Of a DNA stretch of 64,000 nt, positions 1-64,000 are shown in pieces. The notes beneath the pieces were generated by a model. It was not told where the DNA came from, made no database searches, and saw only the letters and a program-made list of their open reading frames with translations. Each line of letters starts with the position of its first letter. Within the stretch, counting starts at the first letter, position 1. This stretch comes from Gemmatimonadales bacterium (GTDB lineage Bacteria > Gemmatimonadota > Gemmatimonadetes > Gemmatimonadales > GWC2-71-9). Both the position numbers and the translations under genes were made by a program. Location: positions 880-64,879 of the forward strand of contig DATLXS010000182.1 in NCBI GenBank assembly GCA_035575675.1, in the 5' to 3' direction.

Positions 1-194
1 TTCTGGATCTCGTAGTTGCCTGGACTCCACGCGGGCAACGAGACGAGCAGCGTGTCCTTTCCGCTGGTTGGAAAATCCGCGCTGACGTGGAACGTCCCCG
101 GGGTCAGGGAGACTTCGTAGCGCACGGTCTGCGCGCCGAGCGGCGTGGCGATTAGCAGTGTGAAGGCGAGGCGGCCGGTGAAACGACGCATCAT
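1..194 (-). CDS. M61-like secreted peptidase, N-terminal fragment (gene continues past window start)
   Basis: Not in the ORF track because it runs off the window. Reverse-strand translation from ATG-ATG (194/191) gives MMRRFTGRLAFTLLIATPLGAQ TVRYEVSLTPGTFHVSADFP..LLVSLPAWSPGNYEIQ. This is a signal peptide followed by the LPxWxPGxY N-terminal pattern I associate with M61 glycyl aminopeptidases. Confidence 0.4.
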   Translation of the reverse strand, partial: MMRRFTGRLAFTLLIATPLGAQTVRYEVSLTPGTFHVSADFPTSGKDTLLVSLPAWSPGNYEIQ

Positions 195-221
195 CACTCC
201 GGGCAAGCAGTTGAGAGATAC

Positions 222-258
222 TTAAAACTAGAACGGCCTCGGCGTGAGCGCCGAGGCC
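222..258 (-). terminator. Rho-independent terminator downstream of the HU/IHF gene
   Basis: Perfect 10-bp stem GGCCTCGGCG-TGAG-CGCCGAGGCC (235-258). On the minus strand it is followed by GTTCTAGTTTTAAG. It lies 29 nt after the stop at 287. Confidence 0.5.
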
Positions 259-286
259 GCGTCCCAAGTTGCCGTCACGTCGCGTC

Positions 287-601
287 TTACGACGAAACCT
301 TCTCGCTCGCGTCGGCGACCATTGCACGCAACTCCTTGCTGGGCTTGAAGACAGGCACCGGACGCGCGGCGACTTCGACTGGATCACCAGTCCTCGGGTT
401 ACGCGCCATCCGTGTTTTGCGCTGACGGATTTTGAACGTGCCAAATCCGCGTATCTCAATGTTATGCTGCTCAGCCAGCGCGGCTTTGACGGCGTCGAGG
501 AACGAGTCCACGACCCGTGCACAGTCCTTTTTTGAAATGAGGGGACCGGCGGTACGAGCGATTTGCGCGGTGACCTTTTCGACCAGATCGGCCTTCGTCA
601 T
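287..601 (-). CDS. HU/IHF-family DNA-binding protein
   Basis: 104 aa. MTKADLVEKV... and GFGTFKIRQRKTRMARNPRTGDPVEV form the canonical HU/IHF beta-arm motif (RNPxTG). Confidence 0.9.
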   Translation of the reverse strand: MTKADLVEKVTAQIARTAGPLISKKDCARVVDSFLDAVKAALAEQHNIEIRGFGTFKIRQRKTRMARNPRTGDPVEVAARPVPVFKPSKELRAMVADASEKVSS

Positions 602-655
602 TGGTCCCCCCGAAACCTTTCCGGGTCAAAGTCGGGGGCTATCATACGAGCTTAC

Positions 656-1630
656 TTATTTAGTGTCAAGAGCTTGTAGGAATTGTTGAAAGTGTCCCTG
701 GGCGTCGTGTGGGCCCGGCGAGGCCTCGGGATGGTACTGAACGGCAAAAATTGGGTACTCGCGGTGCTTGATCCCTTCGACGGTCCCGTCGTTGAGGTTA
801 AGGTGGGTGACCTCAAGCGACTTCGCGCCCGGAACGCCCGCCGTCTCCCCCTTCACTGCGAATCCGTGGTTCTGGGACGTGATAAGTACTTGTCCTGTAG
901 CAATATCGCGAACTGGATGATTGCCGCCCCGATGGCCGTATGGCAGCTTCACCGTCTCCCCGCCCATTGCGAGACCGAGCAATTGGTGACCGAGACAGAT
1001 CCCGAAGATGGGCAGCTTCCCGTCGGCGAGCGTCCGAATTGTATCGATCGCGTAACCCACGGCCGCGGGGTCGCCGGGCCCGTTCGACAAAAAAACGCCA
1101 TCGGGTTTCAGTGCGCGCACCTGCTCGGGTGTAGTCGCCGCCGGGACGACGGTGACCCGGCACCCGTGTTGCACGAACAGCCGCAGAATGTTGCGCTTCA
1201 TCCCGAAGTCGAATGCCACGACGTGTTGTTTCGCGTCCGCCGGTCCTTCGGTGTACGCGCGCGGGATCGTCGCGGCACTTGCCAGGTCGAGTCCGTTCAT
1301 CGATGGCGAAGCGGCGAGCGCTGCCTTGATCGCGTCGGTCGGTTTGTCGCCGAGGGCGAGCACACCGCGCATCGCGCCACGGGAGCGGATGTAGCGGGTG
1401 AGCTGACGGGTGTCGACATCGGCGATGAGCGGCACCTTTGCGCCGGCGAGCCAATCGAGCAGCGTCCCCGTCGAGCGCCAATTCGATGGCGTGGCGGACA
1501 GCTCGCGCACCACGACGCCGACGACCCGCGGCCGATCGGACTCCACGTCGTCCGGGTTGATGCCGTAATTGCCGATCATCGGCGCCGTCATCACGACGAT
1601 CTGACCGAGATAGGAGGGGTCGGTAAACAC
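656..1630 (-). CDS. carA: Carbamoyl-phosphate synthase small (glutaminase) subunit
   Basis: Carries the GATase triad region FGICLGHQLL and HGFAV...QYHPEASPGPHD. The ORF-track GTG start (1630) is a minimum: in-frame CarA N-terminal homology (AYVLLEDGAWFPG..AEVVFTTNLSGYQEVFTDPSY) continues upstream to about 1741 with no ATG/GTG/TTG (see findings). Confidence 0.9.
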   Translation of the reverse strand: MFTDPSYLGQIVVMTAPMIGNYGINPDDVESDRPRVVGVVVRELSATPSNWRSTGTLLDWLAGAKVPLIADVDTRQLTRYIRSRGAMRGVLALGDKPTDAIKAALAASPSMNGLDLASAATIPRAYTEGPADAKQHVVAFDFGMKRNILRLFVQHGCRVTVVPAATTPEQVRALKPDGVFLSNGPGDPAAVGYAIDTIRTLADGKLPIFGICLGHQLLGLAMGGETVKLPYGHRGGNHPVRDIATGQVLITSQNHGFAVKGETAGVPGAKSLEVTHLNLNDGTVEGIKHREYPIFAVQYHPEASPGPHDAQGHFQQFLQALDTK

Positions 1631-1751
1631 CTCCTGATATCCGCTCAGATTTGTGGTGAAGACGACTTCTGCGTATGCCGGCTCAAATGCGAGTGGCGCC
1701 GTTCCGGGGAACCACGCGCCGTCCTCCAGGAGGACGTAGGCGGGTGCTGGA

Positions 1752-2123
1752 CTAGGGCCGGCGATTGCTCGGACGCGGAGTCGCCGGCGCTGCTGCGGGA
1801 GGCGCCGTCGGTTGCGTTTCGATCGGGAGCGGCGTCGGCGCCACGGGTGTGGGGTTCTGCCCCTGGCCCTCGAGCACCGAGCGAACCTGTGTGGCGGACT
1901 GTGACATGAACGTCAGCACCAACGCGAGAAACAAGAAGATCCCCGCGGTCCACCACGTGACCTTCGTCAGCAGCGTCGTCGCCTGACGGCCGCCCATGAT
2001 GGTCTCGGTGCCCGCGCCGCCCCCCATGGAGGCGAGCCCGCCACCCTGCCCCGCCTGCAGCAACACGGCGACGGCGAGGATCAGCGAGTCGAGGATCAGG
2101 ATGCCAACGAGGATTCCGTACAT
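1752..2123 (-). CDS. secG: Preprotein translocase subunit SecG with Pro/Ala-rich C-terminal tail
   Basis: 123 aa. Two-TM SecG pattern MYGILVGILILDSLILAVAVLLQAGQGGGLASMGGG..TTLLTKVTWWTAGIFLFLALVL, in the usual position downstream of tpiA. Confidence 0.8.
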   Translation of the reverse strand: MYGILVGILILDSLILAVAVLLQAGQGGGLASMGGGAGTETIMGGRQATTLLTKVTWWTAGIFLFLALVLTFMSQSATQVRSVLEGQGQNPTPVAPTPLPIETQPTAPPAAAPATPRPSNRRP

Positions 2124-2139
2124 GCGCGGGGCAAGATAC

Positions 2140-2885
2140 CTAGGCTACGGTGGTGCGCACAAGTTGCGCCCAGCTTCTGGCGTCGAGCGACGCGCCGCCC
2201 ACCAACACGCCATCCAGCTCGTGCTGGGCTAAGAGCTCGGCGGCGTTCTTCAGGTTCACGCTTCCACCATAGAGAATTACGAACGGCGCGGCCGTGACCG
2301 CTCGGGTTTTGAGCCACTCCCGAATGACCCGGTGGACTTCGGCGGCATCTTGGGGCGTTGCGTTGCGGCCGGTGCCGATCGCCCAGACCGGTTCGTAGGC
2401 GACGGTCACACGTGCCTTGCCGTCGCGCTTCCCCAGCGCGGCCTCGAGCTGGCGAGTGACGACCGCCATCGTGTCGCCGGCCTCGCGTTGCTCCAACGTT
2501 TCCCCAACGCAGAGGACCGGTTGGAGATCGGCGGCGAGGGCCGCGCTCACCTTCTTGCCCGTCTGCTCGTCCGTCTCGCCAAAGACATGACGCCGTTCGG
2601 AGTGGCCGATGAGCGTGAGGCGGGCCCCCGCCTGCTTGGCGAGCGATCCGGAGGTCGCGCCGGTGAACGCGCCCTTGGGTTCCCAGTAGATGTCCTGCGA
2701 TCCGGCCAGCACGTTGCGATGGCCCGCGATGCCCTGTGCGACTGTCTCGAGCGCAACGGCCGGAGGGAAGAACCAGACCGATCGCTCGAGCGCGATTTCA
2801 CCGGCCGCAAAGAACGCGCGTAAGTACTCGCGGGCTTCCACCGGGCCTACGTTCATCTTCCAATTGCCCGCAAAGATGAGCGGCC

Positions 2886-2889
<4 letters not shown>
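2140..2889 (-). CDS. tpiA: Triose-phosphate isomerase
   Basis: 249 aa with AGNWKMN, IGHSERR and YEPVWAIGTG motifs. GTGA overlap with the pgk stop. Confidence 0.95.
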
Positions 2890-5086
<2,197 letters not shown>

Positions 5087-5854
5087 TTAGGTGAAGTCTG
5101 GAATTGCGGCGCGCGCGAACGTCACGCCCTCGACCCGCGTCGCGCCGGCCTGCTCGAGGGCACGCGCTGCCTCAGCGAGCGTCGCGCCGGTTGTAAAAAC
5201 ATCATCGACCAGGATTAATGCGAAACTCGAAATGTGGAATGCGAAATTGACGCTTCCAGGTCCATTTTGGATTTCGCATTTCGCATTTCGCACTTCAAAC
5301 GCCCCCGCCACGTTCGCCAGACGCGTGTCCGGTGTCAACGCCGTTTGCGTCGGCGTCTCCCGCGTGCGGACGAGCAGGTCGGGAAGCACGGGAATCCGCC
5401 ACTGTCGGGCCAGCGCGCGCGCCAGCATCGCACTCTGGTTGTAGCCGCGCGTGCGCAAGCGCTTTGTGGCGAGAGGAATCGGGATGAGCACCGACGCTCC
5501 GTCGGCCGGGGACTGCCGTTTCCCCATCGCGATTGCCAAGTCGTCGGCGATCCGCGGCAGGCCGCCGTACTTCAGGGCGTGGACGGCGGGCCGGGCGTAC
5601 GCATCGAGCCACACCGCGGATCGCACCGCTCTGAGCGCCTCCGGCCACGCAACGCACAGCCGGCAGGGGCCGAAGTGGGGCTCGGGCTGGCCACACCGCT
5701 CGCACCAGGGTGGCCGCACCGCGCGCCAGCGCTGCCGGCACAGCGGGCAGACGATCCTGGCGGCATCGCGGGCATTGAGCAGACCGTGACAAATGAGACA
5801 CTCTGCAGGAAGGAGAAGCTGTTCAACCGCGGAGCGCACGGACGACGGCAGCAC
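5087..5854 (-). CDS. ComF-family phosphoribosyltransferase-like protein carrying an in-frame repeat insertion
   Basis: 255 aa. N-terminal double zinc ribbon (CLICHG..CPLCRQ..CERCGQ..CRLC) and a C-terminal PRPP loop LILVDDVFTTGATL. The AT-rich repeat at 5217-5293 is read in frame as NAKCEIQNGPGSVNFAFHISSFA. Confidence 0.8.
   Translation of the reverse strand: MLPSSVRSAVEQLLLPAECLICHGLLNARDAARIVCPLCRQRWRAVRPPWCERCGQPEPHFGPCRLCVAWPEALRAVRSAVWLDAYARPAVHALKYGGLPRIADDLAIAMGKRQSPADGASVLIPIPLATKRLRTRGYNQSAMLARALARQWRIPVLPDLLVRTRETPTQTALTPDTRLANVAGAFEVRNAKCEIQNGPGSVNFAFHISSFALILVDDVFTTGATLAEAARALEQAGATRVEGVTFARAAIPDFT
5217..5293. repeat. Inverted pair of GCGAAAT-type heptamer arrays inside comF
   Basis: Left arm AATGCGAAACTCGAAATGTGGAATGCGAAAT (5217-5247), a 23-nt spacer, and right arm ATTTCGCATTTCGCATTTCGCAC (5271-5293). 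The arms are reverse complements at the unit level. The region is visibly AT-richer than its surroundings. Confidence 0.85.
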
Positions 5855-6647
5855 GCATCACCTCGACTGGTGCATCGGTGCCGGGAAAGAAGCGTTCGAA
5901 CGCGGCTGCCCCCTGCTGCACCAGCATCTCCCGGCCATCGGCGGCCTCGATGCCGCGCTCGCGCAGGGCGTGGACCCACCGCGTCTCCCCCGGCGCGTAG
6001 ACGAGGTCGAGTGCCCGCTGCACGCCGGGGATGTGATTGATGTCGACGGGCAGCGGATCGTGACCGGCAAGACCCAATGGAGTGGCGTTGATCGCGACGT
6101 CCACCTCGATCGGCCCGTTGGCGACCGTGGTGGGAACGCCAACGCCCGTCGCCCAGGCCGCGAACGCCGTCGCGCGCGCGCCGTCGCGCGAGCGCACGGA
6201 CAGCGTGACGCCGCGGTCCACCGCGCTCACCGCCGTCGCGCGCGCCGACCCCCCGGTTCCCACCACGAGCCACCGTTCCCCTTTTCGCGCCGCGCCGATT
6301 CGGTCGAGCGCCGCGGCGACGCCGGACACATCGGTATTGTCGCCGACGAGCGCTCCGTCCTCAGTCCAGAACGTATTGCACGCGCCGACGCGGGCGCAGA
6401 CATCCGTTTTCCGCGCGACGGATCCTTCGACTGCTTCTTTATGCGGAGCGGTGACGTTGCCGGCGCCCCCGGTCGCCGCCTGCATCGCGAGGAAGGCGGG
6501 CAGCGATTCGGGCGTGACGCGCAGCGCAACGTACACCGCGTCGAGGCCGAGCGCGCGACAGGCCGCGTTGTGCATCGCGGGGGAGAGGGAATGGGCCACC
6601 GGGTCACCGATGACCGTGAGCAGCCGCGTCTTAGCGCTGATCTCCAC
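5823..6647 (-). CDS. aroE: Shikimate dehydrogenase
   Basis: Contains VIGDPVAHSLSPAMHNAA, NVTAPHK and GDNTD motifs. The ORF-track start at 6716 overlaps the upstream gene by 86 nt. GTG at 6647 gives 274 aa. Confidence 0.85.
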   Translation of the reverse strand: MEISAKTRLLTVIGDPVAHSLSPAMHNAACRALGLDAVYVALRVTPESLPAFLAMQAATGGAGNVTAPHKEAVEGSVARKTDVCARVGACNTFWTEDGALVGDNTDVSGVAAALDRIGAARKGERWLVVGTGGSARATAVSAVDRGVTLSVRSRDGARATAFAAWATGVGVPTTVANGPIEVDVAINATPLGLAGHDPLPVDINHIPGVQRALDLVYAPGETRWVHALRERGIEAADGREMLVQQGAAAFERFFPGTDAPVEVMRAAVVRALRG

Positions 6648-7101
6648 GCTTGCTCTCAGCGACGAGCCGGTCGGCGACGGCGGCCGTGAGCGACTCGAGC
6701 TCCTGGCAGGTATCACGATAGATGCCGAGATCGCCGCCGAAGGGATCGCTCACTTCGTCGCCGCCCTGGCCGGCGTACTCGGCGAGCACGAACACGCGAC
6801 CCTCGCCCCCGAGCTCGTCGACGCGCGCGCGATGATGGCGGGCCATGGTGAGAATCAGGTCGGCGCGCTCGACCAGTTCCCGCGTCAACAGGCGGGCGCG
6901 GTGGCCGGACAGGTCGAGCCCGCGCTCGAGCCCCACGAGATACGCGCCTTCGGATGCAGGCGCGCCATCCCACGCCCCCGTCCCCGCCGACGACACGGTC
7001 ACCTCGATCCCGCGCTCGGTGAGCGCGCGCTCGAGCAGCGACGCGGCCAGCGGGCTGCGGCAAATATTGCCGGTGCAGACGAACAGGACGTGCTGGATCA
7101 T
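6631..7101 (-). CDS. Low-molecular-weight protein-tyrosine phosphatase family protein
   Basis: MIQHVLFVCTGNICRSPLA carries the CX5R(S) P-loop. ATG at 7101 forms an ATGA overlap with the upstream stop. The ORF-track extension to 7185 is Arg/Pro-rich and implausible. Confidence 0.85.
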   Translation of the reverse strand: MIQHVLFVCTGNICRSPLAASLLERALTERGIEVTVSSAGTGAWDGAPASEGAYLVGLERGLDLSGHRARLLTRELVERADLILTMARHHRARVDELGGEGRVFVLAEYAGQGGDEVSDPFGGDLGIYRDTCQELESLTAAVADRLVAESKRGDQR

Positions 7102-7751
7102 GGCGCGAGCCGCCCGACGGCGCGGCGGAGCTCGTGGACGCTGAGCGTGCCTTCCCGGACGATCTCCGCCCGCGGCCTGGTGCAATCAACCACGGTCGAG
7201 GGGGGCCGGTTTCCCAGCACGCCGCCATCGAGCACGAGCAGCTGTCCGGCCGCCACCGCCGGCGCGAAGTCGCGGGCGATCGCGTCAGCCCCGGGCCCCG
7301 GCGGCTGGCCGGGCAGATTCGCCGAGGTGGACGTGAGCGGCGAGCCGAGCGCCGCGACCAAGCGCGCGATCGCCTGGTGGGACGTCCACCGCACGGCGAT
7401 CCCGCCATCGGGTCCGCGCAACATGTCCGGCAACCGGCCGGAGCCGCCGGGCAGGACGAGTGTCAGCGGGCCGGGCCAGAATGCGCGCGCCAGAGCGTCG
7501 GCGGAGGCATTGAAGGCCAGGCCGTGCGCCTCAGCCATACCGCGGTCGCTGATCAACAACAGAAAGGGCTTGCTGGCCGACCGCCCTTTCATCGCGGCGA
7601 GCGCCGCGACATCCGCTTGCACCGCGCGTGAGCCGAGACCGTACACCGTCTCGGTGGGATACGCGAGCAAGCCTCCCTTTCCCATATGCGTCACCACCTG
7701 CGGGATCGCGGTGGCAACATCCGCATCCGATTGAAACGGAATCGGTTTCAA
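7098..7751 (-). CDS. tsaC: L-threonylcarbamoyladenylate synthase (YrdC/Sua5 family)
   Basis: 217 aa. YrdC-domain signature LAYPTETVYGLG and SANLPG. TTGA overlap with the ispD stop. Confidence 0.85.
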   Translation of the reverse strand: MKPIPFQSDADVATAIPQVVTHMGKGGLLAYPTETVYGLGSRAVQADVAALAAMKGRSASKPFLLLISDRGMAEAHGLAFNASADALARAFWPGPLTLVLPGGSGRLPDMLRGPDGGIAVRWTSHQAIARLVAALGSPLTSTSANLPGQPPGPGADAIARDFAPAVAAGQLLVLDGGVLGNRPPSTVVDCTRPRAEIVREGTLSVHELRRAVGRLAP

Positions 7752-8476
7752 CGCAATTCACGAGCGAGAGCCTCGGCGATCCGGAAGTCGTCGGCTGTGG
7801 TAATCTTGACATTGTACGGCGAATCGGGAATCAATTCCACCGGAAACCCTGCTCGCTCACAGACCTCGGCGTCGTCGCTCGGCGCGCCACCGTTCGCGGC
7901 CGCACCGAGCTGTGCGTAGGCGGCGTTCAACATTTGCCGCGGGAATCCCTGCGGCGTCTGGGCGCGCCAGATGCGTTCCCGGTCTACGGTCCGCGTAATG
8001 CGCGGTGTGGCGCGTGGCGCGCCCTCGCCAATCTCCTTCAATGTGTCGGACGTGGGCACCGCGGCGACGGCGCCGACGCCCGCGCGCGCGCGGGTGATCA
8101 CCGCATCGATCGTTTCGCGACTCACGAATGGCCGGGCCGCATCGTGGATCAGGATGATCGTGGCATCGGCGGGCAGCACGCGGAGCCCGGCGCGCACCGA
8201 GTCCACGCGCTGCGCGCCACCGGGTACGAAGCTCAGCCGCTCACCGCGGAGCTTGCCGAGCCAGTCGGGCGGGCGCTCCAGGTACCCGGGCGGCAGCGTC
8301 ACGACGACCTGACGGACTTCCGGATGCCCGATGAACGCCCGCAAGGCGCGCAGCAGCATCGGCACGCCGTGGATCGGACGGAATTGTTTCGGCTCGCCGG
8401 GGCCCGCCCGTACGCCGGCCCCCGCGGCGACGACGACGACGCCGACGTCAGGCTGCGAGGCGGCGGGTGAGCTCAC
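7748..8476 (-). CDS. ispD: 2-C-methyl-D-erythritol 4-phosphate cytidylyltransferase
   Basis: VVVVAAGAGVRAG..PKQF N-terminal motif and ILIHDAARP. The ORF-track start at 8728 lies inside radA. GTG at 8476 gives 242 aa. Confidence 0.85.
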   Translation of the reverse strand: MSSPAASQPDVGVVVVAAGAGVRAGPGEPKQFRPIHGVPMLLRALRAFIGHPEVRQVVVTLPPGYLERPPDWLGKLRGERLSFVPGGAQRVDSVRAGLRVLPADATIILIHDAARPFVSRETIDAVITRARAGVGAVAAVPTSDTLKEIGEGAPRATPRITRTVDRERIWRAQTPQGFPRQMLNAAYAQLGAAANGGAPSDDAEVCERAGFPVELIPDSPYNVKITTADDFRIAEALARELR

Positions 8477-9800
8477 CGATTCCCTCCAGCCCGATGATCT
8501 CGAGCTCGCCGGCCGCGCCGCGCGAGCGGGCGGACAAGAACACGCGGCGAAAGCCCTGGCGTGCGGCCTCGGCGAGGCGTCGCTCCACGCCCGCGACGGG
8601 GCGGATCTCGCCGCCGAGTCCCACCTCGCCCAGGAACAGTGCGTCGGCCGGCACGGGCCGGTCATGGACCGTCGAGACGAGGGCGGCGAGGATGGCGAGG
8701 TCGGTGGAGGGTTCGATGAGGCGCACACCTCCCGTGACGTTGACGAAGACGTCCAGGTTCCCGAACGGGAGGCCGCCGCGCCGCTCGAGCACCGCGAGCA
8801 GCAGCGCGAGGCGGCGATGATCGAGCCCAGTCGCCACGCGCTGCGGCGTCCCGAATCCCGCCTTCGAGGCGAGCGCCTGAATCTCGACCAGCATCGGGCG
8901 CGTGCCTTCCATCAAGGCCGTCACCGCGGAGCCGGAGGCCCCGGTGCTGCGGCCCGCGAGGAACGCCGCGGCGGGGTTGGCGACCGGCTCGAGCCCGCTC
9001 CCCGTCATCCGGAACACGCCGATTTCGTCCACCGACCCGAACCGGTTTTTCACGGCTCGCAGGATCCGGTGGTCGAGCGTCGTTTCACCTTCGAAATAGA
9101 GGACGGTGTCGACGATATGCTCGAGCGTCTTCGGGCCCGCGATGCCGCCGCCCTTGGTGACGTGTCCGACGAGCAGCACCGCGGGACCGGATTCCTTGGC
9201 GAACCGCATCAGGCGGGCAGCGCATTCGCGCACCTGGCCGACGTTGCCGGGCGCCCCTTCCAGCTCTTCGGTATAGGTGGTCTGCACCGAGTCGAGCAGC
9301 ACGACCTGTGATTGCAGCTGGGTCGCGTGATGCAGGATCGATTCGAGGCGCGTTTCGCCCAGGACATGAATGCCGCCGGCGTTCTCTTCCAGACGGTCAG
9401 CGCGCAGCCGCAGCTGGTCGGGGGACTCCTCGCCCGAGACGTACAGCGTCGAGACGCCCTGGTTCTCCAGGCGGGCGGCGCATTGCATCAGCAGCGTCGA
9501 CTTGCCGATGCCCGGCTCGCCGCCGACGAGCGTCACGGAGCCTGGCACGATGCCCCCGCCCAGGACGAAGTCGAACTCGGCGAGGCCCGTCCGCCAGCGC
9601 TGCGCGCTGGCCGTTGGAATGGTGGACAGTTGGACGGGAACGGCCCCAGTTTCATTCCGACCTTCCAACCTTCCGACATTCCGCCCGACAGGCTCCTCCG
9701 CCAGCGAATTCCACGCACCGCAACTATCGCAGCGCCCCCCCCACTTGGGCTGATCGGCCCCGCATTCCGTGCAACGAAAGACGGACTTGCCTTTAGACAC
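8448..9800 (-). CDS. radA: DNA repair protein RadA/Sms
   Basis: 450 aa. Zn ribbon CTECG..CDSCGAWN, Walker A GEPGIGKST, KNRFG motif, and a Lon-like C-terminal domain. Confidence 0.95.
   Translation of the reverse strand: MSKGKSVFRCTECGADQPKWGGRCDSCGAWNSLAEEPVGRNVGRLEGRNETGAVPVQLSTIPTASAQRWRTGLAEFDFVLGGGIVPGSVTLVGGEPGIGKSTLLMQCAARLENQGVSTLYVSGEESPDQLRLRADRLEENAGGIHVLGETRLESILHHATQLQSQVVLLDSVQTTYTEELEGAPGNVGQVRECAARLMRFAKESGPAVLLVGHVTKGGGIAGPKTLEHIVDTVLYFEGETTLDHRILRAVKNRFGSVDEIGVFRMTGSGLEPVANPAAAFLAGRSTGASGSAVTALMEGTRPMLVEIQALASKAGFGTPQRVATGLDHRRLALLLAVLERRGGLPFGNLDVFVNVTGGVRLIEPSTDLAILAALVSTVHDRPVPADALFLGEVGLGGEIRPVAGVERRLAEAARQGFRRVFLSARSRGAAGELEIIGLEGIGELTRRLAA
9613..9685. repeat. GGAAKG-type octamer array (possible inverted pair) inside the radA linker
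   Basis: C-rich arm TCATTCCGACCTTCCAACCTTCCGACATTCCGCC (9652-9685). Its reverse complement starts GGCGGAATGT, identical to the left end of the 35631 element. The upstream G-rich stretch GTTGGAATGGTGGACAGTTGGACGGGAACGG (9613-9643) is only partly complementary and may be native radA sequence. Confidence 0.4.
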
Positions 9801-11214
9801 GGCCAGCCTCCACCGGCGACTCCCGCGCGGTGTAGTTGTCGAATCGGGTGTACTCCTTCTTGAAGTGCAGCTTCACCGTCCCGGTCGGGCCGTTGCGCTG
9901 CTTGCCGACGATCACCTCGGCGAGGCCCTCGATGCTTTCGTTGGTCTTGGGATCGACGGGCCCGTCATAGAATTCCTGCCGGTAGATGAAGCACACGACG
10001 TCGGCGTCCTGCTCGATCGCGCCCGATTCGCGGAGGTCCGACAGCTGGGGCCGCCGGTGCTCGCCACCGCGCTGCTCCGGCGCGCGCGACAGCTGCGAGA
10101 TCGCCACGACCGGAACGTCGAGCTCCTTGGCCAGCGCCTTGAGCGAGCGCGAGATGTAGGAAATCTCCTGCTGGCGGTTCTCGACGTCGCCCGGACCTTG
10201 CATGAGCTGCAGATAGTCGACGATCACGAGCGAAATATTGTGCTCGGATTTCAACCGCCGTGCCTTCGAGCGCATGGCGAGCGGCGTCAAGGAGCCGGAA
10301 TCGTCAATCCAGATCGGCGCCGTGCCGAGCAACCCCGCCGCCCGCGCGAGTTTGGGATAGTCGTCATCCCGCAGCTGTCCGCGGCGCAGCCGTTGCGCAT
10401 CGACCAGCCCCTCCGAACACAGGAGCCGCTGCACCAACGCGTCCTTCGACATTTCGATCGAGAAAAAGGCGACGCCCGTGTTGTGCTCGATCGCGGCGTG
10501 CTGGACGATGTTCAGCGCCAGCGCCGTTTTTCCCATCGACGGCCGGGCGGCGATAATGACCAGATCGGCGCGCTGGAACCCCGCCGTCAGACGATCCAGA
10601 TCGACGAACCCGCTGGGCACCCCGGTGACCGAGCCGGCCCCGGACTGGAGCTGCTCGATCCGCTCCATCGTCGGCCAGATGAGCTCCTTGATCCGGATGA
10701 ATTCCTCAGCGCGGCGGAACTGCGCGACCTGAAAGACGCGATGCTCGGCGTTGTCGAGCACCTCGCCGGCGGAGCCGTGCCCCTCATAGACGTCCTGGAT
10801 GATCCCCGTTGCCGCTTCGACGAGGCGGCGGAGCACCGCCTTGTCCCGGATGATCTTGGCGTGATACTCGACGTTGGCGGCGGTGGGCACGACGTCGATC
10901 AGCGCGGCGATGTACTCCATCCCGCCCGCGCGATCGAGGTCGCCGCGGCGGCTCAGCTCGTCGCGGATCGTCACGGGATCGATGACATCGCCGCGCTCGG
11001 TCAGGGAAATCATCGAGCGGAACAGCAGCCGGTGGCTTTCCTTGTAGAACATCGTGTCGTCCAGGATTTCGGCGGCTTTGAGCGCCGCATCCTGGTCGAG
11101 CACCATCGCGCCGAGGACCGCCTGCTCCGCCTCGTTGCTCCACGGCGTCTGGCGGCCGGCGAACTCGCCGGCTCTGTCAGCGCTCGAGGAGGCGAGCTGC
11201 GATACGGACGTCAT
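9793..11214 (-). CDS. dnaB: Replicative DNA helicase
   Basis: 473 aa. N-terminal PWSNEAEQAVLGAM, Walker A AARPSMGKTA, IVDYLQLM and SQLSR motifs. Confidence 0.95.
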   Translation of the reverse strand: MTSVSQLASSSADRAGEFAGRQTPWSNEAEQAVLGAMVLDQDAALKAAEILDDTMFYKESHRLLFRSMISLTERGDVIDPVTIRDELSRRGDLDRAGGMEYIAALIDVVPTAANVEYHAKIIRDKAVLRRLVEAATGIIQDVYEGHGSAGEVLDNAEHRVFQVAQFRRAEEFIRIKELIWPTMERIEQLQSGAGSVTGVPSGFVDLDRLTAGFQRADLVIIAARPSMGKTALALNIVQHAAIEHNTGVAFFSIEMSKDALVQRLLCSEGLVDAQRLRRGQLRDDDYPKLARAAGLLGTAPIWIDDSGSLTPLAMRSKARRLKSEHNISLVIVDYLQLMQGPGDVENRQQEISYISRSLKALAKELDVPVVAISQLSRAPEQRGGEHRRPQLSDLRESGAIEQDADVVCFIYRQEFYDGPVDPKTNESIEGLAEVIVGKQRNGPTGTVKLHFKKEYTRFDNYTARESPVEAGRV

Positions 11215-11986
11215 CCCAGGTTGGTCTCTTCCAGTTGGGGTTCCGGAGCAGCGCCGCCGGGTGATACGTGACGATCACAGGGGTGCCGCGGAACCGGTGA
11301 ACCTGATTGCGTAATGAGCCGAGGGACTGCTTGGTGTTGAGCACGCTCTGCGCCGCCGTCCCGCCCATGGCGAGAATGACCTTCGGCTTCACGAGCTCGA
11401 TCTGGCGGTGGAGGTAAGGGAGGCACGCCGCGATTTCGTCGTATTGCGGCAACCGGTTTTCCGGCGGCCGGCACTTCACGACATTGCAGATGAAGACCTG
11501 ATCGCGCGGCAGCTTGATCGCCTCGAGGATCTTCGTGAGCAGCTCGCCCGCCCGGCCGACGAAGGGACGGCCGGTCTCGTCTTCGGTCTTGCCCGGCCCC
11601 TCGCCGATCACCACCAGGCGCGCGGTGGCCGGACCTTCGCCCGGGACGGTGTTCGTGCGGCGTTCGCACAGCTTGCACTTGCGGCATTCCGCGATGAGCG
11701 CCGCGACGGCCGCGAGCGACTGGGTCTGCTGGATCGGATCGGCGGCGAACAGGTCGCTCGACGGCGGATCGAACCTCAGGCCCGCAGGTGGAAGATCGGC
11801 GGCAATGTGGGTTTTCCCCGGGCTTGCGCCGGGGGTGAGAACTGCGGGAGCGGCTGTGGCTGTTTGGTCGTCTAACCCCGGACGCAAGTCGGGGGTTGGC
11901 GAGATGGTCGGGAGAATCACGGAATCTCCCCCCAAGAGCCGCTGCTGTTTTAAGTATTCCGCTGCCAGAGCCCGGCTGTCGGTCAA
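11177..11986 (-). CDS. Uracil-DNA glycosylase, family 4
   Basis: 269 aa. CRKCKLC..VPGEGP..VIGEGPGKTEDETGRPFVGRAGELL and the HPAALLRNP C-terminal motif. Confidence 0.85.
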   Translation of the reverse strand: MTDSRALAAEYLKQQRLLGGDSVILPTISPTPDLRPGLDDQTATAAPAVLTPGASPGKTHIAADLPPAGLRFDPPSSDLFAADPIQQTQSLAAVAALIAECRKCKLCERRTNTVPGEGPATARLVVIGEGPGKTEDETGRPFVGRAGELLTKILEAIKLPRDQVFICNVVKCRPPENRLPQYDEIAACLPYLHRQIELVKPKVILAMGGTAAQSVLNTKQSLGSLRNQVHRFRGTPVIVTYHPAALLRNPNWKRPTWDDVRIAARLLER

Positions 11987-13179
11987 AGCGCCTCTTCCAC
12001 GACGTCGAGGATGCGTTCGGCCACATCGCGCTTGGGCAGCAACGGCAAGTCGACTTGCGTACCGTTGCGTCCCAGGATCGTCACGCGATTGGTCGTGACC
12101 TCGAATCCGGCGCCGGGCTCAGTGGCGTCATTCAGGATCACGAAATCCAGCGCTTTATTCTGCATCTTGGACCGCGCGTTCGCGAGTCCGTTGCCCGTCT
12201 CCAGCGCGAACCCGACGACCACCATCCCCTTGCGCCGTTTGAGCGAGCCCAGTATGTCGGGCGTCGCTTCGAGCTCCACGGTCAACGCGCCGGCGCTCCG
12301 CGCGCGTTTCTTGTCGGCCGGACTCTTGGGCCGGTAGTCCGCGGGCGCGGCGCACATGATGAGGGCGTCGGCGTTCGGGACGAGGGACGCGAGTGCCTGC
12401 TGCATCTCTTCCGTCGTCTCGATGCGTGTGGTCTCGAGGCCTGGAGGCGGAGTCAATTCTGTGGGCCCGGTGACGAGCGCCACGTTGGCGCCGCGCGCAC
12501 GCGCCGCCTCCGCGAGGGCGTACCCCATCCGGCCGCTCGAAGGGTTCGTAATCACGCGCACCGGGTCGAGATGCTCGCGCGTCGGCCCCGCGGTCACCAC
12601 GACGCGCTTGCCGAACCACTTGCTCGTGGTGGTCTGTCCCAGCAGCCGCTCGGCCGCCGCGAAGATCGCGTCCGGCTCGCTCATCCGCCCCGGTCGTTCA
12701 CTCGGCCCTTCGGCGAGCGCGCCGATCTCCGGCCCCACGAAGTGCCAGCCGCGCGCGCGGAGCGCGCTGATGTTCGCGGTCGTGGCGGGGTTCGCATACA
12801 TCGCGTCGTTCATGGCGGGCGCCGCGAGCACGGGTCGATCGGCACGCGCGAGCAGCAGCGCGGTCAACAGGTCGTCCGCCATCCCCATCGCGCAGCGCGC
12901 CAGGGTGTTGGCGGTCGCCGGCGCGAGGATGATGAGGTCGGGGTGTTTCGCGAGATCGATGTGGGCCAGCGCGCGTCCCCGCTCCCACAACGACGTGAGC
13001 ACGGGGCGCCCCGTGAGCGCCTCGAACGTCAGCGGACGCACGAACTCGGCCGCTGCCGCCGTCAGCGCCACGTCGACCGTGGCGCCCGCTTCGGTCAGGC
13101 GGCGCGCCAGGATACAGCTCTTGTAACACGCGATTCCGCCCGACACGCCGAGCACGACGTGACGGCCGGCGAACGGCAT
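11983..13179 (-). CDS. coaBC: Bifunctional phosphopantothenoylcysteine decarboxylase / phosphopantothenate-cysteine ligase
   Basis: MPFAGRHVVLGVSGGIACYKS flavoprotein N-terminus and a C-terminal CoaB domain. ATG at 13179 shares 1 nt with the rpoZ stop (TGATG). The ORF-track extension to 13275 lies inside rpoZ. Confidence 0.9.
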   Translation of the reverse strand: MPFAGRHVVLGVSGGIACYKSCILARRLTEAGATVDVALTAAAAEFVRPLTFEALTGRPVLTSLWERGRALAHIDLAKHPDLIILAPATANTLARCAMGMADDLLTALLLARADRPVLAAPAMNDAMYANPATTANISALRARGWHFVGPEIGALAEGPSERPGRMSEPDAIFAAAERLLGQTTTSKWFGKRVVVTAGPTREHLDPVRVITNPSSGRMGYALAEAARARGANVALVTGPTELTPPPGLETTRIETTEEMQQALASLVPNADALIMCAAPADYRPKSPADKKRARSAGALTVELEATPDILGSLKRRKGMVVVGFALETGNGLANARSKMQNKALDFVILNDATEPGAGFEVTTNRVTILGRNGTQVDLPLLPKRDVAERILDVVEEAL

Positions 13180-13394
13180 CAGGTTTCCTGCGAGCGCCGC
13201 CGCCGCACCAGGCGGTACTTGAGGCCGCCGCGGACGAGCTCGTCGAACGCGCGCGTGGTGAGCTTCTCCTCCCAATCCACTGACCGGTCGCGGGGGAAAT
13301 CATTCACGAAGCGTGCGAACTTGGCGGCCACGAGGACGCCCAGGTACTTGTTCTGTGTCTGTCCTGCGACTTCTGCCGGTGTCACGATCCGCAT
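13179..13394 (-). CDS. rpoZ: DNA-directed RNA polymerase subunit omega
   Basis: 71 aa. Sits in the conserved gmk-rpoZ-coaBC order, with an NKYLGVLVAAKFARFVN omega-like helix. Confidence 0.7.
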   Translation of the reverse strand: MRIVTPAEVAGQTQNKYLGVLVAAKFARFVNDFPRDRSVDWEEKLTTRAFDELVRGGLKYRLVRRRRSQET

Positions 13395-13409
13395 TGCTCA
13401 GCCTTTCGG

Positions 13410-14060
13410 TTAGTGCAGCTCATCGTACAGTGTTCGGAGCATCCGTCCGTAATTCGTGATCCATTCAAAGTCTTTCTTGTCGCGCGTGCGCCCGCGCGCG
13501 CTATTCTCGTTCGCGATCGCCACCACCTGGGCGACCGCGGTCGTCAGATCGTCGTTCCGAATCCAGCGGTCGAACAGCGTCGCCTGCTGCAGCTCGTACT
13601 CGGCCCGGTCGAGCCGCCACCGGATCTGCTCGATCGACTCGCTCTTCCGCTGCCGCAGCCGCTCGAGCAGCACCCGCGGTTCGCTCGGCAGAATGAAGAT
13701 CGACATCGAGCGCGGCGGGGGATACTGCTCGCGCACCTGCCTCGCGCCTTCGACTTCGATGTCCAGCAGCACGTGCCTGCCGGCGCTCCAGACCTTCTCG
13801 ACTTCCCGCTTCAGCGTGCCGTAAAGCTCGCCGCCGTACTCCGCGTACTCGAGGAAGTGTCCCGCGCCCACGGCCTCGAGAAACTGCGACCGCCCCAGAA
13901 AATGATAATCGACGCCGTCGTGCTCGTTCTCGCGGGGCTTGCGCGTCGTCGCCGAGACGGAGAATCCGAAGCCGTCCGGGTGTTTCTCGCGCACCGCCCT
14001 CGCGATCGTCGTCTTGCCGCCACCCGATGGCGCGGACAAGACGACTATTCGTGGCGTCAC
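13410..14060 (-). CDS. gmk: Guanylate kinase
   Basis: 216 aa. P-loop SAPSGGGKTT and TTRKPRENEHDGVDYHF. Confidence 0.95.
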   Translation of the reverse strand: MTPRIVVLSAPSGGGKTTIARAVREKHPDGFGFSVSATTRKPRENEHDGVDYHFLGRSQFLEAVGAGHFLEYAEYGGELYGTLKREVEKVWSAGRHVLLDIEVEGARQVREQYPPPRSMSIFILPSEPRVLLERLRQRKSESIEQIRWRLDRAEYELQQATLFDRWIRNDDLTTAVAQVVAIANENSARGRTRDKKDFEWITNYGRMLRTLYDELH

Positions 14061-14950
14061 TCCAGATTCTCCAGCTGCTCCCGGAACTTCTCGAGGTCAC
14101 CCTTCATCGCGATCACCGTCTGCGTGATGCGGGCGTCGTTCGCTTTGGAGCCCATCGTGTTGACTTCGCGCAGCAGCTCCTGCGCCAGGAACCCGAGCTG
14201 CTTCCCCACCGCTTGCTCGGACTGCAGCGCCGCGCGGGCCGCCGCCACGTGCGCCTCGAAGCGCACCAGCTCCTCCGTGATATCCAGCTTGTCCGCCAGC
14301 AAGGCGATCTCGAGCGCCAGCCGCTGCTCGTCCACCGTCGCCTGCGCCGTCAGCTCGGCGACGGCCTGTTTGAGTCGCGCATGCTCGGCCTTGAGCCGCG
14401 CCGGGGCCTGCGCTTCGACGGCCCGCGCGCCGGCCTCGAGCGTATCGAGCCGGCGGCTCAGCTCGCCGACCAGTGCCTTCCCTTCCCGCTCGCGCATGGC
14501 CACGACGTCCCGGGCGGCGCGCTCGACGATGGTCTGGATGTCCGACCACTGCACGAGCTGCTCGCCTCCTCCTGCTCCGCTCCCGCCATTCGTCGCCGTG
14601 ATGACGTCAGGCTGCCGCGCCACGAATGCGAGATCCACCGTGCCCTTCAGCTTCAACTTCTTCTTGAGCTGCTGCGCCGCCGCCATCACCTGCCGGGCGC
14701 GCTCCAAGTCGACCGCGACCGCGCGCTCGGGACCTGGCGCCTCGACCCAGCGGGCCGTCACCGCCACATGCCCCCGCTCGAGCAGCTGGCGCAGGCGCTC
14801 GCGCAGTTCGGTCTCGACCCCGGCCAGGTCAGCCGGCAGCTTCAGCTGCGGGTTGAAATAGCGGTGGTTGACGGTGCGGATGTCGACTCGCAGCCGTCCG
14901 CGGAGCACTCGATCTTCGGCGGAGCCGAAGCCTGTCATACTACGCGGCAC
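14057..14950 (-). CDS. yicC: YicC-family stress-induced protein
   Basis: 297 aa. SMTGFG N-terminus and the C-terminal LREVNTMGSKAND motif. 4-nt overlap with gmk. Confidence 0.85.
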   Translation of the reverse strand: MPRSMTGFGSAEDRVLRGRLRVDIRTVNHRYFNPQLKLPADLAGVETELRERLRQLLERGHVAVTARWVEAPGPERAVAVDLERARQVMAAAQQLKKKLKLKGTVDLAFVARQPDVITATNGGSGAGGGEQLVQWSDIQTIVERAARDVVAMREREGKALVGELSRRLDTLEAGARAVEAQAPARLKAEHARLKQAVAELTAQATVDEQRLALEIALLADKLDITEELVRFEAHVAAARAALQSEQAVGKQLGFLAQELLREVNTMGSKANDARITQTVIAMKGDLEKFREQLENLE

Positions 14951-14975
14951 AGGGCGTTAAATGTAGTCGGGTGCG

Positions 14976-16763
14976 CTAGTTATTGAAGAACCACCGGGCG
15001 CCATACTGCTGCGCCGCCCTGGGATACCCCAGCCCCTCGACGAAGCTCGAGCGCATGATGTTGATGTTCTGCACGCTCCAGAAGATCGTGACCCCGGCGA
15101 GCTGCATCTCGAGGTCGGTGTCGACGAAGCTCGATCCGGCCATCGCCCGCTTCGCGCCGGTGCTGTCGAGCCCTCCCAGCGCCGACCGGCTCCAGGACTC
15201 CATCGCCACCTCGCCGCGCAGGGCGAAGATCCCGCTCTTGAAGACGCGCCAGAATTTCGAGTAGAACGTTGCCGACACGCGCCCGTGGCGGGGCGGCTCG
15301 AAATCGCCCCCGCCCACGGCCGGGTCGAAGTACCACCCGGCCAGCGCGAATCCGGGCGCGAGCCGAATCATCGCGCGGGCCGCGACGAATTCTGTGAGCG
15401 GCGTGGGATTCAGCGAGTCGACGGTCTTGATCCCGTCCGCGAACCCGAGCGGCGCGAACGGATCGCGCCTGCCGCGCCCCACCTCCAGCGTCAGCAGGCG
15501 ATTCTCGAAGCGTACCCACCCCGCGACGTCGAGCGTCTGTTGCACCTGATCGGTGGTCACGAATGGTGCCTGCACGTCGTGCTGCCACGCCACCTCGACC
15601 CGCGCCGAGACGCCAAGCGGCAGCGTCAGTCCCGCCGTGGCGAATGCCCGGACACCGGCGCGATGATTGGAGTAGTCCGTCTGGCGAATCGTTCCCGCGA
15701 GCGTGAGGGGAGGGATCGGCATCCATCCGGCGCGCCCTTCGAACTGCTGCGGCATGCCGGCGGCGCCAACGCGCGCAATCGCGGTGACGCTGGCATGGGG
15801 CCACGCCTGAATGGCCTCGACGCTGGCCACTGAGATGGTCCGCTCCGCAACCAGGGTGTCATGGCTGATCCCGCTGGTCCCTACCGTGGCCGTGAATCGC
15901 CACCCGAGGCCGTCATCGCGCTGCGCGACGAACAGCCGCAATTGCCGGTCGCGGCGATCCTGGCGCCACGGGTCCACGCGGCCGTCGGGCGCGGCGGACC
16001 GGTGCCAACTCGAGCTCGACACCTGGAAGGATGCGCCGAGCCGTCCACCTTCCGGGACGTAATCGGCCTTCAGCCAGATATCGCTCGTGCCGAACGGCGG
16101 GCTCGTGTGGCCGGGTAAGCCGACGCCGATGCTGGCCCAATCGGCGAGCATCGAGATGCCGAACCCCGATCGGGCGCGCGTGGCATAGCCTGCCCGATAA
16201 TCGGCGATGTCTTGCTGGCCGGTGACGATTCCGATCTGGGTGCGCGGCGTCGTCGAGCGGTGCTGCGCGGTCACGAGATAGACGCGGAGCGATGCGGGCA
16301 ACACGATGACGTCGGCGCGCTCGATCGGCCCGAGTGGGATCCGCGCCGGATCGAGATAGACGGAGTCACGGCCGAGCGGCAGCATCGGCACGCCGTCCCA
16401 ATAGACCTCGAGTGATGCGGGACCGCGGCCGCCGTACAACACGATCTCGGGTTCTCCATACCAGCCGCCCCGCGCGACAAAGACGCCCGGAATGTGCAGG
16501 AGCAGATCACTCAGCGTGCGCGCGTTCGACAGCAGAACGGAGTCGGTCGTGAAGGTGTAGCGCGTGCCCAGCGGCATGGGGCCGGACATGATGGCGGGCG
16601 CAAACGTCGGCAGCAGGGCGGGCGTCGTGTCGCGCGCCGTGGTATCCCGTGCCGACGTGTCCCGCGCCGCCCTGGCTCGACCCGCCGTATCCACCTGGGC
16701 GGCGAGCGCCGCCGGCAACAGGGCGAGGACGAGGAGGCTCGCCCTCGCCCATGGAGGAATCAC
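14976..16763 (-). CDS. Outer-membrane beta-barrel protein with TonB-dependent-receptor plug-like domain
   Basis: Signal peptide ...LLVLALLPAALAAQ, plug-like LSDLLLHIPGVFVARGG..LYGGRG..VYWDGVPM, and a beta-rich body ending ..GARWFFNN. GTG at 16763 forms a GTGA overlap with the pepA stop. The ORF-track start at 16886 lies inside pepA. Confidence 0.6.
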   Translation of the reverse strand: MIPPWARASLLVLALLPAALAAQVDTAGRARAARDTSARDTTARDTTPALLPTFAPAIMSGPMPLGTRYTFTTDSVLLSNARTLSDLLLHIPGVFVARGGWYGEPEIVLYGGRGPASLEVYWDGVPMLPLGRDSVYLDPARIPLGPIERADVIVLPASLRVYLVTAQHRSTTPRTQIGIVTGQQDIADYRAGYATRARSGFGISMLADWASIGVGLPGHTSPPFGTSDIWLKADYVPEGGRLGASFQVSSSSWHRSAAPDGRVDPWRQDRRDRQLRLFVAQRDDGLGWRFTATVGTSGISHDTLVAERTISVASVEAIQAWPHASVTAIARVGAAGMPQQFEGRAGWMPIPPLTLAGTIRQTDYSNHRAGVRAFATAGLTLPLGVSARVEVAWQHDVQAPFVTTDQVQQTLDVAGWVRFENRLLTLEVGRGRRDPFAPLGFADGIKTVDSLNPTPLTEFVAARAMIRLAPGFALAGWYFDPAVGGGDFEPPRHGRVSATFYSKFWRVFKSGIFALRGEVAMESWSRSALGGLDSTGAKRAMAGSSFVDTDLEMQLAGVTIFWSVQNINIMRSSFVEGLGYPRAAQQYGARWFFNN

Positions 16764-18223
16764 GCGCCGGCGCGTTTGAGCAGGAATTCCGTGAACAGAC
16801 GAACGCCGATCGCCGTTGGCCCCTTCGCGTGTGCTGCGCCTTCGCCCTCGAGGTATGCCGTGCCGGCGATGTCGAGATGGACCCACGGGAAGCTGTCGAC
16901 GAACTCACGGAGGAACCACGCGCCGGCGATGGTACCGGCGGAGCGGCCGCCGGAATTCCTGACGTCGGCGACATCGGACTTGAGCAGCTCCCGGTATTCC
17001 TCCCACAGCGGCAGCGGCCAGCACCGCTCCCCGGCGCGCTCGCCCGCGTCGCGCACTTCCGCGAGCAGGGTCTCGTCGTTGCCGAGCATGCCGATCGCGT
17101 GGTGGCCGAGCGCGATGACCACCGCGCCGGTCAGCGTCGCCACGTCGATGACCGCGGCCGGTTTGTAGCGGCGCGCGTAGGACAACGCGTCGCAGAGAAT
17201 GAGCCGGCCTTCGGCGTCGGTGTTGATGATCTCGATCGTCTTGCCGAGGTGGCTCTTCACCACGTCACCGGGCTTGATGGCGGTCCCGGAGGGCAGGTTT
17301 TCCGTGGCCGGGATCAAACCGACCACGTTGATCTTGGGCTTCAGCCGCCCCAACACTTCGAATGCGCCGAGCACGGCGGTCGCGCCGGACTTGTCGAACT
17401 TCATGTCCTCCATGTTCAGCGCCGGCTTGATCGAGATGCCGCCGGAATCGAACGTCACTCCCTTCCCGATGAGCGCGACAGGGGCTCCGCTGCCACCCTG
17501 GTATTCGAGCACGATGAAACGGGGCTCCTCGGCGCTGCCCTGGGCGACGGCGAGGAGCGCGCCCATCCCTTCCTTCTTTATCTGCGCCGTGTCGAGGATC
17601 GTGACGGTGAACCCGTGCGCCGCACCCAGCTTGCGGGCCTGTTCGGCGAGGTAGCTGGGTGTGCACACGTTCCCCGGTTGCATCTGGAGATTACGCGTGA
17701 AGAGGTAGCCCGCCGCTATGGCGTCGCCGATGCGGCGTCCGGCTTCGGCCGCGGTCTTGTCCGGCGCGTCGACCACCAGCTCGACGGTCTCGATCTCCGG
17801 CTTGGCGTCCTCGGGCTGCTTCTTGAGCTCTGTGAACTGCCAACCGCCTTGCGCGGCGCCTTCGACGACCACCTGGGCCAGCTCGGCGGCGCCGAGGCCT
17901 CCGCGCGCTTCCCGCGACACCGCCAGCGCCAGGGACTTGGTACCCAGGCCCCGTGCGCGTTTCGCGGCGATCGCGCTCGCGCGGCGGATCGAGTTGCGGG
18001 TGATGTCGCCGGGCTTTCCCACACCGACGAGCAAGATGCGCGAAGCTTTGCCGCTGCCGTAGACGAGTAACGTCTCGTCCTTCTTTCCCTTGTAATCCCC
18101 TGACGCGATGGCGCGGTCGAGACTCGCATCCTGGACCGGCGGTGCCGATCCCTGGGCAACGACGACCGCGAGCAGCGGTGTCTCGAGGCTCGCGAGGGGG
18201 CGCGTCGAAACAAGAGTCTTCAT
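16760..18223 (-). CDS. pepA: Leucyl aminopeptidase (M17)
   Basis: M17 signature NTDAEGRL and [14 protein letters not shown] at 18223 (MKTLVSTRP) forms an ATGA overlap with the icd stop. Confidence 0.9.
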
Positions 18224-19440
18224 GACAGGTGCTCGATGATGGCATCGGCGAAGGCAGACGTGGACACCTCGGTGGCACCCGGCATCTGCCGCGCGAGATC
18301 GTACGTGACGCGCCGGGCCCCGATCGCACCCTCGAGGCCGCGCACAATCGCGTGCGCGACGTCGTCCCAACCCAGCTCTTCGAACATCATGACTCCCGAC
18401 AGGACGACGCTGCTTGGATTGATCTTGTCCTGCCCCGCATACTTGGGCGCCGTGCCGTGCGTCGCTTCGAACACCGCGTAGCCGTCACCCACATTGCCGC
18501 CGGGCGCGAGGCCCAGGCCGCCGACCTGCGCGGCGGCGGCATCGGACAGGTAGTCGCCGTTGAGATTGGGCGAGGCAATGACGGAGTATTCGTCCGGGCG
18601 TAACAACAACTGCTGGAACATGGAATCCGCGATGCGATCCTTGATCATGACCGTGCCGGTGCCTGCTGTGGCCTTGCCACCCTCTGCTTCCGTTACCGTC
18701 TGCTGGCCAAAGCGTTCCTTCGCGATTTCGTATCCCCAGTCGCGGAACGCGCCTTCGGTGAACTTCATGATGTTGCCCTTGTGCACCAGTGTTACCGACG
18801 GGAGGCGGCGCTTGATGGCGTGCTGAATCGCCTTCACGATCAGCCGCTGCGAGCCGAATTTGGACATCGGCTTGATGCCGATCGCGCTGCCTGCGCGGAT
18901 CTTGGCGCTGAAGCGGCTCTGCAGGAATTGGATCACGGCGTCGGCGTCGGCACTGCCCGCCTTGTACTCGATCCCGGCGTAGACGTCTTCGATATTCTCC
19001 CGGAAGATGATGATGTTGAGCTTGCCGGGGGCTTTCATCGGGGACGGGACGCCCTCGAAGTAGCGGACGGGCCGGATGCAGGCGTACAGGTCCAGAATCT
19101 GACGCAACGCGACGTTCAGCGAGCGGATGCCGCCGCCCACCGGTGTCGTCAGCGGTCCTTTGATCGCGACGCGGTGCTCGCGGATGACCGCGAGCGTTTC
19201 TTCAGGCAGCCAGCTTCCGTTCTGATTGAATGATTTCTCTCCGGCCAACACCTCGCGCCACACGACGCTGCGTTTGCCGCCGGAGGTCTTGGCGACTGCC
19301 GCGTCGAACACCTTCGCCGAGGCGCGCCAGATGTCGGGCCCGGTGCCGTCGCCTTCGATGAACGGGATGATTGGATGGTCGGGGACGATCCACTGGCCGT
19401 CCCGGTGGTCGATCTTGCGGCCTGCAACCTGTGTTGGCAT
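18220..19440 (-). CDS. icd: NADP-dependent isocitrate dehydrogenase
   Basis: [14 protein letters not shown] and NLNGDYLSD motifs. ATG at 19440 gives 406 aa. The upstream ORF-track extension has no homology. Confidence 0.95.
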
Positions 19441-19506
19441 GGCCCCCAGTTTACCACAAAAAGGTGACCGGAGGGAACGGCGGCGGGTTGGGTGGGTAGC
19501 GAACCA

Positions 19507-19950
19507 ATGCGAATCGCACACGCCGCCCTAATTCTCACGCTGGTGACGCTGACGGGCGGCGGCTGCTTTGGCGGCACGGGCTCCGGTCTCGTCGGCACAT
19601 CCGGTGGCGATGGCGGCACCGGCAACGGCGCCGCCGTACTGGACTTCTTCGTCCAGCCGAACACCGCGAACGTCGGTCAGGTGATCTCGCCGCCGGTCGA
19701 GGTCCTCGTCCGCGATTCTCTGGGCAGTATTGACAGCGCGTTCACGGCAAGCATCACGATGGGTCTCGCGTCGAACTCGACCGGCGCGGCACTGGGCGGC
19801 ACGACAACGGTACGACCCACCAATGGAATCGCGACCTTCAGCAATCTCTCCGTCAATGCAGCGGGCACGTACACGCTGCAAGCGAGCGCCGACGGTGCCA
19901 CCAGCGTGACGAGCGGCGCCTTCACGATTACGACCGCGACGGAGCCCTGA
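19507..19950 (+). CDS. Lipoprotein with an Ig-like (Big-type) domain
   Basis: [20 protein letters not shown] is a lipobox-like signal. It is followed by a Gly-rich linker and a beta-rich domain ([23 protein letters not shown]...[21 protein letters not shown]) typical of bacterial Ig-like repeats. Confidence 0.5.
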
Positions 19951-19970
19951 TCATTGGACATTCTACATTC

Positions 19971-21923
19971 TCACAGCCGATAGCCAGCCAACGTTCCACT
20001 GGTAGTCTGTAAGAAAAGCATCCCCGAAATGTCGTCGACCGCATAGACGGGCTCGCGTTGCTTCCCGAGGTCGACGCGCGAGCGCGGTTGCCCGCTGTCT
20101 TTGTCGATCTGCAGCAGCACGTTGCCGTTCCCATCGGGCGAGCGCGTGAGCACGAACACGGCGCTCGGCGTCGCGAGGGAGGCTTTGAACCGCTTCGACG
20201 CCAGCGCGCCCGCCTGTTGTGAATATCCGCTCAGCTGTGCTCCGCCCTGCGAGTACGCCGTCGCCAGCTGGCTGGTGATGCGTTTGGCGGTCGTGTCGGT
20301 CGCGGTGCGCGAGGCCTGCGCAAACGCGTCGCCGTAGGCGGACGCCGCGGCGCCGTACAGTCCGGCGCGGACCGAATTGATCCGGTACAGCGCCCGCAGC
20401 AGTCCGGGCAGCTGCGGCGCGGGATTGTAGACCTGTTGCTTGATCTGCCCGTCCCGGCTGACGATCACCATGTTTTGTGGTGACGTAAGCACGAGGCCCG
20501 CCGTGCGAACCTCGAGCGCGGTGGGATCCTCATCGCCTTGCAGCTTGATCTCTCCACCGAGCGCGTGATAGGCGCCGTCCTGGCGATTCACGGCGTAGAG
20601 ATGACGGTCCTTGTTCGCGTATACGTAGAGCGTGCTTCCTTCCGCGGCGTGGAGCAGCAGGGATGACTTGCCGCCTTCGATCGCGTCTTTGTATTTCGGT
20701 TCGCCGCTGGACAGGTCGATGACGTTCACTTCGCCGTTGGTCGAGGCATCCGGCCGCGAGACATACAACAGACCCGCGGGAACGAGCTCGGCATAGTCGA
20801 GCTGGCCTTTGATCTTCACGTCCTTCTGCAGTCGCAGGGTGGCGGTGGCGACGTTCAGGACATTGACGAACGTCTTCGAATCGGCGTCCACCGCGAGGAC
20901 GACCGCGTCACCGGTGACCATGGCGTCCTTCACGGTACCGCGCATGCGGAGCGGCTTCGCGGCGATCATCGTGCCGTCGTCATAGCGTGCGACGTTCAGG
21001 CCGGTCTGCACCACGCCGTTGATGATGCGGACGTTGCCGGTCGCTTGATCGGGTGGCGGACCGACGGGCAACATGATGATGCCGGCCGGATGCTGGACGA
21101 TGTCCCGAATCCAGCCGTCCACGTTCGCCGGCTTCGCCCAGAGCGCCTGTCCGTCGGCGAGCCGGTAGGCCATGAGCCGGTCGTCGTAGCTCACGTAAAT
21201 GCGGTCGTTCCTGGCGAGCGAGGGATAGAGCTTGACTTGATGGGGCACCGCGCCGGAGCGCGCCATCGGCAAGGTCGCCGTCCAGCGGATCGCGCCGGTT
21301 TTCGCATCGAGCGCGCGCAGGCCCATCAGCGTGTGGACCACGATCACCTCGGGCCCTGCCTGGAGCACTTCGAGCGTGGTCGCCGCCGAGGCCATGCGCA
21401 CCAGACCCTGCATGAGGCCGCCGAGGCCGCCGCGCTTCGGCTCGGTCTGTTGGAAGAGCGATTCACTCACCCAGCGCTGGGTGCCGGTCGCCAGATCGTA
21501 GAGCGCCACCACGGGCGGACCCGAAGCGCGTTGACCGTGCACGAGCAGCGTCCCCGTCTGAGGCAGCACACGACGCGTGACGACGCGCGTCAGATTCAAG
21601 CGCCGCGAGTCGAAGAGCACGGTGCCGGTCACCGGGTCGAAGATGAGCGACAGGCCGGGCTTCGCCGCCTCCATCAGGAGCGATCCCTCGACCATGCGCA
21701 CGCTGTCCACCGGCAGGCCGCCGAGCTCCGGTTTCTGCCAGGCGATCTGCCCGCGTTCCACGTCGACGCCCGAGAGCGCGGCATCGCTCGCGACCAGCAG
21801 TGCGCCGGCAGGCGTGATCTGCTCCCAGCGGAGGTCGCCGGGGAAATGCAGCGTCCAGGCGGCGACCGAGCCTACGGGGGCTTGAGCAGCCTGAAGAAGG
21901 ACGAGGAGCAGCGGCAGTGTCAT
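19971..21923 (-). CDS. Secreted PQQ-like beta-propeller repeat protein
   Basis: 650 aa. Signal peptide MTLPLLLVLLQAAQA and repeated ..G.V.ALD..TG...W.. blades (GVDVERGQIAWQ, LYDLATGTQRWV, ALDAKTGAIRWT, AYRLADGQALWA). Confidence 0.6.
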   Translation of the reverse strand: MTLPLLLVLLQAAQAPVGSVAAWTLHFPGDLRWEQITPAGALLVASDAALSGVDVERGQIAWQKPELGGLPVDSVRMVEGSLLMEAAKPGLSLIFDPVTGTVLFDSRRLNLTRVVTRRVLPQTGTLLVHGQRASGPPVVALYDLATGTQRWVSESLFQQTEPKRGGLGGLMQGLVRMASAATTLEVLQAGPEVIVVHTLMGLRALDAKTGAIRWTATLPMARSGAVPHQVKLYPSLARNDRIYVSYDDRLMAYRLADGQALWAKPANVDGWIRDIVQHPAGIIMLPVGPPPDQATGNVRIINGVVQTGLNVARYDDGTMIAAKPLRMRGTVKDAMVTGDAVVLAVDADSKTFVNVLNVATATLRLQKDVKIKGQLDYAELVPAGLLYVSRPDASTNGEVNVIDLSSGEPKYKDAIEGGKSSLLLHAAEGSTLYVYANKDRHLYAVNRQDGAYHALGGEIKLQGDEDPTALEVRTAGLVLTSPQNMVIVSRDGQIKQQVYNPAPQLPGLLRALYRINSVRAGLYGAAASAYGDAFAQASRTATDTTAKRITSQLATAYSQGGAQLSGYSQQAGALASKRFKASLATPSAVFVLTRSPDGNGNVLLQIDKDSGQPRSRVDLGKQREPVYAVDDISGMLFLQTTSGTLAGYRL

Positions 21924-21966
21924 GGGTGGCCTCCTGAGAGGCCCCCATATCCCCCAACGGGGGACG

Positions 21967-22971
21967 TTAGCGCAAGGGCTGTCGGCGGAACCTGACCTCG
22001 ACAGTGCGTTGGGTGTCGATTTTGGTCCGCCTGCCGTAGCGGTACGTCGTGACCGCGGTCAACGAGTCTTGGAGGGGCACGCCGGGCGCGATGTTGCGAA
22101 AGCGGGTCCGGAACGTCATCGCCTTCACGTTCGTCAGTGCCGACCGGTCCGGCCGAGTGAGCGTGGTGATCGTGTAGCGCAGCTCGTAGGTCGTGGGATC
22201 GAGAAACGCGGTGCCCGCCATGTCGGCCGAACCGATGCGCAACGCGGGCTCGAAGTCGAGCCGCACCAGCGTTTCGCCGCCGATCGTGTCGCGACCAGCA
22301 AGATGGAAACAGTGATTGGCGATGAAGTCCTCGTTGCCGAGGTCCTCGAGGTCCGCGCTCCGGATGACAAGGACGTTGTCGGGAGAGCCCCAGGGACCCC
22401 AGCCCGGCTCGACGACGCGACCCACCGCATATGGATGCGTGTCGGTGCTCTCGAATCGCAGCCGGCGGATCGCGGGGCGACCCGTGTCCCCGCGCTGGCT
22501 CACTTCCCGCAGTGACAGCTCGAGCTCGTAGTGGAATGGGTAGGAGTCAACAAGCAGCGCGAAGCGTCGCGCGTTCTCCTGCAGTTGGTCGAACACGGCG
22601 AACAGCGCAGCGTCGCTCGAATCGGGACGGCCGGGTTTGGTGCACTGGCTGCCGGCGATCGTGACCGGAGGCAGTTCGATCGCGAGATGCCGGAGGGCGA
22701 CCCGCACGACGGTCGTGCTGTCGCCACGAATCACGATCTGGGTGTCGAGCGGCGTGTAGCCAATCTGCCGGACGCTGAGGACATAGCTCCCGGCGGCTGG
22801 GGCGGTGAATGCGAACGCGCCGGCCGAGTCGGTGAATTGGCGCCCGCCGTTCGGGCGCAGACTCACGATGCTGAAGCCGAGCGGTTCACCGGATTCGGTG
22901 CTGACCACGGTGCCGTGGAGTGATGGCTGCTGCGCCGTGGCGAGCGGTGCATACAACAGAGGAATGAGCAA
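21967..22971 (-). CDS. CarboxypepD_reg-like domain protein
   Basis: N-terminal LHGTVVSTESGEPLGFSIVSLRP..TDSAGAFAF..GSYVLSVRQIGY matches the carboxypeptidase-regulatory fold. The ORF-track version (to 23778) reads through the tRNA-Leu gene. I place the start at TTG 22971, 13 nt from the tRNA, but this is uncertain. Confidence 0.5.
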   Translation of the reverse strand: MLIPLLYAPLATAQQPSLHGTVVSTESGEPLGFSIVSLRPNGGRQFTDSAGAFAFTAPAAGSYVLSVRQIGYTPLDTQIVIRGDSTTVVRVALRHLAIELPPVTIAGSQCTKPGRPDSSDAALFAVFDQLQENARRFALLVDSYPFHYELELSLREVSQRGDTGRPAIRRLRFESTDTHPYAVGRVVEPGWGPWGSPDNVLVIRSADLEDLGNEDFIANHCFHLAGRDTIGGETLVRLDFEPALRIGSADMAGTAFLDPTTYELRYTITTLTRPDRSALTNVKAMTFRTRFRNIAPGVPLQDSLTAVTTYRYGRRTKIDTQRTVEVRFRRQPLR

Positions 22972-22983
22972 CGTCGTGACTGA

Positions 22984-23066
22984 TGCCCGAGGAGAGAGTC
23001 GAACTCTCATGGGGTTGCCCCCGACGGATTTTGAGTCCGTTGCGTCTGCCATTCCGCCACTCGGGC
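22984..23066 (-). tRNA. tRNA-Leu (anticodon CAA)
   Basis: 83 nt: GCCCGAGTGGCGGAATGGCAGACGCAACGGACTCAAAATCCGTCGGGGGCAACCCCATGAGAGTTCGACTCTCTCCTCGGGCA. Acceptor stem GCCCGAG/CTCGGGC, anticodon stem ACGGA/TCCGT with loop CTCAAAA, a long variable arm, and T arm GAGAG-TTCGACT-CTCTC. No encoded CCA. Confidence 0.9.
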
Positions 23067-23365
23067 GAGGGGCGGAAATATAGTCACGCCCATTCCCTCC
23101 GCGGAGATGCGCGAACCACGCGCCAGGTAACGCAGCAAAATTCAACATGGGCTGACCTGACGTTTTGTGATTGCGAAACGCTGACAGGTAATCGCCCAGG
23201 GTGTCGCCGACACGCAACGTTTTGCGCTTCCCCCCGACCACGCGGATGCCCTGGGCGTCCCGGCACATGCCTTGCCCAACGCTCGGGCCGGTCGCGCCTC
23301 CGAGGGTGCGACCGGAAGCTCTCGCAGCTCTGGCAACCATCTCCGTGCAAAAGGAGAAGCGAACC

Positions 23366-24223
23366 ATGCATCTGCAAAACTTCCTGGCCCGCTCGCGCGG
23401 GCTGCACGCCGCGGCCCTCGCGAGCGCATTCATTCTGACCGGCGCCTGTCGCGACACTTCACACCAGCCGCTTGCCCCGTCGTTTGCCTCGTCATCGTCC
23501 CTGCCCCACATCAACATCACTGACCTGGAGATCCCGATCAGCGTGAACGCGGAGCTCGACGCCGTGGACTGCAGCAACAACCCCGGTCCGCAGATCACGC
23601 TCAGCGGTGCGGCTGCGTTGGGTGGATTCGGCGTGGAGATGACCTTCAGCAACAACCTGAAGGGGACGCACGAGTACACGGCTGACAAGGTCGTGGACTT
23701 GTCGCTGCAGCCCGCCGGGCAGTCGATCACGATCCCCAAACAGCCGGTGCTGGGAGGCGTGGGCGGCAACCCGTTCATTTGGGTGCAGTTCGTGGACGCG
23801 AAGGGTACGCCGACCAGCGACGAGATCTATCTCGGCCGCTGTGTACAGGGCAGCCGCTATGGCTTCACGCACGCCCAGCAAACTCCGGCAAACGCCTTCG
23901 CCGATTTCGGCATCACGAGCTGCGAGAACAGCCCCGGGCCGTTCATCAGCATGGACGCGAGCCTGGCGTATGCGGGGCTCGGCATTCAGGTCATCTTCCG
24001 AAACAACGACAACCCGGTGGGTGGCCCGCACGAGGCGGTCCGCAGCCAGGCGCTGTCCGTCATTCCGGCCGGGATGAGCTTTACCTTCCCGAAGCAGCCC
24101 GTGCAGGGCGGCGTGGGTGGTAATCCGTGGATTCTCGCAGGCTTCCTGGACGGCGCCGGTGCTCGCGTGAGCGATCCGACGCTACTCGGTCGCTGCGAGC
24201 AGCTGAGCAAGGCATTGAGCTAG
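23366..24223 (+). CDS. Lipoprotein with two tandem ~100-aa cysteine-bracketed repeat domains (unknown family)
   Basis: AAGGAG RBS 10 nt upstream of ATG 23366. Lipobox ..FILTGAC. Internal duplication: CSNNPGPQITLSG..FPKQPVLGGVGGNPFIWVQF..GRCVQ versus CENSPGPFISMDA..FPKQPVQGGVGGNPWILAGF..GRCEQ. Confidence 0.6.
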   Translation: MHLQNFLARSRGLHAAALASAFILTGACRDTSHQPLAPSFASSSSLPHINITDLEIPISVNAELDAVDCSNNPGPQITLSGAAALGGFGVEMTFSNNLKGTHEYTADKVVDLSLQPAGQSITIPKQPVLGGVGGNPFIWVQFVDAKGTPTSDEIYLGRCVQGSRYGFTHAQQTPANAFADFGITSCENSPGPFISMDASLAYAGLGIQVIFRNNDNPVGGPHEAVRSQALSVIPAGMSFTFPKQPVQGGVGGNPWILAGFLDGAGARVSDPTLLGRCEQLSKALS

Positions 24224-24255
24224 CCACGCGATTACTCGAAGGGGGCTGGATAAAC

Positions 24256-24290
24256 GTAGGGGCGCAGCATGCTGCGCCCCTACATTTTTT
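24256..24290 (+). terminator. Rho-independent terminator between convergent genes
   Basis: Perfect palindrome GTAGGGGCGCAGC/ATGC-centred/GCTGCGCCCCTAC (24256-24283) followed by ATTTTTT (24284-24290). Confidence 0.75.
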
Positions 24291-24337
24291 CCAACTCAGC
24301 GTCCTTTCCAACCCAGCGTCCTCGACTCCCCGGTGTC

Positions 24338-24910
24338 CTAGATCCCCCGACCCCGTCGCCCTCCCCGCAACCGCGGAGCCGGCGCGCCCATACGCCCGCC
24401 TCTTTCGACTCCCCGCCCTTCCCGCCGTTCCATGCGCATTTCGCCCACGCGCTGCATGAGGCGCTCGCGCATTTGCAGGAATTGGGCGCGCTGGACCGGG
24501 GTGAGGTATCCCGCCATTTCGCGATCCTCATCCTGGTCAATCCTGACCATCTCGGCTCGCCCGGTGCGCATCCCGTCCATGAGCTTGTTCACGCTGTCCG
24601 CATTCGCCGGAATGCCGGGTCGCATTTGGCCGTCGAGCGCGCGCCGGCGCTCGAACTGCTGTTGCATCACCGCACGGCGGCGCGTGCCGAAGCGCTCTTG
24701 TGTGTCGCGCAGCTTCGTGGTCTGATCGGCATTCAGGTTGAGCTCCTGTTTTACGCGATCGTTGAACCGTTGCTCGATCTGCGCCCGCAGGCGTCCTGCC
24801 TCGGCGGTGTCGCTCGACGCGCGCATGCTGTCACGCTGCTGGGCGGCGAGACGTCCCCCCGCCCCCCCCGCGAGCAGGACGGCAAGGCTGAGTAGGATGT
24901 GCTTCCTCAT
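24338..24910 (-). CDS. Periplasmic Spy/CpxP-like (LTXXQ-motif) protein
   Basis: 190 aa. Signal peptide, a helical Arg/Gln/Glu-rich body with LNADQTTKL and LTPVQRAQF (LTXXQ-type) motifs. Last gene of the ECF sigma operon. Confidence 0.55.
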   Translation of the reverse strand: MRKHILLSLAVLLAGGAGGRLAAQQRDSMRASSDTAEAGRLRAQIEQRFNDRVKQELNLNADQTTKLRDTQERFGTRRRAVMQQQFERRRALDGQMRPGIPANADSVNKLMDGMRTGRAEMVRIDQDEDREMAGYLTPVQRAQFLQMRERLMQRVGEMRMERREGRGVERGGRMGAPAPRLRGGRRGRGI

Positions 24911-24912
24911 GT

Positions 24913-25341
24913 TTATCCCTCCAGAGAGCGCAGTACTGCCCGCAGCTGCTGCGCGTCGAGTTCATGTAAGTCCGTGCTGCCTTCCGGTACGGCCACACTA
25001 TCGCTGCTGATGATCTGATCGAACGTCGCCAGCACGTCGCGGAGCTCATCGGCCGAGAGATCGTTCAGGTCGTCAGCGACGAGGTGGGCGGTGTGCACGG
25101 AGATGTCGCGAACGAACGTCTGGCGGACAGCCACGGCCCCCCCCACCACGATGACCAGCCCGGCCGCAATCCTCAGCCAGCTCGCCTGGACCCACGACAC
25201 ACGCCGCACCGGCTGCTCGCGCAGCCGGGCGACGACCGACCCCGCCGTCGCCTCGACGTCGAGTCGATCGGCGACTTTGCGGCCGAGTTGTTTCGCGAGG
25301 CCCTCGAGCCTAGCGTCGCCGTTCACAGCGTCGCCTTTCAT
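24913..25341 (-). CDS. Putative anti-sigma factor / single-pass membrane protein
   Basis: 142 aa. One central TM segment (WLRIAAGLVIVVGGAVAV). ATGA overlap with the ECF sigma gene immediately upstream. The call rests on position only. Confidence 0.4.
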   Translation of the reverse strand: MKGDAVNGDARLEGLAKQLGRKVADRLDVEATAGSVVARLREQPVRRVSWVQASWLRIAAGLVIVVGGAVAVRQTFVRDISVHTAHLVADDLNDLSADELRDVLATFDQIISSDSVAVPEGSTDLHELDAQQLRAVLRSLEG

Positions 25342-25892
25342 TTCACTATCTCCTTCAGCCTGCGAACTGCATGATGGTAGTGCACGCGCGCTGCTCCAGG
25401 TGTCGTCGCCAGCGCTGCCGCGATTTCTTCGTACTCCAGCCCCTGCTGGGCTCTGAGCAGGAAGACTTCACGTTGCAACCGCGGCAGCTTCTGCAGACCC
25501 GCCGCGAGTAACGCCTCGGCTTCGCTCGCCTCGGCATGCTCATGCGGGTCTCCGGCCCAGTCGCGAACGCCTTCATCCAGGGGCAATACCTTCCGCCGCG
25601 CCGCCCGCCGTCCGAAATCCTTCAGCACGTTGCCGCCGATCGTCAGCAGCCAGGTGCGGAACTGACACTGCCCGCGAAACCGGTCCACGCTCCGAAACGC
25701 GCGGATGAACGTCTCCTGCACCAGATCGTCGACGTCCGCCTCGGGCGCGCCGGCACCCGCCAGAAAACGCGCCAGGGGCCGAGCGTGACGCCCGACCAGC
25801 TCGGCCGCCGCCTGTTCGTCGCCCCCCTGCCACGCCCGAATCAGCGCGGCATCGGGAGGGGGGACTGCTGGAACCATGTGCGGGTGGGCCAT
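25338..25892 (-). CDS. ECF-type RNA polymerase sigma-70 factor
   Basis: 184 aa. Region 2 (DDLVQETFIRAF..F..WLLTIGGN) and region 4 (LPRLQREVFLLRAQQGLEYEEIAAALATTPGAARVHYHHAVRRLK). Confidence 0.9.
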   Translation of the reverse strand: MAHPHMVPAVPPPDAALIRAWQGGDEQAAAELVGRHARPLARFLAGAGAPEADVDDLVQETFIRAFRSVDRFRGQCQFRTWLLTIGGNVLKDFGRRAARRKVLPLDEGVRDWAGDPHEHAEASEAEALLAAGLQKLPRLQREVFLLRAQQGLEYEEIAAALATTPGAARVHYHHAVRRLKEIVK

Positions 25893-25976
25893 CGGGCTCC
25901 GGTTTATGACGTGAGATCGTGCTCGATATTAAGAAGCTAGCCTTGCAAGCACAGCGCCGGCGGCATAGCTTCCACT

Positions 25977-25994
25977 TTCGAACGATCGTTCGAA
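25977..25994. promoter_or_regulatory. Perfect 18-bp palindrome, candidate TetR operator
   Basis: TTCGAACGATCGTTCGAA ends 3 nt before the TetR start codon (25998), in the 105-nt divergent region shared with the ECF sigma operon. Confidence 0.5.
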
Positions 25995-25997
25995 CTC

Positions 25998-26567
25998 ATG
26001 CGACCATACGACGAGCGTCTCGACCACCTGCTCGCCCGCGCCGCCCGGGTCTTCGCGGACAAGGGCTACCATCCCACCACGATGCGCGATCTCGCGGCGG
26101 CGAGCGGGATGTCCCTGGCCGGGATGTACTACTACGTCCGCGGCAAGGAAGACCTGCTCGCCCTGATCCAGGATCGGTGTTTCACGCAGGTGCTGGACGG
26201 CGCGCGGCGCGCCGTCACCGCGGCGACCGATCCGCAAGAACGGCTGCAGGCGTTCATCCGACACCATGTCGCGTTTTTCGCGCAGCACATGCCGGAGATG
26301 AAGGTGTTGTCGCACGAGGCGTCGCCCAAGGGCGTCAGTGCCATCAAGCGGCGCTACGTCGATCTGCTCGAATCGATTCTCAAGGAGGCGGCGCCCGAGC
26401 AGAGTGGCCCCGACCGCAGCGCTGCGGCCTACATCCTCTTCGGCATGATGAACTGGATCTACAACTGGTATGACCCGGCCGGCGCGATCGATCCCGCGCG
26501 GCTGGCCGATCTCATGACGAGCATCTTCCTCGGCGGCTTCGTCGAGACTCATCCGGAGGCTAAGTAA
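25998..26567 (+). CDS. TetR/AcrR-family transcriptional regulator
   Basis: 189 aa. N-terminal HTH FADKGYHPTTMRDLAAASGMSLAGMYYYVRGKEDLL. Confidence 0.9.
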   Translation: MRPYDERLDHLLARAARVFADKGYHPTTMRDLAAASGMSLAGMYYYVRGKEDLLALIQDRCFTQVLDGARRAVTAATDPQERLQAFIRHHVAFFAQHMPEMKVLSHEASPKGVSAIKRRYVDLLESILKEAAPEQSGPDRSAAAYILFGMMNWIYNWYDPAGAIDPARLADLMTSIFLGGFVETHPEAK

Positions 26568-26570
26568 CCC

Positions 26571-27380
26571 ATGGCAACAATGACAGAACCGCAGGTCAAG
26601 ACACTCGTGCAGTACCGGAGCGAGGGCGGGCTTGCGATCATCGCGCTCGACGATCCCCCGGCCAATACCTACACGTATGACATGATGCGCCAGCTCGACG
26701 AGGCGATCCTCCGCGCGCGTTTCGACGACACGGTGCACGTCATCGTCCTGCGCGGCCACGGCGACAAGTTCTTCTCGGCCGGCGCGAACATCGGCATGCT
26801 GAACACGGTCACGCCCCGCTTCAAATACTTCTTCTGTCTGCACGCCAACGAGACGTTGAACCGGTTGGAGCAGACGCCCAAGCTGACGATCGCGGCGCTC
26901 AATGGGCACACCGTCGGCGGCGGTCTCGAGATTGCGATGGCGTGCGACATCCGGCTCGCAAAGGAGAATGCCGGAAAGATCGGTCTCCCCGAGGTCAACC
27001 TCGGCGTGCTCCCGGGAACCGGTGGCACCCAGCGGATGGCGCGTCTCCTTGGCAAGCCGCTGGCGATCGAGCTGATGGTGAAGGGCGAGCTGTTCTCGTT
27101 CGACCGCGCCAAGGAAATCGGGCTCGTGAACGAAATCTTCCCCGCCAAGGACTTCTGGGAGCAGGTGCTCCTCTACGCCAAACAATTCTGTCCGCCCCAC
27201 AAGGCGTCGAAGGCGGTCGGCTTGATCAAGCGCGCCGTGCAGTCGGGAGCCGAGGTTCCGTTCGAGTCGGCGCTCGCGATCGAGCGTGAGCTGCAACAGC
27301 AGCTGTTCCAGAGCGAAGACGCCAAAGAAGGGATCGCCGCGAATCAGGAGAAGCGGGTGGCGGAGTTCAAAGGGAAGTGA
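26571..27380 (+). CDS. Enoyl-CoA hydratase/isomerase family protein
   Basis: 269 aa. Crotonase-fold motifs FFSAGANI and LNGHTVGGGLEIAMACDIR. Confidence 0.9.
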   Translation: MATMTEPQVKTLVQYRSEGGLAIIALDDPPANTYTYDMMRQLDEAILRARFDDTVHVIVLRGHGDKFFSAGANIGMLNTVTPRFKYFFCLHANETLNRLEQTPKLTIAALNGHTVGGGLEIAMACDIRLAKENAGKIGLPEVNLGVLPGTGGTQRMARLLGKPLAIELMVKGELFSFDRAKEIGLVNEIFPAKDFWEQVLLYAKQFCPPHKASKAVGLIKRAVQSGAEVPFESALAIERELQQQLFQSEDAKEGIAANQEKRVAEFKGK

Positions 27381-28806
27381 AGACCGACCTCTTCATTAAT
27401 AACGAGTGGCGGCCGGCAAGCTCTGGGAAACGCTTCCGCGTCGAGAATCCGGCCACCGAAGAGAACCTGGCCGACGTCGCCCAGGGCGATGCCGCGGACG
27501 TTGACAATGCGGTTCGCGCCGCGAAGACCTGCTTTGAATCGCAAGCGTGGCGGGACATGTCAGGGAGGAAGAGAGGAAAACTCCTCTTTAAGGCGGCGGA
27601 TCTGTTGGAAGCACGGCTCGACGAAGTCGCCCGGCTCGAGACGGCACAGAACGGCAAGACGCTGTTCGAGTCGAAGATCGAGATCGGGATGACGATCAAC
27701 ACGCTGCGCTACTACGCGGGGTGGGCGGATAAGATCGTCGGCGACACGCTGCCGGTCGAAGGCCCGTTCTTGACCTACACCTTGCGCGAGCCGATCGGCG
27801 TCGTTGGCGCGATCGTGCCCTGGAATTTCCCGCTCAACATCGCGAGCTGGAAGTTCGCCCCTGCCCTCGCGGCCGGGTGCACGGTTGTCCTGAAGCCCGC
27901 GTCGGAAACGCCCCTCACGGCCCTGCTCTTCGCCGAGATCGCGCTCGAGGCGGGCCTGCCGCCGGGCGCGTTCAACGTCGTGCCGGGCGGCGGCGCGACG
28001 GCCGGAGCCGCACTCGTGCGGCACCCGGATGTCGACAAGATCTCGTTCACCGGATCGACCGAGGTGGGCCGGCAGGTCATGAAGATGGCCGCCGAGACGA
28101 ACAAGCGCGTCACCATGGAGCTGGGTGGCAAAAGTCCCAACATCATCTTTGCCGACGCCGACCTGAAAGCTGCCGTGCGCGGCGCGCAGACGGGAATCTT
28201 CTACGGCAAAGGCGAAGTGTGCGCTGCCGGATCGCGTCTGTTGGTTGAGAAATCGGTGCATGCGCAGGTGATCGAGCAGCTCGCTGAGGGTGCGAAGAAA
28301 ATGACGCCCGGCGATCCGCTCGATAAAAACACCCGGCTCGGCGCGCTCGTCTCCAGGAAACAGCAGGAGACGGTGCTCTCCTACATCAAGCGCGGTGTGG
28401 ACGAAGGGGCGCAGCTCGTGGCCGGGGGGAAGGCGGCGAAGCCCAACGGCAAGGGCTACTACGTCGAAGCGACCGTGTTCGACGGCGTGCAGCCAGACAT
28501 GACGATCGCGCGCGAAGAGATCTTTGGGCCGGTGCTTGCCGTGCTCACGTTCGACGATTTCGAGCAGGGTGTGAAGCTCGCGAACAACACCATTTACGGT
28601 CTCGCCGCCGGGCTGTGGACGAAGGACATCCAGAAAGCGCACCGCGCCGCCAAGGCGATTCGCGCCGGCACGGTGTGGATCAACTCGTACAACTTCTACG
28701 ACTCCGGCGCGCCCTTTGGCGGGTTTAAAGCATCGGGATTCGGCCGCGATCTCGGCCGCGAGGCGCTCGACGGTTACCTCGAGACCAAGACTGTGTGGGT
28801 CGCCCT

Positions 28807-28810
<4 letters not shown>
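27377..28810 (+). CDS. NAD(P)-dependent aldehyde dehydrogenase
   Basis: 477 aa. ALDH motifs VPWNFPL, FTGSTEVG, MELGGKSP and GEVCAAGSR (catalytic Cys). GTGA overlap with the upstream gene. Confidence 0.9.
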
Positions 28811-29990
<1,180 letters not shown>

Positions 29991-29991
<1 letters not shown>

Positions 29992-30728
29992 TGGCGGCGT
30001 ACGAGCGCGTGCTGGTCGAGATCACCGATCACATCGGGACGCTCACCCTCAACCGGCCCGAGAAGCTCAACGCATTCGACCCCGACGGCTGCGAAGATCT
30101 GCTCGCGGCGCTGCGCATGCTTGCGGCCGCGGACGCTGTGCGGGTCATCGTCCTCACGGGCGCCGGACGCGCGTTCTGCGCCGGGGCGGACCTCGCCGTG
30201 CTGGGCACACAGGGTGAACAGCTCGTGCGGGCCGGCAAGGAGATCGCGCTGACAATTCGCAACGCGCCGAAACCGGTGCTCGCGGCGGTGAACGGTCCCG
30301 CGGCCGGTGGCGGCGCCAACCTGGCGCTTGCGTGCGACTACCGCCTGGCGTCCGATCAGGCGTCGATCGGCCAGGTATTTCACAAGCTGGGCCTCGGGCC
30401 GGACTGGGGTGGGAGCTACTTCCTCCCGCGGCTCACGGGCATCTCGAGGGCGCTCGAGCTGGTCTGGAGCGCCCGCATGGTCCCGGCGGCGGAAGCGGCC
30501 CAGCTCGGCCTGTTCGATCGCGTGGTCCCGGCCGAGGCCCTAGCCCCGGAGACCCAGGCCCTCGCTCAGCGCTGGGCGGGCATGGCGCCGCTGGCGGTGC
30601 GTAAGGCGAAAGCGGCCCTGTACCGTTCGCTCCACAGCACACTCGAAGAGATGCTCGACGTCGAAATCGCCGATCAAGAGATTCTGTTCGCCACTCCCGA
30701 AGCACGCCAACTCATAAGGAATCGCTGA
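29991..30728 (+). CDS. Enoyl-CoA hydratase/isomerase family protein
   Basis: 245 aa from ATG 29991 (TGATG junction). LNRPEKLNAF, FCAGADL and VNGPAAGGGANLALACD. Confidence 0.85.
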
Positions 30729-31858
30729 TGGTCCGCAAACTTCACAACTTCGACGACTGGATCGACTACTTCCGCTACTGGCAGGACTCGATCGGTCTCC
30801 CGCAGGGCGATCTTCGCAAGTACGGGTTCGAGGCCAAGTTCGGGGAGCCCGAGGTGCCGCACATCGAGTTCGGGCACTACAAGGGCCAGCGCAAATGGCC
30901 GACCGTGATGCACATCCCCGACCAGCGCATCCGCGACGCGCTGCTCAACCTGATCGTCTACCAGGGTGATACGGAATTCGCCTCGGTGGAGCAGCAGCGC
31001 AACCTGCTGCAGCACGCGCCCTCCGCGTATGACCTCCTGTCATTGCAGCGCGTGATGACCGAAGAGATGCGGCATGGCTGGCAGATGTCCTATCTGCTCT
31101 GCAGCCATTTTGGTGATGAGGGCAAGCGCGAAGCGGCGAAGCTGCTCGAGCGGCGCGCCGACGAGGGCGAGCGGCTGCTCGGCTCGTTCAACGAGATCGT
31201 CGACAACTGGCTCGACTTCTTCACCTACACCCAGTTCATCGACCGCGACGGCAAGTTCCAGCTCAAGATGCTGTCCGTCTCGGCGTTCGATCCGCTGTCC
31301 CGCTCGATGGGTCCGATGCTGAAGGAAGAGTCGTACCACCTGGGCACCGGCAACAACGGGCTGCTGCGCATCGTGAAGGCCGGCAAGATGCCCCCGGAGG
31401 TGATGCAGCGGTTCTTCTATAAGTGGATCCCCACGGCGTTCGACCTCTTTGGAACCGACAATTCCTCGTCCGCGCACTGGGCGTACGTGTGGGGACTCAA
31501 GGGGCGGTATGACGAACGCGAGAATCCCACCAACGGCGCGGAGCCGGACAAGAGCAAGCTGAACGAGCTGGCGCGGAATCTGTACCGCCAGGAGATCGTG
31601 AAGCTGGTCGAGCGGCTCAACATGTTTATCCCGGAGCGCGAGCGGCAGCTCAAGGTGCCGGATCTCAAGTTCAACCGCCGGATCGGGATGTACGCGCACC
31701 AGACGTTCACGGTGGACGGGCAGCCGATCGACGCGGCCAAGTATCCCGCTTATCTGGAGTCGGTGCTGCCGCGCCCCGAAGACATCGCGACCGTGCACGA
31801 CATCGAGAAAGAACCGGACTGGATCGAGCCGAAGAGAGCCGACAGCCTCCAACAGTGA
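30728..31858 (+). CDS. BoxB-like diiron oxygenase (benzoyl-CoA 2,3-epoxidase subunit B family)
   Basis: 376 aa. YQGDTEFASVEQQ, TEEMRHGWQM (EXXH), FIDRDGKFQL and LKEESYHLGTG (EXXH). From memory these track the BoxB ligand-bearing helices closely. The protein is shorter than canonical BoxB at both ends. Confidence 0.6.
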   Translation: MVRKLHNFDDWIDYFRYWQDSIGLPQGDLRKYGFEAKFGEPEVPHIEFGHYKGQRKWPTVMHIPDQRIRDALLNLIVYQGDTEFASVEQQRNLLQHAPSAYDLLSLQRVMTEEMRHGWQMSYLLCSHFGDEGKREAAKLLERRADEGERLLGSFNEIVDNWLDFFTYTQFIDRDGKFQLKMLSVSAFDPLSRSMGPMLKEESYHLGTGNNGLLRIVKAGKMPPEVMQRFFYKWIPTAFDLFGTDNSSSAHWAYVWGLKGRYDERENPTNGAEPDKSKLNELARNLYRQEIVKLVERLNMFIPERERQLKVPDLKFNRRIGMYAHQTFTVDGQPIDAAKYPAYLESVLPRPEDIATVHDIEKEPDWIEPKRADSLQQ

Positions 31859-32541
31859 AGCCTTTGGTGATTGCCCACCGGGGTGCCTCCAGCATCGAGC
31901 TGGAGAACTCCCTCGCCGCCTTCCGCGCGGCCCGAGGGCAGGGCGCCGACGGCGTCGAGCTGGACGTCCACGCCACGATCGACGGAGAAATCGTCGTTCA
32001 CCACGATCCGTCCATTATCGGCCTCCCGATCGCGCAGACGCTGGCGACGGACCTCGCGACCGTGCCACTCGCGAACGGTGAGCCCATTCCCACGCTCGCG
32101 CAGGCGCTCGACGTGCTCGGCACGCTCAGAGTCTTCGTCGAGGTGAAAGTGCTCGACCCCCGCTGGGATGATCGGTTGTTCGCGACGCTCGAGCGCGGCC
32201 CGAACCCGGCCGGGTACGCGGTACACAGCTTTCTCGAGCCTGTGATCCGGCGACTGGGTGAGAAACGGCCGACCCTGGCGCGGGGGATTCTTTCGGAAGT
32301 CCGCTCGCCGTCCGCCAAGCAGATCCTCGCGGACGCCGCGGCGCAGACACTCTGGCCCGAGCAAACGACGATCGATGAGCGGCTCGTGCAGGCGGTTCAC
32401 GGCCTGGGCGCGACGCTCATTGCGTGGACGGTGGACAATCCGGCTGACATGGAGCGCCTGGTGCACTGGGGCGTAGACGGTCTCTGCACCAACCATCCCG
32501 AGCGCGCGCGGCGGGTGGTCGACGGGAGCCGAGCCGCGTGA
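31855..32541 (+). CDS. Glycerophosphodiester phosphodiesterase family protein
   Basis: 228 aa. VIAHRGAS..ENSLAAF..GADGVELDVH...VVHHD GDPD signature. Confidence 0.85.
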   Translation: MKPLVIAHRGASSIELENSLAAFRAARGQGADGVELDVHATIDGEIVVHHDPSIIGLPIAQTLATDLATVPLANGEPIPTLAQALDVLGTLRVFVEVKVLDPRWDDRLFATLERGPNPAGYAVHSFLEPVIRRLGEKRPTLARGILSEVRSPSAKQILADAAAQTLWPEQTTIDERLVQAVHGLGATLIAWTVDNPADMERLVHWGVDGLCTNHPERARRVVDGSRAA

Positions 32542-33395
32542 ACCCCCCTCGCGTCGCCGTACTCGGCGCCGGCACGATGGGGCACGGCATCGCCTACATC
32601 GCTGCGCTCGCAGGATGCAAAGTCAGGCTCACCGACGCACAACCCGATGCCCTGCCCCTGGCGATGAGTAAAATCGAGAGCTTGCTCGAAGGTGGCGTGA
32701 AGCGCGGGAAGATCACCGAGCAGGAGCGGAATCAGGTCCACGAGCGGCTGCGCGCCGAGCCGCAGCTCGGTGCCGCGGTCGCCACGGCCGACATCGTGAT
32801 CGAGGCGGTCGTCGAGGACCTGGCGATCAAGCAGCGCCTCTTCGCGGATGTCGAACGCGCGGCGCCGCCCGATGCCCTACTCGCCACAAACACCTCTTCA
32901 TTATCGATCGGGCAGATCGCCGCCCCGATGGCGCACCCGGCGCGACTGGTCGGCATGCACTTCTTCAATCCGGTGTACGTCATGAAGCTGGTCGAGGTCG
33001 TCACCCACGGACGCAACAGCCGGCCCGCGGCCGAGCGCGCCGTGGAATTCGCCCGGCAGCTCGGCAAGGAGCCGATCGTCGTGCGCGATTCCCCCGGTTT
33101 CGCGTCCAGCCGGTTAGGGGTCGTCCTCGGCCTCGAAGCGATGCGCATGCTCGAGCAGGGCGTGGCGAGCGCGGAAGACATCGACAAGGCGATGGAGCTG
33201 GGCTACAACCACCCGATGGGGCCGCTCAAGCTGACCGATCTCGTGGGCCTCGACGTGCGCCTGGCGATCGCCGAGTACCTGCATGCGACGCTCGGCAAAC
33301 CGCAGTACGAGCCGCCGAAGATTCTGAAGGAGAAGGTGAGCAAGGGCGAGCTGGGGAAGAAAACGGGAAAGGGGTTCTACGCCTGGGGCGATTGA
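32538..33395 (+). CDS. 3-hydroxyacyl/3-hydroxybutyryl-CoA dehydrogenase
   Basis: 285 aa. VAVLGAGTMGHGIA Rossmann motif, FFNPV.., SPGFASSR and MGPLKLTDLVGLD. Confidence 0.9.
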   Translation: MNPPRVAVLGAGTMGHGIAYIAALAGCKVRLTDAQPDALPLAMSKIESLLEGGVKRGKITEQERNQVHERLRAEPQLGAAVATADIVIEAVVEDLAIKQRLFADVERAAPPDALLATNTSSLSIGQIAAPMAHPARLVGMHFFNPVYVMKLVEVVTHGRNSRPAAERAVEFARQLGKEPIVVRDSPGFASSRLGVVLGLEAMRMLEQGVASAEDIDKAMELGYNHPMGPLKLTDLVGLDVRLAIAEYLHATLGKPQYEPPKILKEKVSKGELGKKTGKGFYAWGD

Positions 33396-34261
33396 GCCGT
33401 ATCACCGACGTCCACATCCATATCCAGCCGTGGCGCGACCTCAAGCCCAAAGTCCAGGAGGCGATGCGCAAGGGGAAAGAGGACCATTGGGAGGTCCTCA
33501 TCTCCCTGATGGACGATCCCCGCGCGCTGCTCGAGATGATGGACAAATCGGGCGTCTGGCGCGTCGGCCTCGTCAATTATCCGAGCCCCGACATCATGGG
33601 GTTCGACGATTCGACCAACACATTCGCCGCCACCTACGCCCGCGCGAATCCCGAGCGGCTGTTGCCCTATGGCGGCGTGCACGCGCGTTTCACGCGCGAT
33701 CCTGCGGGCGACGTCGATCGCTTGATCGATATGGGCATCCGGTTGCTCAAAATCCATCCGCCGCACCAGGCCTTCCCCGCCAACGCCTACACCGACGGCC
33801 TCGCGGCGCTTGGCCAGATCTACCGGCGCTGTGAAGAACGCGGCCTGCCGGTGATGATCCACACCGGCACATCGATCTTCCCGGGCGCGCGCTCGAAATT
33901 CGGCAATCCCATGGAGCTGGACGATGTCGCCATCGATTTTCCGGATCTGCAACTCGTGATGGCCCATGGCGGGCGGCCGCTCTACATGGAGGAAGCGTTT
34001 TTCATCCTGAGACGTCATAGGAAAGTCAGGCTCGATGTCTCAGGCATTCCGCCCTCCAAGCTGCTGGAGTACTTTCCTCGCCTGACGGAGATCTCGGACC
34101 GCGTGCTGTGGGGCACCGACTGGCCCAGCCCCGGTGTGAAAGACCTCCGGCAAAACATCGATCAGTTCCTGGCCCTGCCGCTTACGAACGAGCGGCAACA
34201 GGCTATCCTCGAAACCAACGCGCTGGCGCTTTTCCCTATGGAGTCTCGAACCCATGCATAA
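33392..34261 (+). CDS. Amidohydrolase-2 (TIM-barrel metal-dependent hydrolase) family protein
   Basis: 289 aa. ITDVHIHIQPW (HxH), ..IHPPHQ.., MIHTG and WGTDWP motifs. TTG start overlapping the upstream stop. Confidence 0.75.
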   Translation: MSRITDVHIHIQPWRDLKPKVQEAMRKGKEDHWEVLISLMDDPRALLEMMDKSGVWRVGLVNYPSPDIMGFDDSTNTFAATYARANPERLLPYGGVHARFTRDPAGDVDRLIDMGIRLLKIHPPHQAFPANAYTDGLAALGQIYRRCEERGLPVMIHTGTSIFPGARSKFGNPMELDDVAIDFPDLQLVMAHGGRPLYMEEAFFILRRHRKVRLDVSGIPPSKLLEYFPRLTEISDRVLWGTDWPSPGVKDLRQNIDQFLALPLTNERQQAILETNALALFPMESRTHA

Positions 34262-35627
34262 ACTGTTCGTGCTGCTGGTGGTGCTTCCTGGAACGCTGAT
34301 CGCGCAGGCCGCGCCGGCCACTGCTCCCGCCGGACGAATCGCGTTCGAGCAGTTCACGCTGCCCAGTGGCCTGCGCGTCATCTATTCCGAAGACCACTCG
34401 ACGCCGATCGTCACGGTGGATGTGTGGTACGAGGTCGGCTCGCGCAACGAGCGCCCCGGCCGCTCGGGGTTCGCGCACCTGTTCGAGCACATGATGTTCC
34501 AGGGGTCGGCGCACATCAAAAAGGCCGAGCACAACAAGTTGATCGAGCGCGCCGGCGGCGAGTTCAACGGCTCGACCGCCGAGGACCGCACGAACTATTG
34601 GGAGACGGTGCCGTCGAACCGTCTCAACCTGGCGCTCTGGGCGGAAGCAGACCGGATGCGCTCGCTTGCGATCACCCAGGAGAACTTCGAGAACCAGCGG
34701 CAGGCGGTCAAAGAGGAACGCCGGCTGCGCGTCGACAATCAACCTTATCAGGGTGCGTTCACGGACGGTCTCACGTTGCCGTTCGACAGCACCAGCTGCT
34801 TCCCCTACGCCCACACCGTCATCGGCTCAATGGCCGATCTCGACGCGGCGAAACTTCCGGATGTCCAGGCGTTCTTCGACAGCTACTACGCGCCCAACAA
34901 CGCGACCCTCGTCGTGGTGGGCGATTTCGCGCCGAGCGAGCTGCGCCGCCTCGTGAATCAGTACTTCGCGGGGGCGCCGAGTCACCCGGTGCCGGAAGCG
35001 CCGCGGTGCGATGCGACGGCGACCGGCACCGTTCCCCGGCGCCGCGAGGTGCATGACGCGCAGGCAAATCTGGACGCGGTGCTCCGCATCTACCGCGTTC
35101 CGGACCATCGCCACGCCGACACGCCCGCGCTCGAGATCCTCAACATCATCCTCGGCCAGGGCGAGAGCTCGCGGCTCAACGTCTCGGTCGTGCGGCGGGA
35201 AAAGGCCGCGGTCGGGTCGGGCGCCATTCTCAACCCGTTCGGCTCGCGCAACGGGCCCGGGATCTGGGTCGCGTACGGTATCGTGAACTCGGGAGTGCCG
35301 GCGGACCGGCTGGACAGCCTGATTGGGGTGCAACTGGACAGCATTCGTGCCAACGGCATTACGCCGGACGAGCTCGACAAGGCGAAGAACGCGCTACGCG
35401 CCGGCTTCATTACCAACCGGGAGACCACGTTGGGCAAAGCGGAGGAGCTGCATCACTACCTGACGTTTCATACGTCGATCGAAGAGATCAACACCGATCT
35501 CGACCGGCTGCTCGCGGTGACGAGCGACGATGTGAAGCGGGTCGCGAACACCTACCTGGCGCCCGGCAATCTGACGCTGGTGGTCGTTCGTGCGGGTGCG
35601 GCGCCGGCGAGCGGAGGTGCCCAATGA
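34254..35627 (+). CDS. M16 (pitrilysin-family) zinc peptidase, active subunit
   Basis: 457 aa. Signal peptide MHKLFVLLVVLPGTLIAQA and an intact HLFEHMMFQGS (HxxEH) zinc motif. Confidence 0.9.
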   Translation: MHKLFVLLVVLPGTLIAQAAPATAPAGRIAFEQFTLPSGLRVIYSEDHSTPIVTVDVWYEVGSRNERPGRSGFAHLFEHMMFQGSAHIKKAEHNKLIERAGGEFNGSTAEDRTNYWETVPSNRLNLALWAEADRMRSLAITQENFENQRQAVKEERRLRVDNQPYQGAFTDGLTLPFDSTSCFPYAHTVIGSMADLDAAKLPDVQAFFDSYYAPNNATLVVVGDFAPSELRRLVNQYFAGAPSHPVPEAPRCDATATGTVPRRREVHDAQANLDAVLRIYRVPDHRHADTPALEILNIILGQGESSRLNVSVVRREKAAVGSGAILNPFGSRNGPGIWVAYGIVNSGVPADRLDSLIGVQLDSIRANGITPDELDKAKNALRAGFITNRETTLGKAEELHHYLTFHTSIEEINTDLDRLLAVTSDDVKRVANTYLAPGNLTLVVVRAGAAPASGGAQ

Positions 35628-37738
35628 ACCGGCGGAATGTGGGAATGATGGAACGATGGACTGGACTACTGCTTCTCCTTTCCATCATTCCATCATTCAT
35701 TCCATCATTCCATCTTTCCGCCCAGGAGCCCTTCCCCACCAAGGCACCGGCTCCCAGTCGCCTCCGGCCCGTGCAGTTCCCGCCGTTCCGGGATGTCGCA
35801 CTGCCGAACGGGATGACCCTGCTGCTGGTCGAGAATCACGAGCAGCCGACCCTCTCGGTGAGTCTCAGCTTCCGCGCGGGAACCGCGTACGATCCCGCCG
35901 GCAAAGAAGGGGTCGCGGCGCTGGTCGCGGAGCTGTTGACCAAGGGCACCCCCACGCGCACCGCCGACCAGATCGAGGCCGCGATCGAGGGTGTGGGCGG
36001 GAGCATCGGCGCGAGCACGGGCGACGACTTCCTGACGATCTCGACCGACGTGCTGAGCGATCACGCGGATCTGGCGTTCTCGCTGCTCGGCGATGTGACG
36101 CGACGGGCGACGTACCCCGAGCAGGAGCTGGAGCTCGCGCGCACGCGGTTCCTTTCGTCGCTCGAGGTGGAGCTGTCGCAGGCCGATAATGTCGCCGCGC
36201 GCGCGTTCCAGAAGGAGATTTACGGCCGCAATCCGTACGGCCGAACCACGAGCGTTGCCGCCTACAAGGCGATCACTCGGGACGACGTCGTGGGGTTCGC
36301 GGCGCGGCGGCTGCGTCCCGGTGGCGCGCTCCTCGTGATCTCAGGCGATATCACCCTGCCGCAAGCCCGCGCGTTCGCGACCGAGGCGTTCGGCACCTGG
36401 CGCGGCGCCGCGGCGCCGACGCCCGCATTTCCCGCGGTCCCCACCAAACGCGGCACGGACATCCTGCTCGTCAACCGGCCGGGCTCCGTGCAGTCGAATA
36501 TCGTGATCGGCAATACGACCTTCCTCCCGACCGACAGCGGCTACTACCCGGCGCGGATCGCGACGCACGTCTTGGGCGGTGGCAGTGATTCCCGCCTGTT
36601 CATGATCCTGCGCGAGCAGAAGAGCTGGACGTACGGCTCCTACGCCGCGCTGCGGCGCAGTCGCGGCATGGGATTCTGGCAAGCGACATTCGAGGGCCGC
36701 ACCGAGGTCACCGACAGCGCGCTGACGGAGCTGCTCCATCAGATCGACCGGATACGCACCGAGACCATTTCCGACAGTGAGCTCGTTGCGGCGAAGGGGT
36801 TCCTCGTCGGCTCCTTCCCGCTGACGATCGAGACGCCGCGCCAAATCGCGCAGGTCGTCACGTCGGCGCGGCTGCTCGGGCTCGGCGCGGACTACATCCA
36901 GCGCTATCGCGAACGCCTCACGGCGGTGAGTGCCCTGCGCGCGCGCGCCGCGGCGCAGCGCGTCTTCAAACGCGATGCGCTCACGATCGTGGTGGTCGGC
37001 GACGCCAAGGCGCTATACGACAAGCTCAAGGCGATCGCGCCCGTGCGACTCGTGGATGTCGGCGGCAAGTCGATGGATCCGGCCGACCTGAATCCGACGG
37101 GCGGGCCGGTGGCGTTCGATCGCAGTCAGATCGTGGCGCACAGCGACAGCTTCCAGGCACTGGTGCAAGGCAACGCACTGGGGGGTCAGACCTCGAAGGT
37201 TGTCGTCACCGGTGATTCGATCGTCTATACCGAATCGACCGTGATTGGTGCGTTCGTCCAGCAACAGTCGACGGCCGTGCTGAACAGCGACCTGTCGATG
37301 CGTCGGACCGATCAGACCAGCGTGGTTCAGGGCCAGCACACGGAGATCCATCTCGTTTACGCGGGCGGGCGAGTGAAGGGCACGAGCCAGACGCCGCAGC
37401 CCGGCGGTCCGAAGACGATCTCGGTCGACACGACGGTTACCGCGGGGACGATCGACGACAACGCGCTCGCGGTCCTGTTGCCCGCGCTGGCGCTCGAGCA
37501 AGGCAAAACCTTCAACCTGAACGTCTTCTCGTCCGGCGAAGGCGTGACCAAGGTCGTCAGCGTGAAGGTCGCCGGCGTCGAGAACGTCGCGGTGCCCGCG
37601 GGGACCATCCCGGCCTACCGGCTCGAGTTGTCCGGGATGCAGCTGCCGCTCGTGATGCATGTCAGCCAGCAGGCGCCGCGGCGGGTCGTGCGGGTTGCGC
37701 CGACGGGAGCGCCGCTGGTGTTTGAACTCGTGAAATAA
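35624..37738 (+). CDS. M16-family peptidase, non-catalytic partner with ~250-aa C-terminal extension
   Basis: 704 aa. M16 fold with no HxxEH motif. ATGA overlap with the upstream M16 gene. The first ~33 codons are encoded by the inverted repeat at 35631-35722. Confidence 0.8.
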   Translation: MNRRNVGMMERWTGLLLLLSIIPSFIPSFHLSAQEPFPTKAPAPSRLRPVQFPPFRDVALPNGMTLLLVENHEQPTLSVSLSFRAGTAYDPAGKEGVAALVAELLTKGTPTRTADQIEAAIEGVGGSIGASTGDDFLTISTDVLSDHADLAFSLLGDVTRRATYPEQELELARTRFLSSLEVELSQADNVAARAFQKEIYGRNPYGRTTSVAAYKAITRDDVVGFAARRLRPGGALLVISGDITLPQARAFATEAFGTWRGAAAPTPAFPAVPTKRGTDILLVNRPGSVQSNIVIGNTTFLPTDSGYYPARIATHVLGGGSDSRLFMILREQKSWTYGSYAALRRSRGMGFWQATFEGRTEVTDSALTELLHQIDRIRTETISDSELVAAKGFLVGSFPLTIETPRQIAQVVTSARLLGLGADYIQRYRERLTAVSALRARAAAQRVFKRDALTIVVVGDAKALYDKLKAIAPVRLVDVGGKSMDPADLNPTGGPVAFDRSQIVAHSDSFQALVQGNALGGQTSKVVVTGDSIVYTESTVIGAFVQQQSTAVLNSDLSMRRTDQTSVVQGQHTEIHLVYAGGRVKGTSQTPQPGGPKTISVDTTVTAGTIDDNALAVLLPALALEQGKTFNLNVFSSGEGVTKVVSVKVAGVENVAVPAGTIPAYRLELSGMQLPLVMHVSQQAPRRVVRVAPTGAPLVFELVK
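35631..35722. repeat. Inverted pair of GGAATGA-type arrays with GGCGGAA/TTCCGCC termini
   Basis: Left arm GGCGGAATGTGGGAATGATGGAACGATGGA (35631-35660), a 20-nt spacer, and right arm TCCATCATTCCATCATTCATTCCATCATTCCATCTTTCCGCC (35681-35722). Confidence 0.85.
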
Positions 37739-37751
37739 CAGGAGATCCCTC

Positions 37752-39158
37752 ATGCGATATCTGTCGACCAGGCTGGCGATGCCGGTGCTCCTCGCCGGCT
37801 GCGCCTCAGCGGGTGCACGGACGACGACCGCGGCCGCACCCCCACAACCCGCCGCGCCAGCCGCGGCGGCCACACAGGATGCGGGCATCGGGCCCCAGTA
37901 TCCATCGACCTATCAGCGCCATCCCAATCCTCCGGTGCTGATCCGCAATGCCACGATCATGACGGCGGCGGGACAGGAGATTCAGGGCGGCTCAATTCTG
38001 TTCCGTGACGGCCGGATCGTCGCGGTGGGCGCGAACGTCACGGCGCCGACCGACGCGACGATCGTCGACGGCACGGGCAAGTGGGTGACGCCGGGCGTGA
38101 TCGACACGCACTCGCACATCGGCGTCTACGCCGCACCCGGCACGTTCGGGGAATCGGACGGCAACGAGGCCACGAGCCCGGTGACGGCCGAGGTGTGGGC
38201 GGAGCATTCGTTCTGGCCGCAGGATCCGCAGATCCCGCTCGCCATCGCGGGCGGTGTCACGACGATCCAGGCGCTCCCGGGGTCCGCGAATCTCATCGGC
38301 GGACGCAGCGCGGTGTTGAAGCTCGTCCCGGCGCGCTCGGTGCAAGAGATGAAGTTCCCCGGCGCGCACTACGGGCTGAAAATGGCGTGCGGTGAGAATC
38401 CCAAGCGCGTGTATGGAAACCGCGGCGGTCCGTCGACGCGGATGGGCAACATGGCCGGCTACCGCGCGGCATTCATCGCCGCTCAAGCCTATCGCCAGAA
38501 GTGGGACAAGTGGAACAAGGATCACCAGGGCGATCCGCCGGAGCGCAATCTGCGGAACGAGTCGCTCGCCGAGGTGCTGCGCGGCAACATCTACGTGCAG
38601 AACCACTGCTACCGCGCGGACGAAATGATGCAGATGCTCGATCTCGCCCATGAGTTCGGGTTCAAGATCCGCTCGTTCCACCACGCGGTGGAGGCGTACA
38701 AGATCGCCGACGTGCTGGCGCGCGAGGGCACGGCGGTGTCGATCTGGTCGGACTGGTGGGGTTTCAAAGAAGAGGCGATGGACGGGATCTACGAGAACGC
38801 CGCGCTGGTGCAGCAGGCGGGTGGGCGCGTGGTGATCCACTCCGATGACGCATCCGGCATTCAACGGCTCAATCAGGAGGCGGCAAAGGCGATGTATCAC
38901 GGCCGGCGCGCCGGAATTCCCATCACGCGGGACCAGGCGGTGCGCTGGTTCACCGCCAACCCGGCCTGGGTGCTCGGCCTCGACTCGATCGTCGGGTCGC
39001 TCGAGCCCGGCAAGATGGCCGATGTCGTGCTCTGGTCGGCCGATCCGCTTTCCGTCTATGCCCGCGCGATTCAGGTCTACAACGACGGCTGGCTCGTCTA
39101 CGACCGCAACGATCCGGCGCATCAACCAAGAACCGACTTCACGCTGGGGCAGCCATGA
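37752..39158 (+). CDS. Amidohydrolase-family lipoprotein (metal-dependent, HxH intact)
   Basis: 468 aa. Lipobox LLAGC. TPGVIDTHSHIG metal motif and a C-terminal ...PGKMADVVLWS pattern. Confidence 0.8.
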   Translation: MRYLSTRLAMPVLLAGCASAGARTTTAAAPPQPAAPAAAATQDAGIGPQYPSTYQRHPNPPVLIRNATIMTAAGQEIQGGSILFRDGRIVAVGANVTAPTDATIVDGTGKWVTPGVIDTHSHIGVYAAPGTFGESDGNEATSPVTAEVWAEHSFWPQDPQIPLAIAGGVTTIQALPGSANLIGGRSAVLKLVPARSVQEMKFPGAHYGLKMACGENPKRVYGNRGGPSTRMGNMAGYRAAFIAAQAYRQKWDKWNKDHQGDPPERNLRNESLAEVLRGNIYVQNHCYRADEMMQMLDLAHEFGFKIRSFHHAVEAYKIADVLAREGTAVSIWSDWWGFKEEAMDGIYENAALVQQAGGRVVIHSDDASGIQRLNQEAAKAMYHGRRAGIPITRDQAVRWFTANPAWVLGLDSIVGSLEPGKMADVVLWSADPLSVYARAIQVYNDGWLVYDRNDPAHQPRTDFTLGQP

Positions 39159-40363
39159 TCGCCTTCCTGCTTGCCCAGACGATCGCGATCACCGGGGGCA
39201 CGGTGTATCCGGTTTCGGGTCCGAAGATCGAAAACGCCACGGTGCTGATCCGTGATGGCCGGATTGCCGCCGTCGGAGCGACCGTGGCCGTGCCGGCAGG
39301 TGCGACGCGCATCGATGCATCCGGCAAGTGGGTAACACCCGGCTTCATCGATGGCGCGGGTCAGATGGGATTGCGGGAGATTGGCGCGGTCGACAATACG
39401 AGTGAGTACACCTTCCGGGGCAACGACGTCGCGGCTGCCTTCAACGTGCTCGAAGGCGTCAATCCGGCGTCCGCGCTCATCGCCGTGAACCGGATGGAAG
39501 GGATCACCACCACCCTCGCGGTGCCCAACGGCAATCTGATTTGGGGCCAGGCGGTGTTGATCGATCTCGATGGCGCGACGATCGAGGCGATGCGGGTGAA
39601 ATCACCCACCGCGATGGTCGCCGATTTGAGCGAAGGGTCCAAGGCCGCGGGCGGCGGCTCCCGCGCGGGCGTGGCGCAACGGCTGCGCCGCGTACTCGAT
39701 GACGCGCGCGAATACGCGACGCGGCGTGCCGATTATCGCCGCGCGCAGATCCAGCCGCTCAGCGCGAGCGCGGCGGACCTCGAGGCGCTGCAGCCGGTGC
39801 TGCGTGGTGAGCTGCCGCTGCTCGTGGTTGCGAACCGCCGCAGCGATATCGAGACCGCGCTGCGCATCGCCAAGGAGTACAAGCTGCGGCTGATTCTCGC
39901 GGGGGTCGCCGAGGGGTGGATGATCGCGAGCGAGATCGCGGCGGTGGGGGTGCCGGTGCTGGTCGAGCCGCTCGACAACATTCCGAGCTACGACGCGCTC
40001 GGCATCCGCTACGAGAACGCGCCGTTGCTCGCGAAGGGCGGCGTGAAGGTCGCGCTGATGGAGACGGCGACCGAGAATACCAGAGACCTGCGGCAGCAGG
40101 CAGGCAACGCCGTTGCGAACGGGATGCCGTGGGAGCAGGCGTTGCGGGCCGTGACGCTCACACCCGCCGAGATCTTTGGCGTGGCGGATCGGTACGGATC
40201 ACTGGACGCGGGGAAAGTTGCGAACGTCGTCGTCTGGACCGGTGATCCCTTCGATTTCTCGACGGGGGTCGAGCACGTATTCATACGGGGCAAAGACATT
40301 CGGTTGCGGAGCAGACAGACGGAGTTGCTGGAGAGGTATAAGACGCTGCCGCCGAAGTACTAG
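39155..40363 (+). CDS. Amidohydrolase-family paralog lacking the HxH metal motif
   Basis: 402 aa. Same fold (TPGFIDGAGQMG where HxH is expected; ..GKVANVVVWTGDP). ATGA overlap with the upstream paralog. No signal peptide from the only available start. Confidence 0.7.
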   Translation: MIAFLLAQTIAITGGTVYPVSGPKIENATVLIRDGRIAAVGATVAVPAGATRIDASGKWVTPGFIDGAGQMGLREIGAVDNTSEYTFRGNDVAAAFNVLEGVNPASALIAVNRMEGITTTLAVPNGNLIWGQAVLIDLDGATIEAMRVKSPTAMVADLSEGSKAAGGGSRAGVAQRLRRVLDDAREYATRRADYRRAQIQPLSASAADLEALQPVLRGELPLLVVANRRSDIETALRIAKEYKLRLILAGVAEGWMIASEIAAVGVPVLVEPLDNIPSYDALGIRYENAPLLAKGGVKVALMETATENTRDLRQQAGNAVANGMPWEQALRAVTLTPAEIFGVADRYGSLDAGKVANVVVWTGDPFDFSTGVEHVFIRGKDIRLRSRQTELLERYKTLPPKY

Positions 40364-40776
40364 GCGGTAACAGGCGGGATTGGGCGGTAACGGGCGGTAG
40401 GTGGCGAACCCACCTGCCGCTTGTTTTTGTCGATTGCGGCATACAATCGCCACACCAACGTCCCTGCATGATTCCGCAGGCGTTCAATCGTTTGCCACGC
40501 CTCGTCTGACATCAACTCCAGGTCCTTGGCGAGTCTCAACGCGACAGATAACTCAGACAATGAACCGAGAGCGATGTCGAGGTAACGCCTGAACTCGGCG
40601 GATCCCCGTTTCGCCGATCCTTCTGCGATGTTGGCGACGACAGAGAAAGCCGCACGTCGGGACTGCGAAGTTAGTCCGTAGAGCTCATGCTTTGGGAAAG
40701 TCGCGGTAATCCGATAAACATCCAGAGTCAGTTCGTAAGAAAGCTTCCATGCTTGAAAGCGCTCATAGGGGAGCAT
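40360..40776 (-). CDS. Four-helix-bundle protein (23S rRNA intervening-sequence protein / Avd-like family)
   Basis: 138 aa. FQAWKLSYELTLDVY..FPKHELYGLTSQSRRAAFSVVANIAEGSAKRGSAEFRRYLDIALGSLSEL matches the TIGR02436/PF05635 pattern. The C-terminal tail (..GSPPTARYRPIPPVTA) is read from array A. Visibly lower G+C than its neighbours. Confidence 0.85.
   Translation of the reverse strand: MLPYERFQAWKLSYELTLDVYRITATFPKHELYGLTSQSRRAAFSVVANIAEGSAKRGSAEFRRYLDIALGSLSELSVALRLAKDLELMSDEAWQTIERLRNHAGTLVWRLYAAIDKNKRQVGSPPTARYRPIPPVTA
40363..40429 (+). repeat. GGCGGTAnnn 10-bp iteron array ending in a terminator hairpin (array A)
   Basis: GGCGGTAACA GGCGGGATTG GGCGGTAACG GGCGGTAGGT starts on the last base of the TAG stop. 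The last unit forms stem GCGGTAGGTGG-CGAAC-CCACCTGCCGC followed by TTGTTTTTG. Confidence 0.9.
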
Positions 40777-40844
40777 CAGTGGATCGTAGCGTTCAGTCTG
40801 ACAAGCGGGTTACTCAATCGAACGCATGTGGGCACAAGAAAATT

Positions 40845-40878
40845 CCGCCTGTTGCCGCCTTTTGCCGCCCATTACCGT
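40845..40878 (-). repeat. 10-bp iteron array B (C-rich on + strand)
   Basis: CCGCCTGTTG CCGCCTTTTG CCGCCCATTA CCGTC. On the minus strand it reads TGA-GACGGTAATG GGCGGCAAAA GGCGGCAACA GGCGG, starting directly after the stop of the 40880-41680 gene. Confidence 0.85.
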
Positions 40879-40879
40879 C

Positions 40880-41680
40880 TCAGCGTCTCGACCAGACGAG
40901 TATCGCTCCGCAAGGACTCAAATAACCTGAGTACTGGACGGGTACACCCTCGGGTCCGGGATATACTTCCAGCGCTTCGATATTGAATGGGTTGACGAGG
41001 TCATCGAGGCTGAGTCCACCGCTAGCCGTGCCGCCGGGCTGCAGCAAGACACCGTCGAAAACGACGCTGGGGTTACATTTTCCGCGAAAGAACATCGTGT
41101 TCGCGGCTCGCATGGTGACTGTACATTGCAAGCCGGGACCGCCTTGTGAAGGGCCCCGCTGCTGTCCCCCGCAAGTGACGCGCACTCCAGACATCCCATG
41201 AAGTAGGTCAGTAAGGTGGAGGGGATCCCGCTTGTCGATTTCGTCGCGGGTGAGGAAATGTCCAAACCCCTCCTGTCTGCGTCTGTAAAACCCGGCGTCC
41301 GCCAAGTATGGCAACCGTCTCTCGATTTCCTTCGCTACGACCGTAACGGTGTCGAGAGTTATCGGGTTCGAAGGCAAGCTCAGCGATACGCGTGCCGTGA
41401 AGGCTGAACTGAAAAGAAAGGGTTTGCTTAGACTGATCGGATAACCGATCCTACTGATTAGCAGGCGATACTCACCGAGGCGCGGAATGCTGAAGGTGAA
41501 CTGACCGTCCGAGCTTGTGACTAGAGACTTCATCGCCGTGCCCGCGCTATCGAGGAGAAGGATGCGTGCACCGACGATGGGTTTTCCGGACACACTGTCC
41601 AGCACCGTCCCGGCGAGGACCTGTGCTTCAGCGGGATGCGCGAGCAATCCGAGTGTCAGCACGCAAACGGAGAGTCGCAT
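40880..41680 (-). CDS. CarboxypepD_reg-like + TonB-plug-like domain protein (no barrel)
   Basis: 266 aa. Signal peptide MRLSVCVLTLGLLAHPAEAQ, LAGTVLDSVSGKPIVGARILLLD..SDGQFTF..GEYRLLISRIGY, then plug-like LTDLLHGMSGVRV..VVFDGVLL..NIEALEVYPGP. Lower G+C than its surroundings. Confidence 0.6.
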   Translation of the reverse strand: MRLSVCVLTLGLLAHPAEAQVLAGTVLDSVSGKPIVGARILLLDSAGTAMKSLVTSSDGQFTFSIPRLGEYRLLISRIGYPISLSKPFLFSSAFTARVSLSLPSNPITLDTVTVVAKEIERRLPYLADAGFYRRRQEGFGHFLTRDEIDKRDPLHLTDLLHGMSGVRVTCGGQQRGPSQGGPGLQCTVTMRAANTMFFRGKCNPSVVFDGVLLQPGGTASGGLSLDDLVNPFNIEALEVYPGPEGVPVQYSGYLSPCGAILVWSRR

Positions 41681-41698
41681 CTCGTTTAGTGTACCAAT

Positions 41699-41764
41699 GA
41701 AAAAGCGGCAGGGTCCGCAAACCCCTACCGCCCATTACCGCCTTGTACCGCCTGTTACCGCCTA
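41699..41764 (-). repeat. 10-bp iteron array C plus terminator hairpin downstream of rpmA
   Basis: The minus strand reads TAG-GCGGTAACAG GCGGTACAAG GCGGTAATGG GCGGTAGGG-GTTTGCGGA-CCCTGCCGC-TTTTT. The first 17 nt are identical to array A (TAGGCGGTAACAGGCGG) on the opposite strand. Confidence 0.9.
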
Positions 41765-42040
41765 GTTGTTCGCCGCCGCTTTCACTGCAGCCGGATACAC
41801 ACTCACCTGAAACCGCTGCTTGTTCTTGTGCTCGAACTTCACGTGACCGTCGATGGTCGTGAACAGCGTATCGTTCGCACCGCGGCGCACGTTCTTGCCG
41901 GGATGGAACTTGGTGCCGCGCTGAATGACGATGATGGTCCCGGCCCGCACGAATTCCCCGCCGAACCGCTTCACGCCGAGGTACTTCGGATTCGAGTCGC
42001 GCCCGTTGCGCGAGGAGCCGACGCCCTTCTTATGAGCCAT
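41762..42040 (-). CDS. rpmA: 50S ribosomal protein L27
   Basis: 92 aa. [39 protein letters not shown]. Confidence 0.97.
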
Positions 42041-42046
42041 AGGGTC

Positions 42047-42364
42047 CTAGCCGACCTTCACGTCGGCGATCTTGATCTCGGTGAAGTCCTGCCGGTGCCC
42101 GCCGTGGCGGCGATAGCCGGTGCGGCGCGCGAACCGGAAGATCCGAACCTTCTTGCCCTTGCCGTGCCGCACGACCTCGGCGGTGACCTTCGCGCCCTTC
42201 ACCTTCGGCGTGCCGGTCGCGACATGTTTGCCGTCGCTCGCGACGAGCACGGTGTCGAACGAGACCTCGTCGCCCGGCTTCGCGTCGAGCAGCGGCACCT
42301 TGATGGTGACTCCGGGCTCGGCCCGGAACTGAGCACCACCGGTCGTAAAAATCGCATAACTCAT
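42047..42364 (-). CDS. rplU: 50S ribosomal protein L21
   Basis: 105 aa. MSYAIFTTGGAQFR..VLV..DG....G.P....KV.AEVV.HGKGKKV.IF..RR..YRR..GHRQ. Confidence 0.95.
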   Translation of the reverse strand: MSYAIFTTGGAQFRAEPGVTIKVPLLDAKPGDEVSFDTVLVASDGKHVATGTPKVKGAKVTAEVVRHGKGKKVRIFRFARRTGYRRHGGHRQDFTEIKIADVKVG

Positions 42365-42398
42365 AGGGCGCGGAACCTAAATAGAGACTTGGGCTTAG

Positions 42399-44021
42399 TC
42401 AAGCGACGGCGTATTGCTCCGTCACGTCGCGACCCGCCGGCCGAGCCATCATCCGGAACTCATCCAGCCGCATCATCGGGTCGTCCCGCACCTCGAGCTC
42501 GAGGCCGGTCTGCTTCTCCAACTGACGCAGGAAGTTAGGCTCCTGCTCCACGAGGTAGAGCGCGACCTCGGGATGGAGCCGGACCGACAGCTGCCGCTCC
42601 TTGTGATCGGCGCCGGCGCGCTTGAGCGAGCGCTCCATGCGCCGCACCACGACCTCCGGCCGGAACACCCGGCCGGTGCCCGAGCAGGTCGGGCACTCGA
42701 TCGTCATCGACTGCCACAGGGACGGCCGCACCCGCTGCCGGGTCATTTCGATCAAGCCCAGCTCGGACACCGCAAACGCCCGCGTGCGCGCCCGGTCGTG
42801 GCCGAGGTGGGTGCGCAGCTCCTGGAGCACCTTGTCGCGGTTCGACCTGGTCTCCATGTCGATGAAATCGACGACGATGATCCCGCCGATGTCGCGCAGC
42901 CGGAGCTGTCGTGCCACCTCGCGCGCCGCCTCGAGGTTCGTGCGCAGGATCGTGCTCTCGGGGTCTCGCTTGCCGGTGTAGCGCCCCGTGTTGACGTCGA
43001 TCGAGATCAGCGCCTCGGTCGGCTGAATGATCAGGTACCCGCCGGTCGGCAGGTCGACCCGCTGCTTGAAGAGGTTGCGGATCTCCGCCTCGACGTCGTA
43101 TTCGTCGAAGAGCGGCGTCTCGGCGGTGTACAGCTTGACCCGGGGCAATAGCTCGGGGTCGATCTGCTTCAAGTACTGCTCGACTTCGTTGTACAGGAGC
43201 TTGGAGTCGACGAGGAGCAGGTCGACGTTGTCCGAGAGCAGGTCGCGCACGATGCCCCGCGTGAGGCTCGTCTCGCGCTGGACCAGTTGTGGCGCCCGGC
43301 CTCCCGTCTGCTTGCGCGTGATCTTCTTCCACAAGCCGAGGAGGTGGTCGATCTCGCGCTTGCAGCTCGCCTCCGTCAGATCATCGGCGACGGTACGGAT
43401 GATCCAGCCGCCCGAATCCGCCGGGACGAGCTTCGTGACCAGCTCGCGCAACTTGGCGCGTTGCTCACGGGATTCGATCTTCCGCGAGACGCCGACCTTG
43501 GACGCGAACGGCATGTAGACGAGGAACCGGCCGGCGAGCGAGACCTGCGCGGTGACGCGCGGGCCTTTGGTCCCGATCGCTTCTTTGATGACCTGGACGA
43601 GCTTCGTTTGGCCGCGCTTCAGCTCGTCGGCGATGTTGGGAGCCGGGCGCCGCCGAGACCGTTCCCGCGGAGGGCCGCCGCGGCGCTTCACTTCAGGCTG
43701 GCTGCCCCCGTTGCCACTGCCGCTCCCGTTCCCGTTGCCGTTCTCGTCGTCTGCGTCGTCCGGCTCACGGTCCTCGGGATCTTCGTCTTCGTCGGCTTCG
43801 ATTAGATCGGAGGCGTGGAGAAAGGCGCTCTTTTCGGCGCCGATGTCGACGAAGGCCGCCTGGATGCCGGGCAGAACCGCCTCGACCTTGCCGACATAGA
43901 TGTCGCCAACCGAACGGTGGGAGTCGGGACGATCGACCAGGAGTTCAACAAGGCGGTCGTCCTCGAGAATGGCCACGCGGGTCTCTCGCGGGTTTCCAGA
44001 GATCAGTATTTCGCGCTTCAA
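42399..44021 (-). CDS. Ribonuclease E/G family endoribonuclease
   Basis: 540 aa, TTG start. S1 domain (GDIYVGKVEAVLPGIQAAFVDIG..AFLHASD), DNase-I-like region (TEALISIDVNTG) and Zn-link CPTCSGTG. An acidic/Gly-Asn/basic insert lies in the S1 region. Confidence 0.9.
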   Translation of the reverse strand: MKREILISGNPRETRVAILEDDRLVELLVDRPDSHRSVGDIYVGKVEAVLPGIQAAFVDIGAEKSAFLHASDLIEADEDEDPEDREPDDADDENGNGNGSGSGNGGSQPEVKRRGGPPRERSRRRPAPNIADELKRGQTKLVQVIKEAIGTKGPRVTAQVSLAGRFLVYMPFASKVGVSRKIESREQRAKLRELVTKLVPADSGGWIIRTVADDLTEASCKREIDHLLGLWKKITRKQTGGRAPQLVQRETSLTRGIVRDLLSDNVDLLLVDSKLLYNEVEQYLKQIDPELLPRVKLYTAETPLFDEYDVEAEIRNLFKQRVDLPTGGYLIIQPTEALISIDVNTGRYTGKRDPESTILRTNLEAAREVARQLRLRDIGGIIVVDFIDMETRSNRDKVLQELRTHLGHDRARTRAFAVSELGLIEMTRQRVRPSLWQSMTIECPTCSGTGRVFRPEVVVRRMERSLKRAGADHKERQLSVRLHPEVALYLVEQEPNFLRQLEKQTGLELEVRDDPMMRLDEFRMMARPAGRDVTEQYAVA

Positions 44022-44179
44022 AGCAGTTACCCTCGCGCCCCGGCGGGAAACAGCCGCCCCCCGGGAGCCTGTGGTTTTCCCAGCAATAGTCCAACTCGCC
44101 CGGCCGATGTGGCGTGGGGAGTGAGATGATTCGATTGGAGAGGCGGCTGAGAGACGCCAGAGCCCAATGCATGAAGGTA

Positions 44180-44208
44180 AAGCTAGGAAAAGAGGAGACT
44201 TAGGTCAA
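44180..44208 (-). promoter_or_regulatory. Possible sigma-70-type promoter for the RNase E/G gene
   Basis: The minus strand reads TTGACC (44208-44203), a 17-nt spacer, then TAGCTT (44185-44180). It overlaps the acyl-CoA dehydrogenase stop and would give a ~150-nt structured leader. Confidence 0.25.
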
Positions 44209-45431
44209 TCGATCAGACCGCCGAGCAACTGCCGCGCAATCACGACGCGCTGGATCTCGCTCGTTCCCTCGCCGATCTCGCAGATCTTGGCGTCCCGCAT
44301 CATGCGCTCGACCGGGTACTCGGTGGTGTAGCCGTACCCGCCATGCAGCTGCACGGCCTTCGTTGTGGCGCGCATGCACAGCTCGGAAGCGTAGAGCTTG
44401 GCCATCGCTGCTTCCTTCTTGAACGGATGGCCCTGTTGTTTGAGCCAGGCGGCATGATATACGAGCTGCTTGGCGGCTTCGATCTCGGTCGCCATGTCGG
44501 CCAGCGCGAAATGCACGCCCTGGAAGCTCGCGATCGGCCGGCCGAACTGCTTGCGGGTGGACGTATACGCCAGACACTCGTCCAACGCTCCCTCGGCCAA
44601 CCCGAGCGACAGGGCGGCGATGCCGATCCGGCCGCCGTCGAGCGTGTGGAGAAACTGCCGGAAGCCGTTGTTCACTGGTCCGAGCACATTTTCCTTCGGG
44701 ACGATCGCGTCCTGAAAGATCAGCTCACGGGTGTCCGATGCCCGCCAGCCCAGCTTGTCTTCTTTTTTGCCTGACAGGACGCCGCGGTTCTTCGGTAGCT
44801 CGGCAGAGGACGCGTGGCCGATCCCCACGCGCTTCGCCTCGTCGAGGTCGCACGTGTCTTTGCTGACAATGAAGGCCGTGATCCCGTGCGTGCGTTTGGC
44901 GGTCGGATCGGTGCGCGCGGTGACGCAGAAGATCTCGCCGACGCCGGCGTGGGTGATGAAGATCTTCGAGCCGTTGAGGACGTAGTGGTCGCCTTTGTCG
45001 ACCGCGGTCGTCTTGGTGCCGCCCGCGTCCGAGCCCGCGCCCGGCTCCGTGAGGCCAAAACCGCCCAGGACCTTCCCGGGCGCGAGCAAGGGTACGAAGC
45101 GGCGCTTCTGCTCGTCGGTGCCGAAGTCCACGATCGGCGACGTGCCGAGCGTGGTGTGGGCGCTGACGGTGATGGCGTGACTCGCATCGACTTTCGCAAG
45201 CTCATGGATCACGGTGATGTAGGACAGATAATCCATCCCCGACCCGCCCAACTCCTCCGCCCACGGAATCCCGAACAGCCCGAGCTCCGCCATCCGTTTG
45301 ATGTTGTCCCAGGGGAAGCGGCTGTCGAGATCGTATTGGCGGGCGGTGGGTTTGACGACGTTCCGGGCGAAGTCTCGCACCATCTCGCGAACCTGGAGAT
45401 GGTGGTCGGAGAAGTAGAGGCTATCGTGCAT
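44205..45431 (-). CDS. Acyl-CoA dehydrogenase
   Basis: 408 aa. ACAD pattern ..[10 protein letters not shown].., ..QFG.PIASFQ.. and C-terminal ..YEGTSEIQ-like ([15 protein letters not shown]). Confidence 0.9.
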
Positions 45432-45443
45432 GCAGGAAAATAC

Positions 45444-45487
45444 GACGGTAAGGGACGGTAAAGAAGCGACGGTAAAGGACGGTAAGG
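45444..45487. repeat. GACGGTAAnG iteron array, single arm
   Basis: GACGGTAAGG GACGGTAAAGAAGC GACGGTAAAG GACGGTAAGG fills the recQ-stop to acyl-CoA-dehydrogenase-start spacer. C-rich in the sense of both flanking genes. Confidence 0.85.
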
Positions 45488-45488
45488 G

Positions 45489-46616
45489 TCACACCTCGCC
45501 GAAGTGTTGGAGAATGATCGCGCGGTGGTTCCGGCGCGCCTCGACGTACCGCCGCATCGCGGGCGCAATGTTGCCCCACGCGAGATCCTCCCTTCGCCAC
45601 AACACCAGACATTCGGCTGCCCTGCCGTCCCTGCCGCCCCTGCCGGCCTCTTGGTAGTAGGCCTCCAACGTGGGCGGGGGACCCCAATGCAGCACCTGCC
45701 GAACGTCCGGCTTGTCGATGCCCATGCCGAACGCGCTCGTCGCGACGATCACACGCACCTGATCGGTGAGGAACGCCCGTAATACACGCCGGCGCATGCC
45801 GGGACTGAGACCGGCGTGATAGGGGGCCGCGCGCACACTCGACCGCAGGAGCGCGCGCGCGACGAGCTCGGTCAGGCGGCGGGTTGGCGTGTAAATGAGC
45901 GACGCTCCTGCCCCGGTGCGGACGCGCTGGCGGATCGCCGCGAAGCGCTCGCGATCATCTCGCACGCGACAGACACGCAAGTCGAGATTGGGACGATCGA
46001 ACGACGTCACCACGACCTCGGCATCTGGCATGCGCAGTACGTGCAGGATGTCGGTGCGAGCGGCCGGAGTCGCGCTTCCCGTCAGGGCAATCGTCGGGGG
46101 CCGTCCGAGCGCCGCGCGGAACACGCCGAGGCGCCGGTAGACCGGCCGGAATTCGTTGCCCCATTCGGCGATGCAGTGCGCCTCGTCGATCGCGAGCAGC
46201 GACACCCGCGTGCCGGCTGCTACGAGGCGTCGCGTCAGCGATGCCAATCGCTCCGGCGCGCAGTACAGCAGCGCGAGCCGCCCCGCGGTCGCCGCGTCCA
46301 GGATGGTGCGCCGCTGGGTGGCATCGAGCTGGCTGTTCACGTAGGCGGCCGCGATGCCCCGGCGTCGCAGCGCGCCGACTTGATCCTGCATCAGCGAGAT
46401 CAAGGGCGACACGACGAGCGTCAGGCCGGCGTCGAGCAGCGCGGGGACCTGGTAGCAGAGCGACTTCCCCGCCCCAGTGGGGAGTACGGCGAGGACGTTC
46501 CGGCCGGCGAGCAGCGGGCCCAGCACTCTGAGCTGATGGACGCGGAAGCGGGCGTGACCGAACCGTTCCTTGAGGATTGTGCGCGCGGCCTCGAGTCCCA
46601 CGGTGCAGGTCGGCAT
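45489..46616 (-). CDS. RecQ-family helicase core, lacking Zn-binding/WH/HRDC domains
   Basis: 375 aa. Motifs LAVLPTGAGKS, DEAHC, TATA-like LTGSATP and YYQEAGRGGRDG. Ends ..AIILQHFGEV* exactly where RecQ proteins begin the Cys4 zinc cluster. Confidence 0.8.
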   Translation of the reverse strand: MPTCTVGLEAARTILKERFGHARFRVHQLRVLGPLLAGRNVLAVLPTGAGKSLCYQVPALLDAGLTLVVSPLISLMQDQVGALRRRGIAAAYVNSQLDATQRRTILDAATAGRLALLYCAPERLASLTRRLVAAGTRVSLLAIDEAHCIAEWGNEFRPVYRRLGVFRAALGRPPTIALTGSATPAARTDILHVLRMPDAEVVVTSFDRPNLDLRVCRVRDDRERFAAIRQRVRTGAGASLIYTPTRRLTELVARALLRSSVRAAPYHAGLSPGMRRRVLRAFLTDQVRVIVATSAFGMGIDKPDVRQVLHWGPPPTLEAYYQEAGRGGRDGRAAECLVLWRREDLAWGNIAPAMRRYVEARRNHRAIILQHFGEV

Positions 46617-46687
46617 GTCGCACGAAATGGCATTGCCGGTCGCGGACCCCTATCCCAAAAGCGCGGCACGGAGCACGTTTACGCGTC

Positions 46688-48826
46688 ATGCCTCCTCTAT
46701 TCTTCGCGACACTCATGCTGGTACAAACTGTGATCTATCCTCCCGCGCGCAAAGACGACGTTGTCGACGACTACCACGGGACCAAGGTTGCCGACCCCTA
46801 CCGCTGGCTCGAGGACGTCGACGCGCCGGAAACCCGCGGCTGGGTGGAAGCCGAGAATCGCGTCACATTCGCCTATCTCGAGCAGATCCCCGAGCGCGAG
46901 CGCATTCGGCGGCGGCTGACGGAATTGTGGGACTATCCGAAATACGGCGCGCCGTTCCAGAAGGGCGGACGCTACTTCTTCTTCAAGAATTCAGGTCTCC
47001 AGAACCAGGCGGTCCTGTACACGCAAAGCGCGCTCACCGCCGAGCCCGAAGTCCTGCTCGATCCCAACACACTGTCGGCGGACGGCACCGTCGCGCTGTC
47101 GATCCTCGCCTTCGCCGAGGACGGCAGGACGATGGTCTACGGCACGTCGGGGAGCGGCTCGGACTGGCAGGAATTCCGCGTGCGTGATGTCGCGACTCGG
47201 CAGGACCGGCCTGATCACCTGAAATGGATCAAGTTCTCGAGCGCGGCATGGACGCACGACGGCGCCGGATTCTTTTACAGCCGCTATCCAGAGCCCGCGC
47301 CGGGCGCCGATCCGCTGCTCGAGGTCAATCACAACCAGAAGGTCTATTACCACAAGCTGGGCACCGACCAGTCCACCGACCGCCTGGTGTACGAACGGCC
47401 CGATCATCCCGACTGGGGCTTCGGCGTCGAAGTGAGCGCCGACGGTCGCTACGCCGTCTACACGGTCTGGCTGGGCACCGACCGCCGCAATCGCGTCTAC
47501 TATCAAGACCTGGGCGACGCCAGGCATCCGCGGCTCGACGCACCCGTCGTCCGCTTGCTCGATGCCTTCGACGCGGCCTACGGTTTCGTCGGCAACACGG
47601 GCCCCGTCTTCTATTTCCAGACCGATAACGGCGCGCCGCGTGGCCGCATCGTCGCCGTCGATGTTCGTCATCCCGCACCGATCGCCTGGAAAGAAGTCGT
47701 GCCGCAGGCGCCGGACGTGATTGAAGGCTCGCAGATTGTCCACAACACGTTTGTCGTGCGCTACCTCCACGACGCGTACTCGCAGCTGCGCCTCTTCGCG
47801 CTCGACGGCAAGCCGGCCGGCGACGTCGGGCTGCCGACGCTGGGCTCGATCGTGCAGGTGACCGGCGAGCCTCGCGACACGGAGATGTTCTACGCGTTCA
47901 CGTCGTTCCTGTATCCGACCACGATCTTCCGGCACGACTTCACGACCGGCACCTCCACCGTCTTCAAGGCACCGGAGATTGCCTTCGACCCCGCGAAGTA
48001 CGAAACGGTGCAGGTGTTCTACCACAGCAAGGACGGGACGCGGGTTCCGCTGTTCCTGACCTACAAGAAGGGCGTAAAGCAGGATGGCTCGAACCCGACG
48101 TACCTGTACGGCTACGGCGGCTTCAATGTCAACATGACGCCGGGCTTTTCGATCGGCGTGCTCGCGTGGCTCGAGATGGGCGGCGTGTACGCGCAGGCGG
48201 TGCTGCGCGGCGGATCGGAGTACGGGGAAGAGTGGCATCAGGCGGGGATGCTCGACCGCAAGCAAAACGTGTTCGACGATTTTATCGCCGCCGCGGAGTA
48301 TCTGATCGCCGCGCGCTACACGGCACCGCCCAAACTGGCGATCGGCGGGGGCTCGAATGGCGGGTTGCTGATCGGTGCCGTGTTGAATCAGCGGCCCGAA
48401 TTGTTCGGCGCCGCCCTGCCGGCCGTCGGCGTGATGGACATGCTGCGCTTCCACAAGTTCACGATCGGCTGGGCGTGGGTGACCGAATACGGCTCGGCCG
48501 ACAGCGTCGCGCAGTTCCCGTTTCTGCTGCGGTACTCGCCGATCCACAATATGAAGCCGGGGACGCACTATCCCGCGACCTTGATCACGACCGCCGATCA
48601 CGACGACCGCGTGGTGCCGGGGCACTCGTTCAAATACGCGGCGACGCTCCAGACGGCGCAGGGCGGCCCCGAGCCGGTGCTGATACGGATCGAGACCAAG
48701 GCCGGCCACGGCGCCGGCAAGCCGACCGCCAAAGTGATCGAGGAGCAAACCGATCGCTGGGCGTTCCTCGTTCACACGCTCCACATGCAGCTACCGGCAC
48801 AGACTTCGTCCGCGCCGAGGCCCTAG
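46688..48826 (+). CDS. Prolyl oligopeptidase (S9A)
   Basis: 712 aa from ATG 46688. DPYRWLED N-terminus, catalytic GGSNGGLL, and ..DDRV.P.HS.K.. The ORF-track start at 46577 adds an implausible Arg/Cys-rich leader. Confidence 0.9.
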   Translation: MPPLFFATLMLVQTVIYPPARKDDVVDDYHGTKVADPYRWLEDVDAPETRGWVEAENRVTFAYLEQIPERERIRRRLTELWDYPKYGAPFQKGGRYFFFKNSGLQNQAVLYTQSALTAEPEVLLDPNTLSADGTVALSILAFAEDGRTMVYGTSGSGSDWQEFRVRDVATRQDRPDHLKWIKFSSAAWTHDGAGFFYSRYPEPAPGADPLLEVNHNQKVYYHKLGTDQSTDRLVYERPDHPDWGFGVEVSADGRYAVYTVWLGTDRRNRVYYQDLGDARHPRLDAPVVRLLDAFDAAYGFVGNTGPVFYFQTDNGAPRGRIVAVDVRHPAPIAWKEVVPQAPDVIEGSQIVHNTFVVRYLHDAYSQLRLFALDGKPAGDVGLPTLGSIVQVTGEPRDTEMFYAFTSFLYPTTIFRHDFTTGTSTVFKAPEIAFDPAKYETVQVFYHSKDGTRVPLFLTYKKGVKQDGSNPTYLYGYGGFNVNMTPGFSIGVLAWLEMGGVYAQAVLRGGSEYGEEWHQAGMLDRKQNVFDDFIAAAEYLIAARYTAPPKLAIGGGSNGGLLIGAVLNQRPELFGAALPAVGVMDMLRFHKFTIGWAWVTEYGSADSVAQFPFLLRYSPIHNMKPGTHYPATLITTADHDDRVVPGHSFKYAATLQTAQGGPEPVLIRIETKAGHGAGKPTAKVIEEQTDRWAFLVHTLHMQLPAQTSSAPRP

Positions 48827-48837
48827 GAGACGATCGC

Positions 48838-49581
48838 ATGCCCAAGGTGCACTGTTCGCTGTGTAACGCTCCCGTGGAGGGCCGCACGCTCGCGTCCCCG
48901 CAGAAGTTGGAAAACCGCATCATCGACCTGATAAAAAAAGACCGGCCGGAATGGGAAGGGACGCGTGGCATCTGCGCCAACTGCCTCGAGACCTATCGCG
49001 CCAAGAAGTTCGTGACCTATCTCGAAGCCGAGTATCAGAAGCTGTCGGAGCTCGAGCACTCAGTGGTCTCGAAGATCACGCGCCGCGGGCGGGTCAGTAA
49101 GCTCGTGCATCAGGACATGGAGACGTCGATGACGTTCGGCGAGCACGTGGCCGACAAGGTGGCGCAGTTTGGGGGAAGCTGGCGCTTCATCGGGCTCTTT
49201 GGAGGCATCCTGCTCGTGTGGATGGTGGTGAACGCCTGGGTGCTCGCGACCCATCCCTTCGACCCCTACCCCTTCATTCTCTTGAACCTCGTGCTGTCGA
49301 CGCTCGCGGCGCTCCAGGCGCCGGTGATCATGATGAGCCAGAACCGCCAGGCGCACAAAGACCGGATGCAGGCGAATCAGGATTACGAGATCAACTTGAT
49401 GGCGGAGATTGAAATCCGGGATCTACACGACAAGCTGGATTCGCTGCGATTCAAGCAATGGCACGAGCTGTGGCACATTCAAAAGCGGCAAATCGAACTG
49501 CTCGAGCATCTCTGCGCGAAGGGTGCGGATCCCGAGCTTAAGGCTCCCGCGCCGAGTCCCTATGTGCCCCCTGAACTCTGA
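48838..49581 (+). CDS. DUF1003-family membrane protein with N-terminal zinc ribbon
   Basis: 247 aa. AGGAGA RBS at 48825-48830. CSLC..CANC ribbon, then FGGSWRFIGLF..PYPFILLNLVLS..APVIMMSQNRQ..D (DUF1003 core). Confidence 0.75.
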   Translation: MPKVHCSLCNAPVEGRTLASPQKLENRIIDLIKKDRPEWEGTRGICANCLETYRAKKFVTYLEAEYQKLSELEHSVVSKITRRGRVSKLVHQDMETSMTFGEHVADKVAQFGGSWRFIGLFGGILLVWMVVNAWVLATHPFDPYPFILLNLVLSTLAALQAPVIMMSQNRQAHKDRMQANQDYEINLMAEIEIRDLHDKLDSLRFKQWHELWHIQKRQIELLEHLCAKGADPELKAPAPSPYVPPEL

Positions 49582-49652
49582 CGGTAGGCAAGGCGACGGT
49601 AGATGAAACGACGGTAGGTAAGGCGACGGTAGATAAAACGACGGTAGATACC
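49579..49652 (+). repeat. GACGGTAG 15-bp iteron array (left arm)
   Basis: T-GACGGTAGGCAAGGC GACGGTAGATGAAAC GACGGTAGGTAAGGC GACGGTAGATAAAAC GACGGTAGATACC. It begins inside the TGA stop of the DUF1003 gene and shows an alternating 30-bp higher-order repeat. Confidence 0.9.
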
Positions 49653-49692
49653 ATTTTGAGTTGTGGTTGATCGCCTCCCGAGATACTCCCTC

Positions 49693-50061
49693 ATGCTCGC
49701 GCATGAGAGAATCCACGCTTGGAAGTTGTGTCACGAGCTGGTGCTGGCTGTATACGATGCAACGACATCGTTTCCTAAACATGAACTCTACGGGTTGACC
49801 TCCCAAGCTCGGCGCGCCGCTTTTTCTGCGGCGGTCAACATTGTCGAAGGCTCCGCCAAGCGTGGCCCCGCCGAATTTCGACGATTCCCGGATATGAGTG
49901 TTGGTTCGCTTGCGGAGCTCGCCTACACGTTGCGTGTGGCGAAGGACCTGGGGTTCATTGATGACGAGCGCTGGCGGTCATTAGAACAACGTCGAAGACA
50001 AGCAGGCATGATGACGTGGAGACTCTACTCGGCGGTTGCGAGAGCGGCGAGAAGAGTGTGA
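49693..50061 (+). CDS. Four-helix-bundle protein (23S rRNA intervening-sequence protein / Avd-like family), paralog 2
   Basis: 122 aa from ATG 49693 (MLAHERIHAWKLCHELVLAVY..FPKHELYGLTSQARRAAFSAAVNIVEGSAKRGPAEFRRF). Aligns end to end with the 40360-40776 protein at roughly 60% identity by eye. Confidence 0.85.
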   Translation: MLAHERIHAWKLCHELVLAVYDATTSFPKHELYGLTSQARRAAFSAAVNIVEGSAKRGPAEFRRFPDMSVGSLAELAYTLRVAKDLGFIDDERWRSLEQRRRQAGMMTWRLYSAVARAARRV

Positions 50062-50063
50062 CA

Positions 50064-50132
50064 CTTACCGTCGCCTTATCTACCGTCCTTTACCGTCGTA
50101 TTATCTACCGTCGTATTATCTACGGTCGTCTC
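50064..50132 (-). repeat. CTACCGTC iteron array (right arm, inverted)
   Basis: CTTACCGTC GCCTTATCTACCGTC CTTTACCGTC GTATTATCTACCGTC GTATTATCTACGGTC. The array ends 1 nt before the TCA (minus-strand TGA stop, 50133-50135) of the 50133-50450 gene. Confidence 0.9.
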
Positions 50133-50450
50133 TCACCCCGCATCTTTCCAGTCAATCGCATAGCTGCGCCCACATTCGTGGCACTTGGCGTCCTTGCGAT
50201 TCTCGGGGACGACGGTCCGCGCGTGACATCCGGGGCACACCAGGTGTGGCTGGCGCACCACACTCCAGGCGCTGGGTCGCTCGCTCCGAATCTCGAGATC
50301 CGCTTTTGGGATCCGGATCTCCACGTGGTGCACATCCAGCACCACGAAGTCCTTGGGCGGATTTTCGACGACGCGATACCAGGCGCCGCGCCGGAGTCCC
50401 TGTCCTTCCGCACGATCACCGCGACTACGAGCCCAACCGATGTCAGCCAT
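50133..50450 (-). CDS. Hypothetical protein with C-terminal zinc ribbon
   Basis: 105 aa from MADIGW (ATG 50450, 8-nt overlap with the upstream GroES-like gene). C-terminal CPGC..(13)..CHEC. Confidence 0.45.
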   Translation of the reverse strand: MADIGWARSRGDRAEGQGLRRGAWYRVVENPPKDFVVLDVHHVEIRIPKADLEIRSERPSAWSVVRQPHLVCPGCHARTVVPENRKDAKCHECGRSYAIDWKDAG

Positions 50451-50808
50451 GCTTCCCTCGCACAAGGACGAGAATCGCCGCCTGTGGCACGACGAGATAC
50501 GTCTTACCCTCGAATGTGATTTCTACGGCCGCTTTCCGGAAAAAGAGCGCGTAGTCTCCCGCCTCCGCCTGCGTCGGCAAATACTTCACCTCAGCGCCGT
50601 GAATCTTCCACGGCTCCTCGTCCATGCTCGCCGGCTCGGGCATCGGGGTGCCGGGGCCGGTGGCGACGATGCGGCCGCCCTGCACCTGGCGGCCCTCGAT
50701 GGCGGAGGGAGGGAGATAGAGTCCGACGTTCGTGCGCTCCTCCCCCTCCTCGGGCGAGATGAGCACACGATCGCCGACGACGATCAAGCGCTTCGGGTCT
50801 TCCGGCAC
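50443..50808 (-). CDS. GroES/Cpn10-like protein (atypical, with insert)
   Basis: 121 aa. LIVVGDRVLISPEEGEERTNVGLYLP..A....QGGRIVATGPG ... GDYALF ... YLVV....ILV follows the GroES beta-barrel pattern. There is no groEL nearby. Confidence 0.55.
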   Translation of the reverse strand: MPEDPKRLIVVGDRVLISPEEGEERTNVGLYLPPSAIEGRQVQGGRIVATGPGTPMPEPASMDEEPWKIHGAEVKYLPTQAEAGDYALFFRKAAVEITFEGKTYLVVPQAAILVLVRGKHG

Positions 50809-50882
50809 GCCAGATGATTAGCCTTTCATGGGCATTTTGCGCAAGTCGCAAGGGTCCCGTGACGTCCATCACGCCCGTTTTC

Positions 50883-50909
50883 TTGACTTGAGGGGTCCGT
50901 TTTTATAAC
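50883..50909 (+). promoter_or_regulatory. Possible sigma-70-type promoter for the 50945 gene
   Basis: TTGACT (50883-50888), a 15-nt spacer, then TATAAC (50904-50909), 36 nt upstream of ATG 50945. The spacer is shorter than optimal. Confidence 0.25.
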
Positions 50910-50944
50910 AATGTGCCCGCCGACCTCCCTCTCCGGAGCCCTGA

Positions 50945-52168
50945 ATGCAAGAGGTAACGAACGCCGGGCAGACCCAACAGTGGAGCTTCGTGCTTCAGCA
51001 ACTGGTGCAGTGGGTTGTCGCGGGGTTTACGTGGATCGTCCCCATCCAGGCGCGCATCCTCGATTTCGTGCTGCGGGGTGAGTCCTTCTGGAGTCTCGCC
51101 GCGACGTCGGTGCTGCTGTTCCTGCCGGCGATGGCGGTCATCGGCGGATTGTGGCTGACGATGGCCGCGGTGTACACGATCCCGTTCCGGCTCGGTCGGT
51201 CGGTGACGCTCCTGCAGTCGGTCGCGCTGGCGTGGTGGGACGTGCTGCGCATGTCGTGGTTCTACTGGGCGGGCCTGGTGCGCTTCCTGATCGTCCTCAT
51301 CGGCTGGGTCTGGGGCCTGATCCAGTTGAGCGGGAGGCTCATCGTCGGCACGGTGAAGGGCGCGATCACGTCGCCGCTTGCCGTCCTGGACGCGACGTCG
51401 CGCCGTCCGGGCGTGCCGTGGCCCGCATTCTTCATGTTGGTGTTCTGGTCGATGATCGAGGCCACAATTTTCACCTTCACGCTGAAGCCGACGGCGAGTG
51501 AGTTGCTCGGCGAGCTCACCGGCTACGAGGTCAACGGGTTCGCGTTCATGATGTTGCTCTGGCTGTTCCTGTGGGTTCTGGTCGCGGGCAGCTTCGCGTG
51601 CATTCAAGTCTTGAACGAGGCCATCAAGAGCAAAAAGTACGGGCAGATTGTCTCGATGGTGGCCATCGAAATCGCCGTGGCGATGTTCGAGGTGCTGTTC
51701 CTGTATCGCGAGCTGGTCGACGCCATGACGCCGTGGCTCGCGCAGCAGGGCGTTCAGCTCACAGCCATTGAGACGATCGGACTCGCGTTCTTTGCCTGGG
51801 TCGGCGTGCGCGGCATGACGTGGTTCCTGTTCGGCCGCTTCGGCGCGCCGGCGATGATCGCGCTCCTCGGCCGCCAGGGGTTGGTCGTCGAGGGTGGAGC
51901 CGGCCACGGGCCCGCGCCGCAGATGGCCGACTACTGGAAGGGGCCGATCGCGGCCCTCAAAGCGGAACGCGAATGGTTTCGCAAGGAGGCGCGGGAGGTG
52001 TTCGAGCTGGCGTCGCTCCCGGTTCTGCAGGTGGTTGCCGCGGGGCTGAACTTCCTGTTCGTCGTCTTCACGGGCCGCGGCCACTTTACGTTGCCGTTCA
52101 AGTCGATCGACGAGGTGCTCGCGGCCACGCATTTCCCCGCTCGCGTGAGCGGCGAGGTGGCGCGATGA
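50945..52168 (+). CDS. Polytopic inner-membrane protein, unknown family
   Basis: 407 aa with about 8-9 hydrophobic, Trp/Phe-rich segments (e.g. FWSLAATSVLLFLPAMAVIGGLWL, WFYWAGLVRFLIVLIGWVWGLI, GFAFMMLLWLFLWVLVAGSF). I recognise no motif. Confidence 0.6.
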   Translation: MQEVTNAGQTQQWSFVLQQLVQWVVAGFTWIVPIQARILDFVLRGESFWSLAATSVLLFLPAMAVIGGLWLTMAAVYTIPFRLGRSVTLLQSVALAWWDVLRMSWFYWAGLVRFLIVLIGWVWGLIQLSGRLIVGTVKGAITSPLAVLDATSRRPGVPWPAFFMLVFWSMIEATIFTFTLKPTASELLGELTGYEVNGFAFMMLLWLFLWVLVAGSFACIQVLNEAIKSKKYGQIVSMVAIEIAVAMFEVLFLYRELVDAMTPWLAQQGVQLTAIETIGLAFFAWVGVRGMTWFLFGRFGAPAMIALLGRQGLVVEGGAGHGPAPQMADYWKGPIAALKAEREWFRKEAREVFELASLPVLQVVAAGLNFLFVVFTGRGHFTLPFKSIDEVLAATHFPARVSGEVAR

Positions 52169-52914
52169 AGCGCGTGGTCCTGGCGCTCAGCCTCCTGGCG
52201 GTCGCGTGCGCGCCGAAAGCTGGTGGGCCGCCGCCGCGGTCGACGCTGGTGGTGGGACTCGATGTCTCGGGCTCGTTCCGCAACAGCGGGCGCTTCGACG
52301 ACGCGATGCGCTACGCCGCGTTGTACATCTACGGGCACGTCAACGGCCTCGGCGGTCTCAAGCAGGCGACCGACGTCTTTGTCGGATCGCTCGGCGGCGA
52401 CGTCGTGGGCCAGCCCAAGACATTCCACCCGATTCAGGACTTGGGCGGCAAGACGCCGGCGGAGATCGAGCGCGACCTGCGCGCCTGGTTCCCTGACGTC
52501 GATGCCCTCACCGACTTCAACGCCTTTTTCCAGCGCGTGGCGGTGCACATCAAGCGCCAGAACCTGGTGCTGGCACCGCTCAATATCGTGATGTTCTCGG
52601 ACGGCCTGCCCGATCTTCCGGGCGCGCGCCGCATGCAGCCCAAAGAGCTCTATGGGAAGGTTGATCTGAGTCCGATCGAGTACCTGTCGCGCAACGTGAC
52701 GGTCCGGCTCCTGTACGCCGACCCACCGATCGCGCAGAACTGGGAAAGGCTCGTCCCCCGCAATCGCGTGAAGATCTGGACGCAGGACGCCCAGGTCATG
52801 GATGGGTGGCACCGTCACGAGGTGGCGGGTGTCCCGATGGAGCGGCAGGACTCGCTCTGGAGTTGGACGGAGCAGATTGTCGACTTCCGCGTCCGCCGCG
52901 GCAAAATTCTCTAA
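52165..52914 (+). CDS. vWA-like (MIDAS-motif) lipoprotein
   Basis: 249 aa. ATGA overlap with the membrane protein gene. Lipobox LLAVAC. LVVGLDVSGSF (DxSxS) and IVMFSDGLPD are characteristic of von Willebrand A domains. Confidence 0.6.
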   Translation: MKRVVLALSLLAVACAPKAGGPPPRSTLVVGLDVSGSFRNSGRFDDAMRYAALYIYGHVNGLGGLKQATDVFVGSLGGDVVGQPKTFHPIQDLGGKTPAEIERDLRAWFPDVDALTDFNAFFQRVAVHIKRQNLVLAPLNIVMFSDGLPDLPGARRMQPKELYGKVDLSPIEYLSRNVTVRLLYADPPIAQNWERLVPRNRVKIWTQDAQVMDGWHRHEVAGVPMERQDSLWSWTEQIVDFRVRRGKIL

Positions 52915-52918
52915 AAAC

Positions 52919-53013
52919 GACGGTAAGGGACGGTAGGTGAAACGACGGTAAGGGACGGTAAACCCTTACCGTCGTTTACCGTCGTAGTACCTACCGTCGC
53001 ATTACCTACCGTC
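52919..53013. repeat. Back-to-back inverted GACGGTA arrays with no cargo ('empty' hairpin)
   Basis: GACGGTAAGG GACGGTAGGTGAAAC GACGGTAAGG GACGGTAAAC | CCTTACCGTC GTTTACCGTC GTAGTACCTACCGTC GCATTACCTACCGTC. It sits between convergent genes, and the TAG stop of the methyltransferase (53006-53008) lies inside the array. Confidence 0.9.
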
Positions 53014-53806
53014 GATTCTCCAGGCTCACCGTCCGTATCCACTCGGCGGGATCCGTCGGCGCGTGAGGTACCAGCCCCCGCCACACCTTGTAGCGCAGCT
53101 TCCGCAAGCCGGTCAGCGCACGCCCATCCGCAAACGGAATCAGTCGCCGCACTCGTCGCGCCAGGGCCAGCCGCGCGGCGCGCCACCGCGCGCCGTCGCC
53201 CGGCCGATATTGCGCCCACCCGATCGAGCCGCAGAGACCCGCAGGACCGAATTGGTCTGAGGCGAGCAGCTCCTCGGCAAACACGCGCACCGGCCCCTCA
53301 AAGCTGTGCAGTACGTCATGCATCGCGACGATCGCACCCGGCGCCAGGTGCGGCCGAAAGAGGTCGATATCCTCCTTCGCGCCGCGGTACGTGTGGTCGC
53401 CGTCGATCCACAGGAACCGGATCGACCGAGTCCACCCCTGCGCGAGGTCACGGGAATAGGCGCGATGCGCCTCGACAGTTCGCTCGACGCCTGCGTCGCG
53501 CAGCGACGCCTGGAAGTCATCCCACGACGATTGCTGCGAGCCATGTCCAAAGTCTGTGACGGCGGGGGCGGAGTGCGGATCGACGCTTACGACGGGGCCG
53601 AGGCCATAGTGCTGCGCGATGGAGGCCAGCCCAACGGTGGACTTTCCCTTGTAGCTCCCGATCTCGAGGATCGTCCCGCGGGCGGGGGCGCACGCCGCCG
53701 CGAGCGCCAGGAACCGCGCTTCGCGCTCCGTTAAAAACCCCGGAGCGGCCCGGACGCGTGTCCAGGCCTCCTCAACGGCTTGTCCAAGATCAGACGGCGT
53801 GGTCAG
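53006..53806 (-). CDS. Class I SAM-dependent methyltransferase (Methyltransf_24-like)
   Basis: GTILEIGSYKGKSTVGLA (motif I), VVSVDPH and LWIDGDHTY. Homology begins near FLTEREARFL. There is no ATG/GTG/TTG in frame between 54079 and the domain. CTG at 53806 would make a CTGA overlap with the bacilliredoxin stop. Confidence 0.65.
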   Translation of the reverse strand: MTTPSDLGQAVEEAWTRVRAAPGFLTEREARFLALAAACAPARGTILEIGSYKGKSTVGLASIAQHYGLGPVVSVDPHSAPAVTDFGHGSQQSSWDDFQASLRDAGVERTVEAHRAYSRDLAQGWTRSIRFLWIDGDHTYRGAKEDIDLFRPHLAPGAIVAMHDVLHSFEGPVRVFAEELLASDQFGPAGLCGSIGWAQYRPGDGARWRAARLALARRVRRLIPFADGRALTGLRKLRYKVWRGLVPHAPTDPAEWIRTVSLENRR

Positions 53807-54237
53807 CAGTGCTGCTCGAATGCCGCGGTCAGGTCGGCCGCGATGTCGCGCGCGTTCCGCCCTTCGATGTTGCGCCGCTCCAGCATGAACACGATCCGCC
53901 CGTCCTTGAACAGGGCGATCTGCGGCGACGACGGTGCGTACCCGGTGAAGTAGCTGCGGGCGCGTGCCGTCGCGTCGGCATCCTGCCCCGCGAATACGGT
54001 GACGAGACGCGCGGGACGGCGATCGTGTTGGATCGCCAGCGCCGCCGCGGGCCGGGCATTGCGGGCGGCACAGCCGCACACCGAGTTCACCACGACGAGG
54101 GTCGGCGCGCGTTCGCTGGCGAGCACGCCGTCCACCTCTTCAGGCGTCCGCAGCTCTTCGAAGCCCAGACGGGTCAGCTCCTCCCGCATCGGGCGGACCA
54201 TCTCGGGATCGTACATCGGGACGTTCAGATTGCGCAT
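53803..54237 (-). CDS. Bacilliredoxin (BrxA/BrxB, DUF1094 family)
   Basis: 144 aa. TLVVVNSVCGCAARNARPAA (CGC redox motif), TVFAGQD, YFTGY.PSSP and C-terminal LTAAFEQHC. Matches B. subtilis YphP/YqiW along its whole length, from memory. Confidence 0.8.
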   Translation of the reverse strand: MRNLNVPMYDPEMVRPMREELTRLGFEELRTPEEVDGVLASERAPTLVVVNSVCGCAARNARPAAALAIQHDRRPARLVTVFAGQDADATARARSYFTGYAPSSPQIALFKDGRIVFMLERRNIEGRNARDIAADLTAAFEQHC

Positions 54238-54244
54238 ACGCTCC

Positions 54245-55003
54245 TCATTTCTGTAAGAACGCGCTCAGCGCTGCCCGGAAGTCGGGCGTGCTTCTGCTGA
54301 CCGCATTGACATCGGCGCCGAGCCGCAGGCCGTCCTCGAAGCTCAGCCCATCGAGCTGGTAGAACTGCTGCTTGGTGAACGCGAGCGCCGATGGGCTCGC
54401 CTCCGCGAGCACGCGCAGTACCTCGCCTGCCTGCTCCTCGAAGTCCGCATCCTCATACACCCGCGACGCGAGTCCCGCCGCGGCGGCCGCGGTGCCGTCG
54501 AGCAGCCGCCCCGTCGTCGCGAGGTCGAACGCGATCTTCTCGCCCACCGCGCGCCGCAGCATCGTCATCACGATGGCCGGGACAAAGCCGCGCTGGACCT
54601 CGGGGTAGCCGAACTGTGCCGATTCCGCCGCCACAACGAGATCGGATGCCGTCGCGAGCCCGCAGCCGCCCGCGAGCGCGCGTCCCTGCACCAGCGCGAC
54701 GATCGGCTTGGGCAGCCGCCGCATCCGCATGAAGACCTGCGCAAAATGCAACGCGGCCTGACGGTTCTGCTCGAGCGTGTGGTCGGCCGAGGCGAGCAGC
54801 TCGTTCAAATCCATGCCGGCGCAGAAATCTCTGCCGCTGCCGCGCACTGCGACCACCCGCACCGATGCATCCAGATCGGCTCGCTCGATCGCCGCGAGCA
54901 ACCCGTCGATCATCGCGGCGTCGATCGCGTTGCGCTTGTCGGCGCGGTTCAACGTCGCGGTGAGCACCCCACCCGCGAGCTCGGTCAGGACGCGCTCGCT
55001 CAC
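54245..55003 (-). CDS. Enoyl-CoA hydratase/isomerase family protein
   Basis: 252 aa. LNRADKRNAI, FCAGMDL and VQGRALAGGCGLATASD. Confidence 0.85.
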   Translation of the reverse strand: MSERVLTELAGGVLTATLNRADKRNAIDAAMIDGLLAAIERADLDASVRVVAVRGSGRDFCAGMDLNELLASADHTLEQNRQAALHFAQVFMRMRRLPKPIVALVQGRALAGGCGLATASDLVVAAESAQFGYPEVQRGFVPAIVMTMLRRAVGEKIAFDLATTGRLLDGTAAAAAGLASRVYEDADFEEQAGEVLRVLAEASPSALAFTKQQFYQLDGLSFEDGLRLGADVNAVSRSTPDFRAALSAFLQK

Positions 55004-55317
55004 TTGCGCACCTCGATCTCCATGCGGAGCAGTGCGGTGGAGAAGACCTTGCCCTGTGCGTCCGTCTTGAGCGAGATCGTGCCACCACCATCGAGCGCGC
55101 CGTGCAGCAGGAAGTTCAGCGCGAAGAGGTTGGGCAGCTCGAAGCGTTCGACCGTGCCGGTAATCATGCCCTTAAAATGCCGTGCGACGCGCGCCGCCGT
55201 CACCTGCTTCACGAGCAGCGGGTAATCCTTGGGCTTGAGTGCAATCAGGCCAATGTTGGCCGTGTCGCCCTTGTCGCCCGAGCGTGCATGCGCCAGCTCC
55301 ACGAGTTTGCGTTTCAT
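55000..55317 (-). CDS. AtuA-related C-terminal-domain protein (stand-alone)
   Basis: 105 aa. LAHARSGDKGDTANIGLIA.. resembles the C-terminal module of long AtuA proteins. Overlap-coupled on both sides (ATGA, GTGA). Confidence 0.55.
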   Translation of the reverse strand: MKRKLVELAHARSGDKGDTANIGLIALKPKDYPLLVKQVTAARVARHFKGMITGTVERFELPNLFALNFLLHGALDGGGTISLKTDAQGKVFSTALLRMEIEVRK

Positions 55318-56696
55318 GCCTGGATCAGCTCCACTCCGTGCTGCACCATCCGTTTGTCGATCAACGCCGGCCAGTACGCCACGATTTCCTCGGGCTTCGG
55401 GCGTCCGCCGGCAAAACCGGTCACGCTGGGCGGTCCATTGAGAATCAGCGGCGCGATCTCGCGCGTAAACCGATCGACCGGGGCCTCGTCCCGCGCCCGC
55501 ACGCCGACCCGCAGCTGCACTTCGGGCAGCGTCGCGACGTCCACGTCCTTGAGGGCGAGCGGGCCATGGGTGGCGGTGGCGCCGACAAACTCGGTGTGGA
55601 TCGCCTCGAACGCGAGCCGGAGGTCCTTGAGACGCTGGCGGAGGATGCGATCGGCGGCCTTCGCCTTCTCGAGCGCATCGGGCCAGGCGTAGACGAGCGT
55701 ACCGATCGCCTTGTAGCCGTAGAAGTAGGCGAGCGAGACTTTCAGCTTATCGGTCGCCGGCTTTCCCCTGACACCAGACACCTGCACCCGGTCTTTGCCG
55801 GCCTGGCGCAATTGGATCGTCGTAAAGTCGGCCACGCCGTCGGGCGTGATGTACGCCCGTGGATCGCCCATCTCGTAGACCAGTTGCTCCGTGACAGACG
55901 CGACGTCGATGCGCCCGCCGGTCTGCGGATGCTTGATGAGATCGAACGTGCCGTCGGCGCGGGCTTCGACGATCGGGTACCCGACGTTCGCCAGGTCGGG
56001 AATGTGCTGCCAGTCGCGCAGGCAGTTGCCGCCGCTGCACTGCGCGCCGCATTCGATGATGTGTCCCGCGACCGTGCCCGCGGCGATCTCGTTCCAGGCG
56101 TCCGGGGCCCAGCCAAACGCGTGCATCAATGGTCCGAGCGTCAGGCCGGTGTCGGTGACACGTCCCGTGATCACGACCTGGGCGCCGCGCTGCAAGGCAT
56201 CCACCACCGGAGCGGCGCCGAGATACGCGTTGGCCGACAGCACGCGGTCACGAACGTCGCCTAACGGTCGCCCGGTATCGAGGTTGGCGAGCGTATGGCC
56301 GCGCGCCATCAAGCCGTCCAGCCGGCCCAGCAGGTCGTCACCGGTCACGACGCCGATCGTGAGCTTGCCGCCAAGCTTGAGCTTCCGCGCCACCTCGGCG
56401 ACGGCCATGGCACACGCGCGGGGATTCACCCCGCCCGCGTTGGCGGTCACTTTGATGCCGCGCTCGACGACGGTGGGAAGGATACGCTCCATCTGCGTCA
56501 CGAAGTCGGTCGCGTAGCCGCGTGCCGGATCGCGCGACTTCTGTTTTTGCAGGATGGACATGGTGACTTCGGCGAGGTAGTCCATCATGAGGTAATCGAT
56601 CGGGCCGCCGCTCACCTGGCGGTACGGCGCCTCCAGCCAGTCTCCCCAAAACCCCTGCCCTCCCGCGACTCGGACGGTCGCCGGACGGGCCGTCAC
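55314..56696 (-). CDS. DUF1446 / AtuA-family (acyclic terpene utilisation) protein
   Basis: 460 aa. VRVAGGQGFWGDW..IDYLMMDYLAEVTMSIL N-terminal signature. Confidence 0.75.
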   Translation of the reverse strand: MTARPATVRVAGGQGFWGDWLEAPYRQVSGGPIDYLMMDYLAEVTMSILQKQKSRDPARGYATDFVTQMERILPTVVERGIKVTANAGGVNPRACAMAVAEVARKLKLGGKLTIGVVTGDDLLGRLDGLMARGHTLANLDTGRPLGDVRDRVLSANAYLGAAPVVDALQRGAQVVITGRVTDTGLTLGPLMHAFGWAPDAWNEIAAGTVAGHIIECGAQCSGGNCLRDWQHIPDLANVGYPIVEARADGTFDLIKHPQTGGRIDVASVTEQLVYEMGDPRAYITPDGVADFTTIQLRQAGKDRVQVSGVRGKPATDKLKVSLAYFYGYKAIGTLVYAWPDALEKAKAADRILRQRLKDLRLAFEAIHTEFVGATATHGPLALKDVDVATLPEVQLRVGVRARDEAPVDRFTREIAPLILNGPPSVTGFAGGRPKPEEIVAYWPALIDKRMVQHGVELIQA

Positions 56697-59524
56697 TTTA
56701 CCCCACCCGCTCCGCGCGACTGCGGCCCGACCACGGTGCGGCGTGCCGAGACCGAGCCCGTCGACGTCGTCACGCGTGTCTCGATGAGTGGCCCGTATCC
56801 CGCCGGCATATCGAGCGACGGCGCGTTGGGCAACCGAATCACGCTGCGTCCGCCGGCGACGACCGAGAGCGCGGTGGCATCACCCACCGCAGCGTCTGGA
56901 CCGACGAATCGCACGAGGGCGGTGCCACGCCAGGCGTGCGTCGGAAGGCGGGCGAATGCGGGATAGAACTCGACGGTGAGGGGGATCCCCCTGAGCGAGT
57001 CGGACAGGGCCAGACCCATGCGCCCGAAGGCGTAATTCACCGGTTCGTTGCCGCCGCGGACCTGCTGGCCGGTCGAGTCGTAGACCGTGACCGACAAATC
57101 CGTCAGCTCGTCCCATAACTCGGCGGGGACCTCGAAGTCCACTTCCATCCGCTTCGCCCAGCGCGGCGGGCGCACCTGCAGCGATTCGGCGGGCTGGCCG
57201 CGGCCGGCAATGGCATAGCTCCGCTCGGCGCCGACGAGCCGGTAGGCGACCTGGCCCGGCGCGGTGGTGCCCTGCGTGCCGCCGACACTCGAGGCCTCGA
57301 GCCCCCACGCTCCGCCCGCTCCCTGGTGCGCCGCGCCGAGCGCAACGGGTCCCAACTCTGCGCGCACGGTGACCGCCGTGGTTGCCAGCGGCGGCGCGAC
57401 GACGTCGAGCTCGTACACACCCGCGATCATGTCCTCGGCACGCACGGTGATGGTTGCGCTGCCCGGCTCCAGTTCGCCGATGTCGATGTCGTTCGGCGCT
57501 GCGCGCGCGGGTGCACCGTTTGGCTCGTAGAGGCGCACCGTCGCCTGCTGGCGCTGCGAATCGGGAAGCGTCACGCTCGCGCGCAGGGTGGCGTTGTCTT
57601 CGGGCACGCGCAGAAAATAGCGCTGCACCGCGCCGGGACCGACGGCGCGGCGTTCGTCGAACAGCGCATTCGTCGTGAGGTCGGTGGGTACGATGACCGT
57701 ATTCACGAGCGTGAACAACGGACCGGCAATGGGGTCGCGGGGATTCAGCGCGACGACCGTTCCCACGTAGATGCCGGGTGCCGTCAATGCGCTGCGATTG
57801 TAGGTCACGGCGATCTGGGTCGCACGGGGCGCGGCGTCGATGGAGTCGTCGACCGAGAGCCAGGGAGCGTTCGCACGCAGGACGAACTCGGCGGCGCGGA
57901 GGCCGCCCATGTGACGGACGGTAAACGTTTCCACACTGTCCTCGGGACCGGCAAACCCGTTGCGCCGGAACGCGGCGGTCACACCGCTCGAGGCCTTCAC
58001 GGCATAGATCGATCCCTGGTGGCCCCCTTCGAGCCATTGGTACGCCGTTTCGAGCACGGGCATCCCGGCACCGTCATCGAGGACGCGCGCGCCGGAGAGC
58101 TGCCGCCCCGACATCCGCAGCGCCTGCACGATGTCGGCGGACGTGGCGCGGCGGCCCTCTTGCGTCAACGCCGACACGAGGCAGGCAGCGAGACCGGCCG
58201 CGTGGGGGGACGACATGCTCGTGCCGGGCTTGATCTCGTTCCCGGTATCCCAGCGTGGGACGCTGGAAAATGCGACGCCCGGCGTTACGATGTCGGGTTT
58301 CGCGAGCTCGCCGCCGCGCGAGCTGAACCACGCGAGCACATCGCGGGCCGGCGGCACGCCCTGCCGTGGTGGTCCTGTGAAGACGCCGGGCAAGACGGCG
58401 CCGACGGACAGCGCCAGGCTCGACGAACCGGGAAACCCCAGCGTGGACCATCCAGGGCCATCGTTGCCGGCACTGATCGCGAAGACGGCCTCCGGATGGG
58501 CGAGCAGGAAGGCATCCACGATCGAATCGATCACGGCGCGGCCCTCATGCTCGTTGCCGACCCCGAAACTCATGTTGAGCACGAGCGGTAGATTGCGCTG
58601 CGCGGCGTAGCGGGCGGCGTAGTCGATCGCGCGCATCATGCTGGCGTGGACCGAGACGCCGCCGCGCGCGTTGTTCGCGATCTTGAGGCCGATGATCTGC
58701 GCCCCGGGCGCCACACCGCTGAACCCCGCCACGTCGAACAGGTTGTAGCCGGCGGCGATTCCGGCCACGTGCGTCCCATGCCCTGACGTGTCGAAGAAGA
58801 GATCGAGCGCCGGCGTGCTGTCCGCCACCACCTGACTGAAATTCGCGACGATCGTCAGCGGCTTCGTGCCGAAGGCGATCATCTCACGGCCCTGGCGATA
58901 GTCGTGCAGCGGCATCTCATCTTCGAACGAGCCGTCGCGGTTGGTATCGATGAACGCCACCCAGCCATCGGACGCCCTGACGACCACGACGGGAAACTCG
59001 TCGGTGTTGCGGCCGTTGCCGTTGACGTCACCCGCCGGCGGGCGGCCGAGCGGCAGCTCGCGAAAGACCCCGCGATACCAGGTCGTGGCGGTGGTCAGGC
59101 GGCCGATGCGTGCCGCTCCCTTCATCTCCTTGTCCGTCGGTGCGGGGAACGCCGTCAGCGCCACGCGGCCTTCGCCCGAGAAGTCGCGCAGCTCGATGAT
59201 CTTCGGGGCGCCCGTGCTGGTGACCATCAGTCCCGGGACGCCCGGGTCGACGCCACTGTCGAGAATGGCGATCAGCACGCCACGGCCGTCGTAGGTCGGG
59301 TGCAGTGAGCGAAATACGTCCACCCCGGTGCTCTTGAGCGGCATCAGACCGAGCATGTACGCCATTGCCGGATCGACCGCCGGCTGCGCCATGGCGGCGC
59401 GGCTGCCGTCCGATGGGACTGCAGCGACTGCCGCGGCCGGCTTGGGCGGAGCGGGTTTGGTGATGCCCTTGCTCGAGGCGCAGGCGGTGAGAGCGAGCAG
59501 GAAGATGGCGGCAGGCGTGCGCAT
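56693..59524 (-). CDS. S8 (subtilisin-family, TPPII-like) lipoprotein peptidase
   Basis: 943 aa from ATG 59524 ([15 protein letters not shown] lipobox). Catalytic triad AILDSGVD, HGTHVAGIAAG and GTSMSSPHAAG. The 1369-aa ORF-track version is an artefact that extends in a second reading frame into the carboxyltransferase gene region (59524-60802). Confidence 0.85.
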   Translation of the reverse strand: MRTPAAIFLLALTACASSKGITKPAPPKPAAAVAAVPSDGSRAAMAQPAVDPAMAYMLGLMPLKSTGVDVFRSLHPTYDGRGVLIAILDSGVDPGVPGLMVTSTGAPKIIELRDFSGEGRVALTAFPAPTDKEMKGAARIGRLTTATTWYRGVFRELPLGRPPAGDVNGNGRNTDEFPVVVVRASDGWVAFIDTNRDGSFEDEMPLHDYRQGREMIAFGTKPLTIVANFSQVVADSTPALDLFFDTSGHGTHVAGIAAGYNLFDVAGFSGVAPGAQIIGLKIANNARGGVSVHASMMRAIDYAARYAAQRNLPLVLNMSFGVGNEHEGRAVIDSIVDAFLLAHPEAVFAISAGNDGPGWSTLGFPGSSSLALSVGAVLPGVFTGPPRQGVPPARDVLAWFSSRGGELAKPDIVTPGVAFSSVPRWDTGNEIKPGTSMSSPHAAGLAACLVSALTQEGRRATSADIVQALRMSGRQLSGARVLDDGAGMPVLETAYQWLEGGHQGSIYAVKASSGVTAAFRRNGFAGPEDSVETFTVRHMGGLRAAEFVLRANAPWLSVDDSIDAAPRATQIAVTYNRSALTAPGIYVGTVVALNPRDPIAGPLFTLVNTVIVPTDLTTNALFDERRAVGPGAVQRYFLRVPEDNATLRASVTLPDSQRQQATVRLYEPNGAPARAAPNDIDIGELEPGSATITVRAEDMIAGVYELDVVAPPLATTAVTVRAELGPVALGAAHQGAGGAWGLEASSVGGTQGTTAPGQVAYRLVGAERSYAIAGRGQPAESLQVRPPRWAKRMEVDFEVPAELWDELTDLSVTVYDSTGQQVRGGNEPVNYAFGRMGLALSDSLRGIPLTVEFYPAFARLPTHAWRGTALVRFVGPDAAVGDATALSVVAGGRSVIRLPNAPSLDMPAGYGPLIETRVTTSTGSVSARRTVVGPQSRGAGGVK

Positions 59525-61095
59525 CACGAGAGACCCGGGAGTGCAAAGGCCCCGAGATGGGGGCCGGTGAATTCCGTAGACACCTCGAGGAGAAACGCCA
59601 GCGTGTCGCGCGTTTCGTCGGGTGTGAGAATCGCATCGACAAAGCCGCGGGCGCCTGCGAATTTCGCGTCCAGCTGATGCTCGTAATCGGCGCGCATCGC
59701 GTCCACGGCGGCCGCGTTGTCCGGCGTCGTGGCGTCGGCGCCGTACACCGCCTGAATCGCCGACTCCCCTTCCATGACGCCCATCCGGCCCGTCGGCCAC
59801 GAGACGATGAAATCCGGATCGAACCCCTGACCGGCCATCGCATAATAGCCGGCACCGGAGGCGTGGTTCACCGTGAGGACGAGCTTCGGCACCGTCGCCG
59901 TCGCCATCGCCTCGACGAAGCGCGCGCCCGCCCGGATGATGCCGGTGTGCTCCGCTTCCGTCCCGACCATGAAGCCCGACACATCCTGAATGAACAGGAG
60001 CGGCACGCGCTCCCGGTCGGCGTTCTCGATGAAATACGCGACTTTCTCGGCGCTCTCCGTGTAAATGATGCCGCCGATGCGCGGCGCTGCATTCTTCTTC
60101 TTTCCCTTGATGACGCCGCGCGAGTTGGCGATCACGGCGACTTGCCGCCCCTCGATGGCGCCGTGCCCGCAGATCATCTCGGGGGCAACGTCCGGCTGGA
60201 ACTCGTCGAGCCGTCCGCCGTCGAGCAGGCACTCGAGCAGCGCGCGGACGTCGTAGCTCATCCGATGATCGACGGGGATCAGGTCGTACAGTGCCTTCGG
60301 GTCGCGCTTTGGTGCGGGATAGGTACGGCGCGCCGGCGGCGGGTGCGGCAAACGGGCCACGTACTCGCGGATCCTGGCCAGGCAGTCTTTGTCGTCTTTC
60401 GCGCGGTAGTGCGCGACGGCACTGACCGATGTGTGCGTCGTGGCGCCGCCCAGCGTCTCGGCATCGACCACCTGGCCGGTCGCGCCCTTCACGAGGTTGG
60501 GCCCGCCCAGTCCCATGAACGACGTGCCGTCCACCATGAAGATCACGTCCGACAGCGCCGGCAAATACGCACCGCCCGCAATGCACGGTCCCATCACGGC
60601 CGCGATCTGCGGCACCTTGAGGTAGCGCCGCATGATGGAGTTGTAGTAGAAGATTCGGGCCGCGCCATATTGACCCGGGAAGACCCCGCCCTGGTACGGC
60701 AGGTTCACGCCCGCCGAGTCGACCAGATAAATGATGGGGATGCGCTGCCGCATCGCGATTTCCTGCGCGCGGAGAATCTTGCGGATCGTCTCGGGCCACC
60801 ACGACCCGGCCTTGACCGTCGCATCGTTCGCCACCACCACCACGGGGCGCCCCCCCACGCGACCCAGCCCCGTGACCACACCGGCGGCGGGCGCCTGCCC
60901 ATCGTACTGGTCCCAGGCGACGAGGAGCCCGATCTCGACCCAGGGGCCGTCCGGGTCGAGCAACGCGGCCACCCGCTCGCGCGCCGTCAACTTGCCCTGA
61001 TCGTGCTGGCGCTTGATGCGCTCCGCGCCGCCGCCCTGTTCGAGGCGGCCGCGGAGCGTCTGGTATTCGTCGTTGAGGGTCTTGAGGCGGCTCAC
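59524..61095 (-). CDS. Acyl-CoA carboxylase carboxyltransferase (beta) subunit
   Basis: 523 aa from GTG 61095 (GTGA overlap). ..[24 protein letters not shown] and GGAYLP.. motifs of propionyl/methylcrotonyl/geranyl-CoA carboxylase beta subunits. Confidence 0.9.
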
Positions 61096-61508
61096 GCGGC
61101 GACGTGCTCCACCGCCCACTCCTGGATGTACCTGATCAGGTCCGACGTCGGCGTGCCGGGGCCGAACAACTTGCCCGTGCCCTGCGATTCCAGCGCCGTC
61201 ATGTCTTCAGGGGGAATGATGCCGCCACCGGTCAGCAGCACGTCCTGCCGCCCGGCGGCGTCGAGCAGTTTGCGAACCCGCGGGAACAGCGTCATGTGCG
61301 CGCCGGACAGAATCGACAGGCCCACGACGTCGACGTCCTCCTGAATGGCGGCCTGCGCGATCATCTCGGGCGTCTGATGCAGCCCCGTGTAGATCACTTC
61401 CATGCCGGAATCGCGCAGCGCCGCCGCGACGACTTTCGCGCCGCGGTCGTGCCCATCGAGGCCCGGCTTCGCGACGAGAATGCGGATCGGACGCCGGGAT
61501 TTGGCCAT
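61092..61508 (-). CDS. Methylmalonyl-CoA mutase, cobalamin-binding (small) subunit
   Basis: 138 aa. [21 protein letters not shown] (DxHxxG B12-binding motif) and [11 protein letters not shown]. Confidence 0.9.
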
Positions 61509-62572
61509 CAGGCGCGGAACCGCAGCAGCGCCGCCAGGCCGTTCACGACGCGCCGGGCCTTGTCGTCGTAAAGGACATCGATCTGGGCGCGCTGACCGAG
61601 CGCCTCTTCGATTGCCTCATCGATGCGGGCGTCATCGTCATGGCCGTCGGCCAACAGGGTGCGCACCTGGCCGCGGCGTAGCGCCTTGAGCGTGGCGTCG
61701 ACGCCGTTGACGGCCCAGCCGCGCGGCACACCGTCTTTCACGGCATCGGCGTGAGCGCGCTCCCAGGCGCGCTCGCGTTCCTCGCGCAGCCCCAGCGTGG
61801 CGTCCCGCACCTCCGCCGCCGTCGCCTGCTTGGGACTGAGTTTCACCACACCAAACACCAGGTCGTGCACATAGGTGTGAAGGTGGGGAATCACGGCCCC
61901 GGCGTCCACACCCACACCGCCCACGACGATGCCGGCCAGCGGCCTGGTGCGATTGATCTGGAAGACGCGGTCGGCGATCTGCGCATAGAGCCGGTGCTTC
62001 TCGGTGCGAATGCGCTGGTGAAACTTGTGTTCTCCGGTGCCGCCGTGGAACTTCCCCACTCGCGATGTTTCGATGCCGGCCAGGCCGGGCAGCTCTACGC
62101 AATCGTACGCGGTGACCTCGAAAAAGCGCGCCGCCGTGCGGTCATACACGACGGCGAGGATGGTGCCGAACTCTTCTTCGAGGCCGAGCAGCTCGCGCAC
62201 CAGCGGTTCGTGCGAGACGGCGAGCCGGGAGCGATGCACGTGCGGCAGGGGCAGGACTTCGAACAGGCCCAACTCCCGTGAGGCGAAGATGGCAATGGCC
62301 CGCGCCCGCGGGAGGTGATTCGGTTGCTCCAGGTAGTCCACCACCTGTTCCAAATTCGTGGCGACGGCCGGTTGGTCTTCATACTCGCGCAGCAATCCTT
62401 TGGCGCGGGTCTTCATCTTGATCAAATACTTGCCACGCGTCCTGTCCCGGGGCTCGAGCTTGAGGTAGCACGAGACCACCCAGTGCAGCCCAGGCTCCAT
62501 CCGCGCCAGGCGCGCAATCGCTGCCTGGACGTCTTGCTCGGTGATCGCGGCAGGCAGGGGGGGAGCACTCAT
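61508..62572 (-). CDS. eRF1/Pelota-like (bacterial aeRF1-superfamily) protein
   Basis: 354 aa. C-terminal [24 protein letters not shown] ... GLAALLRF follows the eRF1/Pelota domain-3 pattern. Central loop [14 protein letters not shown]. Family-level call from motif memory only. Confidence 0.5.
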
Positions 62573-62575
62573 GAT

Positions 62576-64000
62576 CTAAAAGAAGACGGGTTCGCGGTAC
62601 GCTCCCCACACGCGCTCCAGCGCGTGGCGGATCTCGTACAGCGTCGCGTAGGCGCGCGCACAATCGAGCATTGGGCCAATCACGCTCTGATCCGCCTCCG
62701 CCGCCTGCCGCAGAACGTCGAGCCGCCGCTCGACCAGGGCCGTGTCTCGCTCCGCGCGTACGCGGGCGAGGCGGCGACGCTGCTCGTCCTCAGCATCGTT
62801 GGAGACCTTCAGGATTTCGACGGGGTGGTCGTCCTCGGACAAGAACTCGTTGACGCCGACGATCACCTTCTCATTGCGCTCGATGTGACGCTGGAAGGCG
62901 GCCGCCGACTGGGCGATCTGCCGCTGGAACCAGCCGCTCTCGATCCCGCGGACCACGCCACCGATCGAATTGATCTCGGCAAAGAGTGCTTCGGCTTCGC
63001 GCTCGAGCTGGTCCGTGAGCGCCTCGATGAAATACGAGCCGCCCAGTGGATCGATCACGTCGGCCACGCCGGTTTCGTGGGCAAGGATTTGCTGGGTCCG
63101 GAGGGCGACCTGCACCGACTGCTCGGTGGGAAGGGCGAGCGTCTCATCCAGCGAATTCGTGTGGAGCGACTGTGTGCCGCCGAGGACGGCGGCGAGTGCC
63201 TGGTAGGCGACGCGCACGATGTTGTTGAGCGGCTGTTGGGCCGTCAGCGTAACGCCGGCCGTCTGACTGTGGAACCGCATCATCCAGGAGCGCGCGTGCT
63301 TCGCTTTGTAGCGCTCGCGCATGTGCCGGGCCCAGATCCGGCGCGCGGCCCGCAGCTTGGCGATCTCCTCGAAGAAGTCGTTGTGGCTGTCCCAGAAGAA
63401 GGAAAGGCGCGCGGCGAAGCTGTCGATATCGAGACCCCGGGCGATACCGCGTTCGACATAGGTAAACCCGTTCGCGAGCGTGAACGCGAGCTCCTGCGCC
63501 GCGGTGGCGCCCGCTTCGCGGATGTGGTAGCCGGAGATCGAAATGGTGTTCCACAGCGGCGTGTGCTTGGCGCCCCACTCGAACATGTCGACGATGACCT
63601 TGAGCGCGGGCTCGACCGGATAGACCCACGCATGCTGGGCCATGTACTCCTTCAGAATGTCGTTCTGCACCGTGCCGCGCAGCTTCGCGAGCGGCACACC
63701 CTGCTTCTCGGCCGCGGCCACGTAGAAGCAGAAGAGAATGGCGGCCGGACCGTTGATCGTCATGGAGGTCGACACCTGATCGAGCGGGATGCCGTCGAAC
63801 AGAGTCTCCATGTCCGCCAGGGACGAAATGGCGACACCGCACTTCCCGACCTCGCCCTCCGAGCGCGGGTGATCGGAGTCGTAGCACATCATCGTCGGGC
63901 AATCGAACGCGACGGAGAGGCCGGTCTGCCCATGGTCGAGCAGGAACTTGTAGCGCCGATTCGTATCGGCCGCGCCGCCGAAACCGGCGAACTGCCGCAT
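62576..64000 (-). CDS. Methylmalonyl-CoA mutase, catalytic (large) subunit, C-terminal 474 aa in window
   Basis: [48 protein letters not shown]. The ORF runs off the window end, so the N-terminus is not visible. Confidence 0.9.

Follow-up and report, generated by a model that had tools for sequence, protein, structure and literature searches.

The window that we analyzed, a 64-kb stretch of a Gemmatimonadales genome, carries G-rich tandem repeats at the stop codons of an amidohydrolase gene and of rpmA (Table 1). The plus strand at 40361-40429 reads TAG GCGGTAACAG GCGGGATTGG GCGGTAACGG GCGGTAGGTGG cgaac CCACCTGCCGC TTGTTTTTG, and the reverse complement of 41699-41764 reads TAG GCGGTAACAG GCGGTACAAG GCGGTAATGG GCGGTAGGGG tttgcgga CCCTGCCGC TTTTT. 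The repeats form two arrays, A and C, each of four GGCGGTAnnn units placed at an exact spacing of 10 nt and starting from the TAG at 40361-63 (+) and at 41762-64 (-), respectively. The second unit of A is a degenerate one (GCGGGA), and in A as in C the G of the TAG opens a GGCGGTA unit. Beyond A and C the window carries five more arrays, B, D, E, F and G, and all seven are intergenic or located at gene boundaries. Array D lies between the recQ stop codon (45489-45491, -) and the start of an acyl-CoA dehydrogenase gene (45431, -), antisense to both, 13 nt upstream of the start codon on the non-coding strand. A candidate partner of D, three copies of CCCTGCCGY at 45620-45645 within recQ, is kept as possible because an ortholog (L067, 7736-7961) shows an identical layout. 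In pair G, the TAG of the right-hand gene (53006-53008) falls inside a unit.

Table 1. Genes, repeat arrays and putative terminator hairpins in the 64-kb window
Feature	Coordinates	Strand	Details
Amidohydrolase gene	39155-40363	+	ORF, Pfam PF01979/PF07969; stop codon TAG 40361-40363
Array A	40363-40404	+	Units GGCGGTAACA, GGCGGGATTG, GGCGGTAACG, GGCGGTAGGTGG; period 10 nt
Putative terminator hairpin of A	40389-40428	+	Core stem 40394-40404 with 40410-40420, one U-G pair
Loop of hairpin A	40405-40409	+	CGAAC
T-run of hairpin A	40421-40428	+	TTGTTTTT
PF05635 gene 1 (23S_rRNA_IVP, four-helix-bundle, Avd-like)	40360-40776	-	ORF; Pfam E = 1.7e-30
Array B	40840-40879	-	Units GACGGTAATG, GGCGGCAAAA, GGCGGCAACA, GGCGGAATTT; sense array directly 3' of TGA 40880-40882
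266-aa ORF	40880-41680	-	CarboxypepD_reg and Plug domains only
Array C	41722-41762	-	Four units GGCGGTAACA, GGCGGTACAA, GGCGGTAATG, GGCGGTAGGGG; 3' of rpmA TAG 41762-41764
Putative terminator hairpin of C	41700-41731	-	GCGGTAGGG(G) with CCCTGCCGC (41705-41713), one U-G pair; TTTTT 41700-41704
rpmA (ribosomal protein L27)	41762-42040	-	Stop codon fused to array C
Array D	45444-45488	+	GACGGTAAGG type; spacings 10, 14, 10 nt
Array E	49580-49650	+	GACGGTAGATAAAAC type, 5 units, 15-nt period; first unit overlaps TGA of DUF1003 gene
PF05635 gene 2	49693-50061	+	122 aa; Pfam E = 5.6e-27
Array F	50066-50129	-	15-nt flavor as in E; sense array after TGA (50133-50135) of convergent 110-aa gene
Array pair G	52919-53014		Four sense units, 4-nt loop, four antisense units; no cargo; between convergent genes

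The 10-base repeats in the window are not due to chance, because GCGGTANNNG is in excess over shuffled sequences and because matches to a three-unit pattern lie far above expectation. GCGGTANNNG occurs 17 times in the window vs 7.5 +/- 2.6 times in shuffles, none of 100 shuffles reaching 17, and seven of the 17 copies lie within arrays A and C with exact 10-nt spacing. The three-unit pattern matched more than 119 loci in 596 Gb, compared with a calculated chance expectation of about 2-6, and 102 of 119 pattern loci (86%) belong to Gemmatimonadota MAGs. Another 38 matches, on viral contigs of IMG/VR, proved to belong to two unrelated families of repeats, (GGCGGTACTT)n and (GGCGGTATAG)n, and none has a four-helix-bundle (4HB) gene.

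A and C are two copies of a Gemmatimonadales-wide family of G-rich tandem decamers with the consensus G-R-C-G-G-Y-R-R-R-R, which in the window takes the form GGCGGTAnnn. The core of the unit is invariant and its tail variable, and the GRCGG core is common to hundreds of unrelated junctions in many genomes. Arrays hold most often 3-4 units, and 463 of 523 spacings are exactly 10 nt, a count biased by the search pattern. The family has a clear polarity, a G-rich array being followed by a spacer and a C-rich array, with 66 '+ then -' neighbor pairs vs 4 '- then +'. It is likewise tied to stop codons: among 115 arrays with an upstream ORF on the same strand, the TAR of one of the first three units serves as the stop codon in 48, and the stop overlaps or abuts the array in 16 and lies within 1-5 nt of it in 18, so that 82 of the 115 have the stop inside, overlapping, abutting or at most 5 nt from the array. 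Five non-Gemmatimonadota loci (L086, L090, L093, L099 and L104) are included in the stop-codon and polarity counts, with minor effect. The 10-nt period would place TAR in three frames, yet a role as an 'all-frame stop' was rejected as essential, since GGCA and GGCG flavors without stop codons occupy the same sites.

The initial annotation had described a composite of stop codon, tandem units, a hairpin with the last unit as its 5' half, and a T-run. This anatomy is real in A and C and recurrent, and the single G-U pair that it assigned to each of the two hairpins is borne out; the pair can form on one strand only, that of the upstream gene. Hairpin A, with 16 predicted pairs including an 11-bp core, folds at -35.5 kcal/mol (z = -3.2), and 0 of 200 shuffles were as stable. 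Hairpin C has 11 bp and folds at -22 kcal/mol, alone no better than shuffles (z = -0.2). Both A and C thereby display, directly 3' of a gene, the features of Rho-independent terminators, i.e. a stable GC-rich hairpin (for C with the z of -0.2) and a U-tract that directly follows the stem on the transcribed strand. Unlike in usual terminators of this kind, the stem takes its 5' half from the final copy of a tandem array, and this array merges with the stop codon. Pair G folds at -65 and -63 kcal/mol on its two strands (z = -8.5); arrays B and D, which lack a partner nearby, show no structure when folded alone. A generic terminator scan of the window found 8 terminators vs 10.4 expected in shuffles, catching C and missing A, and an Rfam search of the window at gathering thresholds returned one tRNA only, with no rRNA and no known RNA family over the arrays. 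In the family as a whole, a T-run follows only 7 of 85 long inverted pairs; most members are therefore not canonical intrinsic terminators. An MFE-based classifier was discarded, as it absorbed U-tracts into stems. The arm-to-arm variable positions show no position-specific covariation, identity being 0.56 in register vs 0.61 when shifted by one unit, and base-pair covariation is for this reason not claimed as evidence.

Across related genomes the arrays keep their orthologous junctions and change in unit number, period and core. The amidohydrolase end (...LPPKY*) is followed by an array in 42 of 64 distinct related sequences, and in 38 of these 42 the first unit lies -1 to +1 nt from the stop; at a second orthologous gene end this holds for 19 of 37 sequences. 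Where a co-directional gene lies downstream of the rpmA end, at least two units are present in 28 of 30 distinct related sequences and the full order of stop, array and T-run in 25 of 30. The hairpins at the rpmA end of these relatives have at least four different sequences, terminator equivalents being retained despite sequence turnover. At one orthologous junction of close relatives, whose flanking protein is 86-98% identical, the period is 9, 10 or 15 nt and the core GGTA, GGCA or GGCG, or no array is found; array-less relatives (L167, L180, L192, L198, L200 and L201) have a small hairpin only. The near-identical relatives L126 to L128 differ in carrying 3 vs 4 GCGGCAGGG units. At the orthologous gene ends the flavor of the array is that of the stem.

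This variability of period and core is at odds with a single conserved DNA-binding protein that would use a fixed, phased site, and the view of the units as helically phased sites of the iteron type, also put forward at first, is not supported. Iterons are about 17-22 bp long. Direct repeats at a roughly helical spacing are indeed shared with plasmid and phage iterons, but the array unit is 10 nt, unit and spacing are not conserved as in-phase binding would have them, and there is no origin or rep gene and no replicon context: the arrays do not sit at a replication origin beside an initiator gene, their neighbors being the amidohydrolase, rpmA/rplU, a PF05635 gene and a CarboxypepD_reg fragment, and they occur at many chromosomal gene ends. 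Moreover, they normally occur as inverted G-rich/C-rich pairs that fold into long hairpins, and antisense arms can be translated within genes. The (GGCGGTACTT)n arrays of unrelated IMG/VR phage contigs are more iteron-like; they differ in tail composition and context.

A and B bracket PF05635 gene 1, and E and F bracket PF05635 gene 2. Gene 1 is likewise annotated on the source contigs; its ORF continues across hairpin A and array A in antisense and ends within the shared CTAG. Homologs of gene 2 are 122 aa long, and its orthologs in L076 and L202-L205 are always array-bracketed; L202-L205 were picked via the 4HB protein, with bracketing in 4 of 4. The first search for 4HB homologs returned close Gemmatimonadales relatives only, and three look-ups of 4HB context all returned the ortholog of the E/F locus and therefore count as one evolutionary event. 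In 3 of 4 syntenic relatives, strong arrays occur solely around the 4HB gene within the 20 kb examined. Folding predicts that B and the antisense of A pair over the 4HB ORF (z = -3.2) and that E pairs with F in a stem of tens of base pairs enclosing the 4HB ORF (z = -5.5), both in the MFE and in the centroid structure.

The same layout extends to distant phyla. In Xanthomonas and Pseudoxanthomonas, a PF05635 gene between accB and accC is bracketed by GGGAATC units, and at 10 cyanobacterial and Azospirillum plasmid loci PF05635 genes are bracketed by other units of 7-8 nt. As a control, on a Trichormus plasmid (49 kb, 40 genes) the only period-7 arrays of at least 4 copies are the two that flank the 4HB gene. 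The left and right arms of 4HB genes share their flavor (0.337 shared 7-mers vs 0.159 when shuffled; reached by 0 of 1000 shuffles). Likewise, 4HB proteins are 86-96% identical within a flavor class and 48-68% between classes, with the flanking amidohydrolase 86-98% identical throughout; the flavor classes amount to only about 4-5 independent events, and the sequences are phylogenetically related. The arms may hold more than 4HB genes, as the 266-aa ORF, which failed the GC3 coding filter, is taken as a second cargo (between C and B) because its presence at the junction varies among relatives.

The protein encoded by these genes has a homolog of known structure (PDB 2GSC, E = 5e-20). Avd, its homolog in diversity-generating retroelements (DGRs), is a nucleic-acid-binding pentamer, and to our knowledge the large PF05635 family has been known only from rRNA intervening sequences (IVSs) and as the Avd of these retroelements, the sole setting in which it has an assigned function. 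The family is described as functionally uncharacterized and encoded in rRNA IVSs, and Avd as essential for retrohoming (bioRxiv 10.1101/2024.02.27.582315; PMC10053308). The Gemmatimonadales elements resemble the IVSs of 23S/16S rRNA in that their ORFs belong to the 23S_rRNA_IVP family (E = 1.7e-30 and 5.6e-27) and in that, according to the folding predictions for B/A and E/F, complementary flanks would form a long stem with the ORF in its loop, inside a transcribed region. They differ in that they lie between protein-coding genes, with an mRNA 3' or intercistronic region as the host transcript, and not in an rRNA helix from which RNase III would remove them. In the Gemmatimonadales elements, moreover, the arms of the predicted stem consist of short units repeated in tandem.

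We propose that the arrays are the terminator-building arms of a family of foldback repeats, a variant of the G-rich class of Xanthomonas and Nostoc, and we assign to this explanation as a whole, cargo included, a probability of about 0.6. The G-rich array would begin at the stop codon with which the incoming gene ends, or provide that codon itself, and the unit nearest the spacer would pair with a C-rich unit to give a hairpin. A single antisense unit followed by a T-run, as in A and C, would create a one-way Rho-independent terminator, A terminating the amidohydrolase operon and C terminating rplU-rpmA, and two long arms, as in G, would create a two-way hairpin between convergent genes. The spacer could carry cargo, for example a PF05635 gene (A/B, E/F), the arms being predicted to close a long stem round the ORF, as in PF05635-bearing 23S rRNA IVSs. 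The hairpins would terminate or stabilize transcripts, and the arrays probably grow and shrink by slippage; the arms and the 4HB gene appear to be exchanged as a single cassette, and the long stem may be processed like an rRNA IVS. A pure terminator or cassette model is insufficient, because some pairs bracket host coding sequence: at a DUF1800/DUF1501 junction, translation runs through the antisense arm, which yields a linker behind a TAT signal peptide, and another array pair brackets the 3' end of recQ. More tentatively, and with considerable doubt, one may extend the proposal to all the PF05635 4HB genes found in Gemmatimonadota, Xanthomonadales, Azospirillum and several cyanobacterial orders. 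These would be compact cassettes armed by inverted arrays of short tandem repeats; the Gemmatimonadales decamers, the Xanthomonas GGGAATC repeats and the cyanobacterial STRRs would be their gene-less relatives or cognate sites, and each 4HB type would recognize or travel with its own flavor.

The closest known system consists of the G-rich heptamer tandem repeats described by Rehm et al. (2015), GGGAATC in Xanthomonas and GGGGAYT in Nostoc (the cyanobacterial STRR class), which are found overlapping stop codons or behind them, occur as convergent pairs and differ in length from one species to another (PMC4692102). Their function was given as unexplained, with a G-quadruplex (G4) role proposed for the Xanthomonas GGGAATC repeats (PMC4692102). 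The Gemmatimonadota repeats share with them short G-rich tandem units with a mode of about four, a strong non-coding bias, the association with stop codons (82/115), frequent convergent inverted pairs able to form stem-loops (66 vs 4), and the occupation of the same intergenic site in related species with varying length and sequence. In contrast, they belong to another lineage, their unit is a decamer (or 9 or 15 nt) with a GRCGG core and not a heptamer with a G3-4 tract, their last unit forms part of a hairpin that a T-run follows, and G4 formation, of which the heptamers are capable, is predicted only for the GGAG flavor, the flavors of the window having weak potential. We therefore file them as a variant and not a member of the Xanthomonas/STRR class, since the unit is not heptameric and the window arrays have no predicted G4. 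The link to PF05635 is absent from that study (PMC4692102), though we find it in Xanthomonas itself. The initial suggestion that such a unit had not been described is accordingly only partly right, given the G-rich stop-codon heptamers of Xanthomonas and Nostoc (PMC4692102). Literature searches yielded no report on Gemmatimonadota repeats, nor on repeats around PF05635 genes.

Alternatively, the units could act at the level of DNA. They could be binding sites for a protein, phased by 10 bp, the protein possibly being the bracketed PF05635 product acting in autoregulation or genome-wide control. The strict 10-nt spacing of many arrays (463/523, with the search-pattern bias), the invariant core and variable tail, the adjoining Avd/PF05635 gene of nucleic-acid-binding type, the co-variation of flavor with 4HB protein type and the confinement of strong arrays to the 4HB gene in 3 of 4 syntenic relatives (20 kb) would all suit such a role. 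We nevertheless consider it unlikely: the period (9, 10, 15 nt) and the core (GGTA/GGCA/GGCG) change at one orthologous site, the bracketing units of other phyla measure 7-8 nt, so that helical phasing is not a shared property, and the inverted, complementary arms are explained directly by a structural role, with the G-U pairs pointing to RNA.

The arrays could also be a neutral by-product, replication slippage having copied the 5' half of terminator stems. Copies on the 5' side would be harmless, those on the 3' side would part the stem from its U-tract, and stop codons would abut arrays simply through minimal intergenic space. Such an origin accords with the varying unit number of near-identical relatives (L126 to L128), the match between array and stem flavor, the absence of register-specific covariation between arms and the relatives that have, at the same junction, a small hairpin and no array. 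It is, however, improbable on other counts. One GRCGG core recurs at hundreds of unrelated junctions in many genomes and so would not derive from independent slippage of arbitrary stems; copy number has its mode at 3-4 and does not decay from 1; arms persist within coding sequence; and four distant lineages bracket their PF05635 genes, each using a unit of its own.

Likewise, we find it distinctly unlikely that the repeats are selfish elements of the REP/MITE kind spread by a trans-acting enzyme, e.g. a RAYT-type transposase, the cargo form being the autonomous-looking one and the gene-less hairpins its miniature derivatives. REP units are imperfect palindromes of roughly 20-40 nt with GTAG as a head motif. 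Similar to REP/BIME, the arrays are an abundant, lineage-specific extragenic repeat at 3' ends, hairpin-forming, alternating in orientation and conserved in position. Their density is high (7 arrays in 64 kb), their units contain GTAG or GTAA, and cargo is present, absent or replaced at one junction among close relatives. The window also carries, separate from the arrays, a perfect 28-nt GTAG...CTAC palindrome at 24256-24283, which recurs unchanged within the window and at 23 loci; it does fit the REP palindrome feature and coexists with the arrays. The array units, however, are non-palindromic 10-nt tandem repeats, they occupy orthologous positions across species, and no transposase was found near any array, and no RAYT, among the genes examined (on the 64 kb of the window and on pieces of 8-20 kb from relatives). 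In addition, arms flank essential host coding sequence, and arms on either side of host coding sequence are not the result of one insertion.

That the G-rich strand forms two-tetrad G4s modulating transcription or translation at gene ends is very improbable, for although each unit has about two GG tracts, the GGCGGTAGGAG flavor is predicted to form G4 (-19.4 vs -1.9 kcal/mol) and the analogous heptamers do so in vitro (PMC4692102), the flavors of the window (GGCGGTAACAG, GACGGTAAGG and the 15-mers) are not predicted to, and in most arrays a nearby complementary C-rich arm would compete through its hairpin.

This family of decamers, which occurs throughout an order of uncultured soil bacteria, adds to the few G-rich repeats known on stop codons, and its visible incorporation into terminator hairpins offers a concrete and testable role for a long-unexplained class of repeats. 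More important, it links this class to PF05635 genes. Both questions, that of the repeats and that of PF05635, become testable by way of a layout found again in distant phyla, with a unit particular to each, and of a flavor that tracks the 4HB protein type at one chromosomal junction. Gene calls are affected as well, by stop codons supplied by repeats, by antisense arms that serve as linkers after signal peptides and by ORFs that run through terminators.

We find that arrays A and C, two G-rich tandem-repeat arrays that follow the amidohydrolase and rpmA genes, are members of a polar, hairpin-forming family of tandem decamers. The array feature is real and recurrent, and it is explained in part. 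Direct reading of the window bore out the initial annotation's description of both arrays as a stop codon followed by decamer units, a hairpin begun by the last unit and a run of T. The last unit of A pairs with CCACCTGCCGC, with CGAAC as the loop, and TTGTTTTT follows; that of C pairs with CCCTGCCGC, followed by TTTTT. Each stem has one U-G pair, at which the opposite strand would have an A-C mismatch. RNA folding gives -35.5 kcal/mol for hairpin A (z = -3.2 against shuffles) and -22 kcal/mol for hairpin C, which, taken alone, shuffles match equally well. The window contains 17 matches to the motif GCGGTANNNG, versus 7.5 +/- 2.6 in shuffles, and seven of the 17 lie within A and C, spaced exactly 10 nt apart. 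The innermost unit, one antisense unit and the T-run would make A and C one-way intrinsic terminators, A putatively of the amidohydrolase operon and C of rplU-rpmA. The same family furnishes the arms that enclose cassettes of PF05635 (23S_rRNA_IVP) genes, which encode a four-helix-bundle protein (4HB). The main interest of the decamer arrays is this link to PF05635 genes.

The arrays of the window were located by a tandem-repeat scan, a motif scan and direct reading; five others (B, D, E, F and G) accompany A and C, all with a (G/A)CGGTA core. Those beside 4HB genes are of a GGCGGTAACAG type and a GACGGTAGATAAAAC type, and an Rfam search of the window returned no family for any array. The TAG of the right-hand convergent gene falls within a unit of array G, which folds at -65 kcal/mol on one strand and -63 kcal/mol on the other (z = -8.5). 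When B and D are folded singly, neither forms a structure. In the window, as in a related locus, L067, the 3' end of recQ lies between array D and a GGCA-type array within the gene.

Arrays, adjoining genes and further repeats of the window
Feature	Position	Strand	Remarks
28-nt palindrome	24256-24283		perfect, GTAGGGGCGCAGCATGCTGCGCCCCTAC, then ATTTTTT; 31 nt 3' of a gene's TAG
Array inside ORF 28795-29991 (+)	29589-29624		(GGCGGCGAAG) x3.6, stop-free flavour
Inverted array in coding sequence	35634-35719		arms (GGAATGAT)n, then 20 nt later (ATCATTCC)n
Amidohydrolase ORF	39155-40363	+	ends TAG, its G being the first base of array A
Array A		+	10-nt units GGCGGTAACA, GGCGGGATTG, GGCGGTAACG, GGCGGTAGGTGG, in order
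4HB gene 1	40360-40776	-	PF05635, E = 1.7e-30; arrays A and B on either side
Array B	40840-40879	-	directly 3' of TGA of ORF 40880-41680
ORF, 266 aa	40880-41680	-	only CarboxypepD_reg and Plug domains of TonB-dependent receptor
Array C		-	four units, GGCGGTAACA, GGCGGTACAA, GGCGGTAATG, GGCGGTAGGGG, in order
rpmA	41762-42040	-	ends TAG, array C directly after
Array D	45444-45488		between recQ stop and acyl-CoA dehydrogenase start
Array E	49580-49650		15-nt period; first unit overlaps TGA of DUF1003 gene
4HB gene 2	49693-50061	+	PF05635, E = 5.6e-27; arrays E and F on either side
Array F	50066-50129	-	3' of TGA of 110-aa gene
Array G	52919-53014		four sense units, 4-nt loop, four antisense units; between convergent genes

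Screening metagenomes with the amidohydrolase yielded 80 orthologous loci (86-98% protein identity), among which the junction with the convergent rpmA is hypervariable in content. The two genes are direct neighbours in 28 loci; between them lie a PF05635 gene in at least 22, a PF05635 gene plus a CarboxypepD_reg ORF in four, the type to which the window belongs, and the CarboxypepD_reg ORF alone in seven; further insertion types are present. The window's copy of this ORF is flanked by arrays C and B, fails the GC3 coding filter and varies in presence among relatives; it is possibly a truncated gene that serves as cargo. At least two units stand within 70 nt downstream of the amidohydrolase stop in 42 of 64 distinct sequences, of which 38 have their first unit at -1 to +1 nt relative to that codon, and at least two units follow the rpmA stop in 37 of 48, with a mode of 3-4. 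When a co-directional gene lies downstream of rpmA, an array is present in 28 of 30 distinct sequences and an array plus T-run in 25, and the hairpins after rpmA are of at least four unrelated sequences. Retention of array and T-run at the rpmA end alongside differing hairpin sequences is what marks a terminator whose function is conserved while its sequence turns over, and the composite module proposed from the window is a recurrent architecture. T-runs after long inverted pairs are rare (7 of 85).

The flavour of the array, its unit sequence and period, varies among relatives at one and the same site of this junction: GGCGGTAACAG, GGCGGTAGGAG, GGCGGCAAYGG and GGCGGCGAAGG are repeated every 10 nt and GGCGGCAGG every 9 nt, and some relatives have no array, only a small GAGGCCGCC hairpin. 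Thus, neither the TA, hence the stop codon, nor the 10-bp phase is essential; constant across flavours are GRCGG and a purine-rich tail. The stop-free flavour found inside ORF 28795-29991 is that of the intergenic arms at this junction in some relatives. The 28-mer palindrome is identical in 23 related loci and occurs at some amidohydrolase/rpmA junctions, next to array units or at places that hold arrays in other relatives; it has GTAGGGG in common with the array units and looks like a REP-like standard terminator.

Beyond this junction, the pattern GRCGGTANNNGRCGGTANNNGRCGGTA matched at least 119 stretches in a 596-Gb genome collection, the calculated chance expectation being about 2-6. Among the matches listed, 102 of 119 are from Gemmatimonadota MAGs, mostly Gemmatimonadales; the window itself comes from a soil-metagenome contig. 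The loci among these matches, together with the window, formed our census sample. Their unit consensus is G-R-C-G-G-T-A-R-R-R in the loci listed, the commonest unit number is 3-4, and the spacing is mostly 10 nt, toward which the search pattern is biased. Within this sample a G-rich array followed by an inverted C-rich array occurs 66 times and the reverse order four times, and the spacers between arms fall into three classes (5-60, ~100-140 and ~420-475 nt). A coding-like same-strand ORF lies upstream of 115 arrays of the sample; for 48 of them the TAR of unit 1, 2 or 3 serves as its stop codon, for 16 the stop overlaps or abuts the array and for 18 it is 1-5 nt away. A 10-nt period brings TAR into all three frames; the antisense array is open in every frame. 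The variable positions of the two arms agree by flavour, not by register. Four Nitrospiraceae MAGs (L040, L046, L086 and L099) carry GACGGTAAAG-type decamer arrays upstream of a conserved stretch (...GGTTTCGAGGTTTTTCGCGGGGTT), perhaps an unrelated conserved non-coding element. Among IMG/VR contigs (L222-L259), one group of related phages has arrays of (GGCGGTACTT)n, 3 to 12 copies long, ahead of a conserved gene and a second, AT-rich group has (GGCGGTATAG)n arrays; the 4HB gene is absent from these contigs, whose arrays resemble genuine iterons or operators of phages and bear no relation to the Gemmatimonadales family.

The ~450-nt spacers of the fetched Gemmatimonadales loci contained a PF05635 gene every time (L048, L067 and L076, the latter two being syntenic orthologs of the window's two 4HB loci), and in L088 such a gene is flanked by inverted arrays whose unit, of 15 nt, is a different one. 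Four loci picked via the 4HB protein, not via arrays (L202-L205), have arrays at both sides of the gene, comparable arrays not being found elsewhere within the 20 kb examined in L202-L204; these loci are mutually orthologous and so represent one evolutionary event. Predicted folds of 40355-40885 (-; z = -3.2) and 49575-50135 (+; z = -5.5) pair the arms across the 4HB ORF in both MFE and centroid structures; rRNA intervening sequences that carry PF05635 are laid out in this way. No stop codon closes the first 4HB ORF ahead of the terminator (40360-40430, -): its frame continues across the antisense of hairpin A and of array A, which adds about 20 residues (...KNKRQVGSPPTARYRPIPPVTA), and ends in the CTAG shared with the amidohydrolase TAG.

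At the amidohydrolase/rpmA junction the left and right arrays of the 4HB gene are alike in flavour, with shared 7-mers of 0.337 versus 0.159 when shuffled across loci, a level reached by 0 of 1000 shuffles. Likewise, 4HB protein classes match array flavours (86-96% identity within a class, 48-68% between), and the adjoining amidohydrolase is 86-98% identical across all flavour classes. The GACGGTA core always accompanies the E/F-type protein and GGCGG(T/C)A the types of this junction. As the independent classes number only about 4-5, the match is suggestive and not proof; it suggests that arms and gene are swapped as one cassette, or that protein and repeat co-evolve. A protein-binding role for the arrays is possible, the neighbouring 4HB protein being the obvious candidate.

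The only homolog of the window's PF05635 proteins with a solved structure is Xanthomonas XCC0516 (PDB 2GSC). A 4HB gene of that family lies between accB and accC in Xanthomonas and Pseudoxanthomonas (L206, 1420-1875; L208, 1485-1945), with GGGAATC-type heptamers 3' of the accB TGA and CCCATTC-type heptamers extending from the 4HB stop to the accC ATG. Rehm et al. (PMC4692102) worked on precisely this GGGAATC repeat; their paper does not mention the accB-accC 4HB gene. On plasmids, tblastn with 4HB returned 23 records, mostly Nostocales, and in 9-10 of the 12 inspected, inverted tandem arrays of 7-8-nt units abut the start and stop codons of the ORF (L209, L211-L213, L215-L218, L220 and L221, from cyanobacteria and Azospirillum). 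The unit differs by lineage: TCAGAAT/ATTCTGA in Trichormus, TCAGGAG/CTGACTC in N. punctiforme and Aulosira, GAGGACG/GTCTTCT in Azospirillum, with inverted arrays also in Geminocystis, Stanieria and Calothrix. These genes sit between other genes, some inside cas operons, as in Picosynechococcus (cas10-cmr3; arms AGGAGATA/ATCTCCTA) and Anabaena 90 (cas6-cas4; inverted 7-8-nt units). Exceptions are Pseudanabaena, whose arrays are direct, and two Nostoc 7120 plasmid copies with the downstream array only, one having an IS element upstream. As a control, the only period-7 arrays of at least four copies in 49 kb (40 genes) of Trichormus plasmid C around the 4HB gene are the two flanking it. Neutral slippage as the source of the arrays accounts for the variation in unit number, but leaves the shared core and the cross-phylum cassette layout unexplained. 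The initial annotation's iteron-type reading, taken as plasmid-type iterons, fails on context, variable period and variable core. Among described phenomena, the G-rich heptamer repeats of Xanthomonas and Nostoc come closest to the polar decamer family; they likewise show a link to stop codons, convergent pairs and conserved positions with length variation. Neither the decamer family nor a repeat-PF05635 link turned up in our literature search.

The simple story does not fit the DUF1800/DUF1501 arms, the recQ-flanking arms, the unstructured B and D or the match of arms by flavour and not by register. The orthologous DUF1800/DUF1501 junction is found in seven genomes (L027, 3150-3480; L060, L061, L063, L106, L110 and L117). 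DUF1800 ends in a TGA that overlaps the first unit of the sense array downstream of it; within the loop are the ribosome-binding site, ATG and TAT signal peptide of DUF1501, whose reading frame continues through the antisense array and makes it a linker (YRPLPSxTxxYRP). The window also has, within coding sequence, an inverted tandem array of another kind. Both of its arms fall where the second of two M16 peptidase genes encodes its signal peptide (MNRRNVGMMERW...SIIPSFIPSFHL), immediately past the overlapping stop codon of the first gene.

Follow-up and report, generated by a model that had tools for sequence, protein, structure and literature searches.

A four-helix-bundle gene enclosed by inverted tandem-repeat arms in Gemmatimonadales, resembling an rRNA intervening sequence outside rRNA

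The 64,000-nucleotide stretch of Gemmatimonadales DNA analyzed here (the window) carries at 49579-50135 a PF05635 gene enclosed by inverted arrays of short tandem units. With somewhat better than even confidence, we read it as a complete accessory cassette of the intervening sequence (IVS) type which lies outside rRNA, and whose arms probably pair, in read-through RNA, into a stem of the kind cut by RNase III. The gene-in-repeat-hairpin build was found to be specific to the PF05635 family and to occur in many phyla. Its presence and form differ among close relatives, through gain or loss, inversion, internal deletion and recombination.

The cassette occupies exactly the interval between two stop codons, one ending a DUF1003 gene and the other a convergent zinc-ribbon gene, and consists of the following parts:

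49579..49581, plus strand: TGA stop of the DUF1003 gene (ORF 48166..49581; PF06210, E 1.6e-40)
49580..49652, plus strand: 5' arm, five tandem 15-nt units with the core GACGGTAG
49653..49692, plus strand: inner 5' region, 40 nt, between the 5' arm and the ORF
49693..50061, plus strand: four-helix-bundle ORF, 122 aa (PF05635/TIGR02436)
50064..50132, plus strand: 3' arm, five inverted units, starting 2 nt past the ORF stop
50133..50135, minus strand: stop (TGA) of the convergent zinc-ribbon gene (50133..50465), adjoining the last unit

The first unit of the 5' arm shares 2 nt with the DUF1003 TGA, and exact copies of GACGGTAG start at 49580, 49595, 49610, 49625 and 49640, confirming the 15-nt period. 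This arm is G-rich and purine-rich, with stop codons in two frames. Across the whole window the core has 10 exact matches (0.98 expected), all 10 of which lie within such arrays. Five inverted units of one kind had been annotated initially downstream of the ORF; the count was correct, but the units are not uniform. They start at 50065, 50080, 50090, 50105 and 50120 (spacings of 15, 10, 15 and 15 nt) in the order TTACCGTC, CTACCGTC, TTACCGTC, CTACCGTC, CTACGGTC, so that exact CTACCGTC occurs only twice, and on the strand of the gene this arm is C-rich.

Only a single ORF was found within the cassette. Rfam detected no rRNA in the window and no known RNA family in the cassette region, and neither a mobility gene nor a transposase was found at the cassette. 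No intrinsic terminator (GC-rich hairpin followed by a T run) was present in 49300-50400. A canonical one was observed elsewhere in the window, at about 24260-24292.

The best gapless pairing of the two arms covers 42 nt with 86% complementarity. As an RNA duplex the arms alone reached -85.7 kcal/mol, compared with -35.8 +/- 5.0 for shuffled controls (z = -10), and the fold of the whole cassette gave z = -6.2 against shuffles, so that pairing beyond the shuffled level, which had been anticipated, was obtained in both calculations. As in IVSs, complementary termini thus give a stable predicted stem with the ORF in its loop. The antisense RNA of the arms had nearly the same duplex energy as the sense RNA, and the mismatches showed no strand bias (84 G.U-compatible in sense and 85 in antisense); the mismatches thus give no specific support to selection at the level of the sense RNA, and the likeness of the arms could also stem from homogenization at the DNA level. 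In the orthologous GACGGTA group, the pairing of cognate arms did not exceed that of non-cognate ones (permutation p = 0.38), in a test whose score was dominated by array length and the common core.

The ORF matched PF05635 (E 4.4e-27; 94.8 bits, cutoff 33.8) and TIGR02436 (90.6 bits, cutoff 24). In the AlphaFold model (pLDDT 89.8) the 122-aa protein forms four long helices (2-24, 33-54, 64-85 and 91-121), and the best PDB folds found by Foldseek were 2GSC (TM 0.84-0.87) and 2RLD (TM 0.83), the former also matched by phmmer at 5e-19. It is thus a four-helix bundle within the size range of this fold (about 110-130 aa, like 2GSC and 2RLD). Both crystal entries contain five chains. Identity to the copy on the minus strand at 40363-40776 was 59%, close to the 60% first estimated by eye.

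The protein is a homolog of Avd, the accessory protein of diversity-generating retroelements (DGRs; 4DWL, 8UB7), with the same four-helix-bundle fold and weak HMM similarity. PDB titles place Avd in a complex of RNA and protein that includes a reverse transcriptase. Identity as the DGR Avd itself was rejected, since the Avd models scored far below cutoff (NF033474, 17.5 bits against 80; PF22296, 18.2 against 40) and the cassette encodes only the one ORF. No reverse transcriptase or template/variable repeat pair was seen within the cassette, and DGRs are not known to carry inverted arrays of tandem units. Neither paralog of the window matched the anti-phage defense models of PADLOC, and viral contigs yielded no relatives.

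The inner 5' region contains TTGA at 49656-49659 and, after 7 nt, TTGA at 49667-49670, followed by a -10-like GATACT (49682-49687) 5 nt ahead of the ATG. No Shine-Dalgarno sequence precedes the ORF. In 24 orthologous cassettes the TTGA-N7-TTGA motif was kept at >=80% and the -10-like hexamer 5 nt before the ATG was also conserved, while the paralogous group has a different conserved inner region with a TATTCA-type -10-like hexamer at the same distance. A sigma-70 consensus scan gave no promoter match. The region is a candidate internal promoter, which would yield a leaderless mRNA. The initial annotation had placed the promoter homology in the strings ATTTT..TTGTG. These do occur in both cassettes of the window, but they are missing from orthologs of 97-99% identity (the L001 group); they are not the conserved element, and the promoter homology proposed for them is weak. 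The idea of a promoter inside the cassette survives in altered form, through the different conserved region of each group.

The wider occurrence of this build was assessed at 77 homologous loci from at least eight phyla, with neighboring ORFs of the same loci as controls. Complementary flanks at z > 4 were detected in 62/77 family loci and 9/199 control ORFs, and at z > 8 in 50/77 and 3/199, respectively; 15 of the 77 loci had no detectable arms. The repeat unit is specific to each locus, where both arms carry one unit. The period (7, 8, 10, 14 or 15 nt) varies between loci while the protein stays conserved, and is concordant between the 5' and 3' arms. Unit number ranges from 2 to about 9 (typically 4-6), without correlation between arms, and no unit core is common across phyla. 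The term 'iteron', first applied to these arrays, is not supported. Plasmid iterons are near-identical units bound by a cognate initiator beside an origin or rep gene, whereas here sequence, period and number of the units differ from cassette to cassette and even inside one, despite the conserved protein, and no rep gene is present beside the cassette at 49579-50135.

The polarity of the arms is stereotyped. G exceeded C in the 5' arm of 63 of 69 scored cassettes, the reverse being found in 4, and the 3' array begins at a median of 7 nt past the ORF stop. In Gemmatimonadales, arrays read in the outward-facing orientation have stops in 2-3 frames and in the inward-facing orientation none; array stop codons are not general outside this order. 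Outside Gemmatimonadales, 34 cassettes lie sense and 2 antisense to co-directional neighbors, as judged from crude ORF calls.

One rRNA-borne PF05635 IVS was examined for the build of its arms. In Azospirillum lipoferum 4B (L161) the ORF lies inside the 23S rRNA gene, as a bona fide IVS, between inverted arrays of the same kind (36 nt, 86% complementary, 14-nt direct units, G-rich arm 5'). The IVSs of 23S rRNA, including those of Leptospira and of Coxiella burnetii ('S23p'), share with the present cassette a PF05635 gene in the loop, a long terminal stem, a sense ORF and sporadic occurrence. They differ in location, since IVSs lie in rRNA helix 9, 25 or 45 and the cassette between protein-coding genes (DUF1003 and zinc-ribbon), and in arm length (28-36 nt, compared with about 70 nt here). 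Unlike an IVS, the cassette also appears to carry its own promoter. RNase III excises ORF-containing IVSs through the stem of their terminal inverted repeat (PMC4990558); by analogy with this documented processing, read-through RNA of the cassette probably folds its arms into a stem of the same type.

Cassettes were also present in cultured strains, namely Nostoc punctiforme (pNPUN02, NPUN_RS35280) and Gemmatirosa kalamazoonensis KBS708 (NZ_CP007129.1, about 1007600-1007912), whereas pCC7120alpha of Nostoc PCC 7120 has the 3' array only. The cyanobacterial arrays are heptameric (GGGGCTA in L046, GGAGTCA in Nostoc punctiforme, CCTCTGC in PCC 7120) and resemble, by description, the STRR heptamers of heterocystous cyanobacteria, which are intergenic tandem heptamers. 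To our knowledge, STRRs have been described as repeats only, without a link to the PF05635 family or to inverted pairing. Literature searches on PF05635/TIGR02436, the S23 protein, STRR with IVS, and Gemmatimonadetes repeats yielded no description of flanking arrays, and no prior description of the gene-in-array-hairpin build outside rRNA was found.

The orthologous site was compared in 80 soil Gemmatimonadales contigs anchored on the convergent zinc-ribbon gene. It was empty in 53, full in 20 (one of them inverted), truncated in 6 and reduced to arms only in 1. At empty sites the DUF1003 stop and the convergent stop overlap in a CTAG or CTAA tetramer; these sites include L132, for which a 396-nt gap was rejected in favor of an empty site with a frameshift in DUF1003. 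Occupancy was patchy on the tree of the flanking genes, which matches the sporadic presence of IVSs among relatives. In L024 the cassette is inverted, L087 also shows an inversion between the arms, and L106 and L107 have mosaic flanks with recombination breakpoints at the cassette. Intact orthologs showed dN/dS of 0.04-0.11, which indicates purifying selection on intact copies.

Since the hairpin is absent from the empty site, the arms arrive with the gene. Derivation of the arrays from the target was rejected; the likeness of the DUF1003 3' end (GACGTAGGG) to the unit was judged coincidental, as the unit follows the protein clade. The suspected covariation of array subtype and protein paralog was indeed seen across Gemmatimonadales, in GACGGTA, GGCGGCG, GGCGGTC and GGCGGAG clades. 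Unit type following protein phylogeny indicates that gene and arms travel together, and the simplest reading of these sequences would be that they are inherited as one cassette, rather than that the protein recognizes the units.

Three further features of the window are related to this cassette:

40360..40882, minus strand: paralogous cassette 1
41726..41764, minus strand: third GGCGGTA-type array
52916..53018, no strand assigned: gene-less ('solo') hairpin of GACGGTAAGG / GACGGTAG+7 units between convergent ORFs (z -8.4)

Cassette 1 has GGCGG-type units in its 5' arm (40845-40879) and GGCGGTAA units in its 3' arm (40363-40401), into which its own ORF (40776..40360) runs for 16 codons. The view that 49579-50135 is a second cassette of the same architecture but with a different unit was supported. 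The array at 41726..41764 pairs with 40363-40401 at -77.8 kcal/mol, compared with -48.6 for the proximal arm, and this pairing encloses both cassette 1 and a 266-aa secreted-protein ORF. The hairpin at 52916..53018 is a probable cassette remnant or landing pad; the truncated copies and the arms-only copy next to the zinc-ribbon gene in relatives show that a cassette can lose its interior. Further gene-less tandem-unit hairpins were observed at 35634-35719 and 5220-5298, together with lone arrays, one of which (45444-45488) is C-rich-oriented and lies between co-directional genes. A further candidate, at 9609-9692, reached a z of no more than -1.8 in magnitude and was not retained as a hairpin.

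REP/BIME palindromes and the REPINs of Proteobacteria are imperfect palindromes which follow the 3' ends of genes, between convergent or co-directional neighbors, and may stabilize mRNA 3' ends or act in attenuation. A genome keeps its REP sequences conserved, and they depend on a RAYT transposase. The likeness to these elements is strongest for gene-less hairpins such as 52916-53018, whereas the cassettes have a lineage-specific unit, tandem-array arms and a protein gene in the loop.

The reading that we prefer, an IVS-type cassette, can be put as a mechanism. A long, imperfect inverted repeat would hold in its loop a PF05635 gene with its own short 5' control region. In RNA reading through from a neighboring gene or from the rRNA promoter, the arms would zip into a double-stranded stem of 40-70 bp, which host RNase III may cut as it does in rRNA IVSs, and the insertion would thereby be removed or insulated at the RNA level with little harm. 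The G-first polarity would keep the C-rich arm paired in read-through RNA and so avoid Rho loading. Transcripts from the cassette's own promoter would lack the 5' arm and thus expose the C-rich array right after the stop codon, which may favor termination ahead of the neighboring gene. At the DNA level, the arms could be the homologous stretches through which the cassette inverts or exchanges with gene-less hairpins. Against the stem, an own promoter, if present, would leave the mRNA of the gene without the 5' arm, and tandem units are not required by a plain stem. The argument from polarity is a rationale for the stem model and not a test of it.

An alternative that we consider unlikely is a purely DNA-level element, in which the arms serve as the terminal inverted repeats of a mobile element (foldback or MITE-like) or as substrates of recombination. 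Template switching within the molecule, or gene conversion, would keep them alike, and pairing of the RNA would be irrelevant. The symmetry of mismatch types between strands agrees with it, as do the inversions between arms (L024, L087), the breakpoints at the cassette (L106, L107), the insertion/deletion polymorphism with its arms-only remnant, and the nearby gene-less hairpins with the same units. MITEs and foldback elements are short, insertion-polymorphic and bounded by inverted repeats, with gene-less derivatives, and foldback arms have tandem subrepeats. However, occupied and empty alleles (L113 vs L122, L117 vs L130) showed no target-site duplication, and paralogous cassettes within one genome carry different arms, unlike ends recognized by a transposase; on these two grounds a MITE or TIR transposon was rejected. 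We know of no transposase for the cassette, and its cargo gene, in contrast to its ends, is conserved under purifying selection. Moreover, the G-first polarity (63:4) and the sense orientation inside operons (34:2) point to a constraint linked to transcription, and the same build occurs in rRNA, where excision at the RNA level is documented (PMC4990558).

It is quite improbable that the arrays are iteron- or TRAP-like binding repeats, by which a putative pentamer would bind the units flanking its own gene, either in DNA or in single-stranded RNA, to regulate that gene or to assist mobility, every paralog recognizing its own unit. The covariation of unit type with protein clade would fit, but co-inheritance predicts it equally. 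A typical array of 4-6 units agrees with the five chains each of 2GSC and 2RLD, and the homolog Avd acts in an RNA-protein complex with reverse transcriptase; yet periods run from 7 to 15 nt without a core common across phyla, although the protein is conserved, and unit number (2 to about 9) is uncorrelated between arms. Binding would also leave the complementarity of the arms without a reason.

We are equally doubtful that each array is an independent boundary of transcription or translation and the complementarity a by-product, the C-rich 3' array being a putative Rho-loading site and the purine-rich outer arrays giving stops to inward-reading neighbors. This would account for the G-first polarity (63 vs 4 cassettes), the start of the 3' array a median of 7 nt past the stop, the outward-facing stops in Gemmatimonadales arrays, the stops of both neighbors at the array edges, the retention of only the C-rich 3' array in Nostoc PCC 7120, and the lone C-rich-oriented array at 45444-45488. 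It does not explain why the same unit is kept in both arms despite complete divergence between lineages, and array stop codons are not general beyond Gemmatimonadales.

A highly speculative idea, to which we give very little weight, is that the arms, besides pairing, are footprints of cassette insertion, both 3' ends of a broken or nicked target having been extended by repeated copying of a short C-rich template. Followed 5' to 3' from the host DNA, either strand enters the cassette through a G-rich tandem array, which is the geometry that such copying would leave. The process would be akin to telomere healing, or to target-primed reverse transcription in which the C-rich 3' array of the cassette RNA is the template. 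If true, it would explain the tandem units, the inverted symmetry, a unit specific to each lineage and the G-first polarity seen almost everywhere; the Avd-like pentamer would assist, as a cofactor, a polymerase or reverse transcriptase encoded at another site, and ORF-containing rRNA IVSs would be insertions of the same retro-cassette. It is hardly credible that such hairpins are common between genes at large, with the four-helix-bundle genes located among them by chance: the gene-less hairpins (52916-53018, 35634-35719, 5220-5298) and lone arrays of the window would fit, but complementary flanks at z > 4 are frequent at family loci and rare around control ORFs, and where the orthologous site is empty the hairpin is entirely missing too.

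ORF-containing IVSs of 23S rRNA have been known for more than 30 years, and their origin, their mobility and the role of 'S23p' are still unexplained (PMC4990558). The present results suggest that rRNA IVSs are special insertions of a far more widespread cassette, found between ordinary genes in at least eight phyla, and that inverted tandem-unit arms with the G-rich arm 5' are its stereotyped, previously unremarked build. For annotation, short arrays of this kind can be mistaken for other repeat classes, and the arrays account for many odd C-terminal extensions and abutting stops around genes named 'four helix bundle protein'. Polymorphism of insertion, inversion and decay in natural populations, with empty and filled alleles, with the cultured carriers Gemmatirosa kalamazoonensis and Nostoc punctiforme, and with concrete predictions on RNase III, Rho and protein-repeat binding, makes the old IVS puzzle testable.

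The cassette at 49579-50135 occupies exactly the gap between two convergent genes and consists, with the ends of its neighbors, of the following parts (the paralog elsewhere in the window is listed last for comparison):

49579-49581, plus strand: TGA stop of the upstream DUF1003 gene (PF06210, E 1.6e-40), overlapping the first repeat unit
49580, 49595, 49610, 49625 and 49640, plus strand: starts of five exact GACGGTAG cores (5' array, 15-nt spacing)
between 5' array and ORF: inner region of 40 nt
49693-50061, plus strand: four-helix-bundle ORF, 122-aa product
50065, 50080, 50090, 50105 and 50120: starts of five inverted units (3' array, beginning 2 nt past the ORF stop)
50133-50465: convergent zinc-ribbon ORF, its stop abutting the last unit of the 3' array
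40360-40776, minus strand: paralog of the four-helix-bundle gene (59% identical) in cassette 1, which has GGCGG-type arms

The upstream units are as the initial annotation described them; the five inverted units that it placed downstream are also present, although only two are exact CTACCGTC. The octamer GACGGTAG has 10 matches in the window (0.98 expected), every one within such arrays. The ORF product matched PF05635 (23S rRNA intervening-sequence protein; 94.8 bits, cutoff 33.8) and TIGR02436 ("four helix bundle protein"). Its AlphaFold model consists of four long helices (pLDDT 89.8), with 2GSC and 2RLD as closest structural neighbors, followed by the DGR protein Avd.

The best gapless pairing of the arms spans 42 nt with 86% complementarity. 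An RNA duplex of the arms alone was predicted at -85.7 kcal/mol (shuffles -35.8 +/- 5.0; z = -10), its antisense RNA had nearly equal energy, and the complete 571-nt fold closed the arms (z = -6.2), so the proposed arm pairing does exceed shuffled controls. Anatomy, pairing and paralog together uphold, with minor corrections, the claim of a second cassette with the architecture of the copy at ~40360.

Scanning species-representative genomes with both paralogs yielded 80 loci, 25 of them in Gemmatimonadales, including a 98% ortholog (L001). When the 220-nt upstream flank of each gene was compared with the reverse-complemented 220-nt downstream flank, against shuffles, z exceeded 4 in 62/77 four-helix-bundle loci and 8 in 50/77; for neighboring control ORFs in the same loci the numbers were 9/199 and 3/199. 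Enclosure in inverted arrays is thus a property of the gene family, not of the window alone. Such arrays flank the gene in Chloroflexota, Acidobacteriota, Planctomycetota, Cyanobacteria, Bacteroidota, Verrucomicrobiota and others, and in the cultured Nostoc punctiforme (pNPUN02, GGAGTCA heptamers) and Gemmatirosa kalamazoonensis KBS708 (GGGCAGGA units).

The unit differs per locus (e.g. AGCTNNT, GGAATGT, GAAGCCA, GGGGYTA, GAATTCA, GTGGATA) and is always the same in both arms of a cassette; arms within a cassette are ~89% complementary (2335/2628 aligned positions), while units are wholly divergent between lineages. Unit periods are mainly 10, 15 or 20 nt within Gemmatimonadales and 7 or 14 nt in other lineages. 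Median distances are 7 nt from the gene stop to the 3' arm and 60 nt from the 5' arm to the ATG. Among 69 cassettes scored, the 5' arm was richer in G than C in 63 and poorer in 4, a polarity valid on both strands because the repeat is inverted. Outside Gemmatimonadales, the cassette lies in sense between co-directional genes (34 vs 2; binomial p = 2e-8, on crude ORF calls).

In Nostoc sp. PCC 7120 (L164, pCC7120alpha 3776-4126) the gene retains just one heptamer array, C-rich and downstream (CCTCTGC), and at the expected place of the 5' arm an upstream ORF abuts the gene, the end of its product appearing transposase-like by eye. In two Gemmatimonadales genomes (L016 and L019, both 3414-3713) two opposite-strand tRNA-Ser genes come immediately after the 3' arm of a paralogous cassette.

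The suggestion that array subtype co-varies with the protein paralog held. On the Gemmatimonadales protein tree the unit core follows clades, with a GACGGTA clade (including the window cassette), a GGCGGCG clade, and GGCGGTC and GGCGGAG groups; genomes with both protein lineages carry both unit types. Unit period (10 or 15 nt) was concordant between arms (Spearman 0.55, p = 0.006, not corrected for phylogeny), and unit number showed no concordance between the two arms. Clade-tracking units and a concordant period are expected if gene and arms are inherited together; co-variation alone does not demonstrate that the protein recognizes the units.

The ATTTT..TTGTG string proposed as a shared promoter was not conserved, orthologs with 97-99% protein identity having a different 5' region. 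Instead, 24 orthologous cassettes share two elements ahead of the ATG, TTGA-N7-TTGA at ~20 nt and a -10-like hexamer at 5 nt (GATACT in the window cassette), with no Shine-Dalgarno sequence in this inner region. Cassettes of the paralogous group conserve a different inner region, which has AATTGATGA and a TATTCA-type hexamer 5 nt ahead of the ATG. A sigma-70 consensus scan gave no match. Judged from these motifs, an internal promoter may produce a leaderless mRNA; outside Gemmatimonadales the genes have Shine-Dalgarno sequences.

A metagenome scan anchored on the zinc-ribbon gene recovered 80 loci orthologous to this site in soil Gemmatimonadales, the genes there being arranged as GroES-like and zinc-ribbon and, convergent to these, DUF1003 and prolyl oligopeptidase. 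Their states were:

empty site: 52 loci, and L132 (empty, with a DUF1003 frameshift)
full cassette: 20 loci, one inverted (L087)
gene internally truncated, arms retained: 6 loci
arm remnants only: 1 locus (L149)

In empty alleles the stop codons of both genes overlap in a CTAG or CTAA tetramer, and sequence checks found neither array nor hairpin; the arms arrive together with the gene. The cassette is likewise inverted in L024, from the genome set. Occupancy is patchy on the flanking-gene tree and can differ between loci with near-identical flanks (e.g. L113 vs L122; L117 vs L130). Two loci, L106 and L107, match the window at 99% in the cassette and 98% in DUF1003, but only 88% in zinc-ribbon and 92% in GroES-like, indicating a recombination breakpoint at or adjoining the cassette. 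Comparison of filled with empty alleles revealed no target-site duplication. Intact genes had dN/dS of 0.04-0.11, indicating that the protein is functional where retained. Structural variation of the locus goes beyond the cassette: in L114, L144, L148, L117, L157, L158, L006 and L008 the DUF1003 gene is missing and the prolyl oligopeptidase gene adjoins, with or without a cassette.

Hairpins and arrays also occur elsewhere in the window:

52916-53018: gene-less hairpin, arms ~48 bp, loop 4 nt, -65 kcal/mol, z -8.4 to -9.6
35634-35719: hairpin of GGAATGAT/ATCATTCC units, z -6.3
5220-5298: gene-less hairpin of GCGAAAT/ATTTCGC heptamers, z -7.5, directly past the stop of ORF 4145..5218
45444-45488: lone array of four GACGGTAAGG units between co-directional minus-strand ORFs 45489..46616 and 44205..45431
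29589-29624: lone GGCGGCGAAG array directly before an ATG at 29625
24260-24292: canonical GC-rich hairpin and T-run terminator
41726-41764: third GGCGGTA-type array, upstream of a 266-aa secreted-protein ORF (region 40880-41680)

The hairpin at 52916-53018 has units of the window cassette's family (GACGGTAAGG / GACGGTAG+7) and is flanked by the convergent ORFs 51820..52914 and 53006..54079; its last unit contains the stop of 53006..54079. In light of the decay series at the orthologous site, these gene-less hairpins and lone arrays suggest either remnants of cassettes or landing pads at which homologous recombination could effect an exchange. The terminator at 24260-24292 indicates that the genome uses ordinary intrinsic terminators as well.

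ORF 35624..37738 is overlapped at its predicted 5' end by the hairpin at 35634-35719, which would there encode a signal-peptide-like segment; the unit of this hairpin is similar to that of L036, a Planctomycetota cassette with GGAATGT arms. The array at 45444-45488 is C-rich on the transcribed strand, with no partner arm nearby, and GGCGGCGAAG is the typical unit of the other Gemmatimonadales cassette clade.

Cassette 1, with GGCGGTA units, has further peculiarities. Its ORF extends 16 codons into its own 3' array (40360-40411; 138 aa vs 122 aa) and ends where the convergent gene 39155..40363 ends, so that the array is translated. Its 3' arm (40363-40401) pairs with 41726-41764 at -77.8 kcal/mol, against -48.6 kcal/mol with the proximal 5' arm, making an outer inverted pair that encloses both the 266-aa ORF and the four-helix-bundle gene. 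This arrangement suggests that the 5' arm was duplicated or received an insertion. A similar three-array arrangement is found on G. kalamazoonensis plasmid 1 (L163), where a 5' G-rich array runs straight into its own C-rich partner to give a local hairpin ahead of the gene, and a second C-rich array lies past the gene stop.

One plasmid match without an annotated gene sits inside the Azospirillum lipoferum 4B 23S rRNA gene (L161; Rfam LSU model at 1253-4451), ~1150 nt in. ORF-containing intervening sequences (IVSs) have been reported from this part of the molecule, around helix 45 (PMC4990558). Direct units of 14 nt, CAGAGGACGGATGA and CAGAGGACGGAGGA, make up the arms of this match (2406-2441 and 2839-2874; 36 nt, 86% complementary); the 5' arm is G-rich, and the loop holds an intact sense ORF of the same protein family. 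It is a genuine IVS built like the window cassette. In IVSs, terminal inverted repeats form a stem that RNase III cuts mid-way, with the ORF in the loop; their origin and protein function are unexplained (PMC4990558).

The window cassette lacks one defining feature of an IVS, location in rRNA, but has the remaining testable features in common, and is classed as an IVS-type cassette in protein-coding territory. In the literature searched, no account was found of inverted tandem arrays around this gene family at sites other than rRNA, of insertion polymorphism of the cassette, or of its stereotyped arm structure. Speculatively, such arrays could conceivably be called as CRISPR-like.

In read-through RNA the arms would form a long double-stranded stem processed by RNase III, tandem units permitting several pairing registers over the 440-nt loop. 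DNA-level homogenization of the arms is a serious rival: wobble-compatible mismatches are symmetric between strands (84 vs 85) and, within the orthologous group, cognate arms matched no better than non-cognate arms, both of which weaken the RNA reading. G-first polarity would prevent unpaired exposure of the C-rich arm in read-through RNA, and transcripts starting inside the cassette would expose it directly past the stop codon, possibly for Rho loading. Processing by RNase III would insulate the host transcript from the insertion.

Follow-up and report, generated by a model that had tools for sequence, protein, structure and literature searches.

A hairpin of inverted heptamer arrays between convergent genes is acquired DNA and probably an IVS-like cassette without its four-helix-bundle ORF

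Introduction

In a 64,000-nucleotide stretch of DNA from a Gemmatimonadales bacterium (GenBank contig DATLXS010000182.1, positions 880 to 64,879; here called the window), two short arrays of inverted heptamers lie head to head between two convergent genes. The locus raises the question of what a gene-less pair of such arrays is, and whether it is an ancestral feature of its site or a later arrival. The question touches on the intervening sequences (IVS) of rRNA, which carry an ORF (S23p) in Coxiella and Leptospira and are short and ORF-less in Salmonella, Campylobacter, and Yersinia. The Coxiella IVS combines its S23p ORF with a terminal stem of 28 bp, a substrate of RNase III, and bears GACAGAT heptamers in tandem at its 5' end, two or three depending on the strain (PMC4990558). 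What the "23S rRNA intervening sequence protein" family does, and how rRNA IVS arose, have been open questions since the 1990s (PMC4990558). Here, we describe the hairpin as acquired DNA and as a probable IVS-like cassette outside rRNA that lacks the four-helix-bundle ORF.

Results

Eight heptamers fold into a single hairpin

The element spans 101 nt (52914–53014) and has no counterpart in syntenic relatives. Its 5' arm (52919–52960, + strand) is composed of four GACGGTA units starting at 52919, 52929, 52944, and 52954, with start-to-start spacings of 10, 15, and 10 nt. The 3' arm (52967–53013, + strand) contains four TACCGTC units, i.e., GACGGTA on the − strand, at 52967, 52977, 52992, and 53007, spaced by 10, 15, and 15 nt. 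Between the arms, AACCCT (52961–52966) forms the loop in the minimum free energy structures. The arrangement of four G-rich units facing four C-rich units given in an earlier note on this DNA is confirmed, as is the order U1 U2 rc(U1) rc(U2) of the central units (GACGGTAAGG GACGGTAAAC CCTTACCGTC GTTTACCGTC). GACGGTA occurs 25 times in the window against 3.98 ± 2.13 expected copies, a count reached by none of 100 shuffles.

Folding of the element as RNA yields −65.1 kcal/mol for the + strand and −67.1 kcal/mol for the − strand (z = −7.8 and −7.5, respectively), and none of 200 shuffled sequences is equally stable. Like rRNA IVS, the element has a long stem formed from terminal inverted repeats; such repeats are also a feature of MITEs. 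Boltzmann sampling of 1000 structures per strand places all eight units in one hairpin of ~44 bp in 98–100% of cases; a register nested throughout, in which unit 1 pairs with unit 4' and unit 2 with unit 3', accounts for 97.7% (+) and 99.9% (−) of the structures. The complementarity for two mutually exclusive 10-bp stems, from which the earlier note had predicted a slipped or alternative hairpin, is present, but such stems are negligible in the ensemble. The sampling rejects the alternative hairpin as a meaningful state, and the order of the central units gives rise to small bulges only.

Metagenome contig L121, which is independent of the window, has an identical array at this site, and L126 and L213–L218 have diverged ones, which excludes an assembly artefact. 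At Rfam gathering thresholds, no family is detected at the element, and the only hit in the whole window is a single tRNA; no rRNA is present in the window, where the element sits between two protein-coding genes. A consensus terminator scan, which recognizes only short stems closely trailed by a T-rich tail, does not list the element because it lacks this combination.

The element fills a site where two genes overlap in relatives

On the left, the element is bordered by a gene for a 250-aa protein of unassigned family with a lipoprotein-like N-terminus (52162–52914, +), a neighbor kept in all relatives. This gene ends with ...GKIL*, and its TAA (52912–52914) abuts the first array unit. The convergent gene on the right encodes a Methyltransf_24 protein (53006–53773, −; Pfam E 7.5e-25; start approximate, ORF open to 54079), whose stop codon, CTA on the + strand (53006–53008), is located within the last array unit. 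As noted earlier from the sequence, the final 8 nt of the methyltransferase gene, including the TAG, lie in the array and the protein terminates with ...SLENRR*; the position between convergent genes likewise holds, and the array occupies their entire intergenic gap.

Orthologous loci were retrieved via methyltransferase homologues. The array is absent from L122–L125 and L128–L132, in all of which the methyltransferase and 250-aa genes overlap by 4 nt; these loci encode methyltransferases 81–85% identical to that of the window and are fully syntenic with it. The common gene order comprises AtuA, AtuA-ferredoxin, enoyl-CoA hydratase, a disulfide-isomerase-like protein, and the methyltransferase, followed by the convergent 250-aa gene, a gene of about 406 aa, Cpn10, Zn-ribbon, DUF1003, peptidase S9, and DEAD helicase genes; the exceptions are the lack of DUF1003 in L130 and the presence of an acyl-CoA dehydrogenase in L130 and L131.

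Five syntenic Gemmatimonadales relatives (L122 and L128–L131) served as empty-site comparators. In these genomes, the methyltransferase and 250-aa genes overlap by 4 nt in GCTAGAGAAT, present as a single copy, and the junction reads GTCAGC TAGAGAAT TTTGCC or a close variant, with both stops inside the palindrome CTAG. The corresponding junction of the window, read on the methyltransferase strand, is AGC C TGGAGAAT [CGACGG ... CCGTCGTTTT] TAGAGAAT TTTGCC. Hence, an 8-bp target found once in the relatives is found twice in the window, on both sides of the 101-nt insert and with 7/8 positions matching. Copy 1 (ATTCTCTA, the reverse complement of TAGAGAAT; 52906–52913, +) comprises the last codons of the 250-aa gene and the first two bases of its TAA. 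Copy 2 (ATTCTCCA, the reverse complement of TGGAGAAT; 53015–53022, +; 7/8 match) contains the former TAG of the methyltransferase, now TGG and, in a shifted frame, part of the codons L-E-N; on the methyltransferase side it is preceded by an extra C. This C and the one substitution are the deviations from a clean duplication.

The junctions indicate that the 101-nt element inserted at GCTAGAGAAT, where the convergent genes overlapped at their stop codons (CTAG), and that about 8 bp of target were duplicated upon insertion. The suggestion that the array is an ancestral bidirectional terminator invaded by four-helix-bundle genes fails at this locus, because the syntenic relatives have no hairpin and their two genes overlap by 4 nt. 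By this comparison, the hairpin at this site is evidently derived and not ancestral.

The array encodes the end of the methyltransferase

Most orthologues among 120 methyltransferase homologues end with ...AAWVRAVS*. Ten of the 120, and less clearly P0073, end a few residues further on, in array-derived sequence read in frame (...LE(N/K/E/S)RR*, ...MEKRR*, ...VDKGR*, ...MDAGR*, or ...VRDGR*); in the array carriers checked, the array-encoded end falls ~4–5 residues after the ...VS* end. An array was present at this site in every case looked up, namely five with extended ends (P0001, P0041, P0057, P0067, and P0069) and P0082. Comparison of the C-terminus with orthologues, a check proposed earlier, therefore reveals an altered end, and all extended ends looked up coincide with an array.

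Relative to the common ...VS* end, the methyltransferase of the window is longer by LENRR. The change of TAG to TGG, together with the extra C, extends its ORF by these five codons (L E N R R), and the new TAG is supplied by the first repeat unit on the methyltransferase strand. Annotators of these genomes should note that repeats encode the short C-terminal extensions of the type ...RR* or ...GR*.

Related elements within the window

An occupied sister element at 49.6 kb (49580–50129, +) consists of 5 + 5 GACGGTA-type units, in arms at 49580–49650 and 50065–50129, around a PF05635 four-helix-bundle gene (49693–50061). The cassette is absent from L122, L128, and L131. Its site in the relatives, GCTAGAGCTC, shares the hexamer CTAGAG with the methyltransferase site; it lies between the DUF1003 and Zn-ribbon genes and reads GGGC TAGAG CTCCGG, again a CTAG overlap of convergent stops. 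In the window, TGAGAG ... AGAG flanks the 550-nt cassette at this position.

A solo half-element of four GACGGTA units (45444–45488, +) separates the DEAD helicase gene from that for acyl-CoA dehydrogenase. It is absent from L130 and L131, the gap in relatives being 12–43 nt there, and is 87% complementary over 31 nt to an arm of the 49.6 kb cassette. A second cassette family, with the unit GGCGGTA, is found between the amidohydrolase and L27 genes (40362–41764). It has three arrays (40362–40406, 40845–40879, and 41726–41764) and two genes, one encoding a PF05635 protein (40360–40776, −) and the other a CarboxypepD_reg/Plug protein (40880–41680, −), which together extend the gap between L27 and amidohydrolase from 16 nt in L130 to 1.4 kb in the window. 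Its outer ends read CTAG GCGGTAAC ... GTTACCGC CTAG. Since the relatives have no arrays at these positions, four sites within 13 kb have gained array DNA in the lineage of the window. In-frame hairpin arrays are also observed elsewhere in the window, in comF and an M16 peptidase gene.

The four-helix-bundle genes enclosed at 49.6 and 40.4 kb belong to PF05635/TIGR02436 (E 4e-27 and 2e-30, respectively) and show a weak match to Avd. The closest solved structure is 2gsc, a single entry with five chains of the same sequence. As in rRNA IVS, what lies between the arms is either nothing, as in the element, or a PF05635 ORF, as in the 49.6 and 40.4 kb copies.

Over 54 nt, the 3' arm of the element and that of the 49.6 kb cassette (50081–50134) have 85% identity and the same 10/15/15 spacing. 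The former is also 88% complementary over 42 nt to the cassette's 5' arm, a closer match than the 86% between the two arms of the cassette itself. The shared heptamer, the common spacing, and the similarity of 85–88% over 42–54 nt support the description as an empty cassette for the GACGGTA family. The earlier note had regarded the element as the cargo-less state of both the 40.4 and 49.6 kb elements; this stands for the latter, while the different unit of the 40.4 kb cassette (GGCGGTA) makes the link to it a weaker one. The element is thus probably an ORF-less member of a hairpin family whose full forms enclose a PF05635 gene (S23p/23S-rRNA-IVS, Avd-like) in arms made of heptamer arrays.

At the three sites with empty-site comparators, the length of the target duplication differs: about 8 bp at the methyltransferase, 4–5 bp at 49.6 kb, and possibly CTAG at 40.4 kb. 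A classical transposase with a fixed stagger is therefore not indicated. Of 32 arm ends, 6 have a CTAG no more than 14 nt away, against an expectation of 0.3.

Empty copies predominate and one allele has spread

When genomes were scanned for GACGGTA in three spaced units, at least 120 loci were recovered, so that many dispersed copies, as known for MITEs, exist. The matches listed fall in many Gemmatimonadota MAGs, several of which have two or three array loci each, and include pure 7-nt arrays in other phyla; the window's own genome is not among them. Counting empty and occupied inverted pairs, as had been suggested, we find about 22 empty +/− GACGGTA pairs (interiors of 9–206 nt) and one occupied pair (L013) among the matches listed, which are a biased sample. 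A profile search of interiors of 30–206 nt detected no four-helix-bundle remnants (E > 1 except for the intact L013 gene), which leaves descent of the empty pairs by internal deletion unproven.

The methyltransferase site is known in six sequence variants, with 2 + 2, 4 + 4, 5 + 4, or 8 + 4 units. The earlier note had called for relatives in which this exact site is occupied; all six variants are empty. Since insertion, the element has thus ranged from two to eight units per arm around a near-constant core. Very unequal arms (8 + 4 in L214 and 10 + 4 in L151) weaken the case for selection maintaining a symmetric stem.

In a neighbor-joining tree built on the core of the methyltransferase, proteins from loci with the array do not group together but are interspersed with those from loci lacking it. 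Sliding-window identity profiles show that L213, which has the array, and L128, which does not, are 95–100% identical over most of the gene and the downstream gene, except for one internal mosaic block (65–73%) and roughly 100 nt on either side of the array. Conversely, L126 and L217, which also have the array, agree with L213 at only 71–85% in the body of the gene but at 90–95% adjoining the array. The junctions are the same in all array copies at this site. Together with the imported tract in the profiles, these identical junctions point to a single insertion, and the array-bearing allele has moved between Gemmatimonadales lineages by homologous recombination. Recurrent independent insertion, considered as a source of the patchy distribution in the tree, is rejected in view of the same two observations.

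Inverted arrays flank PF05635 genes in general

A metagenome scan with the two four-helix-bundle proteins of the window (49.6 and 40.4 kb) retrieved 80 loci, and the upstream flank of each was aligned to the reverse complement of its downstream flank. In 70 of the 73 loci with enough flanking sequence, inverted arms are present whose scores (median 51) exceed those of all shuffles, which reach 25 at most. These loci represent 17 independent genomic sites, 15 of which have arms. The unit families are GACGGTA, GGCGGTA, GGCGGTC, GGCGGAG, GGCGGCG, and GGCGGCA, and more distant members have units of the CAGCCGT-, CAGTTTT-, AGAATTC-, CTGGTAA-, and GCACTT-types.

Twenty-six loci correspond to the DUF1003/Zn-ribbon site of the window and 20 to its L27/amidohydrolase site, which identifies the cassettes as old, vertically inherited residents. 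The four-helix-bundle genes have dN/dS values of 0.03–0.14, indicating purifying selection. Within an orthologous cassette site, the arms comprise 3–10 units that recur every 10 or 15 nt, and the two arms often differ; the heptamer core is nearly invariant, with occasional single-base variants, and the number of units drifts. In one case (L140), the cassette is reversed in orientation at the orthologous site.

Of five PF05635 loci examined on plasmids, four likewise have inverted heptamer-like arrays: those of Nostoc punctiforme, Calothrix, Azospirillum, and Picosynechococcus, the last lying between cas10 and cmr3. At the remaining locus, in Nostoc PCC 7120, a CTCTGCC array is present on the downstream side only. 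These flanking sequences support inverted arrays as a general architecture of PF05635 genes outside rRNA. The literature searched contains no description of such cassettes outside rRNA, and heptamers are mentioned only in the Coxiella IVS paper (PMC4990558).

Two candidate regularities were discarded. Strict co-evolution of protein and heptamer is confounded by orthology and contradicted by L013, and outward stop codons in all frames hold for GACGGTA(A/G) units but not for GGCGGTC-type units.

Discussion

Origin of the element

Several explanations can be weighed against an ORF-less IVS-like cassette. One is that local duplication gave rise to a bidirectional intrinsic terminator in situ, with no tie to mobile DNA; this would fit an element that fills the gap between convergent genes, has a very stable stem, and carries a U5 tail on the methyltransferase strand. 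However, there is no spacer whatever at this site in the relatives, the same arrays recur with extended similarity at other window sites and in many other genomes, and the flanking duplication and recombination tract indicate acquired DNA. The empty sites of the relatives contradict such an origin, and we regard this explanation as very improbable. An ordinary MITE of some transposase, in which the heptamers are multiple transposase-binding sites per end and the four-helix-bundle gene is a mere passenger, has precedents in the repeated transposase-binding sites in the ends of Tn7, Mu, and IS21. It would account for the terminal inverted arms, the direct target duplication, and the apparent CTAGAG/CTAG preference, for the many dispersed empty copies and solo ends, and for the other cargo within arms, such as the Plug-domain gene at 40880–41680. 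This origin is nevertheless unlikely: no transposase gene was seen beside any of the 80 cassettes, the window loci, or the arrays examined; the duplication length is not constant; unit spacings of 7, 10, 14, or 15 nt do not keep helical phase; and the association with PF05635 is near-universal across phyla. Moreover, even genomes with protein identities of only 72–99% keep the cassettes at orthologous sites, so that mobility must be rare.

It is possible, if doubtful, that the arrays are instead putative binding sites, as RNA or single-stranded DNA, of a pentameric four-helix-bundle protein. The pair would then form a selfish or regulatory module, a true analog of REPIN/RAYT, with the empty hairpin as a trans target or decoy of the 49.6 kb protein. 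The almost invariant heptamer core amid drifting spacers and unit numbers agrees with this, as do the purifying selection on the proteins, the five same-sequence chains in 2gsc, and the binding of RNA by Avd relatives together with reverse transcriptase in diversity-generating retroelements (DGRs). Units also track the protein family, GACGGTA being of the 49.6 kb type, GGCGGTA of the 40.4 kb type, and other clades having others, but this correlation largely reflects orthology (same site, vertical inheritance), and the L013 protein, only 27–32% identical, lies between pure GACGGTA arrays. Units per arm range from 2 to 10, with no fixed five. That a pentameric protein might bind the heptamers is an idea drawn solely from core conservation and family-specific units.

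A proposed role in RNA

As an ORF-less, IVS-like cassette, the element would act at the RNA level, as rRNA IVS do. Transcripts of both convergent genes would enter the element and form a stem of roughly 44 bp, which may terminate the transcript or serve in its processing. With UUUUU after it on the methyltransferase strand (−), the stem resembles an intrinsic terminator; the + strand continues with AUUCUCC, a poor U-tract. Both strands would be plausible RNase III substrates. By analogy with rRNA IVS, a terminator or RNase III function of the element may therefore be envisaged. In occupied elements, the stem would free the mRNA of the promoterless four-helix-bundle gene from read-through transcripts, a proposal that would explain why cassettes lie flush against host stop codons. 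Cassette positions that fit release from read-through transcripts include those flush with host stops, inside operons, and inside rRNA.

Comparison with known systems

Among documented systems, the element comes closest to rRNA IVS, which it resembles in the long stem formed from terminal inverted repeats, with a PF05635 gene or nothing in the loop. It differs in its location, since rRNA IVS are found in helix 25 or 45 of 23S rRNA and the element lies between protein-coding genes. In addition, the arms of its family consist wholly of 4–10 repeat units, and an empty site and target duplication can be demonstrated here.

The earlier note had drawn a parallel to REPIN doublets and RAYT-containing loci. 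It holds as an analogy of anatomy: short inverted pairs at gene 3' ends far outnumber gene-enclosing copies (empty to occupied roughly 20:1 among the matches listed), and the gene-carrying copies are bordered by the same repeats. The enclosed protein sets the two systems apart, a Y1 (IS200/IS605-like) transposase in RAYT loci and a PF05635/TIGR02436 four-helix bundle here, for which we know of no transposase activity. The arms also differ, being tandem arrays here and single palindromes there.

RNase III-processed MITEs, such as the Correia elements of Neisseria, and in-frame palindromic elements, such as the RPEs of Rickettsia, are likewise small inverted-repeat inserts that are co-transcribed with their neighbors, alter gene ends, and form RNA hairpins. 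The element differs from them in having neither a TA target nor a cognate transposase family, and in its arms of conserved-heptamer arrays. Cyanobacterial short tandemly repeated repetitive (STRR) sequences are also tandem heptamers in intergenic DNA, and such arrays flank PF05635 genes on plasmids of Nostoc, Calothrix, and Picosynechococcus. STRRs are, however, described as tandem repeats, and a link to four-helix-bundle genes is not stated in the literature searched; it is an observation of this analysis, made at five plasmid loci only.

More tentatively, PF05635 genes and inverted arrays of short units might constitute one widespread, unrecognized class of cassettes in Gemmatimonadota, Cyanobacteria, Alphaproteobacteria, and other phyla, which would target host gene ends and depend on read-through transcription. 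We offer this as a speculative generalization, in which rRNA IVS and at least part of the STRRs would be special cases, a pentameric protein would recognize the heptamers of its own arms, and gene-less hairpins would be non-autonomous copies.

Significance

Unlike the rRNA cases, the locus allows an occupied site to be compared directly with an empty one, and it also displays a target duplication, a rewritten gene end, and the spread of an allele by recombination. Hairpin-plus-heptamer architecture is a general property of PF05635 genes outside rRNA, copies with no gene prevail among the matches listed, and the wider association of PF05635 genes with inverted heptamer arrays deserves follow-up. 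It is now testable whether the Avd-like protein binds the arrays, and whether the stems may serve as RNase III sites or terminators for a promoterless gene.

Organization and orientation of the four-helix-bundle cassettes

The element adjoining the L27 and amidohydrolase genes is composite (40360-41775), with a PF05635 gene, a CarboxypepD_reg/Plug-domain gene and an array between them. Its outermost arms are 85% complementary across 52 nt. The PF05635 ORF continues through its own 3′ arm, ending ...VGSPPTARYRPIPPVTA*, and terminates in a CTAG common to the amidohydrolase stop. At the same site, next to L27, five metagenomic loci (L160, L161, L165, L169, and L172) carry only the four-helix-bundle gene.

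At the DUF1003/Zn-ribbon site of another locus (L140, 88-662), the cassette is reversed relative to the flanking genes, as expected if the gene flips through recombination between the inverted arms.

Intergenic arrays and recombination in the methyltransferase gene

Four GACGGTA units form a solo array (45444-45488) that occupies the 57-nt gap separating the DEAD helicase gene from the acyl-CoA dehydrogenase gene, both on the same strand. In relatives this spacer measures 12-43 nt and is of unrelated sequence; the spacer of the syntenic relative L131 contains a CTGCGCAA tandem. The syntenic relative L130 carries a further array hairpin, built on a different, CAGCCGT-like unit, between its RNase E/G and L21 genes (19931-19988); the corresponding interval in the window is only 34 nt long.

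A second mosaic block is observed within the methyltransferase gene itself, at alignment columns of about 120-180, where the array-bearing (L213) and array-less (L128) loci are 65-73% identical, against 95-100% elsewhere. Recombination is therefore frequent in the population, irrespective of the array.

In-frame inverted arrays

Inverted arrays are also found within ORFs of the window. An inverted pair with the unit CGAAATG/CATTTCG, which differs from GACGGTA, is located at 5216-5300, in frame inside a comF-like ORF (5087..5854, minus strand). The segment translates to ...RNAKCEIQNGPGSVNFAFHISSFA..., immediately ahead of the PRTase motif LILVDDVFTTG. Comparison of 120 Gemmatimonadales orthologues revealed that this segment is highly variable in length and sequence, and several of its variants look like other palindromic arrays. 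In addition, an inverted pair of arrays with 8-nt units, GGAATGAT/ATCATTCC (35631-35722), coincides with the point where the M16 peptidase ORF begins, and would encode the signal-peptide-like N-terminus of this ORF (MNRRNVGMMERWTGLLLLLSIIPSFIPSFHLSAQ).

Arrays in other genomes and in a CRISPR operon

Among the matches listed from the genome scan are long pure tandems of the 7-nt unit GACGGTA, the longest with 22 units. They come from unrelated phyla, with Shewanella, Saprospiraceae, Chloroflexota, and Acidobacteriota among those represented (loci L005, L029, L047, L112, L114, L119, and others). Another locus (L063, 3257-3374) contains a GACGGTA pair with an interior of 119 nt; on visual inspection, the reverse strand of this interior may code for a short hydrophobic peptide, downstream of a GGAGG motif.

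A four-helix-bundle gene with inverted arrays of the GGAGATA type is present on a plasmid of Picosynechococcus sp. PCC 7003 (L221; NZ_CP016476.1, 126543-126899). The gene lies within a type III-B operon, in the 36-nt-flanked gap that separates cas10/cmr2 from cmr3. Part of the reported CRISPR associations of the four-helix-bundle family could be insertions of this kind.
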